A stretch of DNA of 64,000 bases, taken from NCBI GenBank assembly GCA_017400345.1, contig JAFPTG010000003.1:5813-69812 (forward strand), given 5' to 3'. Made by a program: the position numbers and the translations under genes. Within the stretch, counting starts at the first letter, position 1; each line of letters starts with the position of its first letter. The stretch comes from Oscillospiraceae bacterium (GTDB taxonomy: Bacteria > Bacillota > Clostridia > Oscillospirales > Ruminococcaceae). A model generated the notes under the pieces. That model saw nothing but the letters and a program-made list of their open reading frames with translations. It was not told where the DNA came from and did not search any database. Positions 1-64,000 of the stretch are shown here, piece after piece.

Positions 1-673
1 ATTTTGTGATTGCCACTATTGCCACAGCCTCTTGCAAGGTTAGATCTTTTGCATGTTTGTTAAAGTAAAGATTAGCGGCAGCTTCTATTCCGTTTGTGTT
101 GTTGCCAAAATATACAACATTAAGATAAGCTTCTAAAATTTCTTCTTTGGTAGCTTGTTTTTCAAGGTAAAGGGCAGAGATCATCTCACGCAGTTTGCGT
201 GTGGCTTGAACTTTATTATCCCCAGTAATATTTTTAATCAATTGTTGTGTAATTGTTGAACCGCCTTGACGTCCACTGCCAAAGTGAAATATTTCGTTTA
301 AGAACGCAAAGATTGTTCGCTTAAAATCAACACCATGGTGATGCATAAAACGTTGATCTTCAACAGCAATAGCAGCGTTGGCAACATAACTTGGTATCTC
401 ATCCAAGTTTACCCATATCCGATTTTCTACACTGTGAATTCGTTCAACTTCGTATGGTTGATTTTGCTTGTCATTGGCATAGATTATGGTGGTGTAATTG
501 AGATTTAAATTAGAAATGTCTATATTAGGCCGATTTTTAACTATACTTGCTATAAAAAAAGTAAAAACCATACCTATTATGCAACAAATAATAACCCCCA
601 TGCAAAACATGACGGCTAAGGCCTTTATTAATTTTTGTTTTAATTGCTTTGGTTTAACATGAGATTTTGCCAT
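1..673 (-). CDS. Class A penicillin-binding protein, N-terminal part (membrane anchor + GT51 transglycosylase); the gene runs off the window start
   Basis: My own minus-strand translation from ATG (673-671) gives MAKSHVKPKQLKQK..., then a hydrophobic anchor ALAVMFCMGVIICCIIGMVFTFFIA, then GT51 motifs AIAVEDQRFMHHHGVD and RQGGSTITQQLIKN. The frame is open to position 1, so it is absent from the ORF track. Confidence 0.85.
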   Translation of the reverse strand, partial: MAKSHVKPKQLKQKLIKALAVMFCMGVIICCIIGMVFTFFIASIVKNRPNIDISNLNLNYTTIIYANDKQNQPYEVERIHSVENRIWVNLDEIPSYVANAAIAVEDQRFMHHHGVDFKRTIFAFLNEIFHFGSGRQGGSTITQQLIKNITGDNKVQATRKLREMISALYLEKQATKEEILEAYLNVVYFGNNTNGIEAAANLYFNKHAKDLTLQEAVAIVAITK

Positions 674-883
674 TTTCCATTCATCCTACTCAATTGTTGA
701 TATTTATTATTTATTATACATCTTATTTTTAATTTTTACAAGAGTAATTGTACTATTTTTGCAGGTTTGTGAAGGTTTTAAATTGAAATTATCTGAAGTT
801 GCATACAAATATACAACTTTAAGATTAATTTCAGATTAAAATTGAACATTACTGTTCAAAAAAATAAAAGGAGAGAGTTAAAA

Positions 884-1231
884 ATGAGAGTTTCTTTTAC
901 AGGAATTGGAGAAACAGTGGTAACGTTTGAATCTGATAAAAAACTTGAAGTAGGAACGTTAGTTAACGTTGTTGAAAACGGCAAAGTGGCTGAAGCTAAA
1001 AAAAACGAGAAGTTTGTTGGAATTGTTGTGAATGCAACTGAACACGAAGCAAGTGTGCAGATCAAAGGCTACATTAAAACAAAATTTGAAGGCACAATTG
1101 AATATAATGCTCTGGGCTGTTGTAATCTGTGCTTGGGAGAGGAAGGGAAGTTAAAGTTAAGTGAAAAAGGACGTGAAGTTTTATTATTAGATATTAATAG
1201 TGAAACTAATGAAATTGGGATTTTTATGTAA
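884..1231 (+). CDS. Small hypothetical protein heading a phage-like capsid module (possible DUF2190-type head decoration protein)
   Basis: Track ORF 842-1231. The preferred start is ATG 884 (MRVSFTG...), 6 nt after AAAGGAGAGAG. It is 115 aa and looks beta-rich (EVGTLVNVVENGKVAEA...KFVGIVVNA). It lies immediately upstream of the prohead protease and capsid genes. The functional call is weak. Confidence 0.4.
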   Translation: MRVSFTGIGETVVTFESDKKLEVGTLVNVVENGKVAEAKKNEKFVGIVVNATEHEASVQIKGYIKTKFEGTIEYNALGCCNLCLGEEGKLKLSEKGREVLLLDINSETNEIGIFM

Positions 1232-1245
1232 AAGAGGAAACATTT

Positions 1246-2175
1246 ATGGAGAATAATGTAATAACACAAAATATTGATGCTGATTTAGAACTAATTAATA
1301 AACTTACTCGCAGACCGCTTAAAGCAGAAGAGGTGTATACATTTAATGTGGTACTGTGCGACAATGACCTTGACCGTGATTTTGAAGTATTTGATTTAAA
1401 ATGCTTATATGAATTAAAAGAACTGTTTTTAGGAAAGACGGGCATATTTGATCATGACCCAAAAGGGAGTAATCAAACATCTCGTATATTTTTTACAGAA
1501 GTTGTGCGAGATCCAATAAAAAGAACAAAGCTGGGGCAAGATTATTATATGTTGAAAGCTAAGGCCTATATGATTAGAAATGAAAAGAATAAAGATTTAA
1601 TAGAGGAGATAGATGGCGGAATAAAGAAAGAAGTGAGTATTGGCTGTAGCGTTTCTTGCGTTAAATGTTCGATATGTGGATGCAATACAAAAAAAGAAAA
1701 ATGTGAGCACGTGTTAGGAAATAAATATATTGTAAACGGAGAAGAACAATTGTGCTATCATGTTTTAGAAAGTGCAAATGACGCTTATGAATGGTCTTTT
1801 GTAGCAGTGCCAGCTCAAAGGCAGGCGGGTGTGGTAAAAAGTATAAGAAAGAAGTTTACAGATTCGTACGAAACTAACAATTTCGGCAACGAAGACCGAA
1901 CGCAGTTAGATAAGTACTTGGAATATATTTCACAACTAGAATCAGTTATTGGCGAATTTGAAGAGGAACTAAGATCGCAGGTAAAAAAATCATTTGCAGT
2001 TTTACAGCCAGAGTTAAAACTTTCTACAATAAAAAACATGATAGAAAAGTTAGATATTACAGAATTAAAAGAACTGAAAAAAGTACAAGACGAAAAAATG
2101 GGCAAGAATGTTATAATCCAGGCAGAGGGGCTAGAAACCTCAAAAGATGCAGATTTAACCAAGTTTTCAATTTAA
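1246..2175 (+). CDS. HK97-family (S78) prohead serine protease with a Cys-cluster insertion and a coiled-coil, scaffold-like C-terminal extension
   Basis: 309 aa with RBS AAGAGGAAA. It shows the S78 pattern: His in GIFDHDPKG, Ser in KKEVSIGCSV, and a distal strand YEWSFVAVPAQRQAGV. There is an inserted CVKCSICGC...KCEH cluster. The last ~110 aa are heptad-like (YLEYISQLESVIGEFEEELRSQ...ELKELKKVQDEK). Confidence 0.7.
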   Translation: MENNVITQNIDADLELINKLTRRPLKAEEVYTFNVVLCDNDLDRDFEVFDLKCLYELKELFLGKTGIFDHDPKGSNQTSRIFFTEVVRDPIKRTKLGQDYYMLKAKAYMIRNEKNKDLIEEIDGGIKKEVSIGCSVSCVKCSICGCNTKKEKCEHVLGNKYIVNGEEQLCYHVLESANDAYEWSFVAVPAQRQAGVVKSIRKKFTDSYETNNFGNEDRTQLDKYLEYISQLESVIGEFEEELRSQVKKSFAVLQPELKLSTIKNMIEKLDITELKELKKVQDEKMGKNVIIQAEGLETSKDADLTKFSI

Positions 2176-2195
2176 AAAGGAGGATATTTATTATT

Positions 2196-3194
2196 ATGGA
2201 GAGTTATAAAAGTGTAAAATTAGATAAAGATATGTATAGAGTGGCAAATAAAAGCTTTTCGGAAGTTTTAGAAGGCTATGATTGTTCAAGCAACTACAGA
2301 GAAAGTTCACTTGCAAATATAGATGCATTTCAGCGTCAGTTAAAGCGGTTCGATATAAGAGTAGGACGGAACAATTCAGATGAAGTAGAGAAATTTTTTA
2401 GAAGTGCGCAAACGGCCACATTATTTCCAGAATATGTTCTGCGTGCGGTAAAATCTGGCACAGAGGTAGTTAATGTACTTAACGAAATAATTGCGGTTAG
2501 AACAAAAATAGATAGTATGGATTACCGTGCGATATATTTTGAACAAGATGATGAACCTACAGTTATTGGGGAAGGAGCATCGATCCCTAGCGTTAATATA
2601 AAGTTAAAAGAAAATTTAGTGACATTAAAAAAGACAGGTCGGATGTTGGTAGTAGATTATGAAACTATTAAGAATAGAAAGATAGAAGTATTCACAATTG
2701 CATTAAAACAGATTGGTTATAAAATTGCGGAACAACAGCTAAAAAGTGCAATAGATGTTTTGATGAATGGTGATGGTAATTTTAAGCCAGATGTAAAAAC
2801 AATAAGTGGCGGTTTAAAGTTCGAAAATTTAATAGATTTATGGAACAGCTTTAGTGAATATAAAATGAACACAGTGTTAATTTCTCCTAACATGGCAAAA
2901 AAGATGCTGGGCCTTAAAGAAATTTTTAATCCATACAACGGGTTAAAGTTTGAATTAACAGGTCAGGTAGATACTCTTATGGGAGCTCGATTGCTAAAAT
3001 CTCAATTTGTACCAGATGATGTAATTATTGCTCTTGATAAAAACTTTGCTTTAGAAATGGTATGTTGCGGCGATATTCAAGTTGACTATGATAAATTAAT
3101 CGATAGACAGCTCAAACGTTCGACAATTACTTCAACTTATGGCTTTACCAGAATTTGTGAAGACGCAGTTAAGATTTTAAAATTTTCAGAGTAG
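2196..3194 (+). CDS. HK97-fold phage major capsid protein
   Basis: 332 aa with RBS AAAGGAGGA. It directly follows the prohead protease. The C-terminal third (GARLLKSQFVPDDVIIALDKNFALEMVCCGDIQVDYDKL...TITSTYGFTRICEDAVKILKF) has the pattern shared by HK97-type capsid and encapsulin shells. Confidence 0.65.
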   Translation: MESYKSVKLDKDMYRVANKSFSEVLEGYDCSSNYRESSLANIDAFQRQLKRFDIRVGRNNSDEVEKFFRSAQTATLFPEYVLRAVKSGTEVVNVLNEIIAVRTKIDSMDYRAIYFEQDDEPTVIGEGASIPSVNIKLKENLVTLKKTGRMLVVDYETIKNRKIEVFTIALKQIGYKIAEQQLKSAIDVLMNGDGNFKPDVKTISGGLKFENLIDLWNSFSEYKMNTVLISPNMAKKMLGLKEIFNPYNGLKFELTGQVDTLMGARLLKSQFVPDDVIIALDKNFALEMVCCGDIQVDYDKLIDRQLKRSTITSTYGFTRICEDAVKILKFSE

Positions 3195-3207
3195 TAAAAT
3201 AAACATA

Positions 3208-3234
3208 AAAATCCCCCTTAATAGGGGATTTTTT
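3208..3234 (+). terminator. Rho-independent terminator after the capsid gene
   Basis: AAAATCCCC / GGGGATTTT 9-bp stem, 7-nt loop, followed by a T-run. Confidence 0.7.
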
Positions 3235-3474
3235 ACATACACAAAAGACTAAAGTTTTTTTATTTATAGCTAGTTTTATGGGATACAACCCTTAAATAAA
3301 ATTTATAATATAACAACAAATAAATTCAAACATGATAATATTAATTACAAGATTGGTAAATTTATATAAATAAATCAACACGAATTACATAATTGACAAG
3401 CCAATTCCAATATGTTAGCATTAATATAAACATACAATTTAGCACAAAAGTACATAAAGGGAGCAGAGATTCTA

Positions 3475-3960
3475 ATGGAAGCAGGAGAGCTAGCAGTTAT
3501 AACTAAAGCAAAAGCTGTTTGCAATTATATTATAACAGTTACAGATAAATCCCCTAAAAAGTTTCGTTTTACTTTAATTGGCCGTATGCAAAATTATGCA
3601 CTAGATATTATTGAAGGAATGATTATGGCAAATGAAGTTTACGTTACGGAAAAGGGATTAGGCGTTAATATAGAAGCATTAAAAGAGAGGCAAAAATTAC
3701 AAAGGAATGTACTTACAAACATAAAACTATTAGCATATGTATCGCAACTTTCTATGGAACAAAAATGCATATTGCCAAAACAATATGAGCAAATTACAGA
3801 AAAGCTCTATACATGCCAAAACCTCTTGGGTGCCTGGATTAAAAGCGATTTAAAGATAACATCGGTATATCACACATTTTTAATGTGTAGATATATAGGG
3901 ATATGGTTGCATGGTTCTGGTTGCGTTCTCCAAACGCGGGCAATAGCAACAATGCGCTGA
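3475..3960 (+). CDS. avd: DGR accessory variability determinant (Avd; four-helix-bundle / 23S rRNA-IVS protein family)
   Basis: RBS AAAGGGAG. It has family-typical segments SPKKFRFTLIGRMQNYALDIIEGMIMANEVY and QNLLGAWIKSD. It sits directly upstream of a TR and a DGR-type RT. The ORF reads on into the TR before reaching a stop, so the last ~30 aa are probably not part of the conserved fold. Confidence 0.8.
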   Translation: MEAGELAVITKAKAVCNYIITVTDKSPKKFRFTLIGRMQNYALDIIEGMIMANEVYVTEKGLGVNIEALKERQKLQRNVLTNIKLLAYVSQLSMEQKCILPKQYEQITEKLYTCQNLLGAWIKSDLKITSVYHTFLMCRYIGIWLHGSGCVLQTRAIATMR

Positions 3961-4034
3961 ATGCTAATACTGGCAACTATGTGAATAACAATAACGTCCA
4001 CAATAGCAACAGGTGCGTCCCCGCATGGCCTTAA
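3906..4034 (+). repeat. DGR template repeat (TR), non-translated
   Basis: In the frame offset from avd it reads VAWFWLRSPNAGNSNNALNANTGNYVNNNNVHNSNRCVPAWP*. That is 13 AAY Asn codons within 26 codons, ending in a GC-rich GCGTCCCCGC (IMH*-like) segment. It lies between avd and the RT. A perfect 9-bp hairpin follows at 4043-4064 (GATGTTTTT-AAGG-AAAAACATC). The boundaries are approximate. Confidence 0.75.
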
Positions 4035-4322
4035 CGTCTGATGATGTTTTTAAGGAAAAACATCCGGTGAAGCTAATCATGAATTTGCTTCTTAACCTTA
4101 AGGCAAAGGAACCATATTCCTTTTTGACTGCAAACAAAACTAAATTTATGTGGATTTGATTATCGGTTTTGTTAAGCAGCAGAAAAATACATACCGCCGG
4201 AAGGAAAAATGTATAAAGGAAATACTACTTAGAAGGATACTTTTGGACTGTGGCGCAAGCCTCGGCGGCTAGCGGAAATAGTAAAATAGGAAATAGTTAA
4301 AAATTAAGGGGGAGTATTACAA

Positions 4323-5381
4323 TTGTATGAAAAATTAACTGATTTTGCGAGTATTTATCAGGCATATAAAAAAACAGCAAAAGGAAAAAACATGATAAAA
4401 ACGAGGTAGTACGTTATGAAACAAATTTACATATGCAATTATGGCGTCTAAAAGAAAGAATAGAAAATAAGACTATTAAAATTGGTGGTTACCATAAATT
4501 TATGGTGTTTGATCCTAAAAAACGAGAGATCCAAGCATTAAGCTTTTCAGACAGAGTATTTCAACACCTGCTGTGTGATAAAGTGCTGATGCCATATTTT
4601 GAACCCAAATTAATTTATGATAATGCTGCGTGCAGAAAGAACAAAGGCACGCACTTTGCTCAAAACCGTTTCACTGGGTTTTTAAGAGATCACTATAAAA
4701 AGTATGGTAGTAAAGGATACATTCTAAAATATGATGTCAAAGGATATTTTAATTCTATACATCATAAAGTATTAAAAGAAAAACTTAAAAATTTTCCAGA
4801 CAAAGAGATTAAAGAGCTTCTCTATTATATTATAGATAGCTACGAAAGTGAACCAGAACGAGGTATACCCATGGGGAACCAATCTAATCAATGGTTTGCA
4901 CTTTACTATCTAGATCGCCTTGATAGAACTATAAAAGAGAAGTTGCATATCAAATATTATATCAGATATATGGATGATGGAGTGCTATTACACCAAGACA
5001 AAGGATATTTAAAAGAATGCCTTGTAGTTATAAAGGAACAAGCGACCAAAGACAAACTTGAATTTAATAAAAAAACAGAGATTTTTCCATTATGCCAAAG
5101 AGTAGATTTTTTAGGCTTCCACTTTTATCTTAACAGATACTGGAAAAGTCATAAAAAAGCTTAGAACATCTAATAAAAAACGGTTTAAAAGACGTCTCAA
5201 GCAATTTGAAAGACAATATGCAAAAGGGAAGATAACTTACGAAGAAATAAAAAGAAGTCTTGCCAGCTACCAAGGCCATCTAAAGCACGGTCATACATAT
5301 AAACTCAGAAAACATGTAATTTCTAATATAAAATTCAAGCAGAAAACAAACAATAATGAAGAAATGGGAAATAGCCTTTAA
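4323..5381 (+). pseudogene. DGR-type reverse transcriptase, split into three frame segments by two frameshifts
   Basis: A TTG at 4323 follows AAGGGGGA and starts LYEKLTDFASIYQAYKKTAKGK, which stops at TAG 4407. The central segment is track ORF 4433-5164 and is open from 4370. It contains IPMGNQSNQWFALYY (the DGR SQ-type motif) and YIRYMDDGV. The C-terminal segment returns to the first frame: LTDTGKVIKKLRTSNKKRFKRRLKQF...GHLKHGHTYKLRKH, with its stop at 5379-5381. The shifts lie in the A6 run at 4385-4390 and near 5128-5133. Confidence 0.8.
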
Positions 5382-5396
5382 AAGGGCTATTTTTTA
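5371..5396 (+). terminator. Terminator after the RT
   Basis: ATAGCC..GGCTAT stem overlapping the RT stop codon, followed by TTTTT. Confidence 0.55.
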
Positions 5397-5416
5397 TTTT
5401 AAACTTAATAACATCA

Positions 5417-5689
5417 CTAAACTCTTGGTTTACCACCGCCTCCAGCACCAATAGAACTGTTAGAAGTACTGCTGCCTTTATTTGCGCTAGAAGACTGACT
5501 ACTGGAACTTTTATTTGTACTAGAAGATTGCTTACTGGTAGTGCTAGACTTGCTGGTTGAAGTATTACTGCTAGAGCCCCCAGCATCTGCACGAGCCAGA
5601 GGAACACCTATACAAACCATTTGGCCACACAACAATACAAATATACTTGTAACTAAATACCCTAAACTCCTTTTACTGTTTTTTAACAT
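5417..5689 (-). CDS. Small secreted Ser/Thr/Asn-rich low-complexity protein
   Basis: 90 aa. AGGAG lies 9 nt upstream of the ATG. The signal-peptide-like N-terminus is MLKNSKRSLGYLVTSIFVLLCGQMVCIGVPLARA. About 55 aa of S/T/N/K-rich sequence follow, ending in GAGGGGKPRV. Confidence 0.55.
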   Translation of the reverse strand: MLKNSKRSLGYLVTSIFVLLCGQMVCIGVPLARADAGGSSSNTSTSKSSTTSKQSSSTNKSSSSQSSSANKGSSTSNSSIGAGGGGKPRV

Positions 5690-5956
5690 TAATATCGACT
5701 CCTAACGTTATTTTAATTTTTATTTATAAACTATACAAAACAGGTAGCAAAGAGATAAAACAACTACGCTACCTGTTTTTGGGGAAGTAAATGATTAATA
5801 AAGGAAATAGTAAATTAATTATACAGCAAATTGGAAAGAATGTAAATACATGGAAATAAATTTTCGACAAATTAAATTTTGAAAAACAATTTTTTCCCGT
5901 TCTTAGTGATAAGAAAAGCAAATAAAAATAAATTATTTTTATTTGCTTTTTGGCTT

Positions 5957-8761
5957 TTATAATTTTTTACTCAAATAATAACCGGTGTACGATTTTGAAT
6001 TTTTAGCTACCTCTTCTGGCGTTCCCTCACAAACAATCTCACCGCCAAAATCTCCGCCTTCCGGGCCCAAATCAATAATATAGTCAGCATTTTTAATAAC
6101 ATCTAAATTATGCTCTACAGTTATAACTGTACTGCCTGCATCAACAAGCTTGTGTAGAACTAGAATTAATTTGTCAACATCTGCAAAGTGTAGACCGGTG
6201 GTGGGTTCATCTAACAGATACAAATTTGAACCAGGAGATTGTTTGCTAAGCTGAGCTCCCAGTTTAACACGTTGAGCTTCTCCACCAGAAAGTGTTGTAG
6301 AGGATTGCCCAAGCTTTATATAACCCAACCCGATATCGTATAAACTTTTTAATTTTCGTTTAATTTTAGGAATATTATCAAAGAAGATTACAGCTTCTTC
6401 TATTGTCATATCGAGCACATCGGCGATGTTTTTATTTTTATATCTAACGTTTAAAGTTTCTCTGTTATAACGGCTGCCGCCACAAACTTCGCAGGGCATA
6501 AATACATCCGGCAAAAAATGCATTTCAATTCTAAGCATACCGTCACCAGCACAAGCTTCACAACGCCCGCCAGCAACATTAAAAGAGAATCGCCCGGCAC
6601 TATAACCTCTGGCTTTAGATTCTGGCAAACTGGCAAATAATTCTCTAATATCAGAAAAAACTGATGTATAAGTTGCAGGGTTAGAACGAGGTGTTCTGCC
6701 GATTGGACTTTGATCTATATTAATAAGTCTGGCGATATTTTCTTGACCAATGATCTTTTTATGTTTACCGGGAACGGTATTTCCTTTACTCAAAGCACGA
6801 TAAAGAATTTGGTTGATGAGAGTACTTTTACCGGAACCAGAAACCCCGGTCACTACAATAAGTTTACCAAGAGGGAAGCGAACATCTATATTCTTTAGAT
6901 TATTTTCAGCAGCACCTTTAATCTCTAAGAATTTACCATTACCAGCGCGCCGAGTTTTTGGTACAGCAATTTGTTTCTTTCCACTCAAATAAAGCCCGGT
7001 TAAAGACTTACTATTATTTTTTATAGTTTCAATACTACCTTCGCTTACAATTTTACCACCATGAACACCGGCACCCGGGCCAATATCAACAATGTAATCT
7101 GCAGCATACATAATATCTTCATCATGCTCAACAACAATCACAGTGTTGCCTATATCGCGCAGGTTTTTAAGAGTGGCAATCAACCGGTCATTATCGCGCT
7201 GATGCAAGCCAATACTTGGTTCATCTAAAATATAAAGCACGCCCATCAACCCAGCACCAATTTGGGTAGCCAAGCGCAACCGTTGACTTTCTCCGCCAGA
7301 GATTGTTGTGGCACTGCGAGAAAGAGCCAGATAAGAAAGTCCAACTTTATTCAGGAACTCTAGACGACCTTTTATTTCTTTAAAGATATCATTTGCTATT
7401 TTTTGTTCTTTTAGATTTAACTGCAGAGTTTTAACAAAATCCAGTTCCTTGTCGATCGGCATACTACAAAATTCATGTATATTCTTACCGCCAACAGTAA
7501 CAGCTAACACTTCCGGCTTTAACCGCTTACCATTGCATTCGGGGCAGGTCACTTCGCACATATATTTTTTCAATTCTTCTTTCATAGCTTCACTAGCTGT
7601 TTCTCTAAATCTGCGCTCTAGATTATTTATAACACCCTCAAACTTAGCTGTAAAAGGCACATTTATTTTTCCAACTTTTCTAAAATACTCTAACTTTTCA
7701 TCTGTGCCGTAAAGTAAAGCGTGCACTCCATCTTTTGGAATATCGCAAAAAGGCGTATCCAGAGTAAATCCATAATGACGTGCAATACCTTCAAAAAACA
7801 TCTCTGCAAAAGATCCACTGGAACAGTACCAACCGGAAGCTTTTATAGCATTGCAAGAAAGCGAGAGCAATTTGTTTGGCACAATCAATTCCGGATCAAC
7901 AACCTCTAAAGAACCTAACCCCATGCAGTGTGAACAAGCCCCGTACGGACTGTTAAAAGAGAACATTCTAGGCTCTAGACCTTCTAGGTTTATACCATGT
8001 TCCGGGCAGGCATAATTCTGAGAAAATAACACATCGCCGATGCCGTCTACATTCACAACAGAGATCCCATTGCCAAGTTTAAACGCAACTTCCAAAGATT
8101 CAGAAAGCCGACCTTTTTGCTCTTCTTTTGCCACCAAGCGATCAACAACAACTTCAATATTGTGCTTTTTTGTTTTTTCAAGAGATATATTATCCCCTAG
8201 CTCAAACATGGTGCCGTCAACTCGCACACGAATATAACCACTGGCTTCTAACTTTTCCAGAGCTTTTTTATGAGTACCTTTTTCTACTTTGGCAATTGGA
8301 GCTAAAATTTGCACTTTAAAACCGTTGTATGAACTTAAAATACTGTCTACAACCTGGTCAATTGTTTGCTGAACAATCTCTCGGCCACAAATAGGGCAGT
8401 GCGCAATACCGATACGAGCATAAAGAAGCCTTAAATAGTCATATATTTCTGTAATTGTGCCAACTGTAGACCTGGGATTATGTGATGTGGTTTTCTGATC
8501 GATTGAAATAGCAGGCGAAAGCCCTTCAATACTTTCAACATTGGGTTTTTCAGCCTGACCTAAAAACTGCCGAGCATAAGATGAAAGACTTTCTATATAG
8601 CACCTTTGCCCCTCCGCATAAATAGTATCAAAAGCTAAAGTAGATTTACCGGAGCCAGAGACACCGGTAAACACAATCAGTTTGTTGCGAGGTATTGTCA
8701 AACTAACATTCTTCAGATTATTATTTTTTGCGCCGGTTATAACTATATTTTTTTGTTGCAT
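5957..8761 (-). CDS. uvrA: Excinuclease ABC subunit A
   Basis: 934 aa. It has two ABC modules (GVSGSGKST twice; LSGGESQR / LSGGEAQR signatures) and CxxC zinc modules. Confidence 0.97.
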   Translation of the reverse strand: MQQKNIVITGAKNNNLKNVSLTIPRNKLIVFTGVSGSGKSTLAFDTIYAEGQRCYIESLSSYARQFLGQAEKPNVESIEGLSPAISIDQKTTSHNPRSTVGTITEIYDYLRLLYARIGIAHCPICGREIVQQTIDQVVDSILSSYNGFKVQILAPIAKVEKGTHKKALEKLEASGYIRVRVDGTMFELGDNISLEKTKKHNIEVVVDRLVAKEEQKGRLSESLEVAFKLGNGISVVNVDGIGDVLFSQNYACPEHGINLEGLEPRMFSFNSPYGACSHCMGLGSLEVVDPELIVPNKLLSLSCNAIKASGWYCSSGSFAEMFFEGIARHYGFTLDTPFCDIPKDGVHALLYGTDEKLEYFRKVGKINVPFTAKFEGVINNLERRFRETASEAMKEELKKYMCEVTCPECNGKRLKPEVLAVTVGGKNIHEFCSMPIDKELDFVKTLQLNLKEQKIANDIFKEIKGRLEFLNKVGLSYLALSRSATTISGGESQRLRLATQIGAGLMGVLYILDEPSIGLHQRDNDRLIATLKNLRDIGNTVIVVEHDEDIMYAADYIVDIGPGAGVHGGKIVSEGSIETIKNNSKSLTGLYLSGKKQIAVPKTRRAGNGKFLEIKGAAENNLKNIDVRFPLGKLIVVTGVSGSGKSTLINQILYRALSKGNTVPGKHKKIIGQENIARLINIDQSPIGRTPRSNPATYTSVFSDIRELFASLPESKARGYSAGRFSFNVAGGRCEACAGDGMLRIEMHFLPDVFMPCEVCGGSRYNRETLNVRYKNKNIADVLDMTIEEAVIFFDNIPKIKRKLKSLYDIGLGYIKLGQSSTTLSGGEAQRVKLGAQLSKQSPGSNLYLLDEPTTGLHFADVDKLILVLHKLVDAGSTVITVEHNLDVIKNADYIIDLGPEGGDFGGEIVCEGTPEEVAKNSKSYTGYYLSKKL

Positions 8762-8821
8762 TTAAAGCTACCTCCTGAGCATGTTAATTTAATTTTGCAT
8801 TTCTGAATTCTAAAATTGATA

Positions 8822-9862
8822 TTAAAAAACATCTTCAATAAGAACTGGTTCACCAAATTCAATAGCATGCCTTGCTTTTTTGCCAAGTAAAGCAGACCAA
8901 AATTTGGGGCAGGCGCCGTCACCAGGGCGAATAATTTTCATATTATCAACACTTAACACTTCACCTGCTGCAATGTCTTTAGCAGCAAAAATGGACCTTC
9001 TCCTTTTTGCTTCACGTTCCTCTAGATTTGTACGTTTATAGGTTTTAGTGCCTTTAATCTGGTAGGCATTGTTCACGGCTTCCACCATAGCTTTAAACTC
9101 TGCAGGTTCCATAGAGAATTCACTGTCCGGATTTTTTATTGCTCTCGAAAGACAAAAATGTTTTTCTATTACACAAGCACCAAGAGTCACGGCAACAACA
9201 TCTGCCAAATGCCCCATCGAGTGATCAGAGAAACCAACAGGGCAGTCGAAACGCTCAATCATGTCTGGAATAACAGCTAGATTCATATCTTCAAAATTAG
9301 CCGGATATTCGCTGCAACATTTTAACAAGATAATATCTTTATTGTTGTGTTTTTCGCAGGCAGCTAGAGCTTCTGTTATCTCATCCACAGTACCCATACC
9401 GCAAGACATAACTATCGGCTTGCCTTTGCTAGCCACATATTCAATTAGAGTAATATCTGTTAGCTCGTAAGAGGCAATTTTGTAAAATTCAACACCTAAA
9501 TCTTCCAAAAAATCTACCGCAGAATTATCGAATGGGGTAGATAAAAAATCCAACCCCAACTCTTCGCATTTTTGTTTTATAATGGGCTGCCATTCCCATG
9601 GCATACTGGCTTCTTTATATAATTCATAAAGGGTTGTTCCATCCCACAAACCGCCTCTAACTTTAAAATAATCTTTGTTGCAATTTAATGTTAAAGTATC
9701 TGCGGTGTATGTTTGCAGCTTAAGGCAATCCGCACCAGAATCTTTAGCTGCTTTAACAATCTTTAAAGCGGTGTCTAAACTGCCGGCATGGTTAGCAGAC
9801 ATTTCGGCAATAAAATAAACACCGTGTTTGATTTTTTCTTTTAAATGCAAAAAGATCAACAC
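8822..9862 (-). CDS. NeuB/PseI-family nonulosonic (pseudaminic/sialic-type) acid synthase
   Basis: 346 aa. Motifs seen: FIAEMSANHAGS, GGLWDGTTLYELYKEASMPWEW, VGFSDHS, and a C-terminal SAF-like domain. The start is TTG, at either 9862 or 9853 (ambiguous). Confidence 0.8.
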   Translation of the reverse strand: MLIFLHLKEKIKHGVYFIAEMSANHAGSLDTALKIVKAAKDSGADCLKLQTYTADTLTLNCNKDYFKVRGGLWDGTTLYELYKEASMPWEWQPIIKQKCEELGLDFLSTPFDNSAVDFLEDLGVEFYKIASYELTDITLIEYVASKGKPIVMSCGMGTVDEITEALAACEKHNNKDIILLKCCSEYPANFEDMNLAVIPDMIERFDCPVGFSDHSMGHLADVVAVTLGACVIEKHFCLSRAIKNPDSEFSMEPAEFKAMVEAVNNAYQIKGTKTYKRTNLEEREAKRRRSIFAAKDIAAGEVLSVDNMKIIRPGDGACPKFWSALLGKKARHAIEFGEPVLIEDVF

Positions 9863-9871
9863 CTTTCTTTT

Positions 9872-10645
9872 TTAAAATTCAAACTCAACAGTTTTATCCT
9901 CTTTGAGGGATTTATTTAAGCCTTCAAAACGATCTATATGGGCATTTAACTGTTCAAGTGCAGGATTTTTATCCAAAAATTCTAAAACATCTGCAGTATC
10001 AAAATCATCTGCTTTGTTTAAATTTGCAAAATGGTTATATACTTCTAGAATCAGTTGATAATCTTCCAAATGATCTAACGTTAAACGTTTGTGCGCTGCG
10101 CCTTTAAAATTACATATAAGCTTTTTTATGTTATACTCTTCCGGGTGATTTTTAACATATAGAGTAACATGCTCACGCTCAGAACTAAGACGAGCTTTTT
10201 TCCAGATTTGTTTCAAAACTTCAAAACTAATAACTTCAGCATCTAACCCAACAGGGAAGGAGGTATTATCGGTACAGGCATAATCGGTTTTTTCATCTAC
10301 CAATTCAATCAAATCGTCTATATACTTACAATCAATTAACGGGCAGTCGGCAGTTATTCGTATTACGTATTTTGGCAAAAAAAGCTTTGCCGCTTGAAAG
10401 TATCGGTCCAAGACATCCAATTCAGAGCCAATAAACACACGAATACCACGGCTTGCACAGAGCTCAATCAAAGGTAGATTATTGCGCTCTATAGAGGTTG
10501 CAACAATAACATCATCCACTTTTTTGCTAGCTTTCACACGCTCAAAAACACGCTCAATTACGGTTTTACCAACTAAATCTTTTAAGACTTTGCCGGGCAA
10601 CCTAGAAGAGCCACAACGTGCTTGAATTATTGCCAAATATTTCAT
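9872..10645 (-). CDS. SpsF/acylneuraminate cytidylyltransferase-family protein
   Basis: MKYLAIIQARCGSSRLPGKVLKDL is the typical CTP_transf_3 N-terminus. ATG 10645 is preceded by AAGGAGGT. The track ORF start at 10723 is probably too long. Confidence 0.75.
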   Translation of the reverse strand: MKYLAIIQARCGSSRLPGKVLKDLVGKTVIERVFERVKASKKVDDVIVATSIERNNLPLIELCASRGIRVFIGSELDVLDRYFQAAKLFLPKYVIRITADCPLIDCKYIDDLIELVDEKTDYACTDNTSFPVGLDAEVISFEVLKQIWKKARLSSEREHVTLYVKNHPEEYNIKKLICNFKGAAHKRLTLDHLEDYQLILEVYNHFANLNKADDFDTADVLEFLDKNPALEQLNAHIDRFEGLNKSLKEDKTVEFEF

Positions 10646-10750
10646 ATTAAATACCTCCTTGCTAATTTGCATAAATTTCAATTGCAAAAAACTTGCCCTT
10701 AAGCTACGAATAGCCAAAGACAAGTTTAAACCCGGAATTAGTATATAATT

Positions 10751-11104
10751 TTACAGAGTAGATTTAGCTTTTTTTGTCAGTTCTGTAAATGCTTTTGGAT
10801 CAGCAATAGCAATTTCCGAAAGCATCTTACGATTAAGTTCGATACCGGCTTTTTTCAATCCGTTCATAAAAGTTGAATAATTTATATCATTAAGTCTGCA
10901 AGCGGCAGAAATACGTATAATCCATAATCTTCTAAAATCACGTTTTCTGTTTTTACGCCCAATATAAGCATATTGCCCAGATTTCATAACAGCTTGTTTT
11001 GCGGTTCTAAACTGTTTACTTTTTGCGCCATAAAAACCTTTTGCCAGTTTCAAAACTTTTTTTCTTCTTTTGTGGGCCATAATACCGCCCTTAACTCTTG
11101 CCAT
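10751..11104 (-). CDS. rplT: 50S ribosomal protein L20
   Basis: [29 protein letters not shown]..., a canonical L20. Confidence 0.97.
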
Positions 11105-11147
11105 AATATTTGTCCTCCTAAATTAAATTCTTGCGAACGATCAAAAT

Positions 11148-11351
11148 TTACTTGTATGGTATTAAAAGAGAGATAGCTTTTACATTAGTTTTATCGGCAT
11201 ATGTAGCTTTTCTCAAGCGTCTTTTGCGGTGCCTAGATTTTTTTGTTAAAATATGGGATCTATTTGCTGTTGACCTTTTAACATTGTTGTTTTTGGTAAA
11301 TTTAAAACGCTTACTAGCACTTTTGTTAGTTTTCAATTTAAATTTTGCCAT
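11148..11351 (-). CDS. rpmI: 50S ribosomal protein L35
   Basis: MAKFKLKTNKSASKRFKFTKNN...HILTKKS, a canonical L35. Confidence 0.95.
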   Translation of the reverse strand: MAKFKLKTNKSASKRFKFTKNNNVKRSTANRSHILTKKSRHRKRRLRKATYADKTNVKAISLLIPYK

Positions 11352-11381
11352 ATGAATTTCTCCTTTAACTATATAATTTTT

Positions 11382-11900
11382 TTATTTACTATTTTTTGCT
11401 GTTAAAAACATCAGCATATTTCTACTATCTAGCTTAGGAGCTTTTTCAATTGCTCCAAATTCAGCACAAGCGTCTGCAAATTTCTGCAAAAGATCTTCAC
11501 CCAACTTAGTATGCATCATTTCACGGCCTCTAAATCTCAAAACCACTTTAACCTTGTTACCGGCTTGCAAGAACCGCTTAGCATGGTTAGCTTTAGTTTC
11601 CAAATCGTTTTCCCCAATTCCCATAGAGAGCCGAATTTCTTTAATTTCTATAACTTTTTGCTTTTTTTTGGCTTCCCGTTCTTTTTTACGCATTTCAAAA
11701 CAATACTTGCCATAATCCATAATGCGGCATACAGGTGGTTGAGCGTTAGGTACAATTTTAACTAAATCCAAATTCATTTTAGCGGCTAAACTTTGAGCGG
11801 CCTCTATACTCATAATAGATTCACTAAGATCTTTTATTCCAACCACTCTAACCTCGCTGTCTTTGATCTCTTCATTGATCTGCAGTTCTTTTGTGCTAAT
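11382..11900 (-). CDS. infC: Translation initiation factor IF-3, with ATT start codon
   Basis: Track ORF 11382-11846 starts too late. The frame stays open upstream to ATT (11900-11898), 7 nt after GGAGGTG, giving ISTKELQINEEIKDSEVRVVGIKD..., a typical IF-3 N-terminus. Confidence 0.9.
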   Translation of the reverse strand: MSTKELQINEEIKDSEVRVVGIKDLSESIMSIEAAQSLAAKMNLDLVKIVPNAQPPVCRIMDYGKYCFEMRKKEREAKKKQKVIEIKEIRLSMGIGENDLETKANHAKRFLQAGNKVKVVLRFRGREMMHTKLGEDLLQKFADACAEFGAIEKAPKLDSRNMLMFLTAKNSK

Positions 11901-12100
11901 AGCAAAACACCTCCAAAGAATTTATAAATTAAAAAACAAAAAAGAAGAACGCAAGCTAAGTTTACACTTAAGTTCACGCTCAGTAAGATAAATGTTTTAA
12001 TTTATTTATACATTTAATCTAAAAAGCCGAACCTGCTCACAAAGGCAAAAGCCCTGTACAACAGGTGAGAACTTAACTGTTTCTCTTTTAGCCGCTTTAT

Positions 12101-12129
12101 ATGATATCACAATTTAATTTAAATGTCAA
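12101..12129 (-). promoter_or_regulatory. Sigma-A type promoter of the infC-rpmI-rplT operon
   Basis: The minus strand reads TTGACA-17 nt-TATCAT with an upstream TG. This implies a ~190-nt leader before the ATT start. Confidence 0.5.
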
Positions 12130-12202
12130 GTGCCGAATTACAGTTGATTGTTAAAAGTTCAGATGATATACTAAATATTATCAGTTCAACTTAAATGTAG
12201 AG

Positions 12203-13900
12203 GTGTTCTTTTTGGCAAACGGACTACAATTACTTTATAAAAAGGCAAAAAATCTTCCAGCACTGCCAGGCGTATATATTATGCGAGATGAGAAAAAAAA
12301 TATAATATATATTGGTAAAGCAAAAATTTTACGTAATAGAGTATCTAGCTACTTTTCTGCTGCTCAAAAACATTCAGCCAAAATAGAAAGAATGATTGAA
12401 CTAGTAGATGACTTTGATTTTATTGTAACAAACAGTGAATTTGAGGCATTAATTTTAGAATGTAGCTTAATTAAACAGAATAGGCCTAAATATAATACAA
12501 TGTTGCGCGACGATAAAGGCTATTCGTTTATAGAAATTCAACAATCTAAGGTTTCATGGAATAAGATCTTGGCGGTAAAGAATAAAAAAGAAGATGAGAA
12601 CCTGTATATTGGCCCGTTCATTTCCGGAGCAGCGGTATCATCTCTTGTGGAGAGTGTAAACTTGGCATTTAAACTACCAACATGTAAAAAGCAACTGCTA
12701 AAAACAAAGTATTCACGCCCATGCCTTAACTACTATATTGAGCGTTGCTGTGCACCATGTGCCCGTAAAATTAGTGAAGCAGAATATGAAGAACGGTTAA
12801 AAAACGCACAAAAAACAATAAAAAACGGCAAAAAACAGATTATTGCAGAAATGAGCAAAGATATGGCAATAGCGGCAGAACAACTTAACTTTGAAAAGGC
12901 CGCAACACTTAGAGATACAATAAAGTTGCTCGAAAAAATGAAAGACGAACAACATGTTGTGCTTAATGCAAAAATCAACTGCGATACATTTGCATTTTTC
13001 ACTCAAAAAGAAAAAACATACACATCAATGATAAAATTTGAATCTGGCAAATTAACTCAAAACCGTAATATGGTTGTTAACGGAGAACTTGATGAACAAA
13101 CAGTTAGTCATGTACTGGTTCAATATTATTCATTTAAGCACCTGCCAACGGACTATGTTGTACTAAATAAAATCTTCGAAGATCTGCCCTTAGTGCTTCA
13201 ATTTCTAACCGAAAAAAATCCTCAATTCAAAGGCATTGTAACCGTAGAAGATAAAAAATTATACACAGAAGATAAGGAAAAAAAGCTTAGTGCAACAAAA
13301 AATTGGCAAGCTATCTATAACCTGGCACTTCAAAATGCAAAACAAGGTGCTTTAAAAAAGAGTGTAAATGCAGTCAGCGTAACACAAAAACTTCAGAATT
13401 TGTTAAAATTAAGCCATGAACCGAAGCTTATAGAAATCTTTGACATTTCCAATTTTTCTGATTCCGTTATTGTGGGTTCCATGGTAACGTTTAGAGATGG
13501 CGAACCGGATAAAAGTAAGTATCGAAAATTTAAAATTAAAAGCTTATCATACCAAAATGATTATGGCAGTATGCGCGAAGTGCTGTTTAGAAGGTTCAAA
13601 AATAATATTGAACAAAAAAGAGGTTTTGAACAGACGCCGGACTTGATCCTCATCGATGGAGGCAAACAACATCTTAAGGTGGCAGAAGAAATTCTGCTTA
13701 AGTTTAACCTGGCAACAGATGCTGCGGCACTGGTTAAAGATGAGAATCATAAAACAAAAGCGATTGTATTTAAAGGCAAAGAGATTCATGTTGAAGATAA
13801 TGAGTTGTTTAATTTTATCACCAGAATGCAAGACGAAGCGCATAGATTTGCCATCACTTATGCCAGAAACCTTCATAAACGTTACTCGTTTGAACAATAA
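12203..13900 (+). CDS. uvrC: Excinuclease ABC subunit C
   Basis: It has a GIY-YIG N-terminus (PGVYIMRDEKKNIIYIGKAKILRNR) and a Cys cluster CLNYYIERCCAPC. The start is GTG 12203 or TTG 12212 (AGAGGTG lies 6 nt upstream of the latter). Confidence 0.93.
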   Translation: MFFLANGLQLLYKKAKNLPALPGVYIMRDEKKNIIYIGKAKILRNRVSSYFSAAQKHSAKIERMIELVDDFDFIVTNSEFEALILECSLIKQNRPKYNTMLRDDKGYSFIEIQQSKVSWNKILAVKNKKEDENLYIGPFISGAAVSSLVESVNLAFKLPTCKKQLLKTKYSRPCLNYYIERCCAPCARKISEAEYEERLKNAQKTIKNGKKQIIAEMSKDMAIAAEQLNFEKAATLRDTIKLLEKMKDEQHVVLNAKINCDTFAFFTQKEKTYTSMIKFESGKLTQNRNMVVNGELDEQTVSHVLVQYYSFKHLPTDYVVLNKIFEDLPLVLQFLTEKNPQFKGIVTVEDKKLYTEDKEKKLSATKNWQAIYNLALQNAKQGALKKSVNAVSVTQKLQNLLKLSHEPKLIEIFDISNFSDSVIVGSMVTFRDGEPDKSKYRKFKIKSLSYQNDYGSMREVLFRRFKNNIEQKRGFEQTPDLILIDGGKQHLKVAEEILLKFNLATDAAALVKDENHKTKAIVFKGKEIHVEDNELFNFITRMQDEAHRFAITYARNLHKRYSFEQ

Positions 13901-14007
13901 AAAGCGTATTTTTAGCACATAAACAAACTAACAATACAGCTTCAGTTCTTGCAATTTTAACAGAATTCGAATATAATATAAAAAAATATGAAACAGGGAG
14001 AAAAGAG

Positions 14008-15222
14008 ATGGATAATAATAAAAAGAAGATTGCAATTGATGTTTTTATCATTTCTATATTATTTGCAATTGCAGGGTCAGTCTCAATTTCTGTTATATCT
14101 ACAGTAAATATTTTTAATAATAAATTCAAGAATATTTCTAAATATAAACAAATATCTGCTAAAATTTATGAGCTTGATGAAATTGTCAAAAACAAATACA
14201 ATGGAACAATTGACGACAACAAACTGAATGATGAACTAAGATTAGGCTATATGAACGGCATAGCAGATAAAAATTCAAGATATATAACGAAGGATGAATA
14301 CACAAAAATAAAAAAAGGGCAGCAAGGGCAAAGAGCGCTGTTTGGTGCAGAACTAATTGCAGACGGCGGCTATATTAAGGTGAAAAAGTACTATAACACA
14401 AACTTTAATGAAGTTAACGAACTAGAGCCGGGTGACCTAATTATAAATATAAACGGAGTAGATATTACAACAGAAAATGCAAAAGAGAGTATAACAAATT
14501 TGTGGCAGCTAGAAGGCAAATCGGTAGATATAACAGTAAGACGTGGCATTAACGATATAAATAAGAACCTGGTGGTGCGCTGTGTAGATATCTTACCAAT
14601 TGAATCGGAGAATTTTGATAATATTGGATATATAAAAATTCAATCATTTAATAACAGAGCCGTAAATGATTTTGAAAAACAACTGGAAAAGATTTTAAAA
14701 GAAGAAGACGCCGTTATTTTTGATGTACGCGGAGTGTCATCTGGTGAAGTTGAATATGCAGCTAAAATGTTGGAATTTGTTTTGCCGCAAGGCTTAATTG
14801 TCTCATCTGCCCATAAAGATGGCACATCAGAGAATCTTTTTTATTCTTCTGGCCACAAGGAACTTAAAAAACCGGCTGTTGTTTTAGCGGATAGCGAAGC
14901 AGCAGGTGCAGCAGAACTCTTTGTTGCGGCTCTAAAAAACTATAATAAAGCTTTGTTTGTGGGGACGCAAACAGCAGGCAGAGGAACAATACAAGAAACT
15001 TTTGAACTGAAAGATGGATCAGCTGTTGAATTGACGACTGCTGAATTTTTACCTCCAAATGGAATAAGCTTTCACGAAAAGGGAATTATTCCTGATGTTT
15101 CGGTAGAGACAGGACTAATGCAAAATTTTGAAGAGCAATCCACTTTTAGCCAAAATGATTTACAATTGTTAAAAGGCATAGAGGTATTAAAAAACATTTT
15201 AGAGAATAATGCAACAAAGTAG
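14008..15222 (+). CDS. S41 (CtpA/Tsp-like) C-terminal processing peptidase homolog with PDZ domain; catalytic dyad apparently substituted
   Basis: It has an N-terminal TM segment and a PDZ-like ELEPGDLIININGVDI. The S41 core aligns by eye, but SASASE is replaced by AAGAAE and FGKG by AGRG. Confidence 0.75.
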   Translation: MDNNKKKIAIDVFIISILFAIAGSVSISVISTVNIFNNKFKNISKYKQISAKIYELDEIVKNKYNGTIDDNKLNDELRLGYMNGIADKNSRYITKDEYTKIKKGQQGQRALFGAELIADGGYIKVKKYYNTNFNEVNELEPGDLIININGVDITTENAKESITNLWQLEGKSVDITVRRGINDINKNLVVRCVDILPIESENFDNIGYIKIQSFNNRAVNDFEKQLEKILKEEDAVIFDVRGVSSGEVEYAAKMLEFVLPQGLIVSSAHKDGTSENLFYSSGHKELKKPAVVLADSEAAGAAELFVAALKNYNKALFVGTQTAGRGTIQETFELKDGSAVELTTAEFLPPNGISFHEKGIIPDVSVETGLMQNFEEQSTFSQNDLQLLKGIEVLKNILENNATK

Positions 15223-15228
15223 AAAAAA

Positions 15229-15258
15229 ATAACCCCTGGCATAGCCAGAGGTTATTTT
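15229..15258. terminator. Bidirectional terminator between convergent genes
   Basis: ATAACCCCTGGC-ATA-GCCAGAGGTTAT hairpin, followed by TTTT. Confidence 0.65.
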
Positions 15259-15271
15259 ATAAATTTTAAGG

Positions 15272-16339
15272 TTAGTTAGAATTCAATTGATTTAAAGATT
15301 CCATAACTTCGGTCGATACTGGAGGCACTAATTTTTCAACTGATTCTTTTTCAACTACACTATTTTCTTCTGTTGCAGACGATGGTGGTTCATTCTCCAA
15401 ACTAGAATCTGCAGCAGTTTGTTGAGAATCCTCTTGGAACTCAGTGGGGTTTGGCGATTCAACCTTTTGTTCTACCGTAGACATATCACTTGGCAGAGCG
15501 AGTTTTTCAGAAGGGATTTCTTTAGTTTCATCTGTAATATCGCCGCGTAAATCATCCAACTCGTTTAAAACAGACTTTGTATTAGATTCAGACTCTGAAA
15601 CGGATTTTTCTAAAGATTTTTCTTCAGTATCAGTTAACATTTCGGAGTCAGTTTCGGTTTTTTGCTCGGGACTTTCTAAATCTTTAATCTGTAAACATTC
15701 AATATTTTGTGGTGATATATCTGGTTCTTCTATTTGATCGTTTATTTCAAACAACATAGAGATATCAACGTCATCTTTCGAAGAAAATTGCCCGTGATAC
15801 GCTCCAACTATATAAAAAGAGGCAACAGTTTTGCCAGAAAGATTAGCAAAAACCGGGTATTGCTTGGGGAACTCAGCAAGATTACAAAACCATTTAACAC
15901 CATTTGAGTATTCATTAAACCAGGCAATTTGCGAATCAGAGCGAGCAATGCCAAGAGCCAGGTTATTACCGCTGTGGCATAAATCCTCTCTGTTAACAAT
16001 ATTGTATTTTTCACTGTTATTTATGAATTTATTAATATATATTTGAATAGCTTGCATGGAATTGTTTTTTATCTTTATTGGTGTGGATTTAAAGGCTATT
16101 ATTTTTTCGGAGGCAGAGGAGATATCCGAAAATTCGTTAAATAAACAAAAATCTGAACCAACACCGGCAATTTCAATATCATTTTCTTCAATCGGCAATT
16201 TACCTAAAGAAGAGCAAAGATTAATAGAGAATGCTTTGTTGCTGGCTGCAACCGGGTGAATAGGGCAATTAATCAAAGAAACCAATTCAAAACAAGCAAC
16301 TAAAGCTAAAAGTATATTTAAAACTCGCCGCTTTGCCAT
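15272..16339 (-). CDS. Secreted hypothetical protein with a long acidic Ser/Glu/Thr-rich C-terminal region
   Basis: The preferred start is ATG 16339 (MAKRRVLNILLALVACFELVSL..., signal-like), after AAAGGGG. The C-terminal ~150 aa are acidic and low complexity. Confidence 0.55.
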   Translation of the reverse strand: MAKRRVLNILLALVACFELVSLINCPIHPVAASNKAFSINLCSSLGKLPIEENDIEIAGVGSDFCLFNEFSDISSASEKIIAFKSTPIKIKNNSMQAIQIYINKFINNSEKYNIVNREDLCHSGNNLALGIARSDSQIAWFNEYSNGVKWFCNLAEFPKQYPVFANLSGKTVASFYIVGAYHGQFSSKDDVDISMLFEINDQIEEPDISPQNIECLQIKDLESPEQKTETDSEMLTDTEEKSLEKSVSESESNTKSVLNELDDLRGDITDETKEIPSEKLALPSDMSTVEQKVESPNPTEFQEDSQQTAADSSLENEPPSSATEENSVVEKESVEKLVPPVSTEVMESLNQLNSN

Positions 16340-16516
16340 TAATAAAACCCCTTTCACAATAAGCTACATACAATATTATATCACAAAAATAGAAAAAACT
16401 CAACAAAATAAATAAAATAATTAAAATAGATTCAAAAAGTATAGTTATAACTATTGACAGAATGTGCAATTACCTGTTACTTTATTTAATAAAGAAATAC
16501 TTTTCTGTTTGCAGTG

Positions 16517-16525
16517 TGGTATAAT
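16517..16525 (+). promoter_or_regulatory. Extended -10 promoter element upstream of dprA
   Basis: TGGTATAAT about 35 nt upstream of the TTG start. Confidence 0.4.
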
Positions 16526-16559
16526 AAAAAAATATATAGTTTGCAAGGAATGATATTAT

Positions 16560-17720
16560 TTGGATGAAGATTTAATATATTGGCTTTGGTTGAGTGAACT
16601 GACTGCGTTTAAAAAGCGAACACTTATTAAAGCGGTCAAAAAATTTGGCACAGCTAAAAGAGTGTTTCAAAAACTACACACGTTACACTTAAACGGTAAA
16701 CTTGAAAAAATAATTAGAGGCAGTATTAATTTTAATTTAAAAAGAGCAGAAAACATTTTTAATGAATGCCAAAAATATAATTACTTAATAATAAAATATA
16801 CTGATAAATTATATCCAACAAACTTAAAATACATATATTCACCGCCAATTGTTCTGTTTGCAAAAGGCAAAATAGAGATTGTAAACAGGCTCAAAAATAC
16901 AGGCACAGTCTGTGTTGTAGGCTCCAGAAGAACCACAAATTATGGTGAACAAATAACAAAAAGTTTAATAAAAGACTTGGTTAAGGCAGGCACTATAATT
17001 GTCAGTGGTTTTGCAGTAGGCATAGATGCTGTTGCACACGGAACTGCACTAAAAACGGGAGGAGCAACTGTTGCAGTGCTCGGCTGCGGATTAAACATTA
17101 ATTATCCACTTAAAAATAACGCGCTAAAAGAAGAAATGCTGGCGGGAAATGGTTTGTTTTTATCAGAGTATCCGCCTAACCAAAAAGCAACACGCTTCAC
17201 ATTCCCGGTCAGGAATAGAATATTAGCAGGTATTAGCGATGCGGTTTTGGTCACAGAAGCCGGAGCTAAAAGCGGATCTTTAATCACGGCTGGCTTTGCT
17301 TTAGAACAAGGTAAAGATGTGTTTGTAGTACCGCATAACATAGATATTCAAGAAGCCAACGGCTCTAATAAACTTTTAAAAGATGGTGCACTTATAGCGC
17401 TAGAGGCGAATGATATCTTACTTGAATTACAAAAAAAATATGCTACAATAGAGTTGGTAACTTACAATCCGCAAGAAACATTATGTGAGCAACAAAATAA
17501 TCAAGATATTAAAAAACCACAAACAGAAGAACTTGTGGATTTAAATTTACTAAGTAAGAATGCTAAGAAATTTTATAATAGCCTAGAAGCGGAGGGAAAG
17601 GAACTTGAATATTTGGTTCAAAAATCCGGGCTGGCGCTGAGTGATGCTTTGGTGGCAGTGACCGAACTTGAACTTTTGGGAGCAATAAGAACATTCCCTG
17701 GCCCTAAATATAGCGTATAA
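16560..17720 (+). CDS. dprA: DNA processing protein DprA (Smf)
   Basis: VVGSRRTTNYGEQ and GFAVGIDAVAHGTAL Rossmann-like core, plus dprA-topA synteny. TTG start. Confidence 0.9.
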   Translation: MDEDLIYWLWLSELTAFKKRTLIKAVKKFGTAKRVFQKLHTLHLNGKLEKIIRGSINFNLKRAENIFNECQKYNYLIIKYTDKLYPTNLKYIYSPPIVLFAKGKIEIVNRLKNTGTVCVVGSRRTTNYGEQITKSLIKDLVKAGTIIVSGFAVGIDAVAHGTALKTGGATVAVLGCGLNINYPLKNNALKEEMLAGNGLFLSEYPPNQKATRFTFPVRNRILAGISDAVLVTEAGAKSGSLITAGFALEQGKDVFVVPHNIDIQEANGSNKLLKDGALIALEANDILLELQKKYATIELVTYNPQETLCEQQNNQDIKKPQTEELVDLNLLSKNAKKFYNSLEAEGKELEYLVQKSGLALSDALVAVTELELLGAIRTFPGPKYSV

Positions 17721-17743
17721 TATTATTATGGAGAGACTAGAAT

Positions 17744-19819
17744 ATGAAGAATTTAATTATCGTTGAATCACCGGCGAAAGCCAAAACAATTCAAAAGTAT
17801 TTAAAAGATAAATATAAGGTTGTGGCATCGTTTGGGCATGTTAGAGATTTGCCAAAGAGTAGGTTAAATGTGGATATTAAAAACGATTTCAAACCAACCT
17901 ATGCAACAATCAAAGCCAGACGAGAACTGCTGAAAAGCTTAAAAGAAGAGGTGAAAAAAGGCAAAAAAGTACTGCTTGCAACAGACCCAGACCGTGAGGG
18001 AGAGGCTATTTCTTGGCACTTGGCACAGGTTTTAAAACTAGATCTTAAAGATAAAAACCGAGTGACATTTAATGAAATCACACAAAATGGAGTTAAAGCA
18101 GGCATAAATAACCCGCGTGAGATTGATATGAATTTGGTCGATGCACAACAGGCCAGAAGAATTTTAGATAGAATAGTAGGCTATAAAATCAGTCCACTGT
18201 TGTGGAAGAAGGTCAGACGAGGGCTTTCTGCCGGAAGAGTGCAGTCGGTAGCGGTTAAGATAATCGTTGACCGCGAAAAACAGATTAGAGAGTTTGTGCC
18301 AAAAGAGTATTGGACGATTGAATCAATTTTGAGCAAACAAAAGGGCAAAAAACAATTTAATGCTCAACTCAGCTTAATTAACGGCAAACCGGCAGATATT
18401 TCCACAAAAGCTGCGGCAGAAAAAATTGTTGAAGAACTTAAACATTCCGATTTCATCGTAGAGAACATAAAGAATAACACAAAAAAAAGAACAGCTCCAG
18501 TGCCATATATAACATCCACAATGCAGCAGGATGCTTATAATAAAATATCTTTTTCGTCTAAGAAGACTATGAAGGTAGCGCAGGAACTGTACGAAGGGGT
18601 TAGCACAAAACTTTACGACACCCAAGGCCTTATCACCTATATGAGAACAGACTCCTTGAGAATTTCAGAAGAAGCTAAAACAGCAGCTAGAGAATATATA
18701 AAAAAAACATATGGTGAGCAATATGTAGGATACGAGAAAAAACTCAAAAAAAGCGCAAATGTTCAAGATGCACATGAAGCAATCAGACCCACAAACCTGA
18801 ACATTTTACTGGAATCTGTGGAGCAGGACTTAACAAAAGACCAGTATAAACTTTATAAATTAATTTGGGAAAGATTTGTTGCAAGCCGTATGGCAGATGC
18901 AGTTTACGATATTACATCGGCAGAAATTAAAGCGGGGATTTATACTTTTTCTGCATCTGGTAGCAAGGTAAACTTTTTGGGTTACACAGCGGTTTATAAG
19001 AACAATAAAGAACAAGATGAACAAAAAGAATTACCGGAACTGGAAGTGGGCGAAAAACTTTGTGCAAAAAAAATAGAGCCACTGCAACATTTTACTCAGC
19101 CGCCTGCCAGATTCACAGAGGCATCTTTAATCAAAGCACTGGAAGAAAAAGGCATCGGTAGACCTAGTACATATGCACCTACAATTTCAACAATTATGGC
19201 GCGAGAATATGTGATCAAAGAGGGCAAAAGCCTAAAACCAACAGACCTAGGAGAGATTATAAATGGAATCCTTGAGGAATACTTTAAAAATATTGTAGAT
19301 GAAAATTTCACAGCAACTATGGAAACGGGGCTAGATTCAATCAGCTTAGGGAAATTAGATATGGTTGCGTTGCTTAAGGAATTTTATGGCGATTTTGAAA
19401 AAACACTAAAGAACGCAGAAGAGAATATGGATCCGCAAAAAATAGAAGTACCAAGCGAGCAAACGAACGAGATTTGTGAGGTTTGCGGAGCCCATATGAA
19501 GGTGAAGTTCGGCAAATTTGGCAAATTTTTAGCATGTGAAAGATATCCCGAATGCACGAATACAAAAAAATTCGTTAAGCCGAGTGCGGGCATATGCAAC
19601 AAATGCGGCGGTCAAATTTTAATAAAAAAATCTAAAACAGGCCGCACATATTACGGCTGTGAAAACAATCCAACCTGCGATTTCATGACATGGGATATTC
19701 CAATTGCAGATGCTTGCCCAAAATGCGGAGCAACGCTGTTTAGAACAAAAGGAAAGAACCATAAAATAATCTGCCGAGCAGAAAATTGCGGTTATATAAA
19801 AGAGGGAAACAATGGATAA
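17744..19819 (+). CDS. topA: DNA topoisomerase I
   Basis: TOPRIM N-terminus MKNLIIVESPAKAKTIQKYL, active-site region GLITYMRTDS, and C-terminal C4 zinc ribbons. Confidence 0.97.
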   Translation: MKNLIIVESPAKAKTIQKYLKDKYKVVASFGHVRDLPKSRLNVDIKNDFKPTYATIKARRELLKSLKEEVKKGKKVLLATDPDREGEAISWHLAQVLKLDLKDKNRVTFNEITQNGVKAGINNPREIDMNLVDAQQARRILDRIVGYKISPLLWKKVRRGLSAGRVQSVAVKIIVDREKQIREFVPKEYWTIESILSKQKGKKQFNAQLSLINGKPADISTKAAAEKIVEELKHSDFIVENIKNNTKKRTAPVPYITSTMQQDAYNKISFSSKKTMKVAQELYEGVSTKLYDTQGLITYMRTDSLRISEEAKTAAREYIKKTYGEQYVGYEKKLKKSANVQDAHEAIRPTNLNILLESVEQDLTKDQYKLYKLIWERFVASRMADAVYDITSAEIKAGIYTFSASGSKVNFLGYTAVYKNNKEQDEQKELPELEVGEKLCAKKIEPLQHFTQPPARFTEASLIKALEEKGIGRPSTYAPTISTIMAREYVIKEGKSLKPTDLGEIINGILEEYFKNIVDENFTATMETGLDSISLGKLDMVALLKEFYGDFEKTLKNAEENMDPQKIEVPSEQTNEICEVCGAHMKVKFGKFGKFLACERYPECTNTKKFVKPSAGICNKCGGQILIKKSKTGRTYYGCENNPTCDFMTWDIPIADACPKCGATLFRTKGKNHKIICRAENCGYIKEGNNG

Positions 19820-21131
19820 AGTAACAGTAATTGGCGCAGGCCTCGCAGGCTGCGAAGCAGCATTAGCACTGGCTAAACACAATATTCAGGTAGACTTAAT
19901 AGATATCAAGCCAAAAAACTTCACACCGGCACATAAAAATCCCAATTTTGCCGAATTAGTTTGCTCCAATTCACTCAAGTCCCAAAGGCTAGAAACCGCA
20001 TCTGGTCTGCTGAAAGAAGAGATGAGAATATTAGACTCAGTAGTCATAGAGGCAGCGGAGGCAACAAAAGTACCGGCAGGCGATGCACTAGCTGTAGAAC
20101 GAAATAGCTTTTCTGAATATATTAGTAATAAAATTCGCCATAACAAAAGTATTAATATTATCACCAAAGAGATAACAGAGATTCCACAAGACACGGGCTT
20201 TTACGTAATAGCAACCGGTCCCCTCACAAGCAATAGTTTAGCAAAAAATATAGAGGTATTTTTTGGCAGCGAAAACTTGAGCTTTTTTGATGCAGCGGCA
20301 CCAATCGTTGATGGCGAAAGCCTAGACTATAACAAAGTTTTCTGGGCGTCTCGCTACGGCAGAGGTGGAGCAGATTACCTTAACAGTTGCTTAACCAAAG
20401 CGGAGTATGAACGATTCTATAGCGAATTAATTAACGCAGAAACTGTAAAGTTAAAAGACTTCGAACAGACAGAATTTAAAGTATTTTCAGGCTGCATGCC
20501 GATAGAGACCATAGCTAAAGGTGGCTATGATTCTTTGCGTTTTGGGCCGCTTAAACCGGTGGGCATTTTAGATCATAATAACAAAGAGAAACCATTTGCC
20601 GTGGTACAACTGCGCAAAGAAAATAACAGAGGCACACTTTTTAACTTAGTAGGCTTTCAAACTAACCTTAAATGGAACGAACAAAAAAGAGTGTTTAGGC
20701 TCATTCCGGGGCTGGAGGAAGCAGAGTTCATACGCTATGGAGTTATGCACCGCAACACATTTATAAATAGCCCCAGACTGCTGGACAATTGCTTTAGGAG
20801 CCGCGAACATAAAAATTTGTTTTTTGCCGGGCAACTCACGGGAGTGGAAGGCTATTTAGAATCGGCAGCAAGCGGACTTTTTGTGGGTTTAAACCTGGCA
20901 AGAATGCTATGTGGCAAAAAACTCCAACCATTAGAGCCTTGCAGTATGATAGGAGCACTTGCCAATTATATAAGCTGTGAAGCAAACGCGAACAACTTTC
21001 AGCCAATGAACAGCAACATGGGCATTTTGTCACCACTTACAGAGAGGGTAAAAAATAAACAAGAAAGATATAAACAACTTGCTAACTTGGCAATAGACGC
21101 AGTAAAAAGGTGGAGAAATAATGAAATATAA
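19812..21131 (+). CDS. trmFO: Folate-dependent tRNA (m5U54) methyltransferase TrmFO
   Basis: FAD-binding VIGAGLAGCEAA, 439 aa, follows topA as in other Bacillota. Confidence 0.93.
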   Translation: MDKVTVIGAGLAGCEAALALAKHNIQVDLIDIKPKNFTPAHKNPNFAELVCSNSLKSQRLETASGLLKEEMRILDSVVIEAAEATKVPAGDALAVERNSFSEYISNKIRHNKSINIITKEITEIPQDTGFYVIATGPLTSNSLAKNIEVFFGSENLSFFDAAAPIVDGESLDYNKVFWASRYGRGGADYLNSCLTKAEYERFYSELINAETVKLKDFEQTEFKVFSGCMPIETIAKGGYDSLRFGPLKPVGILDHNNKEKPFAVVQLRKENNRGTLFNLVGFQTNLKWNEQKRVFRLIPGLEEAEFIRYGVMHRNTFINSPRLLDNCFRSREHKNLFFAGQLTGVEGYLESAASGLFVGLNLARMLCGKKLQPLEPCSMIGALANYISCEANANNFQPMNSNMGILSPLTERVKNKQERYKQLANLAIDAVKRWRNNEI

Positions 21132-22326
21132 ATATAAGAAAAAACAAAACTTTAAAATATGGTTAATTATTGCAGTGCTCACACTGCTACTCACTTCAAT
21201 AAAGATAATAAATAAACCCAACAACACAGTAAAACAACAAACAAAAAGTATAAACAAACAAAAAACTGTAGCGTTAAACAAACCTGAACATACAATTAAA
21301 CCGCAAAATAAAGTTACAATACAACAAAAAGATATATCTGTCGCGCAGTTTTATGACCCTCTTAATTGGTCCACACATAGCACACAAATAAAAGAGGCAT
21401 TAAAAACCAGCGAGGCAATCGAGATTAAAAGCATGCGAGAGGCTTTAAAGTCAGATAATCGCAATGCAGATTTTTCGGGAGCGGTGTATAAGGTCAAACT
21501 CTCAAATGGTTTAGAAGCGGTTTTTAAAACAACAGATAGCGGCAATATGGCAAAAGACCGTATGGAAGAAGCAGCTTATGACCTTTCAGCGGCAACAGGC
21601 ATAGCTTTTGTACCTCCCACAGTCCATAGAGAGTTAACAGCCGACTTTAATAAAACAGGCCACACACAAACAAAAACGGGATTTTTGAGCCTTTTTGTAG
21701 AAACCCAAACAGATTTAATTTCGCTGAGTAAAACAAGATTTGATGAATTGCTGGAACGTTCAGGTAAAGAACGGGTAGCTAATTTTAAGATATTTAATTT
21801 TGTTTTTGGAAATTGGGACGTAGGACCACATAACATGCTAATTTCCGAATATAAAAGAGGAAACAATATAGACTACTTTCCAATTTCAATAGATAATGAA
21901 GGGATAGCAAATATCCAAAAAGTTAGATATGGCGCAATCCCGTTTGTAAAATTCTTCGGAACAAACTCTTCGAACCCAAAAACCGAATTCCCGTTTGACG
22001 AGGCAAAACTAAGCGATACTGCGGCTAAACAAGAGGTTTCAAAAGAACTAAACTTTTATCCTCCGGGTCGAACACATAACTATATTGTTTGGAGCGGGTG
22101 CTATTGGGCGCAATTTTTCGATTCTTATTGGGATTCCCCTAGCGACATAACGGATTTGCTTTACGCAGACTATTTACCACCCAAAACAAAAATAGCCTTA
22201 AAAAACCTTTCTAAGGAGCAGCTTTTTAAGATATTTGACAAAACTGAACAGACGGCATCTGAACATTTAAAAGAGATAGTAATAGGGATTTTAGAACGAA
22301 GAGATATGCTGCTGGCAAAGTTCTGA
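21121..22326 (+). CDS. Membrane-anchored hypothetical protein with PI3K/PI4K-like atypical kinase motifs
   Basis: K-rich N-terminus plus one TM (WLIIAVLTLLLTSIKII). Kinase-like elements: GAVYKVKLSNGLEAVFK, FGNWDVGPHNML (catalytic-loop-like D....N) and ISIDNEG (DFG-like). It overlaps trmFO by 11 nt. Confidence 0.45.
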   Translation: MKYKYKKKQNFKIWLIIAVLTLLLTSIKIINKPNNTVKQQTKSINKQKTVALNKPEHTIKPQNKVTIQQKDISVAQFYDPLNWSTHSTQIKEALKTSEAIEIKSMREALKSDNRNADFSGAVYKVKLSNGLEAVFKTTDSGNMAKDRMEEAAYDLSAATGIAFVPPTVHRELTADFNKTGHTQTKTGFLSLFVETQTDLISLSKTRFDELLERSGKERVANFKIFNFVFGNWDVGPHNMLISEYKRGNNIDYFPISIDNEGIANIQKVRYGAIPFVKFFGTNSSNPKTEFPFDEAKLSDTAAKQEVSKELNFYPPGRTHNYIVWSGCYWAQFFDSYWDSPSDITDLLYADYLPPKTKIALKNLSKEQLFKIFDKTEQTASEHLKEIVIGILERRDMLLAKF

Positions 22327-22341
22327 TGTATCAGTTTTTTC

Positions 22342-22370
22342 TTGACGGCATAAAAATCTGGTGGTATATT
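22342..22370 (+). promoter_or_regulatory. Sigma-A type promoter of leuS
   Basis: TTGACG-17 nt-TATATT with upstream TGG. Confidence 0.5.
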
Positions 22371-22419
22371 AGTATAGAAAGCAAGTGCTTTTTGTAATTT
22401 TTTAAGGGGAGGAAGTAAT

Positions 22420-24834
22420 ATGGAATACAATTTTAAAAAGATTGAGAAAAAATGGCAAGATTTTTGGTACACATCCAATTTATTCGCCGCACAGAACGAT
22501 ACCAAACTGCCTAAATATTACCCACTGGTAGAGTTCCCATACCCTTCTGGAGCAGGCTTGCATGTGGGGCATCCCAGGTCATATATCGCATTAGATATTG
22601 TAGCACGCAAACGAAGAATGCAGGGCTTTAATGTGCTTTATTGCATGGGCTGGGACGCATTTGGCTTGCCCACCGAAAACTATGCCATAAAGAATAAAAT
22701 ACACCCCAAACTGGTCAATAAACGTAATGTAGCACACTTTAAAGAACAAATAAAAAGCTTGGGGCTTTCGTTTGATTGGAGCCGCGAGATAGATACCACA
22801 GATGAAAACTATTACCGCTGGACACAATGGATATTTTTACAACTGTTTAAACATGGCCTTGCCTATAAAAGCGAAGCTACAGTTAACTGGTGCACAAAAT
22901 GCAAAGTAGTTTTAGCAAACGAAGAGGTGGTTAATGGCTGTTGCGAACGTTGTTCAGGTCAGGTTGTCAAAAAAAATAAAAGCCAATGGATGCTGAAGAT
23001 TACCGAATATGCCCAAAGATTATTGGATGATTTAGAACTAGTCGATTACCCGCAAAAAGTAAAACTCTCACAGATCAATTGGATTGGCCGTTCCGAGGGC
23101 GCAGAGATTAAATTTAAAACCACAATAGGTGACGAACTAGAAGTATATACCACACGGCCGGATACAATCTTTGGCGCAACCTATATGGTTGTTGCACCGG
23201 AACACAAATTAATACAAAAATGGCTACCACATTGCAAAAATGCAGAACAGATAAAAGAATATATTAATGAGTCAGCAAAAAAATCAGACCTAGAACGAAC
23301 AGACCTGGTCAAAGAAAAAACCGGAGTAAAACTCGAAGGGATAATGGGCGTCAACCCGGTTAATAATAAAGAGATCCCAATTTTCATAGCGGACTATGTG
23401 CTCGTTTCGTATGGCACAGGCGTAATCATGGCGGTTCCGGCACACGATGAGCGTGACTGGGAATTTGCTAAAAAATACAATCTGCCAATCATCCCGGTAA
23501 TTTCAGGTGGCCAAACTGACCAAGAGCCATACACTTCAACAGATGCAGGGCAATTAATCAATTCGGGCTTTTTAAATGGCCTAAGTGTTGCAGATGCTAA
23601 AGAGGCAATAATCAATTGGCTAAAAGAGAAAGACATTGGCAATAAAAAAGTCAACTTCAAGCTAAGAGACTGGATATTTTCGCGGCAAAGATATTGGGGC
23701 GAACCGATCCCGATAGTACACTGCAAAGATTGCGGCTGCGTACCTTTAAACGAAGCCGATCTGCCGCTAAAATTACCGGAGATAGAATCTTATGAACAGA
23801 CCGATACAGGAGAATCGCCACTTTCTAAAATAGAGGAGTGGGTAAACTGCAAATGCCCAAAATGTGGCAAGCCAGCACAAAGAGAAACAGACACAATGCC
23901 GCAGTGGGCCGGCTCTTCATGGTACTTTTTGCGCTATTGCGACCCACATAACCAAAACGAACTCGCGTCACAAGAACTGCTAAAATATTGGCTGTCGGTA
24001 GACTGGTATAACGGCGGAATGGAACATACAACATTGCACCTGCTTTACTCAAGATTTTGGCATAAGTTTTTGTACGATATTGGGGTTGTGCCGACGGTTG
24101 AACCATATGCAAAACGCACAAGCCACGGTCTAATTTTGGGTGAGCATAACGAGAAGATGAGTAAATCTAAGGGCAATGTGGTCAACCCAGATGATATAAT
24201 AGCTCAATATGGTGCAGACACAATGCGGCTTTACGAGATGTTCCTAGGGGACTTCGAAACTGCAGCACCTTGGAGTACCGATTCAATAAAAGGTTGTAAA
24301 CGGTTTTTAGACAGAGTGTTCAACTTGCAAGAAATGATTACAGGGCAAGCGGATCAATTTTCAAAAGAGCTGGAGGTTAAATTTAATAAAGCAATAAAAA
24401 AAGTTTCGCAAGATATTGAAACACTTAAATTCAACACAGCAATCGCAACACTCATGAGCTTGCTTGGCGATATTTATAAAAACAAAGGCTTAAATACATT
24501 TGAGCTAAAAATATTTTTGCAACTGCTTTGTGTATTTGCACCACATATTTCAGAAGAGATTTGGAGCATTCAAAAATTTGAGGGCTTGGCATGTAAACAA
24601 ACGTGGCCACAGTTTGATGAAGATTTGTGCAAAGAGGAAACCGTTGAAATTGCAGTGCAAATAAACGGCAAAATCAAAGCAAGAATCGAGATTGCAGCAG
24701 ACTTGGCACAAGAGGAGGCGCTGGTAGAGGCAAAAAAAATAAATATTGTGGAACAAATATTGAACACGGCAAAGATTAAAAAAGAGATTTATGTTAAAGG
24801 CAGACTTATAAATTTTGTACTAGAAAAATTATAA
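22420..24834 (+). CDS. leuS: Leucyl-tRNA synthetase
   Basis: HVGHPRSY (HIGH) and KMSKSKGN (KMSKS) motifs, 804 aa. Confidence 0.97.
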
Positions 24835-24880
24835 TAATGTTGAACACACTTAAAAATCGAACAAAAATCATTAAATAGGC

Positions 24881-24909
24881 TTGCAGAAATATAAAAAATG
24901 TGCTATTAT
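24881..24909 (+). promoter_or_regulatory. Promoter upstream of the divIC-like gene
   Basis: TTGCAG-17 nt-TATTAT with an ATGTGC element upstream of the -10. Confidence 0.45.
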
Positions 24910-24967
24910 AAAAAAATAACGGAAATTTTATGTTTTTATGTATTTTTTAAGAAAAGAGGAATATAAT

Positions 24968-25255
24968 ATGCGAAAAAAAAGCCATTTTAATTCGCAGGCA
25001 TTTTTCACGTTACTTCTTTTTTGTTTTACACTTGCGAACGTTTTTAATATAATAAAACTTGTGCCAGAAGGAATTCAAAAAAAAGCAGAACTTGCAAATT
25101 TAATCCAAAAGCGCGAAAAAAAACAAGAAACAGTCCAAAAACTTTCCAAACAGTTATCGCAAAACAATGATGAATACATAGAGCAAAAAGCAAGAGAACT
25201 CAACTATGTTTACCCGGAGGAGCACATTTTCATAGATACATCAGGGGACTCATAA
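24968..25255 (+). CDS. Septum formation initiator (DivIC/FtsB family)
   Basis: Start ATG 24968 after AAGAGGAA. One TM segment, a coiled coil, and a conserved EEKARELNYVYPEE-type motif. Confidence 0.75.
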   Translation: MRKKSHFNSQAFFTLLLFCFTLANVFNIIKLVPEGIQKKAELANLIQKREKKQETVQKLSKQLSQNNDEYIEQKARELNYVYPEEHIFIDTSGDS

Positions 25256-25300
25256 GAATAAGAGACAGTTTATTGGCGAATATTAAGGAGGATTTTTGTT

Positions 25301-25777
25301 TTGAACGAGCCCAGGCAAGAAATACTAGAGGGAGAGGTCACAAAAATTGCCCCTTATGGAGCATTTATAAAATTAGCAGATGGCAGATTCGGAATGGTGC
25401 ACATTTCCGAGATTGCTTACGAATATGTTAGCACAGTAGAAGACGTTTTAAAAATAGGCGATAAAGTCAAAGTAATTTTACTAGAAAGCCAAAAAGATAA
25501 GCTTAACTTTTCTATTAAACGTGCACAAAAACCACAAAGAACAGAGAGCAACAAACCATTAAATAAAGAGCAAACTAACAATGCAGATGGCTTTAAGAGC
25601 ATAAAACAGAATAAACAATCACAGTTCAAAGAGCAAAATGGGCAGTCTGCAGCGGCAAAATTTGAAGACATGCTCAATAAATTCAAACAAACAAGTGATG
25701 AAAAGCTGTCATCATTAAAAAAGGTGGTCAACACAAGACGTGGAACTAATAGAAAGAATTCTTCTGGCAGGAAGTAA
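25301..25777 (+). CDS. S1 RNA-binding domain protein (YugI/GSP13-like) with basic tail
   Basis: GEVTKIAPYGAFIKLADGRFGMVHISEIA S1 motif. TTG start after AAGGAGGA. Confidence 0.8.
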   Translation: MNEPRQEILEGEVTKIAPYGAFIKLADGRFGMVHISEIAYEYVSTVEDVLKIGDKVKVILLESQKDKLNFSIKRAQKPQRTESNKPLNKEQTNNADGFKSIKQNKQSQFKEQNGQSAAAKFEDMLNKFKQTSDEKLSSLKKVVNTRRGTNRKNSSGRK

Positions 25778-25910
25778 ATATTATTATTATCAAAAATATT
25801 GGCAAACCCCGCCGCTAGGTGGGGTATAATGAAATGCGGTTATTCGTATAAAATAGAAGTAATTTTATTTTAATTTATTTTTGATAATGATTATAAAAGG
25901 AGTAATAATT

Positions 25911-27644
25911 ATGAACAACGAACAATTATTAGCCCTCCGGCACTCGGCATCGCATATTATGGCACAGGCAATAAAAACATTATTTCCAGATGTTAAATTT
26001 GCAATTGGCCCAGCAATAAGCACAGGTTTTTACTACGACCTCGATATGGAGCATAAACTTTCTGCAGATGATTTTGCTGCAATAGAAAAAGAGATGCGTA
26101 AAATCATAGCTAAAGATTATAAATTTGTAAAGAGTGTAATTTCCAGACAAGAGGCACTAGACTTAATGAAAGACCAGCCGTATAAAATAGAACTAATAGA
26201 GAACTTACCGAAGGATGAAAATATTTATATTTACACGCAAGGTGATTTCACAGATTTATGCGCAGGTCCGCACGTTCAGAGCACAGGCTGCGTTAAAGCG
26301 TTCAAATTAATGTCTGTAGCGGGCGCATATTGGCGCGGAGACGAAAAGAATAAGATGCTGCAGCGCATTTACGGAACCGCATTTGAATCGCAAGAAGAAC
26401 TAGATGCTTACATTCTTCAGCTGGAAGAGGCAAAGAAACGCGACCATAGAAAATTAGGAGTAGAGCTGGAACTTTATACTTTAATGGATGAAGGCCCGGG
26501 ATTTCCATTCTTTTTACCAAACGGAGTAATACTCAGAAACGAGCTAGAAAGTTTTTGGCGTAAAGAACATATAAAAAACGGCTATTGCGAAATTAAAACG
26601 CCAATTATGCTAAACGAAGAGTTGTGGCACCGCTCTGGCCATTGGGACCACTATAAAGATAATATGTACTTTTCACAGATTGATGAAAAAACATATGCAT
26701 TAAAACCAATGAACTGCCCAGGCTCCATCTTGGTGTATAAAATGCGCCCTCGCTCGTACCGCGAACTGCCTTTGCGCCTTTCAGAGATGGGCATAGTGCA
26801 CAGACACGAAAATTCGGGTAACCTGCACGGCTTGATGAGGGTAAGATGCTTTACACAGGATGATGCACACATCTATGTAGCTCAAGACCAAATAAGAGAT
26901 GAACTAACAAGGGTAATAAAATTAATAGATAATATTTATCAGATTTTCGGCTTTAAATATAACATAGAACTTTCAACCCGCCCCAAAGATTCAATGGGCA
27001 CAGATGAACAATGGGCTGCAGCTACAAATGGCCTTAAAGAAGCATTAACATTAAATAATCTAGAATATGAAATCAACGAAGGCGACGGTGCATTTTACGG
27101 CCCAAAAATAGATTTTCACCTTCACGATTCAATTGGCAGAGTTTGGCAGTGCGGCACAATCCAGCTAGACTTTTTAATGCCGGAACGGTTCGAACTGGAA
27201 TATGTTAAACCAGATGGCACTAAAGGCGTACCGGTAATGATTCACCGTGTGGTTTTCGGCAGTGTAGAACGCTTTATCGGCATTTTAACCGAACATTTTG
27301 CAGCCAACTTCCCAACATGGCTGGCTCCAACACAGGTTGCGGTCTTGCCAATTTCAGAAAAGCACGTTGCTTACGCAGAACAGATTAAAGACAAATTAGC
27401 ATTAGCGGGAATACGTGCAAAGGTAGATACAAGTAACGAAAAATTCGGCAAAAAACTCCGTAATTCAATCCAAAATAAAATACCATATAGCATAATAGTA
27501 GGAGATAGCGAGTTAAATGAGCAAAAAATCACAGTACGCGCTCGCAAAACAGAAAAACAGCAGAGCATGTCACTCGAAGAATTTATTGCAAAACTCGAGG
27601 AAGAGATAAAATCAAAAACAATTGAACCACAGGTAATTGTTTAA
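25911..27644 (+). CDS. thrS: Threonyl-tRNA synthetase (short form without the N-terminal TGS domain)
   Basis: Start ATG 25911 after AAAGGAG. RHSASHIMAQA editing-domain motif, class II core and anticodon-binding domain. Confidence 0.93.
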   Translation: MNNEQLLALRHSASHIMAQAIKTLFPDVKFAIGPAISTGFYYDLDMEHKLSADDFAAIEKEMRKIIAKDYKFVKSVISRQEALDLMKDQPYKIELIENLPKDENIYIYTQGDFTDLCAGPHVQSTGCVKAFKLMSVAGAYWRGDEKNKMLQRIYGTAFESQEELDAYILQLEEAKKRDHRKLGVELELYTLMDEGPGFPFFLPNGVILRNELESFWRKEHIKNGYCEIKTPIMLNEELWHRSGHWDHYKDNMYFSQIDEKTYALKPMNCPGSILVYKMRPRSYRELPLRLSEMGIVHRHENSGNLHGLMRVRCFTQDDAHIYVAQDQIRDELTRVIKLIDNIYQIFGFKYNIELSTRPKDSMGTDEQWAAATNGLKEALTLNNLEYEINEGDGAFYGPKIDFHLHDSIGRVWQCGTIQLDFLMPERFELEYVKPDGTKGVPVMIHRVVFGSVERFIGILTEHFAANFPTWLAPTQVAVLPISEKHVAYAEQIKDKLALAGIRAKVDTSNEKFGKKLRNSIQNKIPYSIIVGDSELNEQKITVRARKTEKQQSMSLEEFIAKLEEEIKSKTIEPQVIV

Positions 27645-27673
27645 CTTTAAATAAAGCAGAATAAAATTAAAAA

Positions 27674-27711
27674 AGCTGGCAAATATTAATTAAATTTTGC
27701 CGGCTCTTTTT
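27674..27711 (+). terminator. thrS terminator
   Basis: AGCTGGCAAA ... TTTGCCGGCT stem followed by CTTTTT. Confidence 0.65.
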
Positions 27712-27846
27712 ATGCAACAAATTTATCTCAGCCCTTTTAAATTCGATCAACATTAACAAATATACAATTTCAGAACCCCATTAATTGTGCATAAGTTACA
27801 TAAAAATTAAATAAAAAATATTTATTATTTTTTAAAACAAAAATTA

Positions 27847-27875
27847 TTGACAAATCAATTAACATATGATAATAT
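27847..27875 (+). promoter_or_regulatory. Strong consensus-like promoter for the secreted-protein gene
   Basis: TTGACA-17 nt-TAATAT with upstream TGA. Confidence 0.5.
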
Positions 27876-27933
27876 ATGTTTGTAAGTATTAAGTTAAAAT
27901 ATTTACAAAATAATTAATAAGGAAGTATGGAAA

Positions 27934-28524
27934 ATGAATTTAAAAAAGGGTATTTCGGTAATGTTAGCTTCAACAGCAATGTGCACGGCAATTAGTGGAG
28001 CCGCAAATGCATGCCCGGGTTTGGAATTTGCTTTTGGGGATGAGCTTAAAGCACATGAGTTGATGAACAGAGCATCTGATGGTGCCCAACTTTATTCCCC
28101 TAACTTCGCACCTCAGATTAACATTCCTACCATGCAGGTTGGGGAAATGCGCCGATTTGCTTTTTCTGTTAACAATACTCAAACCAACGCTAGTTTCGGA
28201 TGTTTGGGCAATTTGGGAGCCCTTGTAAACGATACTGCTGCAGACTATGGAATAACGGTTCAGATCATCGGAGGTATGGATAATACTAACAACCAACCCA
28301 TCCCACCTATGAATAATGTCCTATTTATGAATAATAATGTTCCACCTGTGAATAATGGTGCTAATATTCCAGGTTTAATTGATATTAACGTTGTGCAATT
28401 CGGTAACGTGCCAGTGGTTGAATTTCACGCCCGAGGTCAATGCAATGTACAAGGGGAAATCGTAATACAATCAAATACAAGTGCTTTAAGATTACATATA
28501 CCATTTAATTGCCAGGTTATGTAA
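27934..28524 (+). CDS. Secreted Asn/Pro-rich hypothetical protein
   Basis: Signal peptide MNLKKGISVMLASTAMCTAISGAANA. Internal PPMNN/PPVNN repeats. Flanked on both sides by long AT-rich non-coding DNA. Confidence 0.55.
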   Translation: MNLKKGISVMLASTAMCTAISGAANACPGLEFAFGDELKAHELMNRASDGAQLYSPNFAPQINIPTMQVGEMRRFAFSVNNTQTNASFGCLGNLGALVNDTAADYGITVQIIGGMDNTNNQPIPPMNNVLFMNNNVPPVNNGANIPGLIDINVVQFGNVPVVEFHARGQCNVQGEIVIQSNTSALRLHIPFNCQVM

Positions 28525-28937
28525 CAATAAAATTCAATTGTAACAAAGAGCCAGCCAGCAGTCATGCAAGGCTGACTCCTTAATTAAATACAATAATTTA
28601 TTAATCTTGCACTAAAGTTGTCAACAAAAGTAGAGTTCATCAAAAACATCTCAAAATAGCCCCAAAATCACTCAAAAGTCGCACTTTTTTACCCAAAAAT
28701 GACCAAAAACACACAATTTTTTCACTACTTTAAAACCATAAACCCGCATAGGCAAAATGCACAAAACGCTAAATTAAAGGCTATACAAAGCTAAAAATCA
28801 TAAACAATCAAAAAAATAAAAAACCAACTTTTTGAACATAAATATTTTCCACTTCGCGGTGACAAAACTGCCATTTTAATTTTCAAAAAAGTACAAAAAA
28901 ACTTAAATTTGCGGCTCTGTTAAGACAAAAATTTTAT

Positions 28938-28957
28938 TTTGTTCCACGTGGAACAAA
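28938..28957. repeat. Perfect 20-bp palindrome TTTGTTCCACGTGGAACAAA
   Basis: Read directly from the sequence. It lies in a ~530-bp non-coding stretch and may be a dimeric regulator binding site. Confidence 0.6.
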
Positions 28958-29011
28958 TGTTGAAAACTTTTCAAATGGTCATAGAGCTTTTTTTCAACAA
29001 AACTACTTAAT

Positions 29012-29049
29012 AAAAAACTCCTGCTCACGGCAGGAGTTTGTACTTTTTT
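29012..29049. terminator. Bidirectional terminator downstream of the TrmH-family gene
   Basis: AAACTCCTGC / GCAGGAGTTT 10-bp stem with A-run and T-run on either side. Confidence 0.7.
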
Positions 29050-29059
29050 AGACCAAAAA

Positions 29060-29866
29060 CTAGATATACAGTTTATATAGGAATAAAGCAGCCGCAACCG
29101 ATGCATTTAACGATTCTACAGCAGATTCCATAGGGATTTTAACATGATATTTAATCAAATTAACTATGTTCTCAGGCAAGCCATTGCCCTCATTGCCAAT
29201 AAATATCATAGCCCGAGATGCAAATTTAATATTCAAGAAATTCGAACTATTTTCAGAAAGAACAGCGGCATAAGTTGAAATATCGGCTTTGTGGCAGCTG
29301 TCAATAAAGCTGGGTATATCATCAATTTGCGTGATTTTAACTCTAAAACAAGAGCCCATAGAGGCTTTTATAACTTTGAAGCTATAAGCATCGACTGAGT
29401 TTTTCGAAATGAATATATTGTTAACTCCAAAAGCTTCTGCGGTTCTGATTATCGTGCCAAGATTCCCGGGGTCTTGCAGATCAATAAGTGCAATACCTTT
29501 GCTTGGCAAACTGTTTAAATTTAAGGTTTGCATAGACATTTGGCAAACGCAGTATATCCCAGCGGGGGTGGTGTTTTGCGATAATTTTTTTTCTAAACTT
29601 TCGTCAATTAAAAAAACATTGGTTGTCATAGAGATGCTCTTAATAAATTCAGCATGCTTTGCTGCAAATACTGCCGTGGCAAAACAGTATAAGATGTTTA
29701 ATTTGCTTTTTATAGCTTCTTGCACAAGGCGCAGACCTTCTATTACGAACTGCATGCGCTCGTAGCGTTGTTTTTTGTGCTGATTTAGTTCACAAACCAG
29801 CTTTATCAGGCTATTATTTTTACTTGTTATCTTTTTTAGATCGTTCATTTTTTTGTATCCATTCAC
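29060..29866 (-). CDS. TrmH/SpoU-family RNA 2'-O-methyltransferase
   Basis: SpoU motifs LIDLQDPGNLGTIIRTAEAFG, MIFIGNEGNGL and IPMESAVESLNASVAAA. The start is ambiguous (GTG 29866 or ATG 29848). Confidence 0.85.
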   Translation of the reverse strand: MNGYKKMNDLKKITSKNNSLIKLVCELNQHKKQRYERMQFVIEGLRLVQEAIKSKLNILYCFATAVFAAKHAEFIKSISMTTNVFLIDESLEKKLSQNTTPAGIYCVCQMSMQTLNLNSLPSKGIALIDLQDPGNLGTIIRTAEAFGVNNIFISKNSVDAYSFKVIKASMGSCFRVKITQIDDIPSFIDSCHKADISTYAAVLSENSSNFLNIKFASRAMIFIGNEGNGLPENIVNLIKYHVKIPMESAVESLNASVAAALFLYKLYI

Positions 29867-29928
29867 TTTTTTGAGTTAATTATGGCATATATTTTTACAT
29901 GTGTCAACAAACAAATTTCCATATATAG

Positions 29929-29958
29929 TTGCATAAAATAACATTGATGTGCTATAAT
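29929..29958 (+). promoter_or_regulatory. Promoter upstream of the Asp23-nusB operon
   Basis: TTGCAT-18 nt-TATAAT with ATGTGC upstream of the -10. Confidence 0.45.
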
Positions 29959-30007
29959 TAAAATGATATATTGTTTATTTTAAAAAATAAAAAGGAGGAA
30001 TTTATTT

Positions 30008-30472
30008 ATGGAAAATTTAGAATCTAAAGGAGTTTTAGGCAGTTTCAAGTTATCAGAAAACGTCATTTCAACAATTGTAGCAACGGCGACCACAGAGGTG
30101 CCGGGAGTAGCTTGCATGGCAAGTTTTGAACCGAATTTCAAGAATATTTCTGCCATTAAGAATATTTTAAACAGAGATATAGCTCAGAAATCAACTAATA
30201 TAAAATTTAGCGAAGGAGCACTTAGTGTAGATTTGTGCGTAAAAGTCTTTTTTGGCACCAATTTAAAAGAAGTAGCACATAAGATTCAAGAAAACGTTAA
30301 AGAGGCCATTCAGAACATGACGGGCCTTGTGGTTGCCAATGTAAATGTTACAATTGCAGGCTTGTTTATAGAAAACGATGATGAATGTGCTTGCGACAAA
30401 GATTGCGATTGCGGTTGTAAAAGCGCTGATCAAGAAGCAACAGAATTAAAGCAAGAAGAGGGAAAAGAATAG
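30008..30472 (+). CDS. Asp23/Gls24-family alkaline shock protein with Cys-rich acidic tail
   Basis: The Asp23 core is LSENVISTIVATATTEVPGVACM. It lies upstream of nusB as in many Bacillota. The tail is DDECACDKDCDCGCKSADQE. Confidence 0.8.
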   Translation: MENLESKGVLGSFKLSENVISTIVATATTEVPGVACMASFEPNFKNISAIKNILNRDIAQKSTNIKFSEGALSVDLCVKVFFGTNLKEVAHKIQENVKEAIQNMTGLVVANVNVTIAGLFIENDDECACDKDCDCGCKSADQEATELKQEEGKE

Positions 30473-30476
30473 AATA

Positions 30477-30881
30477 ATGACTCGTAAAGAAGCAAGAGAG
30501 CAAGCATTTTTAGTGCTTTTTCAGTGTAATTTTTTTGCAGATCGAACACTGGAAGAGATTTTAGAGAATAATTTAAAAAACGGCTCTATCACAGAGAATA
30601 AATTTACAAATCAACTTTGCTCGGTTGTGTTTAAAAATATGGCCGATATTAATTCTTTAATTCAAAAATATTCATTAAACTGGGAGCAAGACAGAATAAC
30701 TAAGGTATCACTCACAGCGTTGCGAATTGCAATTGCAGAAATAAAATACATAGAAGCCATTCCAAAAAAAGTTTCGCTCAATGAGGCAATAGAACTAACT
30801 AAAAAGTTTGCCAACCAAGAAGACGCTCAGTTTGTTAATGGAGTGCTAAGCGGTGTGGTTAATGAATTTCCAAAAGATTAA
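30477..30881 (+). CDS. nusB: Transcription antitermination factor NusB
   Basis: MTRKEAREQAFLVLFQ..., 134 aa, follows Asp23. Confidence 0.9.
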   Translation: MTRKEAREQAFLVLFQCNFFADRTLEEILENNLKNGSITENKFTNQLCSVVFKNMADINSLIQKYSLNWEQDRITKVSLTALRIAIAEIKYIEAIPKKVSLNEAIELTKKFANQEDAQFVNGVLSGVVNEFPKD

Positions 30882-30906
30882 TTTTTATTGCTAGGAGATT
30901 ATTTTA

Positions 30907-32751
30907 ATGTGCGGATTTGTAGGCTTTACAGGTGGACTTTATGATATTGCAGATAAAAAGTCTGTAATAAATAAAATGCTGCAAAAAATCATTCATAGAG
31001 GGCCAGACAGCGACGGAGTTTATTGCGATAACGAAGTGGCACTAGGATTTCGCAGGCTTTCTATTATAGATTTAAGCAGCAATGGAAACCAGCCAATATT
31101 TAATGAAGATAAATCAATTTGTGTATTGCTTAATGGGGAAATTTATAACTACGCAGAACTTAAAACTGAGCTGGAAAAGTTAGGTCATAAATTTACAAGC
31201 AAAACAGATACCGAAGTTCTAGTGCATGGTTATGAACAATATGGCGAAGACCTTTTGGGCAAACTGCGCGGTATGTTCAGTTTTGTTATTTGGGAAAAAA
31301 ACAAAAAAAAGCTGTTTTTAGCGCGTGATATTTTTGGAATAAAGCCGCTTTATTACGGCAAATTAAAAGATGGTGGATTTATTTTTGGCTCAGAGATAAA
31401 AGCGTTTTTAGAACACCCATTGTTTGAAAAAAAATTAAATACAAAGGCACTAAAGCCATTTTTAACATTTCAATATAATCCACTGCCAGAAACTTTTTTT
31501 GAAGGTGTGTTTAAACTGCTGCCGGGCCACTATGCGGTTTTAAGTCAAGGGAACATGACTGTTTCTAGGTATTATAATTATGTACTGATGGAAAAGGAGC
31601 AAAAAGAACGTGAAGCCGTTAAACAGTTAGATAAAGTAGTTACTGATTCTGTGCAGTACCATAAAATTGCAGATACACCCTGCGGAGCTTTTCTTTCCGG
31701 CGGAGTAGATAGCAGTTATATTGCTTGCAAAATGAAACCGGAGCAGACGTTTTCAGTTGGGTTTAGCAATATTAATTTTGATGAAACCAGGCATGCCCGT
31801 GAATTTTCTAGCATTATAGGCTCTAAAATCTACACAAAATATATAGAGCCAGCTGAATGTTTTGAAAACTTTGGCAATATCCAATATCACCTAGATGAAC
31901 CCAGCGCTAATCCGTCTGTTGTGCCACTTTATTTTTTGGCAAAGCTGGCATCAGAACATGTAAAGGTTGTGGTTTCGGGCGAAGGCGCCGATGAATTGTT
32001 TGGCGGGTATGAAGCATATGTGGTTTCTAAAAAGATTAAGCTTTACCGTGCCTTGCTGCCTAAGTTTTTGCGCAACCTTCTTGCCAAGTTTGCAGAGGTC
32101 GCTTTAAAAGGCAACATAAGGATGTCGCTTATTAGAGGGGCAAAAACTGAAGATGAAGATTATATTGGCCATGCATATATATTCACTGAACGCGAATCTG
32201 GTGCAGTTTTAAATCCCAAATATGATTATAATTTTTCAGTATGTGATATCACAAACAAATATTATGCAGAGGTAGAGGGTAAAGATAGTCTTACACGAAA
32301 AATTTATTTAGATTTAAACTTGTGGTTACCGGGAGATATATTACTTAAAGCAGACAAAATGAGTATGGCACATTCGCTTGAATTAAGAGTACCGTTTTTA
32401 GATAAGCAGGTATTTGAGTTTGCCAGTACAGTTCCTAGTAGTTTAAAACTCAAAAATAAACAGACCAAATATATTTTAAGAAAAGCTGCAAGAGCAAGTA
32501 TTCCAGAAGAATGGGCAAAGCGGCCTAAAAAAGGGTTCCCGGTACCGATTGCAGTTTGGCTTAAAGATAAAAAATATTATGATAAAGTTAAAGAAGTTTT
32601 TGTTAGCAGAGAAGCATCTGAATTTTTTGAAAGCACAAAAATTATGAAATTATTAAACGACCATTATGAAGGTAAAGCAAATAATGCAAGAAAGATATGG
32701 ACTTTGTATACTTTTTTAACGTGGTATAATGAATTTTTTGCAAAGAGGTGA
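30907..32751 (+). CDS. asnB: Glutamine-hydrolysing asparagine synthetase family (AsnB/AsnH-like amidotransferase)
   Basis: Ntn Cys in MCGFVGF and PP-loop FLSGGVDSS, 614 aa. Confidence 0.9.
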   Translation: MCGFVGFTGGLYDIADKKSVINKMLQKIIHRGPDSDGVYCDNEVALGFRRLSIIDLSSNGNQPIFNEDKSICVLLNGEIYNYAELKTELEKLGHKFTSKTDTEVLVHGYEQYGEDLLGKLRGMFSFVIWEKNKKKLFLARDIFGIKPLYYGKLKDGGFIFGSEIKAFLEHPLFEKKLNTKALKPFLTFQYNPLPETFFEGVFKLLPGHYAVLSQGNMTVSRYYNYVLMEKEQKEREAVKQLDKVVTDSVQYHKIADTPCGAFLSGGVDSSYIACKMKPEQTFSVGFSNINFDETRHAREFSSIIGSKIYTKYIEPAECFENFGNIQYHLDEPSANPSVVPLYFLAKLASEHVKVVVSGEGADELFGGYEAYVVSKKIKLYRALLPKFLRNLLAKFAEVALKGNIRMSLIRGAKTEDEDYIGHAYIFTERESGAVLNPKYDYNFSVCDITNKYYAEVEGKDSLTRKIYLDLNLWLPGDILLKADKMSMAHSLELRVPFLDKQVFEFASTVPSSLKLKNKQTKYILRKAARASIPEEWAKRPKKGFPVPIAVWLKDKKYYDKVKEVFVSREASEFFESTKIMKLLNDHYEGKANNARKIWTLYTFLTWYNEFFAKR

Positions 32752-32760
32752 CTTGAAAAA

Positions 32761-33980
32761 TTGGTTGACTTTTTACCGGTGTTATTGGGAACCGATTTAA
32801 ATGTTTATGGTATGGCAAGAGCTTTTTATGAAGAATATGACATAAAAAGTTTAGCTATTGGCGAATTACAGTTAATGCCTACTAAAAACTCTGCAATTGT
32901 GAATACGAGAATTATTGAAAATTTTAGCCAGGCAGATGTTTTTTTAGCTGGTCTTAAAAAAATTGCGGCTGAATTTAAATCTAAATTTTCCAAGTTATTG
33001 TTAATTGCCTGCGGAGATACATATGTTAAACTTGTGATTAATAATAAAAAAAGCCTGCAGCAAGATTTTGTTGTGCCTTATATTGATGCGGAGATATTTG
33101 AAAGATTAGCAGAAAAAGAAGCTTTTTATTCCACGTGTAAAGAATATGGGTTAGATTTCCCTAAAACTTTTATTATTAGTAAACAGAATAAAGATTCAAT
33201 AGATTTACCTTTTTTGTTCCCGGTGGCATTAAAGCCAAGCAACAGCATGAAGTGGTTAAATTGCAGTTTTAGCGGTAAAAAGAAGGCTTTTATAGTAAAA
33301 GACCGTAAAGAGTTCGATGCGATTATAAATAAAGTGTATAATTCTTCTTACACAAATAATATGATAGTGCAAGAATTTATACCTGGCGATGATACAAATA
33401 TGCGAGTGCTTAACTGCTATGTGGGTAAAGATAACAAGGTTAAGCTTATGTGTTTAGGGCAACCACTGCTAGAGGATAAAGCACCTGGTACCGTTGGTAA
33501 TTATTTAGCGATTGTGAATAGCTATAACGAAGAGATCTGCTTAAAAATAAAAGATTTTTTAGAAAAGCTTAATTATACAGGTTTTGCAAATTTTGATATG
33601 AAATATGATGCCCGAGATGGTAAATTTAAACTGTTCGAAATAAATTTACGCCAAGGCAGAAGCAGTTATTTTGTTACAGGCAGTGGGTATAATCTGGCAA
33701 AATATGTTGTAGAAGATTGGATTTTGGATCATGATTTAGATTTTTGTATTGCTGATTATGAACATTTGTGGTTAGGGTTTCCTAAACATTTGTTGTTTAA
33801 ATGCCTGAGTGAAGAGCATATAGAATATGTTAAAAGTCTTATTAAACAAAAAAAGGTATGCACAACTTTATTTTATAAAAAAGATCGCAATATAAAGAAG
33901 TTTTTGAACGACATAAGATTTTTTGCAACTTACTATAGAACGTTTAAGAAATATTTTAGAACCAACGGGAGAAAATATAA

Positions 33981-33984
<4 letters not shown>
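32761..33984 (+). CDS. ATP-grasp ligase, candidate D-aspartate ligase (Asl-like)
   Basis: 407 aa with ATP-grasp architecture (VALKPSNS..., QEFIPGDD, FEINLRQGRS). It sits between asnB and an aspartate racemase with a 9-nt gap and a 4-nt overlap. Confidence 0.6.
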
Positions 33985-36985
<3,001 letters not shown>

Positions 36986-36995
36986 GAGGTGCATA

Positions 36996-38042
36996 GTGTT
37001 AACAAAAAGATTAAATACTATTGTTCTTAGCGCGGTCACATTGGCGTCTGGAGTGTTTTGTAGTTGCACAGGTAGTGAAAAAGAAGAGGTTTTTGCAATC
37101 ATGGTTACAGATGTTGGAGGAATCAACGACCAAGCATTTAACCAGGCGGCTTATGAAGATGGTCTTATGAGGATGGAGAAGGAATTGAAAGTAAATGTAA
37201 AATATATCGATTCTACTCAAAATGCGGACTATTTGTCTAATATAAATAAAGCAGCAGATCAAGAGCCTAAAATTGTTTGGGGTGTTGGCAATAAACTTGT
37301 AGATGCCATGGAAGAATCTGCAAAGAATTATAAAGATCAGCAATATGGTTTAATAGATTACACATATCCTACAGTAAATCCAAATATAATAAGTATATCT
37401 TTTAAAGATAACGAATCAGCTTTTCTGCTTGGCTATCTTGCAGCATCACTGAGCAAAACCGGCAAACTGGGTTTTGTTGGCGGCATAGAAAGTGACACTA
37501 TAGATAAGTTTGAGTTTGGTTTTAAAGCCGGTGCGGCTTGTTGGGCTCAAGAGAACAACAAAGATATTAAGGTTTCTGCTCAGTATGCAAATAGTTTCAC
37601 AGATCAAACAAAGGGAAAAGATATAGCCAACAAAATGTATGCAGATGGCTGTGATATAATTTATTCTGCTGCTGGTGCTGTTTGGTTAGGAGTTTTAGAA
37701 TCCAGTAAGGAGCATGATTTATATTTCATGGGAGCGGATCGCGATCAAACTTCTGTGGATCCTCAACACATATTAGCATGTAGCTTAAAAAATATAGGCA
37801 ACGTTATGTTTGATACTTCAAAGAGTATCTATGAGCAAAAAGAGCAAAAAATAATAGGAGAGAACCGTAACTTGGGCCTTAACGATAACGCAGTAGGAAT
37901 AGCATTTGGTCCAAATGAACTTATTACAGATGAGGTTAAGGGTAAAATAGAAGAATTAAAAAATAAAATAATGAGCAGTGAATTCACAATCCCTTACGAT
38001 AGGGCAAGTTATAACGAATTTGTTGCACAACTGAGCAAATAA
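36996..38042 (+). CDS. BMP-family (Med/PnrA-like) substrate-binding lipoprotein
   Basis: Signal plus Cys (ASGVFCSC) and the BMP pattern VTDVGGINDQAFNQAAYEG. GTG start. Confidence 0.8.
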   Translation: MLTKRLNTIVLSAVTLASGVFCSCTGSEKEEVFAIMVTDVGGINDQAFNQAAYEDGLMRMEKELKVNVKYIDSTQNADYLSNINKAADQEPKIVWGVGNKLVDAMEESAKNYKDQQYGLIDYTYPTVNPNIISISFKDNESAFLLGYLAASLSKTGKLGFVGGIESDTIDKFEFGFKAGAACWAQENNKDIKVSAQYANSFTDQTKGKDIANKMYADGCDIIYSAAGAVWLGVLESSKEHDLYFMGADRDQTSVDPQHILACSLKNIGNVMFDTSKSIYEQKEQKIIGENRNLGLNDNAVGIAFGPNELITDEVKGKIEELKNKIMSSEFTIPYDRASYNEFVAQLSK

Positions 38043-38070
38043 AAAAACATTTAAATTAAAATTATCAATA

Positions 38071-38119
38071 AAAATAACCGTGTCCCTCAATAGAAAGTTT
38101 GAGGGAGGCGGTTATTTTA
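38071..38119. terminator. Bidirectional terminator between the BMP gene and sbcC
   Basis: AAAATAACCG.GTCCCTCAA / TTGAGGGAGGCGGTTATTTT long imperfect hairpin. Confidence 0.65.
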
Positions 38120-38145
38120 ATATGTTGATGATTTAACATTTAACG

Positions 38146-41100
38146 TTAAGAAAGCAAAAAATGAGCATAGCTGCCGTTTTGGGTAGCAGAGACAATAAGT
38201 TTATCTTTAATACGATCTTTTAATTCACTCACATGCGAGATAATTCCAATCATGCGCCCGGTGTTTTTTAACTGCATAAGTACTCCAATGGCACAGTCCA
38301 AAGCTTCTTCATCTAATGTACCAAACCCCTCATCAATGAACATAGTATCTATATGAGTACCGCCCGAGAAATTAGCAATTACTTCAGAAAGAGCGAGAGC
38401 AAGGACCAAAGCGGCTTTAAAACTTTCACCACCAGAGAGTGTGCTCACATCGCGCGGTTTACCGGTAAAACTGTCCATAATTTCTAAATCCAGCCCAGAA
38501 GAATGGCGCTTATTTTTCTCTAGTTTACGCTGTAATTTATACCTTGCCATAGTCATCTCTCTAAGTTTCAAGTTAGCAATTTCAATAATCAAATCAAAAT
38601 AAGAAGAGAGCACAAACCTTTCAAAAGAGAGCTTGGCAGAGTTTTGGCCGGATGCCAACCTGTATAGTTCATTTGTTTTGTAACATAGATTGTTATTTTT
38701 TTCTATCTGCTGCCATACAGTTTTTACTTTATTTTTGGTACGCAAGCAAATCTCTATGGTTGCGGAAAGATCTATACATTCTTTTTGGCATGTCGCAAGT
38801 GCGTCAGAACTTTCTTTGCACTTTGCTTTGAGCATGTTTAGATCTTTTGAAAAAGTGTTAGCTCCAATATCTTCTTTAAGAACCGAAAGCTTGGTTAATA
38901 CTTCGCGTTTTTTACTTTCATATTCGGCAATTTCAGCTTCAATGGCAGTACAGTTTAAAACAAGGGCGGTTTTGTATTCTTCAAGGCTCGCAAAGCCAAC
39001 AGATTGATAAGCAGCTTTAAATTTTACAGATTCACTTTCAATTTGAGCTAGCAGCTCAGTAATATTTTGATTATGCAGCTTTATTAAACTTTCACTTTTC
39101 AAAAAAGCAGCTTGTTTTTCTTCTAATAAACCAGCCAACTCTTTAAGAGCGGCTTCGTGTGCGTTAATCTCTGCTTTTAATTTACTTATTTGGTTAACTA
39201 TCTCTTCTGCCGAACTAACCTGTGGGTAAAGACTTTTATTGCGTTCCTCTTTCGCTTTCAAATCAGCGGTTAAAGCTTCCACCTGCAGTTCTAGTCGGGT
39301 ATCGGTTTTTACTTGTTCTTCGTGTTTTGCACGCACAATTTCAAGATTAAACTCTTTATTTTTAAGTAAATTTTCGGCCGGGAAGAGAACATTCACCTGC
39401 TGCTTTATCTCTTGCTCTTTAAGTTCGAGCCCGTGGCAATTTAGAGTTAACTTTTGGTGAGTTAAATTTATTTGTTCTTCATTTGCGAATATATCACTAA
39501 ATTCAAATGAAAACATACCGGCAGAATGTAGAGCATTAAATAATTCTTGCAACTTTAATTGAATTTGGTGTAAATTTTGCGCAGTTTCTTCCAAAGCGGT
39601 TTTTAAAGCTTCTAACATTTGCTGTGTTAAATGTTTAGCGGGTAACACAGCGATTTTTGGATGCTCGGTAGAACCGCAAACCGGGCAGGGAGCAGCATCA
39701 TTTAAAGTTTGCGCTAAAAAACCAGCCTGTTGCTCTAAAAATAATTTATAATCGGCAGAGTAATTTTCTTTTTGCATTTGATGTTTTTGATGCAGCTTTT
39801 TAAAAGTTTGCAGGAGATTTTTAATTTGAGTAATACTACTTTCTTGCAGCTTTAAAGTGTCAATTTGTGCTTTTATTTCTAGCCACTGCTCGCTTAATAT
39901 GATAAGATTTAACTTTTCTTTAGATTTGGCTTTTTGAATTTTAATCTCGGCAAGTTCGACTTTTAAGTCATCACATATTTTAAAATCATCCACTAAGGCT
40001 TCTAAACGCGGTATGGTTTGTTCATATAGTTTAATTTGCTCACTTTTTTGCACCTGCACTGCAAGCTCAGATTTAAGTGCATCAAGCTCTAAAGAAAGGG
40101 CAGAATTTTGCTGGGTTTCTTTCAAAAGTACAGTTTTCAGTTGTTCTAACTGCGTTTGTTTGTCGCTTAGTAACCTTTCTTGAGGCTGCAGATCCTTTGC
40201 TGCACGATATTTTATCACGTCACTTTTAGCTTTTTCTATTACGTCTTCCGATTGCTTTAAAAGTTCAAGTTGAGAAAGCAGCGCAGCTCTTTCTTGAATT
40301 TTAGAATTTAATCGTTCAGTACTTTCTAATTCCAAGGTAAGCTCTTTGCATGAGGATTCTAAATTGGTTCTAACACTTTCTAACTCCAACAATTTACCTT
40401 GTTGAACTTTAATTGAAGCTCCTAACAACTCTAAGGATTTTTGAATGCTGGGCTCAGATTTGCGCAGCTCAGCTTCTAATTCAGCATCTGCTAAACTACC
40501 CAAAACACTTTGCAGCAAGGCAAAAATAGTGTTTTTAGCCGAAGTAGTATAATCGGTCAATTCTTTAGATTTTAACTTTAAAATGTTAGTAAATTCGTCA
40601 ATCTGTTCGGTGCTAAATATTCGCCTAAAAATAATCTGTTTTTCATCACTTTTAGCTTCTAATAAACGTTTAAATTCACCCTGAGGCAGCATAACAATCT
40701 GTTTAAACTGCCGCTCGTTAACACCTAAAAGTTCTTCTATTTTTGCGTTCACAGCTTTTAAATTATCTATTACCTCGCCGGAATCTAAGGTCAGTATAGC
40801 TTTGGAACTTATAACACGGCTGGTATTTTTGTTGGTAGTTTTAACATACGGTGCAAAACGCTTTATTTTAAATATTTTGTCTTTTAAAGCAAATTCAAAT
40901 TCCACAAAACAAGGAGTTTTTTCATCGGCGAAATCACTTTTAAAATCATCCGGAGTGCGTGAAAGCCCGCTTGCTTTGCCAAAAAGTGCAAAAGATATTG
41001 CGTCAAACAGTGTGGTTTTGCCAGAGCCGGTTGGCCCGGTGATTAAAAATATATTGTTTTTTATGTTTTTAAAATCAAGCGTAACCTCTTTAGCAAAAGG

Positions 41101-41148
41101 ACCAAAGGCAGAAAGAGTTAAAGAAAGCGGTATCATATTATTTTGCAC
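38146..41148 (-). CDS. sbcC: SbcC/Rad50-type nuclease ATPase subunit
   Basis: Walker A GPTGSGKTT, zinc hook CPVCGS, signature LSGGESF, DEGFGTLD, with long coiled coils. Confidence 0.93.
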   Translation of the reverse strand: MQNNMIPLSLTLSAFGPFAKEVTLDFKNIKNNIFLITGPTGSGKTTLFDAISFALFGKASGLSRTPDDFKSDFADEKTPCFVEFEFALKDKIFKIKRFAPYVKTTNKNTSRVISSKAILTLDSGEVIDNLKAVNAKIEELLGVNERQFKQIVMLPQGEFKRLLEAKSDEKQIIFRRIFSTEQIDEFTNILKLKSKELTDYTTSAKNTIFALLQSVLGSLADAELEAELRKSEPSIQKSLELLGASIKVQQGKLLELESVRTNLESSCKELTLELESTERLNSKIQERAALLSQLELLKQSEDVIEKAKSDVIKYRAAKDLQPQERLLSDKQTQLEQLKTVLLKETQQNSALSLELDALKSELAVQVQKSEQIKLYEQTIPRLEALVDDFKICDDLKVELAEIKIQKAKSKEKLNLIILSEQWLEIKAQIDTLKLQESSITQIKNLLQTFKKLHQKHQMQKENYSADYKLFLEQQAGFLAQTLNDAAPCPVCGSTEHPKIAVLPAKHLTQQMLEALKTALEETAQNLHQIQLKLQELFNALHSAGMFSFEFSDIFANEEQINLTHQKLTLNCHGLELKEQEIKQQVNVLFPAENLLKNKEFNLEIVRAKHEEQVKTDTRLELQVEALTADLKAKEERNKSLYPQVSSAEEIVNQISKLKAEINAHEAALKELAGLLEEKQAAFLKSESLIKLHNQNITELLAQIESESVKFKAAYQSVGFASLEEYKTALVLNCTAIEAEIAEYESKKREVLTKLSVLKEDIGANTFSKDLNMLKAKCKESSDALATCQKECIDLSATIEICLRTKNKVKTVWQQIEKNNNLCYKTNELYRLASGQNSAKLSFERFVLSSYFDLIIEIANLKLREMTMARYKLQRKLEKNKRHSSGLDLEIMDSFTGKPRDVSTLSGGESFKAALVLALALSEVIANFSGGTHIDTMFIDEGFGTLDEEALDCAIGVLMQLKNTGRMIGIISHVSELKDRIKDKLIVSATQNGSYAHFLLS

Positions 41149-41198
41149 TCCAACTTTTTAATTTATATACATTTAAGCTGATAATTGTTTAAATAAAT

Positions 41199-42350
41199 TT
41201 ATTTATTAAGATCTTTAATAACGTCATTTACAATTGTTAAATACTCGTCATCAAGCTTGTTGTTTGTAAGCTCTTTAAAGAACATTTTAAACATTCCACT
41301 AATATCCTGCTTAAGCTCTTTGTTTATAACAGCATCAAAATTTATATCTTCATTCGCAGCCACAGAGAGCCCCAAAACGTTATCAAAAACCTGCCGAAGC
41401 CTAAACATACCGTCAACCACATTATTATCTTTTAATTTAGCAAATATATAATCTGCGGGGTTGTGCACATATTTTTGCGGATTTTGCGTTATATCGTCAA
41501 TAAAACCAGAGATAACACAAAGATCGTGAAGAGTTGCTAATTGCTGCGTTTTAACCTTTAAATTGCCTTTTTCTTTAAGCTCAATTATAGTTACGCTTTT
41601 ATTTTGTGCAGCTTCGGCAATTGAATATTTAAGTAAAGAACCGGCATATCTTATATGGTCTTTTGCAACTTTTTGCGCGCAATGAAGATGCCCGAGCGCA
41701 ATGTAGTCAAAAAATTCAGCTGGGCCAATATCTATAATATCCATGCCGCCAATGGGCAGTTCGGAATCAATAACATCTAACTCAGAAAAAGCATTTTTTA
41801 CTTGTTGAAAGTAAGAAAAAAAACCGTGCGCAATTAAAATATTACGTTCGTTGGTCTTAATGTTTGGTTTATTATGGTTAATAATAGCAGTAAAGGCTTC
41901 ACTTAGATTTTTAAATTTTAAATCAAAAACATGCATGGCCTTTTCTAACGAAAAATATGGTAAAAAGAAGAAATTAACAGATCCAAAATCATCCGCAAAA
42001 GTTAACTTTGGCAGTGTGCTTTCAAATTCGCCTATAATATGCAGCCCTTGGCTTTGGTATAACCTGTTACCAAAAGCAAGCCGTGCAGCACTGTCGTGAT
42101 TGCCGGCAATTGCGAGTACTTTTACATTTGTTTCGGTGGTAACTTCATAAAGAAAGTTATCTAGCAACCGAATAGCTTCTATGGAAGGAACGCTTTTATC
42201 GTATATATCTCCGGCGATAATTAATATATCTATATTTTCTTCTTTTAACAACTTCTTGAGATTGTGCAGAATAAAAGCTTGATCGTTTATTAACGAATAA
42301 CCTGCAAGCGTTTTGCCAAGATGCCAGTCGGCAGTATGTAAGATTTTCAT
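41199..42350 (-). CDS. sbcD: SbcD/Mre11-type nuclease subunit
   Basis: Phosphoesterase motifs HTADWHLG, AGDIYD, AGNHD and GHLH. Confidence 0.93.
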   Translation of the reverse strand: MKILHTADWHLGKTLAGYSLINDQAFILHNLKKLLKEENIDILIIAGDIYDKSVPSIEAIRLLDNFLYEVTTETNVKVLAIAGNHDSAARLAFGNRLYQSQGLHIIGEFESTLPKLTFADDFGSVNFFFLPYFSLEKAMHVFDLKFKNLSEAFTAIINHNKPNIKTNERNILIAHGFFSYFQQVKNAFSELDVIDSELPIGGMDIIDIGPAEFFDYIALGHLHCAQKVAKDHIRYAGSLLKYSIAEAAQNKSVTIIELKEKGNLKVKTQQLATLHDLCVISGFIDDITQNPQKYVHNPADYIFAKLKDNNVVDGMFRLRQVFDNVLGLSVAANEDINFDAVINKELKQDISGMFKMFFKELTNNKLDDEYLTIVNDVIKDLNK

Positions 42351-42372
42351 AATTTTTACCTTTTCAATAAAT

Positions 42373-42963
42373 TTATTTATCTTTCGGTACTTCTCGGATT
42401 TCTAATGTTTTATCTTTGCAAAGAATACCATCTAAATGATCATTTTCATGACAAACACATTTTGCCCAGAATCCGGTTGCTTTAAAAGTGAACTTGTTGC
42501 CGTTTTCATCAAAAGCCTTTATAGTAACGTTTAATGGCCGTTCCGTTTTGTAGATATAACCAGGGAGAGAAAAACAACCTTCCCAGCTAATCTGATTCCC
42601 AGAAGTTTCTGCAATATTCGGATTTATAAATACTAACGGTTGACCTGGCTTTCTGTGCAATTCTTTATTGTCATAAATTAGCTCTCCTTCTGCTTCTTGT
42701 GAAATTACAAAGAAACGATCAGTGTAACCAACTTGAGTAGAAGCCAGACCTGCACCGTTCTTTAACGAAAGGAAGGTATCTTTTATATTTTGTATTTTAA
42801 TGTGAGTACTCTCATCAAAATTCTCAACAGGAGAACATTTTGTTCTTAGAACTGGATCACCCTCTACGCACACTTTTAAAATTTCAGCATGTGCAACGAG
42901 TGCAAAATTAAATAATATAGCAATGCTGAAAAACAAAGGGAATTGTTTTTTTATAAATCTCAT
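42373..42963 (-). CDS. def: Peptide deformylase with predicted N-terminal signal peptide
   Basis: All three PDF motifs are present: GAGLASTQVG, EGCFSLPG and HENDHLDG. The N-terminus MRFIKKQFPLFFSIAILFNFALVAHA-EIL is signal-like. AAAGGAG lies 8 nt before the ATG. Confidence 0.85.
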   Translation of the reverse strand: MRFIKKQFPLFFSIAILFNFALVAHAEILKVCVEGDPVLRTKCSPVENFDESTHIKIQNIKDTFLSLKNGAGLASTQVGYTDRFFVISQEAEGELIYDNKELHRKPGQPLVFINPNIAETSGNQISWEGCFSLPGYIYKTERPLNVTIKAFDENGNKFTFKATGFWAKCVCHENDHLDGILCKDKTLEIREVPKDK

Positions 42964-43082
42964 GATTTTTTCTCCTTTACATATAATTATAAAAATACAG
43001 CCACAACCTTAACTTAATTATAACTTACTCGAACTTATATTGTCAAATATTAACTTAGGTCAATTTTTTTGTGTAAAGCCTG

Positions 43083-43111
43083 TTGACAATTGGGCAAACA
43101 TTTGGTATTAT
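43083..43111 (+). promoter_or_regulatory. Promoter of tRNA-Leu
   Basis: TTGACA-17 nt-TATTAT with upstream TGG, about 18 nt before the tRNA 5' end. Confidence 0.6.
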
Positions 43112-43129
43112 GTTAGCATAAAGAAGATT

Positions 43130-43211
43130 GCCGATGTGGCGGAATGGCAGACGCAGATGACTCAAAATCATCCGGGAAACCATGGGGGTTCAAGTCCCTT
43201 CATCGGCACCA
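43130..43211 (+). tRNA. tRNA-Leu(CAA): tRNA-Leu (anticodon CAA), CCA encoded
   Basis: GCCGATGTGGCGGAATGGCAGACGC...ACTCAAAATC...long variable arm...GGTTCAAGTCCCTTCATCGGCACCA. The acceptor stem is complementary. Confidence 0.9.
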
Positions 43212-43245
43212 AGTTTAACTTTATTGCCAGGCTTGTTGTGGCGTA

Positions 43246-43275
43246 ATTAAAGGGTTGCGGTAGCAGCCCTTTAAT
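43246..43275 (+). terminator. Hairpin terminator after tRNA-Leu
   Basis: ATTAAAGGGTTGC-GGTA-GCAGCCCTTTAAT, a 13-bp stem with one G-U pair. Confidence 0.55.
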
Positions 43276-43284
43276 ATATTAGAA

Positions 43285-43293
43285 GGGGGGGGG
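43285..43293 (+). repeat. G9 homopolymer forming the RBS region of the MFS gene
   Basis: AGAAGGGGGGGGGTAGTG, with the GTG start at 43296. This is the longest G/C run I saw in an otherwise AT-rich host region. Confidence 0.8.
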
Positions 43294-43295
43294 TA

Positions 43296-44552
43296 GTGGC
43301 AGAAGTAGTAAAAAGAGTTAAGGAAAAGATTTATTCCGCTTTAAATTTAGAGATGTTTTCTAATAACTTTTTAAAGTTTTCGAGTATTCATTTTGGCAAC
43401 TTAGTAGGTACGAGTTTAATTAATACATTTATTAATACATTGTTCTATAGACTTGGCGGTGGCATAAAAGATGTTTTACTTTTTAATTTAATAGTATTTG
43501 CCATAACACCGTTTGCCAAAATTAGTGCGGTGTGCTTTTTAAAGAAGAAAAATTTTACTCAAAATTTTATAGTTAGTTTTTTAGCATATATTGTGGTTTA
43601 TATTTTATTCTTTGCGCTTTTACTTTTTAGGAGTCTAATTTTAACTATAATGGTAGCTATAGTTTTTGCACTTGGTAATGGTTTTTATAAAATTGCATAT
43701 TCGCTTTCACTTACTCAATATATTGGGCATAATAGACGAGGCATGGCAATGAATTTAATCGGCATCTATTCAGGCTTTGTAACTGTGGTTATACCAATCT
43801 TTTTTGGTCAGGTAATATCTTTATTTAAGGGTTTTATTGGTTATGGCATTCTAATTGGATTTTCTGGTGGTGTGCTTTTGAAGACTTTATTTTCCGCCAA
43901 AGAGTTAAAAAAAATTGCAGAACCAACTACATATCCGCAATTTAAGAAGGCAATTTCAATAACTTTTAACGGCAAAGCTTGGTTATTGAGTTCGCTTGGT
44001 GAACTTTGCCAGGGAGTTCGTGAGGGGCTAATTGGTTTTTTGCCAGCAATAATATTATTTGAAATTGTGCAGAAAGAAAGCATAGTTTCGGTGAGTATAT
44101 TATTAACAGGACTTTTAACTATGGTGGCAAACAAGATTTATGGCGCTATTTTAGAGCGTTTTAAACTTAGTAAAAAGTCATTTATGCAGATGGCTTTGCA
44201 TATTTTAATGCTGAGTGCTATGCTGTTATTTTTTAAATTGAATATTGTTACAATAATAATTTGGACGTTATTAAATGCATTTTTTCAGGTTTATGTAACT
44301 AATCCAACACTTAGTATATTTTATGCATTAACAAACAGAGACAAAGAAAATAATGCATTAAAGCCGGAGCTTTTTGTGGTAAAGAGCTTTTTTTCTGCAT
44401 TGGGCAGATGTTGGGGAATACTATTATTATTTAGTATACTTTCTTGTAATAAACGCTATCCTATTATACTTTTAGCTGTTACGGGTATGCAGTATTTAAC
44501 TTTATATTTTTGCAGCAGAGCAGAAGCAGCTATGAAGAGAGAAGGGAGGTAA
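43296..44552 (+). CDS. Polytopic membrane protein, MFS-like transporter
   Basis: 418 aa with about 12 hydrophobic segments. GTG start. Confidence 0.6.
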   Translation: MAEVVKRVKEKIYSALNLEMFSNNFLKFSSIHFGNLVGTSLINTFINTLFYRLGGGIKDVLLFNLIVFAITPFAKISAVCFLKKKNFTQNFIVSFLAYIVVYILFFALLLFRSLILTIMVAIVFALGNGFYKIAYSLSLTQYIGHNRRGMAMNLIGIYSGFVTVVIPIFFGQVISLFKGFIGYGILIGFSGGVLLKTLFSAKELKKIAEPTTYPQFKKAISITFNGKAWLLSSLGELCQGVREGLIGFLPAIILFEIVQKESIVSVSILLTGLLTMVANKIYGAILERFKLSKKSFMQMALHILMLSAMLLFFKLNIVTIIIWTLLNAFFQVYVTNPTLSIFYALTNRDKENNALKPELFVVKSFFSALGRCWGILLLFSILSCNKRYPIILLAVTGMQYLTLYFCSRAEAAMKREGR

Positions 44553-44559
44553 AAATAAT

Positions 44560-45120
44560 ATGAATATGATATGGAGACAGGAAGGGTGGCCCAATTGGGA
44601 TAGCTTACCAGTGTTTACAATGAAAAATTTTATTAAGGGCGGGCGTTTGAGTAAGCCGTTTTTTCAAGCGCGTATATGCTATTCAAAACAAATTGGACTG
44701 TGCTTTAAGCTTTTTGCATATGAAAATATTGCATACTACAAACAGTTGCCAGGTTACTTAGGCAATCATATAGAACTTGTTTGGAGCCTTAAACCACAAG
44801 TTGGAGTTGTGCATAAAATAGTAGCTAATATAGACGGAATAGAAAATACAGAGGGAGAAACTTTAATAAAAACTGAAAAAATATTAGGGGAGGATCTGCA
44901 GGGCAAGTTTTGGGGTATTCAAATTATTATGCCAAATGAATTGATTGAAACTGAGATTAATAAAAAGTTTAAAGCAGATGATGTTTTTATGTTTAATGTA
45001 TTTAAATATTGGAGAACAAACTTAGAGTATAATCATTGGGGGCAGATGTTTGGCGATGTTTTGCAAAGCAGTAAAAAACCATTTTCAAACGATTCTTTAT
45101 GTAAATTAATTTCACTTTAA
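44560..45120 (+). CDS. Hypothetical protein
   Basis: 186 aa. GGAGG precedes the ATG, and the gene lies 7 nt after the MFS gene. I recognise no motif. Confidence 0.5.
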   Translation: MNMIWRQEGWPNWDSLPVFTMKNFIKGGRLSKPFFQARICYSKQIGLCFKLFAYENIAYYKQLPGYLGNHIELVWSLKPQVGVVHKIVANIDGIENTEGETLIKTEKILGEDLQGKFWGIQIIMPNELIETEINKKFKADDVFMFNVFKYWRTNLEYNHWGQMFGDVLQSSKKPFSNDSLCKLISL

Positions 45121-45133
45121 GCAAGGCAAAAAA

Positions 45134-45168
45134 TTACATACCATTGTTTTTTAAACAACGGTATGTAA
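45134..45168. terminator. Hairpin between convergent genes
   Basis: TTACATACCATTGTT / AACAACGGTATGTAA stem with one mismatch. Confidence 0.5.
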
Positions 45169-45220
45169 AATATGATTTTTGTGATAGGTCGAATTTGGTG
45201 TTATAAATTCTTTAAATGTG

Positions 45221-46732
45221 CTACGCATCAAAATCGTCTTCCCAACCGCCACCGCCGGCTTCGTCCGTTTTCGCTAGCTTTTGAGAAGATACTTTTTTAC
45301 CGTCACGGCGTGAAAAATCCATGGAAGAATCGGACTGTAAACTATCTAAACTACCTTGAGTAGCTACCATAAAACCAACTTGCGCTTCGGTAAAATTGGT
45401 GCCAGATATGCTTAATTCACGTAAATCTAAAAGAGAAATTGTTACCACTGCAGTAGAGGTCAATTGATCTTGTCCTTCTAAATTTAGTTTTTGTAAATCT
45501 AAGCTAAATTGCAGGCCATTAAGGCTGGTAATTGGTCCAGCAGATTCAACACTTAAATCTAGTTCGGTTATGGTACAGATTTCACTAACAGTAATATCAT
45601 CATCCGGCTGTTTGAGAGGTTCGCTTAATTCTTGCTTTTTTTTGTTTATTACACTAACAATTGCTGCTTTTAATTGAGGATCTTCTATATCTACAATTTG
45701 AGCTTGAATTTTTTCACGGTTATTTTGAATTAATGTTTTAAGCTGCACAATATGATCAATTTGCTTATCAACCTGTGCCAGTTGGGTATCTATTGCTTCG
45801 GATTTTTCCGAGGGAGAGACAGAAGATGAAGTTGAAGATTCTATAAAATCTCCCTTAGAATCAAATATGCTACTTAGTTCGCTTACTATTTGATCGATTT
45901 GAGCGCTTAAGTTTTTAGCATCGGTAGGTTCCAGTTCCTTTTGTTCTTTTTCTTTTTCTTCAGCTTCTCTGGCGGCCTCTTCAATAGCAATAATTTGCTG
46001 AAGCTGAGTGGAACATTTATCTTTTAAACCAGAGATAGTTTCTTGCCATTGTTTATACTCTGGACTTAAGGCGGAAAAATCTGTTGTTGTGGTTCCGCCA
46101 GAAGAATCGGGATCTAATGCGTGTAATGCTTGTTCAACTTCTATAAAGCTTTGTAATATACGTTTAAAATTACTTTCAAACATTGCTGTTATTTTATCGC
46201 ATGAGTTGAGTTTTTCTTCAAGCTGAGAAACAACATCTTTATCTGTAGCGGAATCAAGGCTAGTTGAAATCGGCTGTAATTTTTGCAAAGCAGCCTTTAT
46301 TTTAATATTTAATTTTTTAAACGATACTAACAGATTCTTTTTAGTGCTTAATAATTCCAATTTTTGTTGTTCAATATTTTGTTGCTCTGTATTTTGTTGT
46401 TCGGTAGTTTTAGTTGGAGAGTCTAGACAAACTTGAGATACAGAAAGACGTGAGGAACTTCTTAGAGAGATTGGGAAACCAGTTTTTAAGGAGGCTGAAA
46501 CAGAGGGGAAGTTACATTGTGACATTGACGAACGGTGTTTGGCATCGACCCTGGGGCGCGCAGAAACACTTGACGGCGAATCAGAAGATGTGGTTGTTTC
46601 TTTGTCTGCTTTGTCTGATTGATTTGAAGAGCCGCCAGGAGCTAACTTTGGTGGCATAGCCAGAACATTAAACTCTAAAGATTGAGTGAGAAATACAACA
46701 CTACCAACTAAAGTACATATTTTTTTATTCAT
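45221..46732 (-). CDS. Secreted coiled-coil protein with C-terminal LRR-like region and acidic aromatic tail
   Basis: TAGGAGAG RBS and a signal-like N-terminus. It has TEQQNTEQQNIEQQK repeats, long coiled coils, LRR-like LDLSVE..LNGLQFSLDLQKLNLEG..LDLRELSISG, and ends in GGGGWEDDFDA. Confidence 0.55.
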   Translation of the reverse strand: MNKKICTLVGSVVFLTQSLEFNVLAMPPKLAPGGSSNQSDKADKETTTSSDSPSSVSARPRVDAKHRSSMSQCNFPSVSASLKTGFPISLRSSSRLSVSQVCLDSPTKTTEQQNTEQQNIEQQKLELLSTKKNLLVSFKKLNIKIKAALQKLQPISTSLDSATDKDVVSQLEEKLNSCDKITAMFESNFKRILQSFIEVEQALHALDPDSSGGTTTTDFSALSPEYKQWQETISGLKDKCSTQLQQIIAIEEAAREAEEKEKEQKELEPTDAKNLSAQIDQIVSELSSIFDSKGDFIESSTSSSVSPSEKSEAIDTQLAQVDKQIDHIVQLKTLIQNNREKIQAQIVDIEDPQLKAAIVSVINKKKQELSEPLKQPDDDITVSEICTITELDLSVESAGPITSLNGLQFSLDLQKLNLEGQDQLTSTAVVTISLLDLRELSISGTNFTEAQVGFMVATQGSLDSLQSDSSMDFSRRDGKKVSSQKLAKTDEAGGGGWEDDFDA

Positions 46733-46766
46733 ATTTTTCTCTCCTATATTAAAGTCATTAACTTGA

Positions 46767-47876
46767 TTAAAAATCTAAGTCATCAAGAGCATTGTCTATA
46801 TCGTCAACTAAGCCATCTGCGAGGTCATCTGCGGTAAGCGTTGAATAAGTTGAAGTGGCGGTTTCAAACCGATCAACTAAGCTTTGCATTTGATCTGAAT
46901 AATGTTCTAGAGACTCTTCTGGTAAATTCCCGATTGGTGCTTGCAAGGTAGAAAGTTGATCTGTAATGCTGGTTTTTAATGTTTCGAATGTTTGGTTCTT
47001 CGATCCATCCAGAGTAGAACCAAGTTGTGCAGTCGAAATTTCTTGTTCAATTTCTTGAACAACAGTTTCAAGTTTTTCTATATTACTATTAATTTGTTCT
47101 ATAGTTTGTTCAGCTTGAGAAATCTTAGCTTGCTTTTCTTGCTCGGCTTTAATGCGAGCCTCTTCTTCAAGTTTGGCTTGTTTTTCTTGTGCGGCTTTTG
47201 TTAATTGTGTGCGAATAACTTCTAATTGTTGCTTTAAATTACGAACTTGTTCTTCGTTTAAGACGTTTTCGCCTTGGGTGTTCAACAGAGCATTTATATC
47301 TTCGTATTGTTTTTGGGCTGCTTCAAGATTTTCAATTGTTATATTTATTTCAGCGATTTTACTGCCGATGTCGTTGTAGAATTCTTCTGCCATAGCTTTT
47401 TTGCGGTCGGTTTGTTCTTGCTCTTTAATAATATTAGACAAACGCTTAAGTTCATCCTGTACACTTGCTAAGCTTGTGTAAGGACTTCCTGTAGATGAGC
47501 TTACTTGCTCAAACACGTTAGGACGCGAAGCTAATAAGATAAAACTCCTATAAATTACTGAATAAGCCTCTTTTAATGCAGTATTTGCAGCATCAAATTG
47601 ACCTTCTGTAATTTTTGCTTGAGCTACGCTAATGTTACGTAAAATATGGCGAGCTGCACTTTTAGCGAGATCTTCTACAGCAGATGCTGTTTCGGTATTT
47701 GGGGCAGTTCTACGATCGGGGTTATTTGTGAGTAAAGGTGTATTTTCTTCTTTTTTACTGTTGGCAGGTTTACTAAAGCAACAACCAGCACCCACCTTAT
47801 AGAAATTTGCACCAGTTGTGATAATTGACATTACCAACATTTTTGCAACAAAATGATTAATGTTTTTGTTCAACAT
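46767..47876 (-). CDS. Secreted or membrane-anchored coiled-coil protein with acidic tail
   Basis: It has an N-terminal hydrophobic segment followed by GAGCC, Q/E-rich coiled coils, and ends in DDIDNALDDLDF. Confidence 0.55.
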   Translation of the reverse strand: MLNKNINHFVAKMLVMSIITTGANFYKVGAGCCFSKPANSKKEENTPLLTNNPDRRTAPNTETASAVEDLAKSAARHILRNISVAQAKITEGQFDAANTALKEAYSVIYRSFILLASRPNVFEQVSSSTGSPYTSLASVQDELKRLSNIIKEQEQTDRKKAMAEEFYNDIGSKIAEINITIENLEAAQKQYEDINALLNTQGENVLNEEQVRNLKQQLEVIRTQLTKAAQEKQAKLEEEARIKAEQEKQAKISQAEQTIEQINSNIEKLETVVQEIEQEISTAQLGSTLDGSKNQTFETLKTSITDQLSTLQAPIGNLPEESLEHYSDQMQSLVDRFETATSTYSTLTADDLADGLVDDIDNALDDLDF

Positions 47877-48103
47877 ATAATAATTTACACTTCCTTGTTT
47901 AATAATATATTTTTAAATTGTGCAACATTGGCTAATATATGATAACATAACTGTAGTGCAAAATCAAGTGTTATAAATGACGAAATAATAGAGAAAATCT
48001 AAAAAACAATTGTAGAAGACCACAAAAACATAAATGCATTTGAATAATTAGAGCAATTAATATATAATATATTTTGTAATAACAATTTAAGAGGTAGATC
48101 TTT

Positions 48104-50137
48104 ATGATAAAGATTTTTGATGGAATTTGTTGTTTGAAAAATGTGGGCAAAAAGCGAGAACAGCAGTATAATAAATTAGGAATATACAGCATAAATGATC
48201 TGCTTTGGCATATACCCAGAGGCTATATAGATTTTACTTCTAGTGTTTTAATAAGCGAACTTAAACCTGACGAGTTGTTTGCAGTTAAAGCTATGGTACT
48301 AAGCAAAAGTGCAACAAGGCTGAGAGCGAATTTAAACATGTATACAATACGCGCGGCAGATGGTAGGCAGGAAATAGATATAAAGCTGTTCAATTTATTT
48401 TATACATTTAATCAGATAAAAATTGGCGGAGAATATGTGTTTTTTGGCAGAGTTACAAAAGTAGGCCGATTTGCAGAGATGAATCTTATAGATTATGAGA
48501 GCACTTTACATGAACTTAGAATGCGGCCGATTTATAGACTTACCGCAGGACTTAGCTCGAAGATTGTAGCTTTAAATGTTGCAGAGGCTTTAACACTTTT
48601 GCAGCAAGTGTCAGATTATATGCCACTTAAATTTTGCAGGGAATTGAATTTAGCTACGTTTGAGTATGCTATGAAGAATATGCACTTTCCTAAAAATAAA
48701 GAAGCGTTAAAAGTGGCAGGGCAAAGGCTTGCAATGGATGAACTTATTATGTTTAATATTGGGCTTTTAAAACAGCGTGTGGTTAATGAGCAAACTAATA
48801 AAGTTATAATTAAAAATGCTAACTTAAATGAATTTTTGCAAACGGTCGACTTTGAACCTACAAACGCTCAGCTAAAGGTAATTGATAAGATATTTGGCGA
48901 TATGAAACAGGGCAAGGCGATGAACAGATTAGTTCAAGGGGATGTGGGGTGCGGCAAAACCTTTGTGGCAGCGGCGGCTATTTTTGCTGTTTGCAAGAGT
49001 GGGTTTCAGGCAGCGGTTATGGTGCCAACAGAACTTTTAGCGTTGCAGCATTATAATTATCTTGATAATATTTTAAAAAAGTTAGGAATAAAAGTTGAAT
49101 GTATTTGTAGTGCAAAGAAGGCAAAAGAGAAACGAGATATTGCTCTAAGGCTACAATTGGGCGAAATTGATTGTTTGGTGGGCACGCATGCATTGCTTTC
49201 TGATTATGTTGAATTCTTTAATTTAGGACTAGTTATAACAGATGAGCAACATAAATTTGGGGTAAAACAGCGTGAAAAACTAAATAATAAAGGGCAGAAC
49301 CCTCATACATTGGTTATGTCTGCAACGCCTATTCCCAGAACGTTGGCTATGATTATGTATGACAATTTAGATATTTCGGTGATTGATGATATGCCAAAAA
49401 CACGTATACCTATAAAAACATACCTTGTGGATAGTAGTTATCGTGCTAGAGTATATTCGTTTATAAAAAAAGAGCTGGCTTGTGGGCATCAATGTTATAT
49501 TATTTGCCCATTAATTGAACAAGATGAACTGGAAGAGGAAACATCAAAAGAGAACAAAGCTGCAATTAAATATGCAGAAGAGCTAAAAAGAGGAGCGTTT
49601 AAAGATTATGAAGTAGCTTGCATACATGGCAAACAAACCTCGGAGCAAAAGGATAGAATAATGGAAGAGTTTAAGCAAAACAAACTTCAGGTTTTGGTTT
49701 CTACCACTGTAATTGAGGTGGGAATAGATATCGCTAATGCTACTGTGATGCTGATTGAGAACGCAGACTGCTTTGGATTAGCGCAATTACACCAATTGAG
49801 AGGACGAATTGGCAGAGGGGCACTACAATCTTATTGTGTTTTACTTTCTGACGTTAAGACGCAAAAAGTAAAAGAAAGACTTGCATTTATGTGCCGTCAT
49901 AATAATGGTTTTGAAATTGCCGAGTATGATTTAAAAAGCAGAGGACCGGGTGAATTTTTAGGTACTAAGCAGCATGGAGCTTTTAATTTTAAAACAGCGC
50001 GATTTATGCAAGATATTAACGGGCTACTAACTGCTAAAAACATAGCAAAAGAAATTTTAAAGGCCGATGGCTTGCTAAAGCAAGAAAGAAATAGTTATAT
50101 TAAAACTTATTTAGAGCAGAAATTAGTTAACAATTAA
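48104..50137 (+). CDS. recG: ATP-dependent DNA helicase RecG
   Basis: GDVGCGKT (motif I), TDEQHKFG (motif II) and QLRGRIGRG, 677 aa. Confidence 0.95.
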   Translation: MIKIFDGICCLKNVGKKREQQYNKLGIYSINDLLWHIPRGYIDFTSSVLISELKPDELFAVKAMVLSKSATRLRANLNMYTIRAADGRQEIDIKLFNLFYTFNQIKIGGEYVFFGRVTKVGRFAEMNLIDYESTLHELRMRPIYRLTAGLSSKIVALNVAEALTLLQQVSDYMPLKFCRELNLATFEYAMKNMHFPKNKEALKVAGQRLAMDELIMFNIGLLKQRVVNEQTNKVIIKNANLNEFLQTVDFEPTNAQLKVIDKIFGDMKQGKAMNRLVQGDVGCGKTFVAAAAIFAVCKSGFQAAVMVPTELLALQHYNYLDNILKKLGIKVECICSAKKAKEKRDIALRLQLGEIDCLVGTHALLSDYVEFFNLGLVITDEQHKFGVKQREKLNNKGQNPHTLVMSATPIPRTLAMIMYDNLDISVIDDMPKTRIPIKTYLVDSSYRARVYSFIKKELACGHQCYIICPLIEQDELEEETSKENKAAIKYAEELKRGAFKDYEVACIHGKQTSEQKDRIMEEFKQNKLQVLVSTTVIEVGIDIANATVMLIENADCFGLAQLHQLRGRIGRGALQSYCVLLSDVKTQKVKERLAFMCRHNNGFEIAEYDLKSRGPGEFLGTKQHGAFNFKTARFMQDINGLLTAKNIAKEILKADGLLKQERNSYIKTYLEQKLVNN

Positions 50138-50159
50138 GAAGCTAAGGAAGTGTGAAACA

Positions 50160-50594
50160 ATGAAAGAGAGTGTGCAAAAAGTATTTATAAAAATTCAGAT
50201 TGCCCAGAAACCGGTAGACATTTTAGGAGAAGTGCCTGAAGAACCAGAACGTAGTGAGCTTTTAACTTATGGCAAATTCTATAAAGAAGCTGATAGCTAT
50301 ATTTTAGAGTATGATGAACTAGATGACTATAAAAACTATTACTGCACAACAAGGCTTGAACTAAAAGAAGGAAATAAATACAAAGTAACGGTAATAAAAG
50401 AGGGAAAGATAAGTACAATATTACCTATAGAGGTTGGTAAAAGTGCAAACTGTTTATATAATACACCGTATGGAAGTTTAGATATTGGTATTTGGGGCGA
50501 ATTTGTGCTAGCCTCTATTTGTGAAGATGGTGGTACTATTGAATTTAAATATCAACTGGATATAAATTCAATGGCAACAGCAAAAATCATATAA
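50160..50594 (+). CDS. DUF1934 (YwiB-like) beta-barrel protein
   Basis: 144 aa. The position immediately upstream of argS is conserved in Bacillota. Confidence 0.6.
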   Translation: MKESVQKVFIKIQIAQKPVDILGEVPEEPERSELLTYGKFYKEADSYILEYDELDDYKNYYCTTRLELKEGNKYKVTVIKEGKISTILPIEVGKSANCLYNTPYGSLDIGIWGEFVLASICEDGGTIEFKYQLDINSMATAKII

Positions 50595-50625
50595 AAATAA
50601 CAATATCAAAAGGAGAGAAAGAAAA

Positions 50626-52296
50626 ATGCTGAGTTTTATATCTAGTTTAAAAGAGCAAATAGAGCAGATTTTAATATTGCAGCTAACAAGAGCTATAGAG
50701 GCAAAAGAATTGCCAGAAGCTGAGTTTGATGGCTTTTTGGTTGAGTATACACCAAACAAACCGTTTGGAGATTTTGCGTCGAATGTTGCGTTATTCTGCG
50801 CAAAGAGGTTTAAACTACCGCCACAAGAACTTGCGGAGTTGATTTTAAAAGATATTGATTTATCGCAGACAGAATTTAGTGCTGTTAATTTTAAAAATGG
50901 CTTTTTGAATTTTAAATTATCCGCAGCGTTTTATAGTAAAGCTTTGGAGCAAATTTTAGAGGCAAAAGCAGATTATGGCACTGTTAATGTTGGCAATGGG
51001 CAAAAGATTGTAGTTGAGTTTGTTTCTGCTAACCCCACAGGGCCAATGCACTTGGGCAATGCCAGAGGAGGTGCTTTGGGTGATTGTTTAAGTAACATTA
51101 TGCAAAAAGCAGGCTTTAAAGTTACAAAAGAATTTTATATTAATGATGCTGGGAATCAAATTGAGGTATTTAAAAAATCTTTGGATGCTCGTTTTGTGCA
51201 AGAGGTTAAAGGGCAAGATGCGGTTAGCTTCCCTGAAGATGGTTACCATGGAGAAGATGTGATTGCACTTGTGCGTGAATTTATTAAAGAAAACGGCACC
51301 AAGCTCATAGATTTGCCAACAGCCGAACGCGAACAAGTTCTGGTGGATTATGCTTTGCCCAAGAATATTGCAGCAATAAAAGAAACGCTTGATCTTTATA
51401 GAGTTAATTACGATGTGTGGTTTAGTGAAACATATTTGCATAAAAACGGTTGTGTGCAGGAAGTAATAGAAAAGCTAACAAAAAAAGGTTTAACCTATAA
51501 AAAAGATGGTGCAGTTTGGTATAGGTTTAGCGGCGCTAAATATGGCGACAAAGATGAAGTGTTGGTTAGAGCTAATGGCAATTACACCTATTTTGCAGCG
51601 GATATAGCTTATGGGTATAATAAATTTGTAACCAGAGGCTTTGACGAAGCTATTAACATTTTAGGTGCAGATCACCATGGGCATATTGAAAGATTACAGC
51701 ATGCATTTTTTGATTTAGGAATTGATCCAAATAAATTTAAAGTAGTTATTATGCAGGTTGTTAGGCTTATTAGAGATGGCGAAGTTGTTAAGATGAGCAA
51801 GAGGACAGGGAAATCTGTTACGCTTGCTGAGCTTTTAGATGAAGTGCCTATAGATGCGGCGAGGTTCTTTTTTGGATTTAGAGAGGCAGGGTCGCACCTT
51901 GATTTTGATTTGAACCTAGCTGTTGAACAGTCGGCAAAAAACCCAATTTATTATATTCAATACGCACATGCCAGAATATGCAGTTTAATAAAAAACACAC
52001 AGAACAAACCGCAAATAGAATCTAAACTAGAATGCGAGTCGGAACAGGACTTAATAAAGAGTTTAATGGTTTTTCCAGAGATAATAAAAAGCGCGGCTTT
52101 TAATTTAGATTCATCGTTAGTTAATAAATATCTATTAGAACTTGCAACTAAATTTCATAAATTTTATAACGAATGCCGAGTTTTAACCGAATCTGGTGAG
52201 GTTTTTAAGGCACGATTCAAACTTTGCAAAGCTGTAAAACAAACCTTGCAAAATGGTCTTGAGCTGCTTAAAATTTCAGCACCAGAGGTTATGTAG
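50626..52296 (+). CDS. argS: Arginyl-tRNA synthetase
   Basis: SANPTGPMHLGNARGG (HIGH region) and MSKRTGKS (KMSKS-like), 556 aa. Confidence 0.95.
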   Translation: MLSFISSLKEQIEQILILQLTRAIEAKELPEAEFDGFLVEYTPNKPFGDFASNVALFCAKRFKLPPQELAELILKDIDLSQTEFSAVNFKNGFLNFKLSAAFYSKALEQILEAKADYGTVNVGNGQKIVVEFVSANPTGPMHLGNARGGALGDCLSNIMQKAGFKVTKEFYINDAGNQIEVFKKSLDARFVQEVKGQDAVSFPEDGYHGEDVIALVREFIKENGTKLIDLPTAEREQVLVDYALPKNIAAIKETLDLYRVNYDVWFSETYLHKNGCVQEVIEKLTKKGLTYKKDGAVWYRFSGAKYGDKDEVLVRANGNYTYFAADIAYGYNKFVTRGFDEAINILGADHHGHIERLQHAFFDLGIDPNKFKVVIMQVVRLIRDGEVVKMSKRTGKSVTLAELLDEVPIDAARFFFGFREAGSHLDFDLNLAVEQSAKNPIYYIQYAHARICSLIKNTQNKPQIESKLECESEQDLIKSLMVFPEIIKSAAFNLDSSLVNKYLLELATKFHKFYNECRVLTESGEVFKARFKLCKAVKQTLQNGLELLKISAPEVM

Positions 52297-52310
52297 GAAC
52301 AGAAAGCGAG

Positions 52311-53948
52311 TTGAAGAAATTGGTGGATGGTGTATTTTTGCATTTTTTGCAAAAAGAGATGGCATATTTGCTTGTGAAGGCTAAGGTCACGAAAATTATT
52401 CAACCGATTAAAGAGGAATTGATACTAATTTTAAAACAGAATCAGTGTGAATATAAACTGCTTATAAATGTTTCTTCCGCCTGCCCGAGTATGTATATAT
52501 CGGCAGAATATGAATGGAATACCGCGGTCCCTAATATGTTTTGCATGCTGTTACGCAAACACATTTTAGGCGGACGAATTACAGGAATAACTCAGCAAGG
52601 GCTGGATAGAATAATATATATTAAATTCTTAGCACAGAACCAAGTTGGAGAAAACCGTAGATTTTGCTTAGTTGTTGAACTTATGGGTCGTTACTCTAAT
52701 CTTGTTTTGTTAGATGAAAATGAAGTTATTTTAGGTGCAGTTAAGTTTTTAAAAGAGGGACAGAGGCAAATTTTACCAAACTGCAAATACCCTAAACTAG
52801 AGCAGAATGAAAAAATAAATCTACTTGAATTTGAGCCACAAAATATAACCGAAGAAGCCGAATTGGAAACATTACTCCAGGGAATAAGCAAAAAAACCAG
52901 AATGCAGTTAAGAAAAGTTGCACGTACAAATGAAGAGGCAATAAATGTTTTAATAAGGCTGTTAAGTTCAGAGAAGATACCAAAACCTATTATAATTAAA
53001 GCAGAAAATGATGAGGAGATTCCGTTTTTTGAGTTTAGCGGAGTGAGGGATATAAAACGGCAATTTAGTAGTTATTCTGAACTTTTGGAGTACTTTTTGG
53101 CTAAACAAGCTAAAGATAATTTGATAAAACAACGCACTAAGGATTTAAATATAATTATAAATACGCATAAAGCACGAGTGCAAAACCGTTTAAGTGTGCA
53201 AAGAGCTGAACTTGAAAAGTGTGCAGAAAAAGATTATAAAAAGCAATGTGCAGATCTTTTGGGAGCGAACTTGCATTTAGTTAAAAAGGGAGATAAAGCC
53301 TTAACCGTAACAAATTTTTTTGAAGAAGGGCAGCCACAGTTTAAGATTTCTTTGGATAAAAATTTAACGGGCGCTCAAAATATGGAGAAGTATTATAAAG
53401 AATACAGAAAGTTAAAAACCGCTGAGGCTAAGTTGAAAAAATTAATTGAATTAGGCGAGAAGGAGCTTGAATATTTTAACAATTTAAGTTTTAATATTGA
53501 GCAGGTAAGTTCGAACGATGATATAGAAGGAATAAAGCAGGAGCTTGTTGAGCAGAAATATATTAAAGCAGGGAAGCGAAAAGCACAGCCAACGCAAGCA
53601 AAAGTGCATGTGGCAGAGCTTGGTGTTGGTTTTAAAGTGTTTGTAGGTCACAACAATCTGCAGAACGAATTTTTAACTTTAAAGTTTGCCAAGAAAAATG
53701 ATTTGTGGTTTCATGCTCAAAAGGTACCGGGTTCACATGTTATATTAAAATCAGAGCCGGGACATGAACCAGATAATAAAATTATTGAACCCGCAGCTAA
53801 AATTGCAGCACAAAATAGCAAAGCAAAAGGAAGTTTAACAGTTGCAGTTGATTATACTAAAATTAGCAATGTAAAAAAAATGCCGGGTGGCAAGCCGGGC
53901 ATGGTGAATTATGTTAATTTTAAAACTATTTTTGTTCGCCCAAACTAA
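52311..53948 (+). CDS. rqcH: Ribosome quality control factor RqcH (FbpA/NFACT family)
   Basis: NFACT-N, a coiled coil, and NFACT-R (DLWFHAQKVPGSHVILK). TTG start. Confidence 0.85.
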   Translation: MKKLVDGVFLHFLQKEMAYLLVKAKVTKIIQPIKEELILILKQNQCEYKLLINVSSACPSMYISAEYEWNTAVPNMFCMLLRKHILGGRITGITQQGLDRIIYIKFLAQNQVGENRRFCLVVELMGRYSNLVLLDENEVILGAVKFLKEGQRQILPNCKYPKLEQNEKINLLEFEPQNITEEAELETLLQGISKKTRMQLRKVARTNEEAINVLIRLLSSEKIPKPIIIKAENDEEIPFFEFSGVRDIKRQFSSYSELLEYFLAKQAKDNLIKQRTKDLNIIINTHKARVQNRLSVQRAELEKCAEKDYKKQCADLLGANLHLVKKGDKALTVTNFFEEGQPQFKISLDKNLTGAQNMEKYYKEYRKLKTAEAKLKKLIELGEKELEYFNNLSFNIEQVSSNDDIEGIKQELVEQKYIKAGKRKAQPTQAKVHVAELGVGFKVFVGHNNLQNEFLTLKFAKKNDLWFHAQKVPGSHVILKSEPGHEPDNKIIEPAAKIAAQNSKAKGSLTVAVDYTKISNVKKMPGGKPGMVNYVNFKTIFVRPN

Positions 53949-54021
53949 ATTCTAGCAGTTTTGGTTTATTTATTGTATTAAACATAAAAAATGCAAAATT
54001 AATATTTTTTTAATAATTCTG

Positions 54022-54050
54022 TTACCATTTTAGTACAAATGTGCTATAAT
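54022..54050 (+). promoter_or_regulatory. Promoter of the minD-like gene
   Basis: TTACCA-17 nt-TATAAT with ATGTGC upstream of the -10. Confidence 0.45.
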
Positions 54051-54069
54051 AAAAAAGGAGAGAAAAACT

Positions 54070-54795
54070 ATGACGAAAAAAACACTAATTACATCTGGGA
54101 AAGGAGGAGTAGGGAAATCTACCATAACTGTATTACTAGGCTTTTTCTTAACTATTTTGGGCAAAAAAGTGATAATTTTAGATTTAGATTTTGGGATTTC
54201 TTCTGTTGAAGAATTTTTAAAAGAGTTAGAACCAGTTTTTAATTTAGGTGATATTTTAACGGGGGCTTGCAGTGTAGAAGCGGCAGTAAATTCAAGCCGC
54301 TATAAAAAATTAGATTTTATTGCGGCAGCTAAAAATTATACGATGAATATACAAAGTAGTCAGCTGCAGCAAATAATAAAGAGCTTAGAGGGTTATGACT
54401 TTATTTTATTAGATTCGCCGGCAGGCCTTAATTTAGATGAATGCATAAATGACGAGATAATTGATGATGCTTTAATTGTTGCAAACCCCGAAAAGTTGTG
54501 TTTAACAGGCGCTAGGAACGTATCTAGGCTATTAGAAGAGAGGGGAATACTAGAAAGGCGTTTAATAATAAATAAGTTTAACTCGAAGACGTGGAAGAAA
54601 AGCAACTTAGAAAGTCTTGATATGGTAATAGACTTTGTTACTGCAAGACTTATTGCGATTATTCCATTTATGGAGAAGTTAGAGGTTGTTAGCCATGATT
54701 TTGAAGGACTGGTATCTTATAAAAAATTTTATAAGGCGCTTTTGAATTTAGCAAATAGATATTTAGGGACGGATGTGAAGTTGTTATTTAAATAG
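54070..54795 (+). CDS. MinD/ParA-family deviant Walker A ATPase
   Basis: SGKGGVGKST deviant Walker A and LDSPAG, 241 aa. No minC or minE is adjacent. Confidence 0.75.
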   Translation: MTKKTLITSGKGGVGKSTITVLLGFFLTILGKKVIILDLDFGISSVEEFLKELEPVFNLGDILTGACSVEAAVNSSRYKKLDFIAAAKNYTMNIQSSQLQQIIKSLEGYDFILLDSPAGLNLDECINDEIIDDALIVANPEKLCLTGARNVSRLLEERGILERRLIINKFNSKTWKKSNLESLDMVIDFVTARLIAIIPFMEKLEVVSHDFEGLVSYKKFYKALLNLANRYLGTDVKLLFK

Positions 54796-54820
54796 AATAA
54801 ATGTTAATAGGGGGATGTAG

Positions 54821-55261
54821 ATGAACATTATATTAATTGCACACGAAAAGAAAAAGGAATTATTGCTTAGATTTTGTGAAGCATACAACAGTGTGTTAAG
54901 AAAACACAGTTTATTCTCTACCGAAGACCTTAGATTGAAGATTGCTAATGTGGTTAATTGTTCGGTATCTGCCTTTTTAGCAGGAAACAGAGGGGGTTAT
55001 CAGCAAGTTGAATCTAGAATTGCATGCAACGAGGTTGATCTTCTGGTATTTTTTAAAGACCCTTTTACAAAGAATGAATTAGAAAAACGCGAAACAGAAA
55101 TAGAACGTTTATGTGATGTTTACACAGTGCCAATAGCTACAAACATAGCGGCAGCGGAATTAATGGTTTTGGGTTTAGAAAGAGGAGATTTAGATTGGCG
55201 TATAATTATGAATAATTGGAGCTTGGCAAAATTAGATAAACTAAAACCGGCAATGGCTTAG
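54821..55261 (+). CDS. Methylglyoxal synthase-like (MGS-like) domain protein lacking the canonical catalytic residues
   Basis: It aligns by eye along the full length of MgsA (IILIAHEKKK..., GGYQQ, DLLVFFKDP, VPIATN). However, ATGTTG is replaced by STEDLR, GGDQQ by GGYQQ, and the PHDPD segment is replaced. Confidence 0.7.
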   Translation: MNIILIAHEKKKELLLRFCEAYNSVLRKHSLFSTEDLRLKIANVVNCSVSAFLAGNRGGYQQVESRIACNEVDLLVFFKDPFTKNELEKRETEIERLCDVYTVPIATNIAAAELMVLGLERGDLDWRIIMNNWSLAKLDKLKPAMA

Positions 55262-55341
55262 CGACTTCGAGGTTTTGCGATTAGTTAATATGGTTTAAAT
55301 AGTTAGCAGCAGTGAATTATAAGGATATAATGTGAAGATGT

Positions 55342-55390
55342 AAAATAATAAATATAGCCTGGGCAAAGCCCAGGCTATATTTATTATTTT
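55342..55390. terminator. Strong bidirectional terminator (perfect ~22-bp stem)
   Basis: AAAATAATAAATATAGCCTGGG-CAAAG-CCCAGGCTATATTTATTATTTT, between the convergent mgsA-like and mob genes. Confidence 0.8.
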
Positions 55391-55426
55391 ATTGCAAGAT
55401 AAAATGGGAAGTATTTGTAAAAAAAT

Positions 55427-56437
55427 TTATGTTTTTTGTTTTTTAGAATTTTTAACATGCTCATAGAGTTCACTTAGACTTTGATTAGATTTTATAGTAG
55501 AGAGCATTTCCATACCCTCTAACAGAAGTTCATCGCGATTTTTAGTCAGTTCTTTAATTTGTTCACGCAGGTTATTAATAAGCAGAACGTGATCGTCATA
55601 GCGTTTACGTAGATGTTCATTTTCTTTAGTAAGTTTATCAAAATCGTTTTTAAATGTCATGCCGAATCGAGCGATATTGCGCATTTGACTAAAATTTTCA
55701 TCTGTTAAAATTACAGATTCACCGCGAAATGGGATTTTACTGCGCCGAAAAGGAATGTCATCAATTGATTTCACTTTAATATCTATATCTTTATATTCAT
55801 TTAATTTATTTTCTAATTTTTGAACCTCTTTTGTGAGAATACTGCGTTTTAAATCTTCGGCCATTTTAAGGGGCTTTAAAACCTCGTCAGATTTTGTTAT
55901 ATTGAAGCCGTTTTCTCTTATGCTGGCCAAAGCTCTGGCGTGCAGCAAAGTTAAGCCTTTTCGGTCAAAAATTGTTTTAGCGCAAAGTCGCCCATCTTTA
56001 GTTAAAGGCACAAAACAAAAATGCATATGAGGAATACGTTCGTCCATATGTACAACCGCGTCAATTACTTTTTCTGCACCAAAGTAAGATATTAAAAAAT
56101 TGTAGTTACATCTAAAAAATTTTTGTATTTGGGTAGCATCTTGAGCTTCAAAAAAACTTTTATTGGATGTGACGCGCAAAGAACACATTACCGTTGCATC
56201 TTTACGAACAGCACGTTGACCTTTATAAAATTTTTTTATTATTTTGTTATATTCATACTCATATTCTAAAGTAGGGTCTATGGGGATGATTTCTTCTGTG
56301 CTTAAACGGTAATTTAAATTTGAACGGCTGGGATCAACAATAAGATCGTCTGAGAGATTTTCGCGTTGATTGTGTGCTTGAATTGGTAGTAGATCGCAAA
56401 ATTTATTTTTATTATTTAAACAAATGAGCGAAGCCAA
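55427..56437 (-). CDS. MobV-family (Mob/Pre, pMV158 MobM-like) plasmid mobilisation relaxase
   Basis: HxxR motif in IQAHNQRE, HxDE..PHxH motif in VVHMDERIPHMHFCFVPL, and a coiled-coil C-terminus. TTG start after AAGGAGGGA. Confidence 0.8.
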   Translation of the reverse strand: MASLICLNNKNKFCDLLPIQAHNQRENLSDDLIVDPSRSNLNYRLSTEEIIPIDPTLEYEYEYNKIIKKFYKGQRAVRKDATVMCSLRVTSNKSFFEAQDATQIQKFFRCNYNFLISYFGAEKVIDAVVHMDERIPHMHFCFVPLTKDGRLCAKTIFDRKGLTLLHARALASIRENGFNITKSDEVLKPLKMAEDLKRSILTKEVQKLENKLNEYKDIDIKVKSIDDIPFRRSKIPFRGESVILTDENFSQMRNIARFGMTFKNDFDKLTKENEHLRKRYDDHVLLINNLREQIKELTKNRDELLLEGMEMLSTIKSNQSLSELYEHVKNSKKQKT

Positions 56438-56459
56438 AAGATCCCTCCTTAAGCTAAGC

Positions 56460-56696
56460 TTAGTTTTCAGAACATTCGGAGTCTATAAGCTTAACAACGT
56501 CTCCAATTGTTTTAGCCTGGCTGATTTTTTCATCGTCAATTTCTATATTAAACGTTTGTTCTAAAGCCATAATTAAATCCACTAACCCTAAAGAATCCAT
56601 ATTTAAATTCTCTATTTGTGTGCCAAGTTCTATTGTTTGCTCAGAAATTCCAAACTGTTGATTCAGCACGGAACATAATTTTTGGAAAGTATTCAC
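56460..56696 (-). CDS. Acyl carrier protein-like (PP-binding) protein
   Basis: 78 aa and acidic. The phosphopantetheine-site context is LNMDSLGLVDLIMALEQTFNIEIDDEKI. GTG start after GGAGG. It lies 22 nt upstream of mob. Confidence 0.7.
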   Translation of the reverse strand: MNTFQKLCSVLNQQFGISEQTIELGTQIENLNMDSLGLVDLIMALEQTFNIEIDDEKISQAKTIGDVVKLIDSECSEN

Positions 56697-56819
56697 TTAA
56701 TATCAACCTCCGCAAAATGTTAAGGGACATAAAACTAATGTTAAATATTTAATGTTATAAATAATGGTATAAAATTTCGCAAAAAAATGCCTCAATATAT
56801 AATCGAAGCACAAAACAGA

Positions 56820-56894
56820 TGGTGATCCGTGGGGGAATTGAACCCCCGATACCGCCGTGAAAGGGCGGTGTCTTAACCTCTTGACCAACGGACC
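56820..56894 (-). tRNA. tRNA-Glu(UUC): tRNA-Glu (anticodon UUC), CCA encoded
   Basis: The reverse complement is GGTCCGTTGGTCAAGAGGTTAAGACACCGCCCTTTCACGGCGGTATCGGGGGTTCAATTCCCCCACGGATCACCA, very close to Bacillus tRNA-Glu. Confidence 0.92.
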
Positions 56895-56897
56895 AAA

Positions 56898-56974
56898 TGG
56901 TAGCGGTAGTTGGATTTGAACCAACGACACTCCGGGTATGAACCGAATGCTCTAGCCAACTGAGCTATACCGCC
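56898..56974 (-). tRNA. tRNA-Met(CAU): tRNA-Met (anticodon CAU; elongator type, though Ile2 is not excluded), CCA encoded
   Basis: The reverse complement is GGCGGTATAGCTCAGTTGGCTAGAGCATTCGGTTCATACCCGGAGTGTCGTTGGTTCAAATCCAACTACCGCTACCA. Confidence 0.88.
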
Positions 56975-57022
56975 ACACCTAGAAGTGGCTATTCAATAAT
57001 TAACCAACAATACTACTTTCAA

Positions 57023-57051
57023 AGTCTAACATAGATTTTTAAGTATGTCAA
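57023..57051 (-). promoter_or_regulatory. Promoter of the tRNA-Met/tRNA-Glu (and possibly ACP-mob) transcription unit
   Basis: The minus strand reads TTGACA-17 nt-TAGACT with an upstream TG, about 45 nt before tRNA-Met. Confidence 0.5.
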
Positions 57052-57232
57052 CACTCAAAGAGATAATTTTTTAAATTAAATTTATTTTTTAGCAATAAAG
57101 TATTAATTCTTAAGTTCAAGAAGGCATTTAATAAAGCTGTTGCAGGAGCTTTTTGCCAGTAGCTATTCTGTTGCACGCAGAGCAATGGGGGAGAAATTAA
57201 GGAAATAGAAAAAATAGGGTAAGCAACTTTTT

Positions 57233-57370
57233 AGGTGGTTTCTGTAACAAAAAAGGTGGTTGACATAATCGTCGAAAAATATCTATTACAAATTAGGTGG
57301 TTGTCTATTGACATACCGCCTTTTTTGTGATACAATAGAGATAGTGAGAACTGTAACTTTTTATGTGGTT
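57233..57370 (+). repeat. Direct repeats of AGGTGGTT (three exact copies and one ATGTGGTT) spanning the hsdR promoter
   Basis: Copies lie at 57233-57240, 57254-57261 and 57295-57302, with a variant at 57363-57370. Spacings between the exact copies are 21 and 41 nt. Two copies abut TTGACA hexamers. Confidence 0.6.
57308..57336 (+). promoter_or_regulatory. Promoter of the hsd operon
   Basis: TTGACA-17 nt-TACAAT with upstream TGTGA, about 70 nt before the hsdR ATG. Confidence 0.55.
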
Positions 57371-57405
57371 CTCTTTGAACGATATACAATGAAAGGATAA
57401 TAATT

Positions 57406-60312
57406 ATGAGTGGACTGAAGACTGAATATGAAGTTGAGAAAATCTTCATTGAACAGCTTGATAATGAACAGGGCTATTCATATATTGATATGGCAAACTA
57501 CGATGATGTGCTTGCCAATTTCCGTGTGCAGTTTTGTAAGGTAAACGCAAAGGCTCTTATTGAAGCAAAGGGTGTTGCGGAGTTGTCCGATAGCGAGTTC
57601 GACAAGATTTTGCTTCGTCTGGACAATCATACGATTTATGAGTCTGCAAAGATTCTCCGTGAGAAATGGGTTCTTGAACTGGACAACGGCAAGACGATTT
57701 ATGCAGAGTTCCTGACTTCCGATATGGACAGGAACATTTATCAGGTGACACATCAGGTCACAATGGATAAGGCTCACAAGGACGATGTGGAGTACAAAAA
57801 CCGCTATGATGTGACCGTGCTTATCAATGGTCTTCCTTTGGTACAAATCGAGCTGAAGCGTTCAGGTGTAGAGCTGAATGAGGCTATCAATCAAATCAAC
57901 CGTTACCGTACCTATTCTTTCAAGGGCTTATTCCGCTACATTCAGGTGTTCGTTGTATCAAACAGTGTGCAGACAAAATACTTTGCAAATGCCAATGAGC
58001 GCAGAGCTGATGGCACGGAACAGCTTATCCTGAAATCCCTTGCTTTTTACTGGACGGACAGAAACAATGTGCGTATCAATCGCCTCGGAGAGTTTACGCA
58101 GGACTTCTTTGATAAATTCTCTCTGACCGAATTGCTTACACGCTTTATGGTTATCAAGGAGACTGAGCCTGTTATTATGGTTATGCGCCCCTATCAGATT
58201 TACGCTGTCAAAGAGTCTATGGAGCGTATTCTCGGCAGTAATCTGAACGGCTTTGTATTCCATACCACAGGTTCGGGCAAGACCCTCACAAGCTATAAAC
58301 TTGCAAGTCTGCTCCGTGACAATCCGCTGATTGAAAAGGTGTTCTTCCTTATCGACCGTAAGGATTTGGACGATCAGACTGTTGACGAGTACAACAGTTT
58401 TGAACAGGGCTGCGTGGACAACACAGACAGCACAGCAACACTTGTGAACGACCTGACCGATTTGGATAAAACACTTATCATCACGACCATTCAGAAAATG
58501 GCGAACGCTGTCAAAAACAAGAAATATGAAGATATAATGGCTCTGCTTGCTGATAAGAAGTGCGTGTTCATCATTGATGAATGCCACCGTTCACAGTTCG
58601 GAAAAATGCACGGCGACATCAAAAGACATTTTCATAACGGTAATTACATCGGCTTCACGGGAACGCCTATCTTCAAAGAGAATAAGGGTGGAAACAGCAG
58701 AACAACGGCAGATATGTTTTTCTCTGGAACGCTCGACCCTTGTATTCACCGCTATATGATTAAGGAAGCTATCGCTGACGGAAATGTTCTCCGCTTTTCG
58801 GTAGAGTATATGCGTTCAATCAGTGCGGACAGCATTCCGATTCAGGGTTTTGACCCCGAAAGAATAGATGACCCCGATTACTGCAAGAGCAAGAACATTG
58901 ACCTTGACGAGCTGTACCACAATCCGCAGCGTATCTCTATGATTGCCGACCATATCCTTTCTACGCTTGATTCTCACATCAAACCGACTGGAAAAGATGT
59001 TTACACGGCTCTGTTCGCTGTCGATAAGATACAGACCCTTATGGACTACTATCACGCTTTCAAGGAGAAGAATGACAAGGGATATAGAATCTGTGCTATC
59101 TTCACATTCCAACCGAATGAAGACCTCTCCGAAGGACAGGACGAACATTCTGCAAGGTATTTGCAGGAATGTATGGACGATTATAACGCTATGTTCGGCA
59201 CGAGTTTTGACCTCACGACATTCGATGCGTACCGCAAGGATATTGCGAAGCGATTGAAGCAGAAGGATATTCCGCAAGTCGATTTGCTTATCGTAGTCGA
59301 TATGTTCCTCACGGGCTTTGACAGCAAGCCTACGAATACGCTGTTCCTTGACAAGAACCTTATCTATCATTCTCTGGTGCAGGCGTACAGTCGTACAAAC
59401 CGTATCGACAAGCCTACAAAGCAGTTCGGACAGATAGTGACCTACCGTAACATCAAGAAGGCACAGGACGCTGCTTTGAAACTGTTCAGCGGCAGCGGAA
59501 ATCCGAATGATTATCTGCTTGAAAGCTACGAATACTATGTGACCGAATATCGAAAGCAGGCAGAAGCTATCCGTAAGATCTGCCCGACCGCCGCAGATTG
59601 CGGAAACCTTATCGAAGAAGACAAGCAGAAGGAATTTATCATCATTTTCAGAATGCTTGCAAAGGCTCTGGCTACGATGAAGACCTTCAGCAAGTTCGAT
59701 TGGGCTGACCTCGACCTCTTTATGGACGAAGAAGAATACACGGAATATAAGTCGTGGTATCTGACCTTCTATGACGAGCAGAAAGCAAAGGCAAAGGCAG
59801 GCGTAAAGACTATCCTTGCAGACATTGACTTCAATATTGAGCTTGTCCGTACCGACAAAATCAATGTGGTCTATGTGCTGAATCTGCTGAAAGAGATAAA
59901 CCGTAAGAACAAGGAAGAAATGCAGAAAAGCATTGATCTTATCCTGCGTGAGATAGACCGTTCCGACAACGAAAAAATGCGCTACAAGTCGGGCATTATG
60001 AAAGCATTTATCAATTCCCGATTTTTTGACCTTGACCCTGAAGAAGATATTGTCAAGGACTATGAGCAGTACGAAAAGGAAGTTATGGAGAATGATATCA
60101 CTGAATTTGCAGAGGCAAACGGTATCACTCCTGACCTTGTGCTTTCTATCCTGAATGAATACTTTGTTGACGAACGCAGTATCACAAAGAACAAGATTCG
60201 TGAGCGTCTTGCAGATATGCAGCTTCCGCTTTTGAAGCAGACAAAGCTGATAAATGCGATTTTAGCGTTCATCAAGGATATGTACGATAAATTCACCGCT
60301 GAAGGAGTGTAA
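57406..60312 (+). CDS. hsdR: Type I restriction enzyme R subunit
   Basis: PD-(D/E)xK region DVTVLINGLPLVQIELKR and SF2 motifs HTTGSGKT and IDECHRSQ, 968 aa. Confidence 0.93.
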   Translation: MSGLKTEYEVEKIFIEQLDNEQGYSYIDMANYDDVLANFRVQFCKVNAKALIEAKGVAELSDSEFDKILLRLDNHTIYESAKILREKWVLELDNGKTIYAEFLTSDMDRNIYQVTHQVTMDKAHKDDVEYKNRYDVTVLINGLPLVQIELKRSGVELNEAINQINRYRTYSFKGLFRYIQVFVVSNSVQTKYFANANERRADGTEQLILKSLAFYWTDRNNVRINRLGEFTQDFFDKFSLTELLTRFMVIKETEPVIMVMRPYQIYAVKESMERILGSNLNGFVFHTTGSGKTLTSYKLASLLRDNPLIEKVFFLIDRKDLDDQTVDEYNSFEQGCVDNTDSTATLVNDLTDLDKTLIITTIQKMANAVKNKKYEDIMALLADKKCVFIIDECHRSQFGKMHGDIKRHFHNGNYIGFTGTPIFKENKGGNSRTTADMFFSGTLDPCIHRYMIKEAIADGNVLRFSVEYMRSISADSIPIQGFDPERIDDPDYCKSKNIDLDELYHNPQRISMIADHILSTLDSHIKPTGKDVYTALFAVDKIQTLMDYYHAFKEKNDKGYRICAIFTFQPNEDLSEGQDEHSARYLQECMDDYNAMFGTSFDLTTFDAYRKDIAKRLKQKDIPQVDLLIVVDMFLTGFDSKPTNTLFLDKNLIYHSLVQAYSRTNRIDKPTKQFGQIVTYRNIKKAQDAALKLFSGSGNPNDYLLESYEYYVTEYRKQAEAIRKICPTAADCGNLIEEDKQKEFIIIFRMLAKALATMKTFSKFDWADLDLFMDEEEYTEYKSWYLTFYDEQKAKAKAGVKTILADIDFNIELVRTDKINVVYVLNLLKEINRKNKEEMQKSIDLILREIDRSDNEKMRYKSGIMKAFINSRFFDLDPEEDIVKDYEQYEKEVMENDITEFAEANGITPDLVLSILNEYFVDERSITKNKIRERLADMQLPLLKQTKLINAILAFIKDMYDKFTAEGV

Positions 60313-60315
60313 CCA

Positions 60316-61863
60316 ATGTCTGACATTAGCACAAAATCACAGGAGCTTGCAAAACAGCTCTGGGCTATCGCAAATGATTTGCGTGGCAATATGGATTCTT
60401 CCAAATTCAAGAATTACATTCTCGGCACTATCTTCTATCGCTACCTATCGGAGCGCACAGAGAAGTATATGGACGAGATTCTGAAAAATGACGGCGTGAC
60501 CTACCGTGAAGCGCTCGAAAACGAGGAACTGGAAGAAGCAGTCAAGGAAATGTCGCTCGACCACTTGGGCTATATCATTGAGCCTGACAATCTGTTCAAT
60601 TCCCTTGTTGCGAAAATCAAGGGCGGTAAGTTCAGCATTGAGGACTATGAAAAGGCTATCGCTTCACTGGTCGGCTCTACTGTCGGACAGGAGAGTGAAG
60701 TTGCTTTTGACAAGCTGTTCGATGATATGAACTTGCAGGATAAGGACTTGGGTAAGGAAGTTTCACAGAGAACGAAACTTATCAGCAAGGTAATCAATAA
60801 GGTGTATGACATCGACTTCAATTTTGAAGACGCTGAGTTTGATGTTCTCGGTACGGCGTATATGATTCTGATTGGTCTGTTCGCCTCTGACGCAGGCAAG
60901 AAGGGCGGAGAGTTCTTCACGCCTACAAAGATGTCGGAACTTGTGGCAAGGCTTGCTACGCTCGGACTGGACACTGTAAAGAGTGCCTGCGACCCCTGTG
61001 CAGGCAGCGGCTCTCTCCTGCTGGAAGTAAAGCGTCACTGCTCCAATAGGACGGTCAATCACTATTTCGGGCAGGAAATGAACGGCACGACCTATAATCT
61101 TATGCGCCAGAATATGCTTATGCACGGTGTTCCGTACAAGGAGTTCACCGTATTCAATGATGATACAATCGAACACGACAATTTCGGTGAGACAAAGTTT
61201 CAGGTTCAGGTGGCAAATCCACCGTACTCTGCAAAGTGGTCTGCGGATTCCAAATTTGAGAGCGACCCTCGCTTTTCCAACTGTGGTGCGCTTGCTCCGA
61301 AGTCCTATGCTGACCTGATGTTCCTTGAACACATCGCCTATCATCTTGATAAGGACGGCAGAGCAGCAGTCCTGCTCCCTCACGGTGTTCTGTTCAGAGG
61401 GAACAAGGAAGAAGCTATCAGGCGTTACCTGATTGAGAATCAGAACGTCATTGACGCTATCATCGGTCTGCCTGCAAACTGCTTCCACGGCACATCTATC
61501 CCTGTGTGCTGTATCGTCCTGAAGAAGAACAGGAACGGCAACAGCGGAAACATCTGGTTCTGTGATGCAAGCAAGTATTACACCGCAGGCAAGAATATGA
61601 ACGAGCTTTCAAACGAAGATATTGACCGCATCGTGAACGCCTATGAGCAGAGGACAGAAATTGAAAAGTTCTCCCATATCGCAACGCTTGACGAAATCAG
61701 GGAGAACGGCTTTAACTGCAATATTCCTCGCTATGTCGATACCTTTGAGGAAGAAGCACCTATCGACATTCAGGCAGTCCGTGCGGAGCTTGCAGACATC
61801 ACAGCAAAGAAACAGGCGGCTATCGACAAGGTGAACGCAGGACTGAAACTGCTCGGATTGTGA
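60316..61863 (+). CDS. hsdM: Type I R-M N6-adenine DNA methyltransferase subunit
   Basis: HsdM N-terminal domain (LWAIANDLRGNMD..FKNYILG), motif I DPCAGSGSLL and motif IV VANPPYS. Confidence 0.93.
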   Translation: MSDISTKSQELAKQLWAIANDLRGNMDSSKFKNYILGTIFYRYLSERTEKYMDEILKNDGVTYREALENEELEEAVKEMSLDHLGYIIEPDNLFNSLVAKIKGGKFSIEDYEKAIASLVGSTVGQESEVAFDKLFDDMNLQDKDLGKEVSQRTKLISKVINKVYDIDFNFEDAEFDVLGTAYMILIGLFASDAGKKGGEFFTPTKMSELVARLATLGLDTVKSACDPCAGSGSLLLEVKRHCSNRTVNHYFGQEMNGTTYNLMRQNMLMHGVPYKEFTVFNDDTIEHDNFGETKFQVQVANPPYSAKWSADSKFESDPRFSNCGALAPKSYADLMFLEHIAYHLDKDGRAAVLLPHGVLFRGNKEEAIRRYLIENQNVIDAIIGLPANCFHGTSIPVCCIVLKKNRNGNSGNIWFCDASKYYTAGKNMNELSNEDIDRIVNAYEQRTEIEKFSHIATLDEIRENGFNCNIPRYVDTFEEEAPIDIQAVRAELADITAKKQAAIDKVNAGLKLLGL

Positions 61864-61871
61864 GGTGCGTT

Positions 61872-62486
61872 ATGTTAGTGCCGAAATTGAGATTTAAGCG
61901 TGAGGACGGGACGGATTATCCTGAATGGGAAAAGGACAAATGGTCTGCTCTTGGTGATTTTGTTGCCTCTGGAACACTGTCAAAGGCAGACCTTGCTGAA
62001 ACTGGAACGCCTTGTATTCTGTACGGAGAATTATATACAAAATACGGAGAAATAGCACATACGATTTACAGTAAGACAAGTGCTACATCACATACTTTTT
62101 CGCAGTATGATGATGTGATTTTACCTAAATCGGGCGAAACTCCTGAAGATATATCAACCGCAACTTGCGTACCGTATGACAATATTTCTCTTGGCGGTGA
62201 TTTGATTGTCTTTCGTCATAACGAAAAAGTCATCGGAGCATATTTGAGCTATCTTATATCTAACAGGGCGAAAAATGCTATTGCAAGTATCGCACAGGGA
62301 AAGTCTGTTGTTCATATCAACGAAAAATCTCTTGCTAATATTGAATTATCTTATCCTGACACAGAAGAACAGCAAAAAATCGCAGACTTTCTCTCCGCTT
62401 ATGACGAAGCTATCCGCTACGCAAAGCAGGAACTTGACAAGTGGAAAGAAGTGAAAAAGGGTCTGCTTCAGCAGATGTTTGTATAA
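61872..62486 (+). CDS. hsdS: Type I R-M specificity subunit, half-size (one TRD plus one conserved helix)
   Basis: MLVPKLRFKREDGTDYPEWE is a typical HsdS N-terminus. It has a single target-recognition domain and a C-terminal conserved coiled-coil segment, EEQQKIADFLSAYDEAIRYAKQELDKWKEVKKGLLQQMFV. ATG 61872 follows GAGGTG. The track start GTG 61860 overlaps the hsdM stop. Confidence 0.8.
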   Translation: MLVPKLRFKREDGTDYPEWEKDKWSALGDFVASGTLSKADLAETGTPCILYGELYTKYGEIAHTIYSKTSATSHTFSQYDDVILPKSGETPEDISTATCVPYDNISLGGDLIVFRHNEKVIGAYLSYLISNRAKNAIASIAQGKSVVHINEKSLANIELSYPDTEEQQKIADFLSAYDEAIRYAKQELDKWKEVKKGLLQQMFV

Positions 62487-62503
62487 TGAAAGAGGGTATA
62501 TTT

Positions 62504-63202
62504 ATGGCACATTATGATGTTTTCCTTTCACACGCAAACGCTGATAAAATCGACTTCGTTGAAGAACTGAAAAAGTCTTTTGACAAGCTCGGCATCAGCG
62601 TATTCTACGATAAGGACACCTTGAAATGGGGCGACAACTGGAAGAAAAAAATCATAGAAGGTTTGGAAAACTGTGATTTTGGTGTGATTGTTATTTCCAA
62701 TTCTTTTTTCGGCAGAGAATGGACAGAAAAGGAACTTAAAACACTTCTGTCTCGTCAAAACAAAAGCGGTCAGAAGATAATTCTTCCGATACTGTATAAT
62801 ACCACTCTCAAAGAGCTTACAGCACATTACAAAAAGCTGACTGACATTCAGTTCCTTGATGCTTCGCAGTATGATATTAAAGATATTACTATCCAATTAG
62901 CGAGTGTATTGCTTTCCGAAAAGACTCGTACAGAAAAGCAGGCAGGCAATGATAGTTTATTTGATGATTTCTTTCAAAGAATGAACACGTTGAGTTTTTA
63001 TGAATGGTTCTCTCGGCTCATTGAAAATGGCAATCAATTCATTGAAGATTATGACGAAAACTTTATCGGTTGGCATCTTGGTTCTGATATTATTCAGCAG
63101 AAAGAAGATAAACAGACTGGTGAAACTGTTTATAGAATAAATCCAATCTACTATGAAGATGCCAAAGCCTATTTTAAGAAAAAGATAAGACCACAGATGT
63201 AA
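62504..63202 (+). CDS. TIR-domain protein (N-terminal TIR, uncharacterised ~95-aa C-terminal domain)
   Basis: ATG 62504 lies 7 nt after AAAGAGGG and 17 nt after the hsdS stop. TIR hallmarks: YDVFLSHANADK, DFGVIVISNSFFGREWTEKEL (conserved Trp/Glu region) and ILPILY. Confidence 0.8.
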   Translation: MAHYDVFLSHANADKIDFVEELKKSFDKLGISVFYDKDTLKWGDNWKKKIIEGLENCDFGVIVISNSFFGREWTEKELKTLLSRQNKSGQKIILPILYNTTLKELTAHYKKLTDIQFLDASQYDIKDITIQLASVLLSEKTRTEKQAGNDSLFDDFFQRMNTLSFYEWFSRLIENGNQFIEDYDENFIGWHLGSDIIQQKEDKQTGETVYRINPIYYEDAKAYFKKKIRPQM

Positions 63203-63207
63203 TGAAA

Positions 63208-63238
63208 AATCCCCTTGCCATTGATTGACAAGGGGATT
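63208..63238. terminator. Hairpin between the TIR gene and the convergent transposase
   Basis: AATCCCCTTG-11 nt-CAAGGGGATT. It may also be part of the IS terminus. Confidence 0.55.
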
Positions 63239-63245
63239 CCTTATG

Positions 63246-64000
63246 CTATTTCTTGAATGTGAATTTACCTTTCTTTGCGGTGATGTGACGATACAGTATC
63301 TTCGCTCGGAGAACAGGGAATGTGTACCCTCTGCCTGCTCTGTCAACCTCACGGATAACATTATTCAGGCTCTCGGTCTGAGCGTTTGTATAGCGGTTGT
63401 CGAAGTAATTGAATATCTCCGTGTGCCAGTTCCCAACCGTGCTGATGAAGCCGTCATAGGCGTGACAGTCCTCGTCTGCATTCGCCTGCACCCAATCAGC
63501 ATACAGCTTTTCCGCATCTTCTCTCGATTCAGCGAACTGGTAGATATTTCGGAATGCCTCTTTGAGATAATACGGCGTTTTGAACTGCGGATATGCTTCA
63601 AGAAGCATATCAAGCTGTTTTGACTGTCGGGGCGTGAGATTTTCACCGCCTGTCAGGAACAGAAATCGCATATTCTTCAAGGACGCTCGTTTCTCTTTTT
63701 CCATATCCTTTCGGAGTGTTCTGCGTATTTCCTCTAACGCTCTGTTCAGCTCTTTGATGATATGGAACTTGTCAATTACTATCGGAACATCACCCAACAC
63801 ATCAAGTACAGCGTCTTTGTACGGCTGCCACATATCCATAGTCACGCATTGTATTTTGTGATTATCAGGCAGTGATTCCAGAAACATTTTGACCGTGACT
63901 TTGTTTCTGTTCTCGGTCATCTCAATGACCTTCTGACCCAACACATCAACGAACACGCCACAGTATTGACTATGCAGATGTACTTCATCTATGCCTAATA
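63246..64000 (-). CDS. ISL3-family DDE transposase, C-terminal part (the gene continues past the window end)
   Basis: GIDEVHL..., VTMDMWQPYKDA and NAQTESLNNVIREVDRAGRGY are ISL3-type DDE region motifs. The frame is open from 63957 to position 64000. Confidence 0.85.
   Translation of the reverse strand, partial: LGIDEVHLHSQYCGVFVDVLGQKVIEMTENRNKVTVKMFLESLPDNHKIQCVTMDMWQPYKDAVLDVLGDVPIVIDKFHIIKELNRALEEIRRTLRKDMEKEKRASLKNMRFLFLTGGENLTPRQSKQLDMLLEAYPQFKTPYYLKEAFRNIYQFAESREDAEKLYADWVQANADEDCHAYDGFISTVGNWHTEIFNYFDNRYTNAQTESLNNVIREVDRAGRGYTFPVLRAKILYRHITAKKGKFTFKK

Follow-up and report, generated by a model that had tools for sequence, protein, structure and literature searches.

The PBSX element of Bacillus subtilis spans ~28 kb and has the gene order xtmA-xtmB-xkdE-xkdF-xkdG ... 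xkdK-xkdM ... xkdP-xkdQ-xkdS-xkdT. The gene transfer agent (GTA) of Rhodobacter capsulatus (RcGTA) is encoded at dispersed loci that are co-regulated by a host-encoded factor, is inherited vertically under purifying selection and has a truncated TerS. RcGTA has been described as having a multi-locus 'genome' architecture. PBSX packages random 13-kb pieces of host DNA (PMC12946183). The GTA of Faecalibacterium prausnitzii (FpGTA) is described as podovirus-like and is encoded in two operons that include a holin and an endolysin. The head and packaging genes are grouped in one operon, and additional structural genes lie in the other at a distance of 125 kb. Its particles have been shown experimentally and contain ~8.5-9 kb DNA, its TerS has no obvious DNA-binding domain, and it has no replication genes (Borodovich et al., Nat Commun 2026, PMC12946183). 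GTA-like packaging of bacterial DNA has recently been reported to be prominent in gut Oscillospiraceae/Ruminococcaceae, with Faecalibacterium the sole case in which the genes behind it are known (PMC12946183). Finally, capsid-forming PICIs (cf-PICIs) are reported to carry genes for an HK97-type capsid, protease, portal, terminase and connectors of their own but no complete tail (Alqurainy et al. 2023, as cited by a later paper).

Here, we analyzed a window, the whole 64,000-nucleotide stretch of DNA under study, from an Oscillospiraceae bacterium (G000), in which three ORFs on one strand occupy positions 884-3194 and are all intact by ORF analysis. They encode a capsid decoration (cement-type) protein of 115 aa (884-1231, + strand; assigned by phrog_4588 and a structure model), a prohead serine protease with a scaffold-like tail of 309 aa (1246-2175, + strand; phrog_16951 and BFVD fold matches) and an HK97-type major capsid protein of 332 aa (2196-3194, + strand; PF25209 and phrog_3922). 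GGAG-type ribosome-binding sites, read from the sequence, precede the genes, and an intrinsic terminator (3207-3233; 11-bp stem with 4 G-C pairs, then a T run) closes the operon; 5 terminator-like sites were observed in the region against 0.8 expected. The original prediction had described an intact trio with good ribosome-binding sites and a terminator, set between a PBP gene and a DGR and without portal, terminase or tail genes nearby, and all of this was found again: the trio is bordered by PBP1A on the left and by a DGR (Avd, template repeat and RT) on the right, and the local lack of portal and terminase extends through the 5.8 kb of contig beyond the window start. The neighboring DGR is disabled in this strain and intact in sibling strains. 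We considered the DGR as a part of the same element and rejected this, as none of the contiguous relatives of the trio's gene cluster carries a DGR and its variable repeat is part of a gene for a secreted protein of the host on another contig (C7).

The predicted identities of the three proteins were right in substance: a small head protein, a prohead protease that ends in a scaffold-like tail, and an HK97-type capsid. The 332-aa protein matched Pfam Phage_capsid_4 (PF25209) at 44.1 bits (E = 4e-11; cut-off 27), the PHROG major head protein family phrog_3922 at 4.6e-82 over residues 3-330 and, in a profile comparison, the solved capsid chain Gp6 of PDB 9m66 at 1.5e-4. From this family membership we infer that it adopts the HK97 capsid fold. 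Only 6 out of 50,697 phage records matched the capsid, and one of those inspected, MT835508.1, is a bacterial scaffold with a ribosomal-protein operon. The 115-aa protein matched phrog_4588 ('virion structural protein') at 4e-18, and the PDB matches that Foldseek returned for its AF2 model (pLDDT 91.5) are capsid decoration proteins, namely those of HFTV1 (8qsy, TM 0.71), the phi29 gp8.5 base (6qyy), T1 (9kzj_H), phiCD508 (9gb0_C) and SHP (1td0). Its earlier assignment to DUF2190 was not reproduced by the Pfam search. In contiguous relatives, the decoration gene sits between the protease and capsid genes. PDB sequence searches with the single proteins returned nothing useful.

The 309-aa protein matched phrog_16951 at 1e-91 and, weakly, a PHROG family of head maturation proteases at 3e-5. 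Its protease part covers residues ~10-190 and is followed by scaffold-like helices at residues 215-288 and by a hydrophobic, conserved C-terminus. Residues H70, S131, C134, C141, C144, C153, H155 and C170 are invariant in the protease sequences of 45 relatives. H70 (GIFDH) and S131 (EVSIG) are the putative catalytic pair, by motif resemblance to HK97 gp4. The cluster of four to five Cys residues with a His resembles a metal site; this insertion had been called unusual, but it is invariant across the family in these 45 sequences and thus not peculiar to this copy. Pfam S78 gave no match to the protein at E <= 0.1, and the XkdF model PF14550 (S78_2) matched nothing genome-wide at E <= 1, with the Bacillus subtilis control genome matched. 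The AF2 model (pLDDT 84.9) matched BFVD entries annotated as 'Prohead serine protease', 'COG3740 head maturation protease' and 'XkdF-like' (E 1.8e-18 to 1e-5), and in the PDB fold search herpesvirus proteases ranked first, at E values that are not significant (0.2-1.2). The middle protein is predicted from its model to share the fold of the phage prohead and herpesvirus assemblin proteases.

With tblastn, phmmer and HMM profiles derived from relatives, we located cognate genes on three further contigs. TerS (116 aa) and TerL lie at C6:5157-6759 between holA and hisS, and the portal gene lies at C29:34641-35787 between nth and tsaE. Contig C5 carries an 81-aa gene with a baseplate-J-like gene (C5:12080-12982) and an operon of adaptor, 109, 249, gp25-like, LysM and hub genes (C5:13748-17139). 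The 0.77-Mb (769 kb) genome thus holds five transcription units over four loci, each locus lying among housekeeping genes; in G002 and G041 the loci are 116-158 kb apart on single contigs. The view of the trio as an isolated minimal module did not survive this finding, given that TerS-TerL, the portal and the neck/baseplate genes share an upstream palindrome with it. Read from its true start, TerS is a 116-aa protein, and in alignments to phage TerS profiles the homologues cover nothing before position ~84. The 249-aa protein has no family match and no similarity to the 225-aa protein in the same position in G009, and resembles only its G041 counterpart. A sheath gene was not found by profile search in G000, G001, G002 or G041 (positive control G010, 4.5e-110), a tube gene was not found among the G000 ORFs, and no lysis gene was identified. 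In G000, the portal gene carries a +1 frameshift at codon ~57 and the J-like gene (197 aa) is split into 87 and 115 aa. One of the G000 lesions is an 11-nt deletion, which is not typical of sequencing error. Because independent sibling assemblies have an intact portal and an intact DGR, the lesions appear to be strain-specific, with assembly error the less likely explanation. Given the frameshifts in the portal and J-like genes, G000 itself may no longer be making filled particles.

The exact palindrome GTTGC-N10-GCAAC has only 4 copies in the 769-kb genome (~0.25 expected from base composition), and three of them lie 38-69 nt upstream of TerS, the portal and the neck operon. Copies with 1 mismatch lie upstream of the 81-aa/baseplate-J operon and of the trio operon, the latter at 798-817, 67 nt ahead of the operon's first start codon (aGTTGC-N10-aCAACt, 1 mismatch to AGTTGC-N10-GCAACT). 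The element can also be written AAGTTGCA-N8-TGCAACTT. It recurs at the corresponding positions in G002, and in G041 it precedes TerS, portal and protease. Judging from position and conservation, the palindrome is a putative regulator site for all five units. Copies of the Firmicutes LexA box GAAC-N4-GTTC number 4 in the genome, none of them near the particle loci. A second palindrome, TTGAACA-N4-TGTTCAA (842-859 of the window), stands just before the ribosome-binding site and is unique in the genome; we treated it as uninformative, and the upstream reading frame of G002 differs there.

In at least 555 Oscillospirales genomes we observed a contiguous, integrase-less, PBSX-like head and contractile-tail cluster of ~12 kb (median span 12.05 kb) that lies between housekeeping genes; the leading Pfam families of 141 proteins encoded in its flanks include no integrase. 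Among cultured strains, it is carried by, for example, Youxingia wuxianensis NSJ-64 and Pseudoflavonifractor capillosus ATCC 29799. Its gene order is TerS, TerL, portal, protease/scaffold, capsid, adaptor, neck, sheath, tube, LysM protein, hub, gp25-like and baseplate J, and tail-less head-neck variants occur in relatives such as G009. The contiguous cluster carries one palindrome copy, before TerS, and in 16 out of 43 clusters the copy is exact. The four-locus set derives from this ~12-kb cluster. When relatives are ranked by similarity, the orders for portal, protease, capsid and hub agree (rho 0.42-0.70) and the order for TerL follows them only weakly, so that a single common origin of all pieces is not proven. 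This rank correlation is uninformative for TerS/TerL and supports portal, protease, capsid and hub together. Host-versus-element congruence has no power when judged from this genome, owing to the long branch of its genus: every sampled relative shares 59-66% UvrA identity with it.

We consider it rather likely that the trio serves as the capsid-assembly operon within a phage-derived particle system that is spread over several loci and maintained by the host. When compared with G002, the dN/dS values are 0.12 for decoration, 0.059 for protease and 0.044 for capsid; the trio, TerS, TerL and portal together range over 0.04-0.12 and the C5 genes over 0.04-0.23, and housekeeping genes over 0.04-0.13 (dS 0.3-0.65). 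The capsid dN/dS against G001 is 0.084. Within the species, the trio shows 23 synonymous versus 4 nonsynonymous changes, and the capsid differs from those of sibling strains at 8 synonymous and 0 nonsynonymous positions. The check for purifying selection that had been proposed therefore came out at housekeeping level both between and within species. Synteny of the particle loci is kept across the genus's three species, and all pieces are open in the sister species G002 and in sibling strains (sibling portal cluster P0001: 381 aa, 24 member sequences). The genus is present in ruminant-gut samples, for example those represented by Logan contigs of runs SRR31936980, SRR31936966 and SRR31936964. 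G041, from a reduced lineage of ~0.8 Mb, has the same four-way split with every gene open, at identities of 68% for UvrA, 62-63% for capsid, 62% for portal and 59-60% for TerL.

These results bear on the possibility that the genes are a functionless remnant, in which an old prophage-like element was scattered by rearrangement and is eroding neutrally, with the trio intact by chance. Several observations point this way: the disabling lesions in the G000 portal, J-like gene and neighboring DGR, the failure to find sheath and tube genes, and the loss of most particle genes in G001, where TerS, TerL, portal, protease (a frameshift and a nonsense codon), the 249-aa gene, LysM and hub have decayed to pseudogenes and neighboring host genes are clean. 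The decayed G001 copies indicate that the particle system is dispensable. In addition, ~5 lesions per 11 kb of phage-derived G000 DNA give P ~0.35 for zero lesions in the 2.3-kb trio, and the intactness of the trio alone is thus not significant. Nevertheless, we regard a neutral remnant as unlikely: dN/dS is at housekeeping level, the pieces are open in G002, sibling strains and G041, every fragment retains its own conserved palindrome copy, and neutral DNA should not survive such divergence in shrunken genomes of 0.7-0.9 Mb. Of the 'prophage remnant' that had been suggested, the phage origin stands and the neutral decay does not. Frameshifted copies in relatives, which had been named as a sign against the prediction, are present in G001 and absent from G002, the sibling strains and the distant lineage G041.

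A further alternative is that small capsids are made from the head and neck genes fixed in the host and are joined to the tails of infecting phages, in the manner of cf-PICIs, for DNA transfer or for interference with those phages. The retention of head, head-tail adaptor and packaging genes, the failure to find sheath and tube genes, and the tail-less head-neck variants of relatives such as G009 would all fit such a role, which we nonetheless judge very unlikely. No integrase, replication or AlpA-type gene was found at any of the four loci or beside the contiguous clusters, scattered genes cannot be co-packaged, and the hub, LysM, gp25-like and J-like genes are still under selection, which fits better with a short tail of the particle's own. 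For the same reasons, the suggested PICI-like module fails, as there is no integrase or replication gene and scattered pieces cannot mobilize as a unit. An exapted, DNA-free shell, with capsid and protease serving as an encapsulin-like nanocompartment (a domesticated shell was also among the original suggestions) or in another non-packaging role, is very unlikely, since the open capsid and decoration genes of G001 beside a broken terminase, portal and protease are equally explained by the capsid decaying last, and the conserved C-terminal tail of the protease-scaffold fusion, of the kind used for targeting into shells, stands against terminase and portal genes whose constraint in G002 and G041 equals that of the capsid, a regulatory palindrome common to the capsid operon and the packaging genes, no Pfam match of the trio proteins to an encapsulin family and no adjoining cargo-type gene.

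Returning to the capsid-assembly operon of a dispersed, host-kept particle system, we infer that this system probably packages DNA as a GTA does. Structural and packaging genes are present without replication, integration or lysogeny genes and are fixed between housekeeping genes, and they are inherited vertically under purifying selection, with the decayed G001 as the exception. The truncation of TerS and the bacterial scaffolds of relatives deposited as virome 'phages' hint at packaging of host DNA. We propose that a dimeric regulator acting on the palindrome would turn on all five units together, and that the capsid protein would co-assemble on the portal around the protease-scaffold fusion, whose Ser131/His70 would then digest the scaffold. 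TerS/TerL would fill the head by headful packaging, which may be non-specific, as in GTAs, because TerS is too short for the usual N-terminal DNA-binding domain, and the 115-aa protein would cement the expanded shell. In the reduced-genome clade, from which the sheath and tube genes appear to be gone, the particle may for that reason be tail-less or short-tailed. More tentatively, and with somewhat more doubt than belief, we suggest that a gut lineage of 0.7-0.9 Mb kept a phage-derived DNA-packaging particle through deep divergence while splitting it into units of a single or few genes, each re-equipped with the ancestral palindrome, as a host-ised regulon for tail-less or minimal-tail gene-transfer particles, and that the same palindrome-controlled cluster is the GTA machinery of Oscillospiraceae.

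The cluster family of the trio is a concrete and widespread candidate for the genes behind GTA-like packaging in Oscillospiraceae/Ruminococcaceae. The persistence of a particle system in genomes this strongly reduced speaks for a benefit to the host, and its organization indicates that such a system can be split into separate units and retain selective constraint. The 20-bp palindrome offers a handle for finding the regulator and other genes under its control, which might include lysis or release functions; one candidate in this genome is an uncharacterized 179-aa ORF at C5:26347-26886. It can also serve to search for fragmented systems, which prophage finders would miss. The losses in this strain and in G001 provide natural 'non-producer' contrasts.

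When compared with the known systems, the genome resembles cf-PICIs in having its own head, packaging and connector genes without a complete tail, but cf-PICIs form contiguous mobile islands that carry an integrase, regulators and replication genes, and no such genes are present here. With PBSX, the contiguous relatives share the gene order, and both are host-fixed and without integration or replication genes. Unlike PBSX, the relatives' cluster measures ~12 kb and has no long tape-measure protein, lysis genes or xre/xpf regulators; in the present genome, moreover, the Pfam XkdF protease model is unmatched and the cluster is divided over four loci without sheath and tube. The host of FpGTA is likewise a Gram-positive gut bacterium and belongs to the same broad group (Oscillospiraceae/Ruminococcaceae). 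In its described layout, FpGTA (capsid RCH50849.1, portal RCH50851.1) also has its structural genes split between loci; neither system has replication genes, and neither TerS shows an obvious DNA-binding domain. In contrast to FpGTA, the system described here comprises five units in four loci, is of myovirus-type ancestry with no lysis genes found, and is predicted from gene content. RcGTA has an unrelated phage ancestry (siphovirus-like, Alphaproteobacteria), another regulator and cis-motif, and head genes in one 15-kb cluster, whereas terminase, portal and capsid each stand apart here. Both share dispersed structural loci, vertical inheritance under purifying selection and a truncated TerS. 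Fragmentation with a copy of the motif at each fragment is the new element in the present genome.

We found the three closely packed head genes at 884-3194 to be intact, as the original prediction had described them: all lie on the plus strand behind GGAG-type ribosome-binding sites, and the operon ends in a terminator with an 11-bp stem (3207-3233). The first product (884-1231, 115 aa) matches phrog_4588 at 4e-18, and its predicted fold (pLDDT 91.5) is an all-beta domain resembling the capsid decoration proteins of HFTV1, phi29, T1 and phiCD508 and phage 21 SHP. The second (1246-2175, 309 aa; phrog_16951, 1e-91) matched neither the S78 nor the XkdF model of Pfam. Its AlphaFold model, based on an alignment of 45 relatives (pLDDT 84.9), comprises a beta-rich N-terminal domain, a disordered linker and three long helices (215-288); predicted prohead serine proteases of phages match it with E-values down to 1.8e-18, and herpesvirus proteases ranked first, without significance, in a PDB search. 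The third (2196-3194, 332 aa) scores 44 bits against Pfam Phage_capsid_4 (cut-off 27) and 5e-82 against phrog_3922, and the profile of its family picks out the solved capsid chain 9m66 (1.5e-4). Because of these profile and fold matches, we identify the three products, in gene order, as decoration protein, protease fused to a scaffold, and major capsid protein of HK97 type. The Cys/His motif of the protease had been thought unusual; the cluster C134/C141/C144/C153/H155/C170 is invariant across the relatives, as are H70 and S131, and it is therefore a trait of the whole family, not a peculiarity of the window's copy.

The trio had also been described as lacking a nearby portal or terminase gene, between a PBP gene on the left and a DGR on the right. 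This holds beyond the window, which covers C16:5813-69812 of a 769-kb assembly (29 contigs, 88.5% complete): the preceding 5.8 kb of the contig contain a complete PBP1A gene, a MerR-type gene and unrelated genes, with no portal or terminase, and downstream of the trio the DGR (Avd, template repeat, RT) is followed by uvrA. In the same upstream region, synteny with a sibling strain (L121) and with the sister species G002 breaks off within the MerR-type gene at about C16:3469; beyond the break, the sibling carries the ATP synthase operon, and our genome a methylase fragment and uncharacterised ORFs. The MerR-like ORF has 274 aa here versus 242 aa in the sibling strain, which indicates a strain-specific rearrangement or insertion at C16:1-3468.

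When the whole genome was searched by blast with ORFs from two 'phage' records that have a capsid match, three more loci were found, on contigs C6, C29 and C5. C6 carries TerL, 54% identical to the relative, together with a TerS-like gene between holA and hisS, and C29 a portal gene (34641-35787; phrog_30703, 1e-113) between nth and tsaE. The third is a block of about 5 kb (C5:12080-17139), flanked by an AAA ATPase gene and pucR/ftsEX. Its products are an 81-aa protein, a baseplate-J-like protein whose gene is split, a head-tail adaptor, proteins of 109 and 249 aa, a gp25-like and a LysM protein, and a baseplate hub. Profile HMMs for 20 gene families, made from 80 related loci, upheld these assignments and found no homologue of sheath, tube and four other families among the genome's ORFs. 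Neither in the sister species G001 nor in G002 (97% complete) did the sheath profile find a match, and the control genome G010 scored 4.5e-110. Two rival readings of the set are a tail-stealing, satellite-like system, to be weighed against the hub, LysM, gp25-like and J-like genes that the set itself encodes, and a DNA-free shell, to be weighed against its terminase and portal genes. Many NCBI records of the portal family, which has more than 7,498 clusters (90% identity) matching at E <= 1e-40, are labelled 'serine/threonine protein phosphatase', apparently a propagated mis-annotation. Separately, C8:39915-56104 holds a complete-looking cluster of contractile-injection-system or tailocin type, with, by N-terminal motifs, DUF4255-like, PAAR-like DUF4280-type, 583-aa sheath, two tube, 565-aa, LysM-like, gpD-like, spike, gp25-like, 891-aa baseplate-J and fibre-like proteins; its families differ from the head-linked tail genes, and cross-matches are limited to the J-like proteins.

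The capsid family occupies at least 555 loci in public genomes, and the best 80 of these (45-51% identity) all belong to Oscillospirales-type organisms, among them Oscillospiraceae, Acutalibacteraceae, Flavonifractor, Pseudoflavonifractor capillosus ATCC 29799 and Youxingia wuxianensis NSJ-64. In these relatives the genes form one same-strand cluster (median span 12.05 kb, n=29) in the order TerS, TerL, portal, protease, decoration, capsid, adaptor, two neck genes, sheath, tube, two small genes, LysM, hub, gp25-like, baseplate J and a protein of about 170 aa. PBSX has its genes in this order, but the relatives' cluster has no long tape-measure protein and no lysis genes. Its flanks (the nearest two genes per side, 141 proteins) encode ordinary housekeeping proteins, for example PBP5, glycogen enzymes and PGK, with no integrase family among their leading Pfam families. 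Only 6 of 50,697 phage records contain a capsid match. One of the two records used for the blast search, MT835508.1 ('UNVERIFIED Bacteriophage sp.', human faecal sample), is a bacterial scaffold in which a ribosomal-protein operon and ABC transporters surround the head-tail cluster; it represents either contamination or host DNA packed into particles.

An imperfect inverted repeat ahead of the trio had already been noticed, and we compared the upstream regions of five units: TerS-TerL, the portal, the trio, and the 81-aa/J-like unit and adaptor operon of C5. The genome of 769 kb contains four exact copies of the palindrome GTTGC-N10-GCAAC, versus about 0.25 expected from base composition, and three of the four lie 38-69 nt upstream of TerS (whose true start, the ATG at C6:5157, gives a 116-aa protein), the portal and the adaptor operon. 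By our calculation, the chance of three of four sites falling within five windows of about 100 nt is about 1e-9. The trio and the 81-aa/J-like unit are each preceded, at a distance of 67-71 nt, by a copy with one mismatch (window 798-817 for the trio). The copies are kept at the same places in G002, and exact copies precede TerS, the portal and the protease in G041 (GCA_031284525.1), a distant lineage with a genome of about 0.8 Mb. Among the contiguous clusters, an exact copy lies upstream of TerS in 16 of 43 loci, and these are 16 of just 25 exact copies in 1.29 Mb (consensus AAGTTGCA-N8-TGCAACTT). Thus, a single ancestral, putative regulatory site is now present as one copy per fragment. Its position upstream of the likely -35 region suggests an activator site; no LexA-type box was found near the loci. 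Another one-mismatch copy (ATGTTGCATAAGATTCAACAACTT), in the stretch C5:26293-26886, lies 35 nt upstream of a 179-aa ORF without a Pfam match, possibly an additional regulon member. A different, perfect palindrome, TTGAACA-N4-TGTTCAA (window 842-859), directly precedes the ribosome-binding site of the first trio gene; it occurs nowhere else in the genome and, it appears, is not kept in G002.

The four loci are syntenic in the genus's three species. Between our genome and G002 (dS 0.3-0.65), dN/dS is 0.12 for the decoration protein, 0.059 for the protease-scaffold, 0.044 for the capsid, 0.071 for TerS, 0.063 for TerL, 0.039 for the portal and 0.04-0.23 for the C5 genes, compared with 0.04-0.13 for adjacent housekeeping genes. 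Within the species, the capsid protein is identical in three independent assemblies (nucleotide identity 98.5%), and of the differences within the trio 23 are synonymous and 4 nonsynonymous (pN/pS 0-0.09, equal to PBP1A at 0.093). G041, whose UvrA is 68% identical to ours versus 59-66% in all sampled family and order members, is split four ways in the same manner, with every gene open: TerS-TerL lie on one contig, the portal lies on another at 116 kb from protease-capsid, and a third carries a 188-125-LysM-hub-75-213 block. Its TerL, portal and capsid are 59-63% identical to ours, equal to or exceeding the typical value of neighbouring housekeeping proteins, and its set is flanked by other genes than in our genome.

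A neutral remnant, the rival reading to be set against this selection, would find its support in the lesions. In our genome the portal gene is shifted by +1 at codon ~57 and the J-like gene is broken into two pieces (87 + 115 aa), with no disruptive lesion in eight host genes near the loci; in sibling strains the portal is full-length (381 aa, 99% identity, 24 member sequences). The DGR (window 3475-5400) is inactivated only here, by an 11-nt deletion at the avd end (window ~3851) and by RT insertions of +2 (window 4385) and +1 (window 5132), and is intact in sibling strains and G002 (Avd 131 aa, RT 350-351 aa). The variable repeat of this DGR (~C7:9509-9654) falls within a secreted protein of 588 aa adjoining dnaJ/dnaK (C7:8673-10439); it matches the template at 66 of 67 non-A positions and differs at 10 A positions. 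Frameshifted copies in relatives had been named as evidence against the original prediction; they occur in G001, where frameshifts or stop codons interrupt both terminase genes (TerS and TerL), the portal and protease genes and the 249-aa, LysM and hub genes. The only frames still open there are those of the capsid, the decoration protein and the 109-aa and 81-aa proteins, and adjacent host genes are clean. Such copies do not occur in sibling strains, in G041 or in G002, where every gene is open (portal 378 aa, J-like 197 aa, RT 350 aa). The system was therefore long maintained but dispensable, and has been lost in some lineages. Single frameshifts in these MAGs call for read-level confirmation, as holA of G002 (L024, on its contig C8; DNA polymerase III delta) carries a frame-breaking 1-nt indel relative to our genome and G001 that is probably an assembly error.

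Together, these findings show the trio to be the capsid-assembly part of a phage-derived gene set that is scattered, motif-linked and vertically inherited and on which purifying selection has acted through most of its history. We infer that this set makes DNA-filled particles like a gene transfer agent. New here are the splitting of this cluster family into four loci in genomes below 1 Mb, the presence of a copy of the ancestral palindrome at each fragment, and the series of losses at strain and species level. GTA-like packaging has been reported in Oscillospiraceae without a gene cluster being identified (PMC12946183; bioRxiv 10.64898/2026.07.08.737213). The TerS homologues align to phage TerS profiles only from position ~84, and TerS here has 116 aa, which is consistent with a lost DNA-binding domain, as reported for the TerS of RcGTA and FpGTA (PMC12946183).

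Follow-up and report, generated by a model that had tools for sequence, protein, structure and literature searches.

A probably decaying diversity-generating retroelement with a remote target in an Oscillospiraceae bacterium with a tiny genome

To our knowledge, diversity-generating retroelements (DGRs) represent the sole natural targeted-hypermutation systems of prokaryotes. The prototype is that of Bordetella phage BPP-1, in which the order is mtd-avd-TR-Sp-brt. Targets are not always adjacent: in 45 of 372 DGRs they are separated from the core, and in 10 the distance exceeds 100 kb (Wu et al. 2018, PMC5758913; Nimkulrat et al. 2016, PMC4891356). Remote targets are found almost exclusively in DGRs without phage association (Wu et al., PMC5758913), and in Treponema denticola the core has been gained or lost between close relatives, with 'target genes' left behind (PMC5758913, PMC4891356). 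By design, large metagenome surveys overlook such remote-target DGRs (PMC8144416). DUF6273 has been described as a target domain of DGRs, in Faecalibacterium prophages (PMC11792537) and in the tentaclins (PMC10743442). Remote targets, DUF6273 targets, and the loss of DGRs are therefore kinds that have already been described.

The locus considered here lies in a window of 64,000 nucleotides, the whole stretch of DNA that was analysed, from a gut Oscillospiraceae bacterium with a tiny genome. Positions 3475-5381 of the window are a genuine DGR, comprising avd, a 113-nt template repeat (TR), a conserved spacer with a 9-bp hairpin, and a reverse transcriptase (RT) of the DGR clade. An initial annotation had proposed an avd-TR-RT element at this place, and all three parts are present. 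The order of the locus is PBP-head module-DGR-uvrA. The element had also been described as sitting among core genes; uvrA and PBP do flank the locus, but the direct left neighbour of the cassette is a phage head module of three genes. The host genus has unusually small genomes (0.7-0.9 Mb) and belongs to the ruminant-gut Oscillospiraceae.

How does this locus compare with the described systems? It resembles BPP-1 in the order avd-TR-spacer-RT with Avd present, in an RT whose closest structure is presumably the BPP-1 enzyme, in an AAY-rich TR, in adenine-specific differences between the TR and the variable repeat (VR), in a GC-rich, putatively IMH-like 3' boundary shared by the two repeats, and in a conserved non-coding spacer at the position of the Sp RNA (PMC12875486). 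In contrast to BPP-1, the target is on another contig and consists of DUF6273 and beta-sandwich domains instead of Mtd, the spacer measures ~300 nt and not ~140 nt, and the element, whose RT and avd are damaged, sits in the reduced chromosome of an Oscillospiraceae bacterium. The cellular DGRs with remote targets, such as that of T. denticola, are similar in that the VR is far from the RT/TR core and the targets are secreted surface proteins. They differ in two respects: here, an adjacent target is absent in all three species of the genus that were compared, and a phage head module adjoins the core.

Components of the cassette

The avd gene (3475-3960, plus strand) is a 161-aa open reading frame as assembled, with a conserved core at 3475-3853. 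Profile searches bear out the Avd-type protein proposed for these positions: its product matches the PHROG family 'Avd protein of DGR' (E 2e-19) and, under the curated cut-offs, NCBIfam DivGenRetAVD (E 1.1e-13, 51 bits against 80) and Pfam bAvd (E 1.1e-8, 36 bits against 40). Upstream lies a promoter-like site (3393-3421, plus strand), in which TTGACA and TG-TAGCAT are separated by 17 nt; it scores 10/12 in a consensus scan and has an extended -10 TG. Compared with the sister species (G002, the goat-caecum MAG RGIG1955), identity is 91.5% in this region and 82% in intergenic DNA further upstream, and the site may serve as the promoter of the cassette.

The TR (3912-4024, plus strand) was first described as an untranslated, A-rich template of ~130 nt with 13 AAY codons. 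The template is real and, read in the frame of the target, contains exactly 13 AAY codons, but it is 113 nt long (33 A, 29%) and the avd reading frame enters it. It is 94.7% identical to the TR of the sister species. Its GC-rich 3' end, CAGGTGCGTCCCCGC (4010-4024, plus strand), was identified in the TR/VR alignment: the two repeats share this 15-mer and lose all similarity just past it. The motif occurs in the genome at the TR and VR only, and its 14-nt core also terminates both VRs of the sister species. By analogy with the BPP-1 model (PMC3240598, PMC12875486), positions 4010-4024 would act as an IMH*/IMH-like boundary.

The spacer between TR and RT (4025-4322, plus strand) is a candidate for the DGR RNA 'Sp' element. 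Over its first 111 nt (4025-4135) the source and sister species show 0 substitutions, against an identity of 82% in intergenic and 88-90% in coding DNA. In this part lies a hairpin with a perfect stem of 9 bp around a 4-nt loop, GATGTTTTT AAGG AAAAACATC (4043-4064, plus strand), which had been noticed earlier, can be read directly from the DNA, and is present in the minimum free energy (MFE) fold. The hairpin is 100% conserved in the sister species; in the remnant of a third species (G001) its 5' arm is deleted. The further spacer of ~260 nt that had been noted before the RT is 258 nt long (4065-4322). The fold of the spacer has a z-score of -2.28. A search of 3200-5700 against Rfam at E <= 1 gave no match, and an nhmmer comparison of the spacer with the loci of 79 other DGRs in public genomes found no homology. 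With the RUG11259 locus, which is 60% identical, the spacer shares short islands only; this distant locus, the sister species, and the G001 remnant are the available homologues, which are few or align poorly.

To which class does the RT belong? It matches Pfam RVT_1 (E 4.8e-17) and the PHROG RT family (E 7e-82). The best solved structure is the 328-aa chain of PDB 8ub7, titled 'Reverse transcriptase' (E 2.3e-23), which is presumably the bRT of BPP-1, judging by the motifs IGSLTSQ and YMDD in the alignment. Weaker structure matches are to the group II intron RT 6ar1 (E 1.5e-7), 16 orders of magnitude behind 8ub7, and to Drt3a (E 0.026). Among the 80 nearest RT relatives in public genomes, 53 have a repeat pair in cis in which adenines of the copy nearer the RT account for at least 80% of the mismatches. 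A retron, group II intron, or Abi/DRT enzyme, beside an A-rich repeat that is a coincidental paralogous fragment, might seem to be suggested by partial PADLOC and NCBIfam matches to group II, Drt3a, UG, and retron models, but such matches are obtained with any RT. All of them are far under the curated cut-offs (81 of 300 bits for group II intron, 62 of 200 for Drt, and 36 of 235 for retron in NCBIfam), and the match to 8ub7 is far better than that to the group II RT. The adjoining avd gene, the adenine-specific TR/VR mismatches, and the 53 relatives that are demonstrably DGRs argue in the same direction, and an RT of another class is effectively refuted. The initial reading of a DGR RT, distinct from those of retrons, group II introns, and Abi systems and accompanied by an Avd protein at 3475-3960, is thus upheld. 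Its description of the motifs is correct for YMDD (4967-4978) and not for the SQ motif: the motif 4 signature [I/L/M]GxxxSQ is absent, and the window reads M-G-N-Q-S-N-Q, with Asn in place of Ser.

The variable repeat and its target

Where is the target of this cassette? A repeat search found no VR within the window. An A-tolerant scan of the whole assembly returned the TR and a copy on a different contig as the only pair; the genome-wide search suggested by the initial annotation therefore yields one VR in trans with adenine-specific differences (C7:9526-9638, minus strand, in the same assembly, G000). The alignment is ungapped over 113 nt and has 11 mismatches, of which 10 are at TR adenines and one is C>T, the latter being the single mismatch at 80 non-A positions. 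Given 29% A in the TR, this bias has a binomial P of ~4e-5. Nine of the 13 TR Asn codons are rewritten in the VR, to H, S, Y, T, Y, S, T, Y, and Y, out of a variant space of ~1e15 proteins (15^13). In one of the two remote VRs of the sister species (VRb), 15 of 16 mismatches are at A. A related lineage (L121) has a VR that differs from the source-species TR at 18 A and 2 T; because it carries a different VR of the same TR type, a TR of the source-species type has been used repeatedly. A GC-rich hairpin lies ~37 nt past the end of all three VRs, but it was not adopted as a homing hairpin; it is within coding sequence for an Ala/Ser linker, and its conservation is for that reason uninformative.

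The VR-bearing gene encodes a 588-aa protein that is predicted to be secreted and whose N-terminus resembles a signal peptide; the gene is flanked by an amino-acid permease gene on one side and by dnaJ-dnaK-grpE-hrcA on the other. Residues 150-309 match Pfam DUF6273 above the cut-off, with the VR at the C-terminal end of the domain; the DUF1566-type variable region that had been expected is not borne out. Refolded alone, the N-terminal domain was modelled with a pLDDT of 89, and the model resembles the DUF6273 N-terminal domain of the Thomasclavelia ramosa IgA peptidase 9qa6 (E 4e-4, TMq 0.48; PMC12402451). Foldseek matches of this domain to C-type lectins had E > 3 and were without significance. 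In the full-length model, beta-strand-rich domains follow the DUF6273 domain from residue ~305 to 588, and searches of PDB and BFVD with this model returned generic tandem beta-sandwich proteins only, such as pilins and the TIE protein. The target belongs to a paralog family with three to six members per genome, and two other paralogs in the source genome (C8, C13) have no TR-like stretch. A prophage DGR target from the same bacterial family (L005) shares the motif W[W/F]WLRSP with it.

The position of the VR at the C-terminal end of DUF6273 is shared with the DGR targets of gut Bacillota phages (PMC11792537, PMC10743442). The likeness to the tentaclins extends to the arrangement of an N-terminal DUF6273 followed by a beta-sandwich (Ig-like) part and to length, at 588 aa compared with 569 for nd4 and 579 for nd12 (PMC10743442). 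In contrast to these phage proteins, the gene described here is chromosomal, in the permease/dnaJ locus and not in a phage tail module, and its product matched no family in a PHROG search. The signal-peptide-like N-terminus and the paralog family also set it apart. Tentaclins are receptor-binding proteins that phages or prophages encode; this does not hold for the present target, the locus of which is syntenic in the sister species.

Lesions and decay in the genus

The machinery of the source species is damaged at several points. In avd, an 11-nt deletion between 3853 and 3854 relative to the intact gene of the sister species, which encodes 131 aa ending in ...SDLKRFGK*, has removed the ancestral stop and altered the C-terminus. 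Because the stop codon is deleted, the reading frame continues through ~33 aberrant residues and overlaps the TR by 49 nt. The window has no uninterrupted RT frame; the intact RT of the sister species has 350 aa. The first piece (4323-4409, plus strand) holds the N-terminal 22-23 codons in frame 0 and ends at a TAG stop (4407-4409). A +2 indel within 4385-4391, where AAAGGAAAAAACATGAT aligns with AAAGG--GAAACATAAT of the intact RT, moves the translation into frame 2. The second piece (4382-5164, plus strand) encodes the fingers and palm, including YMDD, and was called as a 243-aa reading frame from the ATG at 4433. A +1 indel at 5132 (CTTAACAG compared with CTT-ACAG in the sister species) restores frame 0 for the third piece (5133-5381, plus strand), the C-terminal 82 codons of which are 92% identical to the sister C-terminus (dN/dS 0.037). 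Where the RT ends, a pattern scan found a hairpin resembling a terminator (5369-5392), shared with a convergent small gene. Both RT shifts fall on slip-prone sequences, A_AAA_AAC and CUU_A.

Two substitutions accompany the frameshifts. In the SQ motif, an Asn codon (4886-4888) stands for the Ser that is found in 19 of 21 relatives, the sister species reading GNQSSQ; on these alignments, the change is a derived loss in the source lineage. In motif 7, an Arg codon (5099-5101) replaces a conserved Gly, which is present in 18 of 21 relatives. The RT has a dN/dS of 0.04, close to that of uvrA, and its inactivation is for this reason judged to be recent. With two frameshifts in the RT and the stop codon of avd gone, the element is probably inactive in the source species. 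Some residual RT expression is conceivable, given that all three pieces are open, dN/dS is low, and the shift sites are slip-prone.

Are the lesions real? The exact 243-aa RT fragment is present in three independent assemblies (SRR30827656, ERZ1051769, and ERZ27280436), and the identical 161-aa Avd product in five, namely these three together with ERZ28612962 and ERZ27256782. Four assemblies cover one or both RT indel sites, differing from the window by 1-3 bases over ~2 kb, and the RT lesions are found in every assembly that covers those sites. Since they recur in three to five independent metagenome assemblies, the lesions are not assembly errors. An apparent additional RT deletion in another assembly (L115) was rejected as a 100-N scaffold gap. 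The VR is frozen: it is identical at 113 of 113 positions in assemblies L119 and L120, where the target gene has elsewhere 4-5 substitutions and 8 gap positions, and its residues are the same in the proteins P0002, P0031, and P0034. This comparison, which is one of assemblies only, reveals no VR variation between populations. Because RT and avd are broken, the VR is taken to be fixed as one variant. The shared VR could instead reflect close kinship or strong selection, as the other assemblies are 99.3-99.9% identical. For comparison, 25-50% of DGRs had no recent activity in single samples (Roux et al., PMC8144416).

The related species place these lesions in a series. Both PBP-head module-DGR-uvrA and permease-target-dnaJ are syntenic with the sister species, which indicates vertical descent of the cassette at one chromosomal site. 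In the third species only a remnant is left: 4010-4054 and 4194-5146 are deleted and avd is frameshifted, although it retains the 11 nt missing from the source species. The genus thus presents a decay series at one orthologous locus, which is intact in the sister species, frameshifted in the source species, and largely deleted in the third.

Activity, alternative explanations, and natural history

How would the intact element have worked? On the BPP-1 paradigm, from which all of these steps are taken, the state preserved in the sister species would produce a single transcript from a promoter near 3400, covering avd, TR, the structured spacer, and RT. The Avd-RT complex would bind the spacer RNA and prime cDNA synthesis at the TR's GC-rich 3' terminus, with misincorporation opposite template adenines. 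The cDNA would then replace the homologous 113-nt VR, guided by a 5' stretch that lacks adenines and by the GC-rich 3' end that both repeats have in common. In the source species, with two frameshifts and two substitutions at near-invariant sites in RT and avd without its stop, this machine would have been broken recently. Taken together, a chromosomal avd-TR-spacer-RT DGR with a remote target, machinery recently broken in the source species, and a VR that has become fixed is a reading that is quite probable.

It is very unlikely that the DGR is still active through recoding, that is, by a -1 shift on A_AAA_AAC (4385-4391) or A6 slippage, followed by a +1 shift at CUU_A (5129-5132). The +2 and +1 shifts do compensate each other, and, as judged by eye, slipping by -1 on the heptamer would connect the N-terminal piece with the RT core in the frame that agrees with the sister species (...AKGKN-HDKNEVVRYETNLHMQ...). 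The slip from CUU to UUA is that of the +1 site of yeast Ty1, the open pieces with a dN/dS of 0.04 and the recurrence of the lesions in every assembly covering them agree with recoding, and a low, regulated level of RT would result. However, programmed recoding sites are normally conserved, while the RTs of the sister species, as well as those of 20 of 21 further relatives, are uninterrupted and lack slippery sites there. A slippery-looking context is also expected by chance because indels favour A-runs, and the +1 site has no evident stimulatory structure or slow A-site codon. In the same lineage the SQ motif has also undergone S>N, motif 7 has undergone G>R, and the avd stop is lost; the VR is identical in three assemblies. 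The more specific proposal, in which the two compensating frameshifts form a switch that yields rare full-length RT and the DGR is regulated by double programmed frameshifting, is highly improbable; if recoding were true, a bacterium with a reduced genome would be keeping its hypermutation engine throttled, not dead.

Sequencing or assembly errors in a genome with an intact, active DGR are an extremely unlikely source of the frameshifts and the avd deletion. The source genome is a fragmented MAG (29 contigs, 88.5% complete) and one indel is in a homopolymer, but the RT fragment and Avd were assembled independently three and five times, the nucleotide alignments have the same indels with just 1-3 further differences, and an 11-nt deletion is atypical of sequencing errors. 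In another scenario, the cassette is defective and the VR is diversified in trans by a different DGR RT/Avd, encoded in the unassembled ~11% or by a co-resident phage. With the genome 88.5% complete, another RT or additional VRs could be missing from the assembly; the TR is perfectly preserved, as is the spacer over its first 111 nt, and prophage DGRs of the same bacterial family with DUF6273-type VRs exist, such as L005. Several observations nevertheless make diversification in trans improbable to a high degree. The 769 kb of assembled sequence contain no second match to RVT_1 or Avd, identity to the nearest other RT of the bacterial family is just 36%, the spacer has no homology in the 79 other DGR loci searched, and the VR is frozen across assemblies. 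DGR RT-Avd complexes, moreover, recognise their own spacer RNA (PMC12875486).

On the preferred reading of a recently broken DGR, the understanding of the DGR mechanism is unchanged by this locus, and its value lies in a well-resolved natural history. It is a clean case of a core cassette that lacks an adjacent target in all species compared, is inherited vertically at a single chromosomal site, and is seen at three stages in three species. The near-identical pair of an intact cassette in the sister species and a broken one in the source genome is useful for functional comparison. The locus also suggests how a cell can domesticate a DGR of phages, along with a family of adhesins like the tentaclins, and later discard both in the course of genome reduction.

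Organization of the cassette and class of its reverse transcriptase

The diversity-generating retroelement (DGR) cassette is bordered on the left by a phage-type head module (842-3194); on its right is a small convergent gene, and beyond it uvrA. A promoter-like site (3393-3421) precedes the accessory variability determinant gene avd (3475-3960, 161 aa), an adenine-rich template repeat (TR, 113 nt, 3912-4024, as delimited by ungapped alignment to a variable repeat, VR), a perfect 9-bp hairpin (4043-4064), ~260 nt of further non-coding DNA and a reverse transcriptase (RT) gene in three frame pieces (4323-4409, 4382-5164 and 5133-5381). Hairpin and ~260-nt spacer are both as initially annotated; the setting proposed then, between a PBP gene and uvrA, holds in that both genes are in the neighbourhood, but it is the head module that is directly upstream of the DGR. 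The 161-aa ORF bears out the Avd-type protein proposed for it, matching the PHROG family 'Avd protein of DGR' (E 2e-19) and, under their curated cut-offs, NCBIfam DivGenRetAVD (E 1.1e-13) and Pfam bAvd (E 1.1e-8).

To which class does the RT belong? The central piece matches RVT_1, and its best solved structure is 8ub7 (E 2.3e-23), which we take to be bRT, the RT of the prototype DGR of Bordetella phage BPP-1; the values for a group II intron RT and for Drt3a are 1.5e-7 and 0.026. The alignment with the 328-aa 8ub7 chain displays IGSLTSQ and YMDD, while the NCBIfam models for group II, retron and Drt RTs score far under their cut-offs. With one genome scanned per species, 411 relatives of the RT were recovered, including Saccharibacteria, Woesearchaeota and gut Bacillota, all known to be rich in DGRs. 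Each locus of the best 80 was searched for repeats, with adenine bias scored on the RT-proximal copy and the RT strand: 53 have a repeat pair with at least 80% of mismatches at adenines, and most of the others are short contigs. The outcome that the initial annotation had named as contrary to its assignment, a non-DGR RT together with no Avd match at 3475-3960, was therefore not found.

A remote variable repeat in a DUF6273 protein

A repeat search gave no partner for the adenine-rich segment inside the window, which is part of contig C16 (5813-69812); its VR lies elsewhere in the genome, on the minus strand of contig C7 (9526-9638). The TR has 33 adenines, and ten of the 11 TR/VR differences fall on them, the other being a C>T (binomial P ~4e-5 by our own arithmetic, the TR being 29% A). 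A genome scan ignoring adenine positions recovered only these two copies, with one mismatch in 80 non-A positions, and the GC-rich 3' end GGTGCGTCCCCGC is confined to them. Read in the target frame, the TR contains 13 AAY codons, the number of Asn codons initially counted. The VR has nine of them rewritten, as H, S, Y, T, Y, S, T, Y and Y, a Tyr/Ser-rich result like that described for bRT acting on AAC codons (PMC12875486).

The VR codes for residues ~266-303 of a 588-aa protein. Its ORF (C7:8673-10439, minus strand) is intact, its N-terminus is signal-peptide-like, and its gene is flanked by an amino-acid permease gene and dnaJ-dnaK-grpE-hrcA. The template had been taken for a DUF1566/C-type-lectin type; it is indeed an adenine-rich TR with a genuine VR, but the target domain is DUF6273, matched above the Pfam gathering score and carrying the VR at its C-terminal end. 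Faecalibacterium prophages provide documented cases of DUF6273 as the domain that a DGR targets (PMC11792537). The target resembles the DGR-targeted 'tentaclins' (569 and 579 aa), in which an N-terminal C-lec-like DUF6273 domain precedes Ig-like domains (PMC10743442), since the structure model predicts beta-sandwich domains for its remainder. A model of residues 40-315 (pLDDT 89) has one significant match among solved structures, 9qa6 (E 4e-4, TMq 0.48), an IgA peptidase of Thomasclavelia ramosa with an N-terminal domain annotated as DUF6273 (PMC12402451). Foldseek of the target domain gave no significant lectin matches, and its C-lec fold is therefore treated as literature-supported.

Two target paralogs elsewhere in the genome are without a VR. 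Three members of the family (P0030, P0036 and P0004) are nearly 100% identical over their C-terminal ~280 residues and only ~70-90% over their N-terminal DUF6273 halves, a pattern suggestive of recombination, or of gene conversion, between paralogs or between strains. In the target from three other assemblies (P0002, P0031 and P0034), a frameshift swaps the last ~50 residues. A GC-rich hairpin, TGCTGCTG-CGC-CAGCAGCA, lies ~37 nt downstream of the VR on the minus strand of C7, within Ala/Ser-linker coding sequence, and is kept after all three VRs of this species and its sister species; it may or may not be a DGR target-site hairpin. A genome of the same family carries a classical prophage DGR (G028:C7:3863-7579), target-avd-TR-RT, adjoining lysis genes. 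Its C-terminal VR shares a WWLRSP...VAPF motif with the target studied here. The phage ancestor of this cassette may plausibly have looked like that element.

Lesions in the cassette and their interpretation

The sister species (G002), of the same genus and known from a goat-caecum metagenome-assembled genome labelled Oscillospiraceae bacterium RGIG1955, is syntenic over the PBP gene, head module, DGR and uvrA (~90% nucleotide identity) and has an uninterrupted 131-aa Avd and 350-aa RT. By comparison, 11 nt are deleted between 3853 and 3854, removing the avd stop, so that the ORF reads on into the TR. The RT has two extra bases within 4385-4391 and one at 5132, which place its N- and C-terminal pieces in one frame and the catalytic core in another. 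The initially noted GNQSNQ does belong to a YMDD-type DGR RT, but where 19/21 other DGR RTs have Ser in the hallmark SQ motif, this one has Asn; a Gly present in 18/21 is Arg. When the 29 amino-acid differences between the two RTs were judged against these 21, 15 states appeared derived in this species and seven in its sister.

Are these lesions real, and can they be bypassed? The exact 243-aa RT fragment recurs in independent assemblies from SRR30827656, ERZ1051769 and ERZ27280436, and the exact 161-aa extended Avd in contigs of these three and of ERZ28612962 and ERZ27256782; in nucleotide alignment the indels are the same, with just 1-3 further differences over 2 kb, and what looked like one more deletion in a single scaffold is an N-gap. 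An assembly error behind the frameshifts and the avd deletion is thus highly improbable, and the lesions are evidently genuine. Ribosomal recoding, a -1 slip followed by a +1 slip, is unlikely, even though the first shift lies on A_AAA_AAC (4385-4391), where a -1 slip restores the frame of the sister species, and the second on CUU_A (5129-5132), a Ty1-like +1 context; both are slippery sequences elsewhere. The slip sites are absent from the sister species and from further relatives, runs of this kind attract indels in any case, and there are three additional lesions as well as a frozen VR; the slippery setting is probably a by-product of indels in runs. That an unassembled second RT acts in trans is very unlikely, the assembled genome (769 kb in 29 contigs, 88.5% complete, 35% G+C) having no other RVT_1 or Avd match. 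An RT of a non-DGR class is scarcely credible, 8ub7 being far closer than the group II or Drt3a structures.

The target genes in ERZ1051769 and ERZ27280436 differ from that of this genome by 4-5 substitutions and eight gap positions, while their VRs are identical at 113/113 nt, C>T included; by this comparison the VR appears frozen in this species. In a more distant lineage (L121, Logan SRR18314298), the VR differs from the TR studied here at 18 A and two T positions and fits it better than the sister-species TR, so templates of this type wrote different variants in the past. The best-supported reading, and quite probably the right one, is a standard DGR whose target in trans would be a remote gene for a surface protein and which would have lost activity recently in this species.

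Conservation and decay across the genus

RT dN/dS against the sister species is 0.04, as low as that of uvrA. The gene has therefore been under strong purifying selection nearly throughout since the species split, and its lesions are recent. Identity between the two species is 82% upstream of the cassette in intergenic DNA, 88-90% in coding sequence and 94.7% in the TR, and it reaches 100% in the 111 nt that directly follow the TR (4025-4135, hairpin included). The spacer RNA of BPP-1 recruits RT-Avd and primes cDNA synthesis (PMC12875486); the conserved 111 nt fit a putative counterpart of it. Folding of the entire spacer gives z = -2.28, and the spacer matched no Rfam family and no sequence in other DGR loci.

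Directly upstream, the head module comprises three genes, for a virion structural protein (phrog_4588), a protein with a weak head-protease match (phrog_16951) and a major head protein (phrog_3922, E 5e-82), with no portal or terminase within 5 kb. It is syntenic in the sister species and in a third species of the genus (G001). Against the former its dN/dS is 0.04-0.14, and the module seems to be maintained and not decaying. It may have become a domesticated capsid, or else be left over from the prophage with which the DGR arrived. Convergent with the RT is a gene (5417-5689, minus strand) for a secreted Ser/Thr/Asn-rich 90-aa protein, fast-evolving and of low complexity. Only its signal peptide is kept in the sister species (67% identity over 24 aa), where the homologue is S/T-rich too.

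The sister species has two VRs on another contig. One, with 15/16 mismatches at A, sits at the locus orthologous to the target studied here. The other (G002:C8:224258-224373) has a 1-nt deletion against the TR that splits its target into two ORFs; this could be a homing-generated frameshift, of a kind noted by Wu et al. (PMC5758913). The third species keeps the neighbourhood, but its avd is frameshifted, the equivalents of 4010-4054 (the 3' end of the TR with one arm of the hairpin) and of 4194-5146 (the greater part of the RT) are lost, and its target homologues contain stops. The genus therefore inherited both the DGR and its remote target from its ancestor, and both are being lost in independent events.

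Genomes of this genus span 0.7-0.9 Mb (88-97% complete), against 1.1-3.1 Mb in the other 34 sampled genera of the family; it is a strongly reduced lineage of ruminant-gut Oscillospiraceae, possibly host- or partner-dependent. Non-adjacent targets occur in 45/372 DGRs, and targets >100 kb away in ten (PMC5758913), and in Treponema denticola DGR cores have been gained and lost, leaving target genes behind (PMC4891356). With remote targets, core loss and DUF6273 targets already documented, this is a further case of modest reach. Its particular features are that the examined species of the genus all lack an adjacent target, that the cassette directly follows a phage head module, itself conserved, that the host genomes are only 0.7-0.9 Mb, and that three species display three stages of decay at one locus.

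Follow-up and report, generated by a model that had tools for sequence, protein, structure and literature searches.

A chromosomal DGR cassette from gut Oscillospiraceae, with variable repeats probably at remote loci

The DGR of BPP-1 is ordered mtd(VR)-avd-TR-brt, with the variable repeat (VR), the counterpart of the template repeat (TR), at the C-terminus of the target and a hairpin within 24 bp of the VR, and DGR-type reverse transcriptases (RTs) carry a GxxxSQ motif. Guo et al. 2011 (PMC3240598) showed that the IMH and the hairpin downstream of the VR suffice to direct the DGR to a heterologous gene. In the survey of Wu et al. 2018 (PMC5758913), 45 of 372 DGRs had non-adjacent targets and 10 had targets more than 100 kb away; remote targets were found almost only in DGRs without phage association, two phage-associated DGRs had a non-adjacent target only, and avd-TR-brt was reported to function in trans from a plasmid. 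DGRs with remote targets are thus already documented, as are DUF6273/tentaclin targets (in gut phages and Faecalibacterium prophages), DUF6273 being a domain that resembles the C-lec fold (PMC10743442).

Here we analyse the window, a stretch of 64,000 nucleotides in which an earlier note had recognised a TR with no VR or target gene in cis. That note left three options: a remote target diversified in trans, an orphan cassette whose target had been deleted, or some other use of the TR cDNA. Our conclusion, reached by comparing sequences from many strains, is that the locus is very probably the avd-TR-RT cassette of a chromosomal DGR whose VRs lie at remote loci.

The cassette and its lesions in the window strain

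The cassette and the genes that precede it consist of the following features.

842..1231 (+), small phage virion structural protein gene (phrog_4588, E 2.4e-18)
1246..2175 (+), phage prohead protease/scaffold-like gene (phrog_16951, E 1e-91; weak head-maturation-protease match)
2196..3194 (+), HK97-type major capsid protein gene (Pfam Phage_capsid_4, 44.1 bits; phrog_3922, E 5e-82)
3207..3233 (bidirectional), hairpin resembling an intrinsic terminator, downstream of the capsid gene
3393..3421 (+), promoter-like site for the cassette (TTGACA, 17 nt, TG-TAGCAT) in the AT-rich spacer
3475..3960 (+), mutant allele of the accessory gene avd (PHROG 'Avd protein of DGR', E 4e-20)
3912..4027 (+), TR, 116 nt with 34 adenines, 84-88% identical to remote VRs, with sharp boundaries
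4028..4324 (+), TR-to-RT spacer, 297 nt, conserved at 94% across lineages (adjacent intergenic DNA, 73%)
4323..5381 (+), DGR reverse transcriptase gene, a pseudogene in the window strain (Pfam RVT_1; phrog_1423, E 2e-111)
5369..5392 (unstranded), terminator-like hairpin immediately past the RT stop, at the site of the target gene in relatives

Read from left to right, the window thus presents three head genes, a terminator, a spacer with the promoter-like site, avd, TR, a second spacer, RT and a second terminator, followed by a convergent small ORF and then uvrA; the proteins of this region are MBQ3875945 to MBQ3875949 in the NCBI record. Both the terminator that the earlier note had placed at 3208-3234 (3207-3233 by our reading) and the AT-rich spacer preceding avd are present. 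The promoter-like site falls in a part of the intergenic DNA that is 93% conserved, while the stretch just upstream of it, after the capsid terminator, is 73% conserved.

We find the TR to be genuine. It is flanked by avd and RT, 32 of its 34 adenines fall at codon positions 1 and 2, and in the frame starting at 3912 it translates as WFWLRSPNAGNSNNALNANTGNYVNNNNVHNSNRCVPA. Its existence as first proposed therefore stands, while the limits then given, 3906-4034, are replaced by 3912-4027. A 57-aa minus-strand ORF overlapping the TR (3964-4137) was treated as a spurious translation of the repeat, as were ORFs reading through the TRs of other records (P0178, P0180 and similar). The TR sequence is invariant across strains of the window lineage and 95% identical to that of a sister lineage, whose MAG came from goat cecum. 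Six positions separate the TRs of the two lineages and four of these six substitutions are synonymous in the target reading frame, which fits constraint acting via the target protein.

The spacer between TR and RT is presumably part of the DGR RNA, as in the BPP-1 model; an Rfam search of the cassette matched no known RNA family. Three tRNA genes (43130-43208, 56823-56974) are the sole Rfam matches in the window. Between RT and uvrA lies a small Ser/Thr-rich ORF with a signal-peptide-like N-terminus (5417-5689, minus strand), which is 87, 90 or 96 aa long depending on the strain and whose exact sequence in the window is absent from the protein collection. Further right, the window carries a gene for a type I restriction endonuclease R subunit (57406-60312, MBQ3875991.1) and additional ORFs to about 63200.

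The avd gene, which adjoins the TR as expected of a DGR, scores 38.8 bits against Pfam bAvd (cut-off 40) and 54.5 bits (E 1.2e-14) against NCBIfam DivGenRetAVD (cut-off 80). Alignment with a 98.4%-identical strain and with intact 351-aa RT alleles reveals lesions in both genes of the window, which the earlier note had overlooked. The avd gene lacks its final 5 codons and its stop through an 11-bp deletion located between 3853 and 3854, so that the ORF continues out of frame into the TR and is 161 aa long rather than the normal 131 aa. In the RT gene, the A run at 4385-4390 is two residues longer and a further A has been inserted at 5132-5133; these two insertions break the protein into three frames, of which the longest surviving ORF is 4433-5164 (243 aa), and the hallmark GNQSSQ reads GNQSNQ. 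The intact alleles P0001 and P0121 have YMDD and MGNQSSQ; with these YxDD and GxxxSQ motifs and its profile match, the enzyme is a DGR-type RT. Its best matches in the phage database are the RTs of phages reported with DGRs (nd12, Faecalibacterium phages).

We consider it very unlikely that the frameshifts and the avd deletion are assembly errors and that the cassette is in truth intact and active. While both RT insertions add adenines, one in an A run and the other by doubling a single A, the 243-aa RT fragment and the 161-aa avd allele recur unchanged in three independent assemblies made from other samples (L009, L010, L011), as well as in the NCBI MAG. Furthermore, an 11-bp deletion is atypical of sequencing error, and the RT also has a substitution in the conserved GxxxSQ motif. 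The avd deletion and the two RT frameshifts suggest that the cassette of the window strain is at present disabled, and with these lesions in both genes the VR of this strain is probably frozen. The window strain is, on these alleles, apparently a member of a sub-lineage with recent cassette loss.

Truncated RT ORFs of varied kinds also occur in other strains (P0139, P0146, P0137, P0122, P0130, P0132), with starts at Met37, Met60 or Met183, one internal frameshift pair and one C-terminal cut, as do 94-aa Avd ORFs (P0166, P0171). This variety suggests repeated independent loss of the cassette, although some of the truncations may be contig-end artefacts. In another DGR, the 131-aa ORF P0189 starts with ~35 aa of Avd-like sequence that continue without a frame break into a TR-like peptide; that cassette seems to have undergone an internal deletion, and the ORF recalls the read-through of the window avd into the TR.

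Given that no target lies in cis, and that the RT has weak matches to Drt3a, retron and group II models, the TR cDNA might be thought to serve something other than mutagenic homing, such as a retron- or DRT-like defence. We regard this as extremely unlikely. The scores lie far under the curated cut-offs (69.9 against 200 bits for Drt3a, 40.5 against 235 bits for retron St85 and 96 against 300 bits for another model), an Avd gene is present, the TR has an AAY-codon design, all but two of its 34 adenines falling at codon positions 1 and 2, the between-lineage substitutions are mostly synonymous in the target frame (4/6), and matching VRs exist. By its scores and by the existence of TR/VR pairs, the RT falls outside the retron and DRT defence RTs, and the other use of the cDNA envisaged by the earlier note finds no support.

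The damage in the window strain stands beside signs of constraint in the species. Comparing L001 with L012, which represent lineages ~90% identical in DNA (dS 0.3-0.7), we obtain dN/dS values of 0.072 for avd and 0.046 for the intact RT alleles. Those of the head genes are 0.094 (small virion protein), 0.058 (protease/scaffold) and 0.044 (capsid), and those of ATP synthase, MerR and PBP1A are 0.02-0.07. Conservation reaches 93-95% in TR, spacer and promoter-proximal DNA, against 73% just past the capsid terminator. The low ratios of avd and RT indicate that selection maintains the system, and the DGR is evidently kept by purifying selection across the two lineages. Taken with the conservation of the non-coding parts and the synonymous TR changes, these ratios argue that the cassette is functional in the species.

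Variable repeats at remote loci

The statement that the window holds no VR was borne out. In a gapless scan that ignored TR adenines, the best candidate in the window still had 51 mismatches at 92 non-adenine positions; blastn-short (word size 7) of the TR against the window returned only the TR itself; and tblastn of the target proteins of related DGRs against the window gave nothing better than E about 1. The same holds past the left edge. Near-identical strains (L001, L009-L011) and the sister lineage (L012-L021) have contigs that reach ~8-10 kb further left, through an ATP synthase operon, MerR and PBP1A, and on them a known VR matches the TR only; no prophage is found in this ~8-10 kb flank. 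A degenerate adenine-masked pattern has no second match besides the TR on a 204-kb contig of the sister lineage. The distance from cassette to target is thus bounded only, at more than ~58 kb rightward or more than ~8-10 kb leftward, and the cassette has no adjoining target, although an adjoining target is usual (but not defining) for DGRs.

The nearest relatives of the RT, which are 66-69% identical and come from Lachnospiraceae and other uncultured gut bacteria, show a different layout. Their order is avd-TR-RT-target, and the VR is found where a DUF6273-like domain ends, 0.5-0.7 kb inside the gene that follows RT, with one extra copy ~1.5 kb in. Their TR/VR differences are overwhelmingly at adenines. 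The elements that carry these relatives are mobilisable, having relaxase or serine recombinase genes, and are without head genes. From this arrangement the expected site of a target is downstream of RT. The earlier expectation of a VR just upstream of avd therefore does not fit this RT clade, and the placement of the VR in the relatives also means that the search for ORFs with a C-terminal W.W.RSP...RCVP ending was the wrong test.

One explanation for a terminator and host genes at the site where relatives carry their target is that a target once present after RT has been deleted, leaving avd-TR-RT as a decaying remnant with nothing to act on. The inactivating lesions of the window strain and the truncated RT ORFs of other strains would agree with this. 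However, avd and RT have dN/dS of 0.05-0.07 across ~90%-identical lineages, the TR and spacer are conserved, and there are remote cognate VRs with adenine-only differences and lineage-matched non-adenine positions. We therefore think an orphan cassette highly unlikely; as a description of the species it is wrong, since cognate VRs exist, while in the window strain itself the cassette is probably disabled.

These cognate VRs came to light when the 47-aa TR peptide was used as the query of an exhaustive HMMER search, which recovered proteins equal to that peptide save at adenine-containing codons (for example P0179, WFWLRSPGVGGSYDALNAKTGNYVNNTYVHNSDRCVPA). They bear out the first of the original options, a remote target diversified in trans: the VRs differ from the TR in an adenine-restricted manner and lie at other chromosomal loci of the same species group, namely the following two.

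dnaJ locus: hrcA-grpE-dnaK-dnaJ, target, followed on the opposite strand by an APC permease gene (L038, L040, L041, L042, L048)
Second locus: ileS-lgt-nth, target, followed on the opposite strand by a phage portal gene (L039, L047, sister lineage)

Over the 116-nt repeat, we counted the differences between each of the seven VRs and the TR of its own lineage.

L040, window-type TR: 13 differences, 13 at TR adenines (Fisher p 1.7e-8)
L041, window-type TR: 13 differences, 12 at TR adenines
L042, window-type TR: 13 differences, 11 at TR adenines
L038, window-type TR: 14 differences, 10 at TR adenines (4 non-adenine)
L048, sister-lineage TR: 18 differences, 18 at TR adenines (p 8e-12)
L047, sister-lineage TR: 11 differences, 10 at TR adenines
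L039, sister-lineage TR: 15 differences, 14 at TR adenines

The TR thus has partners from which it differs mainly at its adenines, as the TR/VR pair of a DGR does. Homology between the two starts at TGGTTC and ends just past CCCCGC, and within it the VRs agree with the TR of their own lineage at the non-adenine positions that separate the two lineages. The targets of L040 and L041 are 99.2% identical, and 16 of their 23 differing sites lie within the VR, 15 of these 16 at TR adenines. Diversification of the VR is inferred here from such differences between assemblies. Frameshifts interrupt several of the target ORFs as assembled (L038, L039, L042) and may be errors or decay.

Several co-occurrences tie these targets to the cassette. 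In MAG GCA_051887375.1 (locus tags ACI4PI_), capsid, avd and RT are on one contig and the VR-bearing P0181 is on another. In co-assembly SAMEA3663267, the degenerate adenine-masked pattern matches exactly three contigs, one with a TR and two with a VR; the cassette is 99.8% identical to L012 and both target ORFs are intact. Sample SRR30827656 yielded both L009, a window-type cassette 99.8% identical to the window, and L042, which has the dnaJ-locus VR and an HrcA identical to MBQ3876299 of the window MAG; L010 and L043 were likewise recovered together from sample ERZ27280436. In the window MAG, the permease (MBQ3876294) and HrcA (MBQ3876299) are on the same 21,988-bp contig with four accessions between them, and by accession arithmetic we take the one that is not GrpE, DnaK or DnaJ, and that falls between DnaJ and the permease, to be the target. 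The link between a target and the exact genome of the window rests on this arithmetic and on co-occurrence in samples.

In RGIG1955, the GTDB representative of the sister lineage, which has an intact cassette, the pattern (in a version that matches all five VRs known by then) matches the TR only and no VR; the target may be unassembled, unbinned or altered at a non-adenine position. A first adenine-masked pattern, made from the window TR alone, matched nothing in GTDB representatives, JGI metagenomes or IMG/VR, because those collections lack the window lineage and the TR of the sister lineage differs at four of the non-adenine positions covered.

Since the comparison rests on MAGs and contigs rather than complete genomes, one might argue that the remote VRs are served by another DGR, the window-type cassette being a redundant or silent copy. 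We judge this very unlikely. A search with the adenine-masked pattern detects a single TR, that of the window-type cassette, both across the entire RGIG1955 MAG and in the co-assembly that yielded two VRs, and the VRs track the lineage-specific substitutions of the window-type TR. The sequenced flanks of all target loci contain no RT or avd gene.

Target proteins, candidate recognition elements and the phage head genes

The targets are proteins of roughly 730-915 aa with a signal peptide, an N-terminal DUF6273 domain that ends at the VR, and Ig-like repeats, so that the VR falls in the first third to half of the gene. In L042 the VR is at the C-terminal end of the DUF6273 match (32.9 bits, cut-off 23.5), while the matches in P0198 and P0192 are weaker. 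In P0198 the domain spans aa 207-342 and is followed by matches to Big_13, Invasin_D3 and MBG, most of them below cut-off. The VR thus lies, as in other DGRs, within a ligand-binding (C-type-lectin-like) domain of the target ORF, the C-lec likeness of DUF6273 being taken from PMC10743442. By their domain architecture we predict the targets to be secreted, tentaclin-like surface proteins.

The TR and VR have in common a GC-rich 3' end, GGTGCGTCCCCGC. About 38 nt past every VR, including those of the relatives, is a stem of 6-8 bp (GCTGCTG/CAGCAGC) with a loop of ~4 nt. The loop differs between loci and between relatives, and the stem sequence also codes for a conserved ASAAAPAA peptide; beyond the TR-like segment the flank of the target conserves the peptide LSSVIFASAA. 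By analogy with BPP-1, the shared 3' end and the hairpin are candidate recognition elements. In strains with intact genes, a transcript spanning the TR and spacer would be copied by an RT/Avd complex with misincorporation opposite adenines, and the cDNA would then replace the 116-nt VR in one or two distant genes, guided there by GGTGCGTCCCCGC and by the conserved hairpin downstream. This pathway is modelled on BPP-1.

Two further observations concern the targets. Firstly, the dnaJ-locus target alleles (L042 9521-11179 compared with L040 450-3152 and L038 9328-12034) have only ~50% protein identity, while the flanking genes of the same strains are ~97% identical and the VR still matches the TR. 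Such divergence outside the VR points to strong diversifying selection or allele exchange. Secondly, five proteins from Logan contigs (P0195, P0199, P0201, P0202, P0204) change frame exactly at the 5' VR edge, reading …AYEHA|SGSGCVL… in place of …AYEHAR|WFWLRSP…, and the shifted VRs differ among the five. This could reflect trouble in assembling a hypervariable region or imprecise 5' cDNA junctions.

The virion protein gene at 842..1231 is a neighbour of the cassette, as are the protease/scaffold and capsid genes. Homologues of the protease/scaffold gene that are 42-54% identical adjoin a capsid gene in phage contigs. Within ~8-10 kb leftward there is no portal, terminase or tail gene alongside the trio, and the genes checked rightward, from uvrA onward, are host genes. 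With dN/dS of 0.04-0.09, as low as in housekeeping genes, the trio may be domesticated rather than decaying. We tested for a native linkage between capsid and DGR and found none that recurs: in 15 phage contigs with capsid homologues there is no avd or RT nearby, and the elements of the RT relatives are without head genes. Since purifying selection on the head genes is as strong as on avd and RT, and other phage genes of these kinds are missing, there is a slim chance that they work with the retroelement, for example by providing a capsid-like shell for reverse transcription or cDNA handling, in the manner of a bacterial counterpart to a Gag-protease-RT particle; alternatively, the trio is a co-inherited prophage remnant and nothing more.

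At the second locus, the target abuts a phage portal gene (L039 5665-6825, minus strand; L047 12699-13859, minus strand). That portal gene has 66-75% nucleotide likeness to the sequence upstream of the protease gene, at the expected site of a portal gene, in phage contigs that carry a window-like protease and capsid. Judging from this likeness, the cassette and the second target may be two pieces of one broken-up prophage.

Significance and comparison with described DGRs

A 'missing VR' usually reflects a limited window or contig rather than new biology, and surveys that need TR and VR on one contig would label the window cassette incomplete. We propose instead that, in an uncultured gut species of Oscillospiraceae, the cassette acts on one or two surface-protein genes far away from it. 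What is particular here is the combination of no adjacent target, a selectively maintained head-gene trio, one or two remote targets at housekeeping loci, and natural loss-of-function alleles. The last of these offers a natural comparison between close strains that have an intact or a disabled cassette and the same target locus, and metagenomic reads could gauge how fast DGR-driven variation ceases after RT loss.

The locus resembles the BPP-1 DGR (PMC3240598) in having avd, TR and RT, adenine-specific differences, a GC-rich 3' end of TR and VR, and an inverted repeat downstream of the VR. It differs in the spacing of hairpin and VR, here ~38 nt, and in the place of the VR, which falls within the first third to half of the gene. 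With remote-target DGRs of the Treponema denticola type (PMC5758913) it shares a single cassette and VRs far from the RT; unlike them, the window cassette is without any adjacent target and stands beside three phage head genes.

The closest likeness among gut phages is to nd12, whose RT is the joint-best match in the phage database at 45% identity, tied with that of the unannotated contig MT837771.1, and is directly followed by a gene of 579 aa, the length that PMC10743442 gives for nd12_tgt1. The nd4 and nd12 tentaclins (Baykov et al. 2023, PMC10743442) likewise have an N-terminal DUF6273/C-lec domain with the VR, followed by Ig-like domains. In contrast to those phages, the window cassette is chromosomal and has no complete phage around it, and its targets are non-adjacent, lie at housekeeping loci and carry a signal peptide. 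The Faecalibacterium prophage DGRs (PMC11792537) come from a related host family and have DUF6273 targets with the VR at the C-terminal end of that domain and with Ig-like domains; there, however, both the DGRs and their targets reside inside inducible prophages.

Follow-up and report, generated by a model that had tools for sequence, protein, structure and literature searches.

The window, as we call the whole 64,000-nt stretch of DNA that was analysed, contains a single co-directional cluster of hsdR, hsdM, a half-size hsdS and a TIR gene, the features of which are collected in Table 1. HsdR additionally matches the PADLOC REase_I profile at 1.1e-240. The half size of HsdS is reflected in its matches to full-length profiles, which are confined to their second half (e.g. 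positions 204–411 of 411), and in its alignment with the 396-aa HsdS of a related locus on an integrative conjugative element (ICE), L034, of which it covers residues 185–396.

Table 1 Features of the restriction operon, the TIR gene and their boundaries
Feature	Coordinates	Strand	Remarks
Predicted sigma-70-type promoter	57308..57336	+	TTGACA-17-TACAAT, TG-extended; upstream of hsdR; 11/12 matches, best site of the region
hsdR, Type I restriction subunit, 968 aa	57406..60312	+	HSDR_N, SWI2_SNF2/ResIII, T1R_D3-like, EcoR124_C; all five expected domains present
hsdM, Type I methyltransferase subunit, 515 aa	60316..61863	+	HsdM_N plus N6_Mtase (3.2e-95)
Half-size hsdS, 208 aa	61860..62486	+	One target-recognition domain (single Methylase_S) and conserved C-terminal region
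Spacer, 17 nt	62487..62503	+	Contains ribosome-binding site AAAGAGGG, kept in relatives despite differing upstream genes
TIR gene, 232 aa	62504..63202	+	ATG to TAA
TIR domain, residues 1–138	62504..62917	+	AbTir/BtTir/TcpB/PdTIR clade
Predicted catalytic motif W73-T74-E75-K76-E77	62720..62734	+	TGG ACA GAA AAG GAA; gap-free match to AbTir W204-T205-N-Y-E208
C-terminal domain, residues ~150–232	62951..63199	+	Acidic α-α-β-hairpin-α fold, family undescribed
GC-rich hairpin past the TIR stop codon	63208..63238	.	−18.3 kcal/mol, z = −3.65; stem conserved in L034 (−19.4)
ISL3-family transposase	63246..63956	-	DDE_Tnp_ISL3 5e-57; right boundary, outside the system

The genes are closely packed: hsdR and hsdM are 3 nt apart, and a 17-nt spacer separates the TIR gene from hsdS; hsdM and hsdS overlap by 4 nt if hsdS starts at GTG 61860, or are separated by 8 nt if it starts at ATG 61872. 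These re-measured values agree with the spacers given in a preliminary description of the locus. The predicted promoter upstream of hsdR likely drives the whole operon, and a scan from hsdR through the TIR gene found no comparable site. A perfect TATAAT at 62482–62487, lying over the hsdS stop codon, was considered as a promoter of the TIR gene and rejected: the closest TTGACA stands 42 nt further upstream, and no site is reported there by the promoter scan. Likewise discarded was a terminator-like site at 62461–62476, the sole one on the + strand close to where hsdS meets the TIR gene; it folds no better than its shuffled versions (z = −0.3). The hairpin that follows the TIR gene has a weak U-tract on the + strand, and DNA homology to L034 stops just beyond it, at 63241; the hairpin is probably the terminator and the end of the cassette. 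L034 has no insertion sequence (IS) at the position after its TIR gene, and another relative, L059, shares the junction as far as 63295. The spacing, the promoter, the null result at 62461–62476 and the conserved hairpin together uphold the earlier proposal of one operon in which this hairpin is the first terminator; judged from these signals, the TIR gene forms the last cistron of the hsdRMS transcript.

TIR domain and active site

The TIR protein includes the strings YDVFLSHANADK and VIVISNSFFGREWTEKEL. Gene callers additionally give a 253-aa version starting at GTG 62441. Because all 31 homologues begin at the methionine of the M-x-x-YDVF motif, and because AAAGAGGG lies 8 nt upstream of ATG 62504, the 232-aa protein is the correct product. 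Its N-terminal TIR domain, already recognized in the preliminary description, is confirmed by matches to Pfam TIR_2 (E = 1.1e-21, residues 6–123) and TIR (E = 4.9e-14), by a PDB profile search (AbTIR, 1.7e-34; BtTir, 1.1e-28; TcpB, 8.6e-28) and by Foldseek comparison of the whole-protein model with AbTir-clade structures (TM 0.82–0.85 relative to the target, 33–41% identity).

W73, T74 and E77 are invariant across the 31 homologues, as is G43 of the BB loop. E77, which aligns with AbTir E208, is the predicted catalytic glutamate, in agreement with the earlier statement that the NAD-cleaving glutamate is retained. Substitutions in AbTir inactivate the enzyme (E208A) or impair it (W204A and T205A), and two residues of the AbTir BB loop, G174 and S176, are needed for activity, S176A having lowered it. 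The position of AbTir S176 is occupied by N45 in the window protein and by N, K, D or E across the family. By alignment, the N-terminal domain is thus an AbTir-type TIR carrying the full W-T-x-x-E catalytic motif, and the window gene probably encodes an NAD-cleaving TIR immune protein.

The AbTir clade (AbTir, BtTir, TcpB, also known as BtpA, and PdTIR) gives the closest matches by sequence and by fold (E 1e-34 to 1e-24), with an identical W-T-x-x-E motif. Its members differ from the window protein in domain order, an N-terminal coiled-coil or other domain preceding a C-terminal TIR; none possesses the C-terminal domain of the window protein, and they have not been described as members of restriction-modification (R-M) operons.

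The C-terminal domain

The C-terminal domain, modelled alone, gives a confident fold (pLDDT 85, pTM 0.76). No family was matched by it in Pfam, NCBIfam, PHROGs or PADLOC, and a PDB fold search with its model returned nothing below E = 0.085; with the whole 232-aa model, the search returned TIR matches only. The preliminary description had been unable to assign this region, and these family-library and PDB results bear it out; the structure prediction that it had proposed yields a fold with no significant PDB counterpart. As modelled, the domain is a new, acidic, folded module of ~85 residues, which we propose to be a sensor or clustering module. It is very rare, with 14 representatives among 1.84 billion proteins, and is the fastest-diverging part of the TIR protein. 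Stand-alone phage-encoded versions, which would be candidate decoys, were sought in viral contigs and none was found. One protein, P0123, is carried on a single contig of only 1.6 kb, which is uninformative; another, P0122, joins a flagellin-like N-terminus to a TIR end and the C-terminal domain and was left out as a likely chimeric call.

The best fold matches of the C-terminal domain, MarR/ArsR winged-helix regulators, were non-significant (E 0.085–0.6, rmsd 5–12 Å), and the assignment as a winged helix was rejected. Such matches would nevertheless be in line with a role outside phage defence, in which the protein regulates the R-M operon through a winged-helix-like C-terminal domain or acts as a Tcp-like host-interaction factor of gut and rumen bacteria. 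Small controller genes are often present in Type II systems, and the closest solved TIRs include TcpB/BtpA, originally described as a modulator of host TLR signalling. We regard this role as extremely improbable: the fold matches are not significant, an acidic domain of pI 4.7 is ill-suited to DNA binding, the invariant catalytic residues would be superfluous for a pure regulator, and the neighbours of the TIR genes are always defence genes or mobile elements.

Genomic contexts of related TIR genes

The contexts of the family were sampled by TIR-seeded scans; the C-terminal domain contains no stretch conserved enough for seeding. The R-M-S-TIR order of the window is repeated in L034, the HsdR, HsdM and TIR proteins of which are 84%, 94% and 73% identical, respectively, to those of the window. 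Two more Type I layouts were found, hsdM-TIR-hsdS-hsdR in L046 and L073 and hsdM-hsdS-TIR in L057, so that the survey for TIR genes in hsd operons suggested at the outset returned positive cases. Other relatives are associated with different restriction systems. In L040, the TIR gene (84% identical) follows McrB-McrC at a gap of about 70 nt, and in many loci the TIR gene lies between Type II methyltransferase and Type II endonuclease genes, with gaps of 2–17 nt or overlaps. Some family members adjoin BREX remnants and an AAA_13 ATPase, and several copies have no R-M neighbour (L051 and L070, both on ICEs with an RtcB-TIR arrangement, L044 and L062).

Altogether, in about 14 of some 18 distinct contexts, members of the full-length family lie within or next to restriction genes of Type I, II or IV or what remains of them. 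In the tightest of these contexts the gap is down to 1–17 nt, whereas the relic loci are looser. Among loci sharing the TIR domain only, about 16 of 40 have Hsd-like genes nearby, often with the TIR gene between hsdS and hsdR. The frequency in the full-length family is higher than a generic defence-island model would require and may point to a genuine functional link with restriction. DUF4238, a validated single-gene defence, recurs close to the TIR gene in 5 contexts and was therefore weighed as a possible partner, but neither the window nor L034 has it, and it was classed as a defence-island neighbour.

Several relatives have lost the adjacent Type I genes. In L059 (TIR 94% identical), hsdR codons ~10–35 are joined to hsdS, and hsdR and hsdM are lost while the TIR gene is intact. 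The hsd remnant is a 143-aa hsdS fragment only in L060 (TIR 88% identical) and a 75-nt hsdS relic only in L002 (TIR 83% identical). Across the TIR genes of L059, L060, L002 and L040, dN/dS is 0.05–0.15. By this measure, the TIR gene remains whole and evolves under purifying selection where the adjacent Type I genes have been lost or replaced by Type II or IV systems, with the reservation that the loci without hsdR and hsdM are metagenome contigs (that of L059 only 2.1 kb) and that Type I genes could act in trans.

These contexts bear on the PrrC-like guard model put forward in the preliminary description, according to which the Hsd complex binds and silences the TIR protein, and an anti-restriction protein, by inactivating the complex, frees an NAD-depleting toxin. 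The model draws on PrrC as precedent: in the EcoprrI hsd locus, the gene for this abortive-infection effector lies within a Type I operon and provides a second line behind restriction. It is also in keeping with the position of the TIR gene as the last cistron of hsdRMS, an order kept in L034, with the additional Type I layouts within the family and with the Hsd-like genes near TIR-domain-only loci. However, PrrC is an unrelated protein that combines an ABC-type NTPase with an anticodon nuclease and is masked by the Hsd complex; when its ATPase and nuclease domains were sought in the TIR protein with Pfam and PADLOC profiles, only TIR families matched. PrrC is confined almost entirely to Type I loci (Payne et al., preprint), whereas the TIR family occurs in Type I, II, IV and solo contexts and outlasts the loss of hsdR and hsdM. 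Of the relatives that are 78–94% identical, some follow McrBC, some have unrelated genes as neighbours and others lie where hsd genes are deleted or reduced to relics; they remain under purifying selection. Many distant members lie between Type II M and R genes, and there is therefore no common Hsd surface for the TIR protein to bind. Hsd-dependent silencing is doubtful because a toxin that needs Hsd should not persist after the loss of hsdR and hsdM.

What stands of the PrrC-like arrangement is an effector gene in a Type I operon, kept in L034; the near-exclusive association with Type I systems fails in view of the McrBC, Type II, BREX-remnant and solo contexts. Coupling of the TIR protein to the state of the Type I enzyme is contradicted by the same non-Type I contexts and by the intact TIR genes where hsdR and hsdM are deleted, and we consider the guard model very unlikely. 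Because relatives occupy varied restriction operons and outlast Type I gene loss, a self-contained second-line defence cassette is more likely than a guard that watches over the Type I enzyme in the manner of PrrC.

The embedding itself has been noted before. Payne et al. described 'guilt-by-embedding' candidates (PADLOC PDC families) nested in Type I RM, BREX or DISARM operons and offered hitch-hiking as a sufficient reason for embedding. Among them, PDC-S66 matches the window TIR domain at 4.5e-43; the match is limited to profile positions 148–280 of 282, and the extra domain of PDC-S66 is N-terminal. The earlier remark that a coupling between a TIR protein and a Type I system had not been characterised thus holds at the experimental level only, since embedding in Type I operons, including that of TIR candidates, is already catalogued.

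Where the surrounding R-M genes are conserved, divergence is much faster in the TIR gene than in those genes, and it is most marked in the C-terminal domain. Between L069 and L074, for example, the methyltransferase is 90% and the endonuclease 94% identical, compared with 57% for the TIR domain and 40% for the C-terminal domain, and the Type II M-TIR-R triad endures while its TIR gene diverges or is swapped. This persistence, together with the fraction of contexts in or abutting restriction genes or relics, would suit a general companion of restriction, the C-terminal domain of which senses a signal common to phages that escape restriction, or to ongoing restriction, with R-M systems of any type. 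The signal may be a class of anti-restriction proteins, DNA-mimic proteins, or DNA-breakage products and other restriction by-products. Such sensing would explain why selection keeps the TIR gene wedged in Type I, II and IV operons alike. We nonetheless judge it unlikely, as we know of no single trigger common to Type I, Type II HNH/DUF262 and McrBC systems, and L051, L070, L044 and L062 have no R-M neighbour. Moreover, a hypervariable C-terminal domain better suits diverse phage proteins than one conserved signal, and hitch-hiking suffices to explain the embedding (Payne et al.). If true, a companion of this kind would be the first NAD-depleting back-up generic to restriction systems and not bound to one enzyme.

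Proposed mode of action and comparison with other TIR systems

On balance, homology and gene context make it probable that the window gene encodes an autonomous, SpbK-like single-polypeptide TIR NADase, the sensor domain of which evolves fast. It would be carried as a cassette with a preference for restriction operons and would probably act by abortive infection. SpbK (YddK) of the Bacillus subtilis element ICEBs1 is a single TIR NADase; its small non-TIR domain binds to the phage portal and gathers the TIR domains into clusters. The window protein resembles it in combining, in one polypeptide, a TIR NADase and a small (~90 aa) non-TIR domain, in having no partner gene and, for some copies of the family, in being carried on an ICE. 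SpbK is activated through TIR clustering, and by analogy we presume the same for the window protein. The two proteins differ in domain order, a 4-helix bundle preceding the TIR domain in SpbK and the TIR domain coming first in the window protein. The window TIR belongs to the AbTir clade, its sensor domain has an unrelated α/β fold, and its family is habitually embedded in R-M operons, unlike SpbK, which was not among the PDB profile-search matches of the TIR protein at E ≤ 0.01.

By analogy with AbTir and SpbK, the TIR protein would be kept inactive, in a dimer-like state, in the uninfected cell. When an infecting phage escapes restriction, the C-terminal domain would bind a phage-made multimeric component or otherwise drive clustering. 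The clustered TIR domains could then stack head-to-tail, forming composite active sites at which NAD+ would be split into nicotinamide and either ADPR or a cADPR isomer. With its NAD+ cleaved, the infected cell would no longer support phage growth. Embedding would provide co-expression and co-transfer with the first-line restriction system, not a physical switch operated by Hsd.

There are precedents both for single-protein TIR NADases, in SpbK, and for defence genes nested within restriction operons, in PrrC and the 'guilt-by-embedding' candidates. The family described here unites the two, brings with it a fast-evolving C-terminal domain of a kind not yet described, and markedly favours insertion into restriction systems, of three different classes, in Clostridia of the gut and rumen. 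With 232 aa encoded by one gene, it offers a compact test case of how a TIR enzyme recognises infection. The same family allows one to ask whether embedding in R-M operons amounts to hitch-hiking or to layered, functionally linked immunity, for which the natural variants, in which hsdR and hsdM are deleted or a different TIR gene stands between conserved M and R genes, serve as informative 'experiments'.

The TIR protein might instead be a ThsB-type signal generator, which senses phage and makes a cADPR isomer to which a receptor or effector elsewhere in the genome responds. Like Thoeris ThsB, it has a TIR of the sensor/enzyme type, and PADLOC ThsB1 matches it at 4.7e-28, over the TIR part only. 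The nearest solved TIRs (AbTir, BtTir and TcpB) yield 2'cADPR, and SpbK makes N1-cADPR as well. Unlike in Thoeris, however, neither ThsA nor another effector adjoins the TIR gene; the window and the ~18 contexts of relatives (7–10 kb around the gene) revealed no cADPR-binding partner, ThsA included. The preliminary description had named a ThsA-type partner beyond the IS as a possibility; in the IS-free L034, there is neither ThsA nor any other suitable partner within 10 kb. An ICE-borne mobile cassette would, furthermore, often reach hosts that lack the receptor. A signal-generating role thus appears improbable, and we retain the autonomous NADase as the preferred explanation.

The PADLOC and Pfam scan of the other 43 ORFs of the window detected no ThsA, CBASS, Pycsar or Argonaute component, in accord with the earlier statement that known TIR partners are absent. 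That statement had extended to a retron reverse transcriptase (RT), and here it needs correction: the window does contain an RT, at 4433–5161, beside a bAvd-like gene and 57 kb from the TIR gene. The RT looks like part of a diversity-generating retroelement, not a retron partner. Profiles of retron type XII RT-TIR proteins match the TIR protein at their TIR end only; unlike in those proteins, no RT is fused to the TIR domain. An Rfam scan of the window returned three tRNAs only.

The hsd-TIR cluster and its surroundings

Four co-directional genes, hsdR, hsdM, hsdS and the TIR gene, lie in the final 6.6 kb. The preliminary description had placed a TIR gene fourth in a Type I hsd cluster, and this arrangement was confirmed by the gene order, domain content, spacers, promoter-like site and hairpin, the ORF matching the proposed coordinates exactly. 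hsdR and hsdM are separated by 3 nt, hsdM and hsdS overlap by 4 nt (or are spaced by 8 nt with an alternative ATG), and the 17-nt spacer between hsdS and the TIR gene contains AAAGAGGG. The promoter-like site upstream of hsdR is the top-scoring one in the region, and a weak terminator-like site before the TIR gene is no more stably folded than shuffles of its sequence. The four genes carry signals of operon-level co-expression.

Coordinates of features in the window and in loci carrying relatives of the TIR gene or its C-terminal domain
Locus	Feature	Position	Strand	Description
Window	bAvd-like gene, then reverse-transcriptase ORF	3475-5164		bAvd-like E=1.1e-8, below Pfam cutoff; ORF 243 aa, RVT_1 4.8e-17
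Window	Mob_Pre relaxase, small ORF, tRNA-Glu/tRNA-Met	55427-56974		Directly upstream of hsd promoter
Window	Acyl-carrier-like small ORF	56460-56696
Window	Promoter-like site	57308-57336		TTGACA-17-TACAAT with TG, just upstream of hsdR
Window	hsdR	57406-60312	+	968 aa; expected Type I domains (Pfam), PADLOC concordant
Window	hsdM	60316-61863	+	515 aa; expected Type I domains (Pfam), PADLOC concordant
Window	hsdS	61860-62486	+	208 aa, half-size; one target-recognition domain (Pfam), PADLOC concordant
Window	Terminator-like site	62461-62476		Weak
Window	TIR gene	62504-63202	+	232 aa; Pfam TIR_2 E=1.1e-21, residues 6-123
Window	Hairpin	63208-63238		-18.3 kcal/mol, z = -3.65
Window	ISL3 transposase	63246-63956	-	After TIR gene and hairpin
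L002	DUF4238 gene	11078-12031
L009	Type I locus with ABC ATPase	3430-12312
L018	Type I locus	4979-14812
L040	DUF4238 gene	10744-11697
L044	DUF4238 gene	2989-4158
L054	DUF4238 gene	10382-11260
L057	DUF4238 gene	1660-2436
L058	Stand-alone C-terminal domain	239-601
L059	Deletion variant of window locus	1-2118		Contig JAEEGF011804148.1

The relaxase, the small acyl-carrier-like ORF and the tRNA pair directly precede the hsd promoter, which suggests that hsdRMS-TIR is part of a mobilisable island integrated beside tRNA genes. Ordinary housekeeping genes lie further upstream. Elsewhere in the window, the bAvd-like gene and reverse-transcriptase ORF may represent a diversity-generating retroelement; the RT ORF seems short, perhaps through truncation or a wrongly chosen start.

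An AbTir-type TIR domain joined to a new, folded, hypervariable module

The nearest solved structures to the profile of 31 full-length homologues of the TIR protein are AbTIR (1.7e-34), BtTir, TcpB/BtpA and PdTIR, with which the AlphaFold model superimposes at TM 0.82-0.85 and 33-41% identity. The active site aligns to AbTir without gaps, R71-E-W73-T74-E-K-E77 corresponding to K202-D-W204-T205-N-Y-E208. The AbTir substitution E208A abolishes activity, and W204A and T205A each lower it. All 31 homologues share W73, T74, E77 and, in the BB loop, G43; a caveat is that the position equivalent to AbTir S176 varies within the family. Given this alignment and invariance, the catalytic Glu is retained as E77, as the preliminary description had supposed. 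Fold and catalytic motif both place the domain, as a predicted NADase, in the AbTir-type clade of catalytic bacterial TIRs.

The C-terminal domain (residues ~150-232), modelled alone, is predicted with confidence (pLDDT 85, pTM 0.76) to adopt a helix-helix-long loop-β-hairpin-helix topology, and is acidic (pI 4.7). It has no significant fold match in the PDB, where winged-helix regulators score best (E >= 0.085), and no family match in Pfam, NCBIfam, PHROG or PADLOC. When 1.84 billion cluster representatives were searched exhaustively with a profile, only 14 proteins emerged, comprising proteins of the same architecture, fragments and three ~120-aa stand-alone versions. The latter (P0123, P0124 and P0128) join a short unrelated leader to the domain, have no TIR and may represent fragments, partners or decoys; viral contigs yielded none, and the sole contig recovered is 1.6 kb long.

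Genomic contexts of the TIR family

Neighbourhoods of relatives were sampled by exact-protein look-ups and by scanning genomic, metagenomic and viral contigs for patterns, and neighbours were classified by tblastn against a panel, Pfam and PADLOC. The homologous operon in an ICE of a Lachnospiraceae MAG (L034-L037) has the order hsdR-hsdM-hsdS-TIR and is 84% (HsdR), 94% (HsdM) and 73% (TIR protein) identical to that of the window. DNA homology spans hsdR and hsdM, stops where hsdS encodes its variable recognition domain, and restarts at the hsdS 3' end to continue through the TIR gene and hairpin to window position 63241. In this copy no IS follows the TIR gene, and no ThsA-like gene occurs within 10 kb, which removes the concern that a known partner is hidden beyond the IS. 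No conserved partner gene was found in the sampled neighbourhoods. We consider it rather unlikely that the TIR protein acts like ThsB, generating a signal for a distant effector.

Type I associations independent of this operon exist: L046 and L073 have the order hsdM-TIR-hsdS-x-hsdR, with Hsd proteins 34-37% identical to those of the window and 56-66% to each other, and L057 has hsdM-hsdS-TIR. Members of the family also occur outside Type I loci. One copy (L040, 84% identical) follows McrB-McrC, another (L044, 78%) lies amid BREX remnants, an AAA_13 ATPase and a large helicase, and two in ICEs (L051, L070) follow RtcB or nothing recognisable. In the largest group (L048-50, L054-56, L063-69, L071, L072, L074), the TIR gene is flanked by genes for a methyltransferase and an endonuclease, each with a full-length match to a Type II profile of PADLOC (MTase_II 2.4e-109, REase_II 1.1e-126), with gaps of 2-17 nt or overlapping genes. 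In M-TIR-R triads (L048, L054, L056, L064, L069, L072, L074) these are an EcoRI-like methyltransferase and a DUF262/HNH endonuclease. This breadth would fit a general companion of restriction that senses a restriction-related signal, a generic NAD-depleting back-up; with solo contexts also present, we regard it as rather unlikely.

Relatives matching in the TIR domain only (52-66% identical there) carry other extra domains, mostly N-terminal, and are nested in Type I operons at no fewer than about 16 of 40 loci, such as L009 (hsdM-ABC ATPase-hsdS-TIR-hsdR) and L018 (hsdM-x-hsdS-TIR-x-hsdR). The L009 ATPase is PARIS AriA/PtuA-like, and an ATPase-plus-TIR pair split by hsdS is a possibility.

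The closest relatives of the window's TIR gene are intact, with Type I genes in decay beside them. L059 is a naturally occurring deletion variant of the window locus: its TIR gene is 94% identical (90% in DNA), it shares the downstream junction up to window position 63295, and its hsdR codons ~10-35 run directly into hsdS, so that both hsdR and hsdM have been lost. A fragment with a NADAR domain sits immediately upstream. In L060 (TIR 88% identical), the sole hsd remnant in an otherwise unrelated chromosomal setting is a 143-aa hsdS fragment, and in L002 (83%) only a 75-nt relic of the hsdS 3' end precedes the TIR gene. hsdS encodes 244 aa in L059 and 396 aa in L034, versus 208 aa in the window; a half-size HsdS might, for instance, work as a homodimer on a symmetric site. 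Pairwise dN/dS among TIR copies with decaying Type I genes is 0.05-0.15.

These loci bear on the PrrC-like guard of the preliminary description, a toxin silenced by the Hsd complex and freed when phage blocks restriction. Embedding in an hsd operon, kept in L034, agrees with that model. A toxin dependent on Hsd for silencing should not persist beside lost hsd genes, and the persistence of the TIR gene without adjacent hsdR and hsdM disfavours it, with the qualification that these loci are metagenomic contigs and Hsd proteins could act in trans. The family also occurs in Type II, Type IV and solo contexts, and we consider such a guard improbable; the preliminary interpretation as a whole finds partial support.

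A candidate second layer behind restriction

Within conserved R-M frames, the embedded TIR gene is the variable element. In the M-TIR-R triads it lies consistently between M and R, and is swapped or diverges far faster than its flanks: between L069 and L074, identities are 90% (MTase), 94% (REase), 57% (TIR domain) and 40% (C-terminal domain), and between L054 and L064, 79%, 96%, 72% and 64%. The window and L034 follow the same trend. As the C-terminal domain has the lowest identities inside these frames, it is the fastest-evolving part, as expected of a module engaged with phage proteins. A non-defence role seems very improbable.

By analogy, we somewhat favour an autonomous abortive-infection TIR NADase, triggered by binding or clustering through its C-terminal domain, as a second layer behind restriction. 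TIR NADases require head-to-tail self-association to build a composite active site, and in the ICEBs1 protein SpbK, which forms a single-gene TIR system, the TIR domains become clustered when a ~94-aa non-TIR domain docks on the phage portal, a dodecamer. Similarly, the C-terminal domain may bind a phage-derived multimer or drive clustering in some other way, after which the TIR domains would cleave NAD+. Placement behind restriction genes would make this layer co-expressed and co-transferred with the first.

The TIR protein would thus work like SpbK and other single-protein TIR defences. It resembles PrrC in gene placement but differs in architecture and in lacking exclusivity to Type I loci. 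Thoeris differs because no ThsA accompanies the TIR gene, PDC-S66 because its profile is matched by the TIR half only, and retron XII RT-TIR because no RT is fused to TIR. The nesting of defence genes in Type I, BREX and DISARM operons is a general phenomenon, already described and used for discovery (Payne et al.); what appears new is the C-terminal domain, an architecture with the TIR first and the range of R-M classes (I, II and IV) hosting one small family.

In five of ~18 contexts, the window and L034 not among them, a DUF4238 gene and the TIR gene are no more than a few kb apart; in two of the five, a UvrD-family helicase follows the DUF4238 gene. Both DUF4238, a single-gene defence, and single-protein TIR systems have been validated (Rousset et al.).
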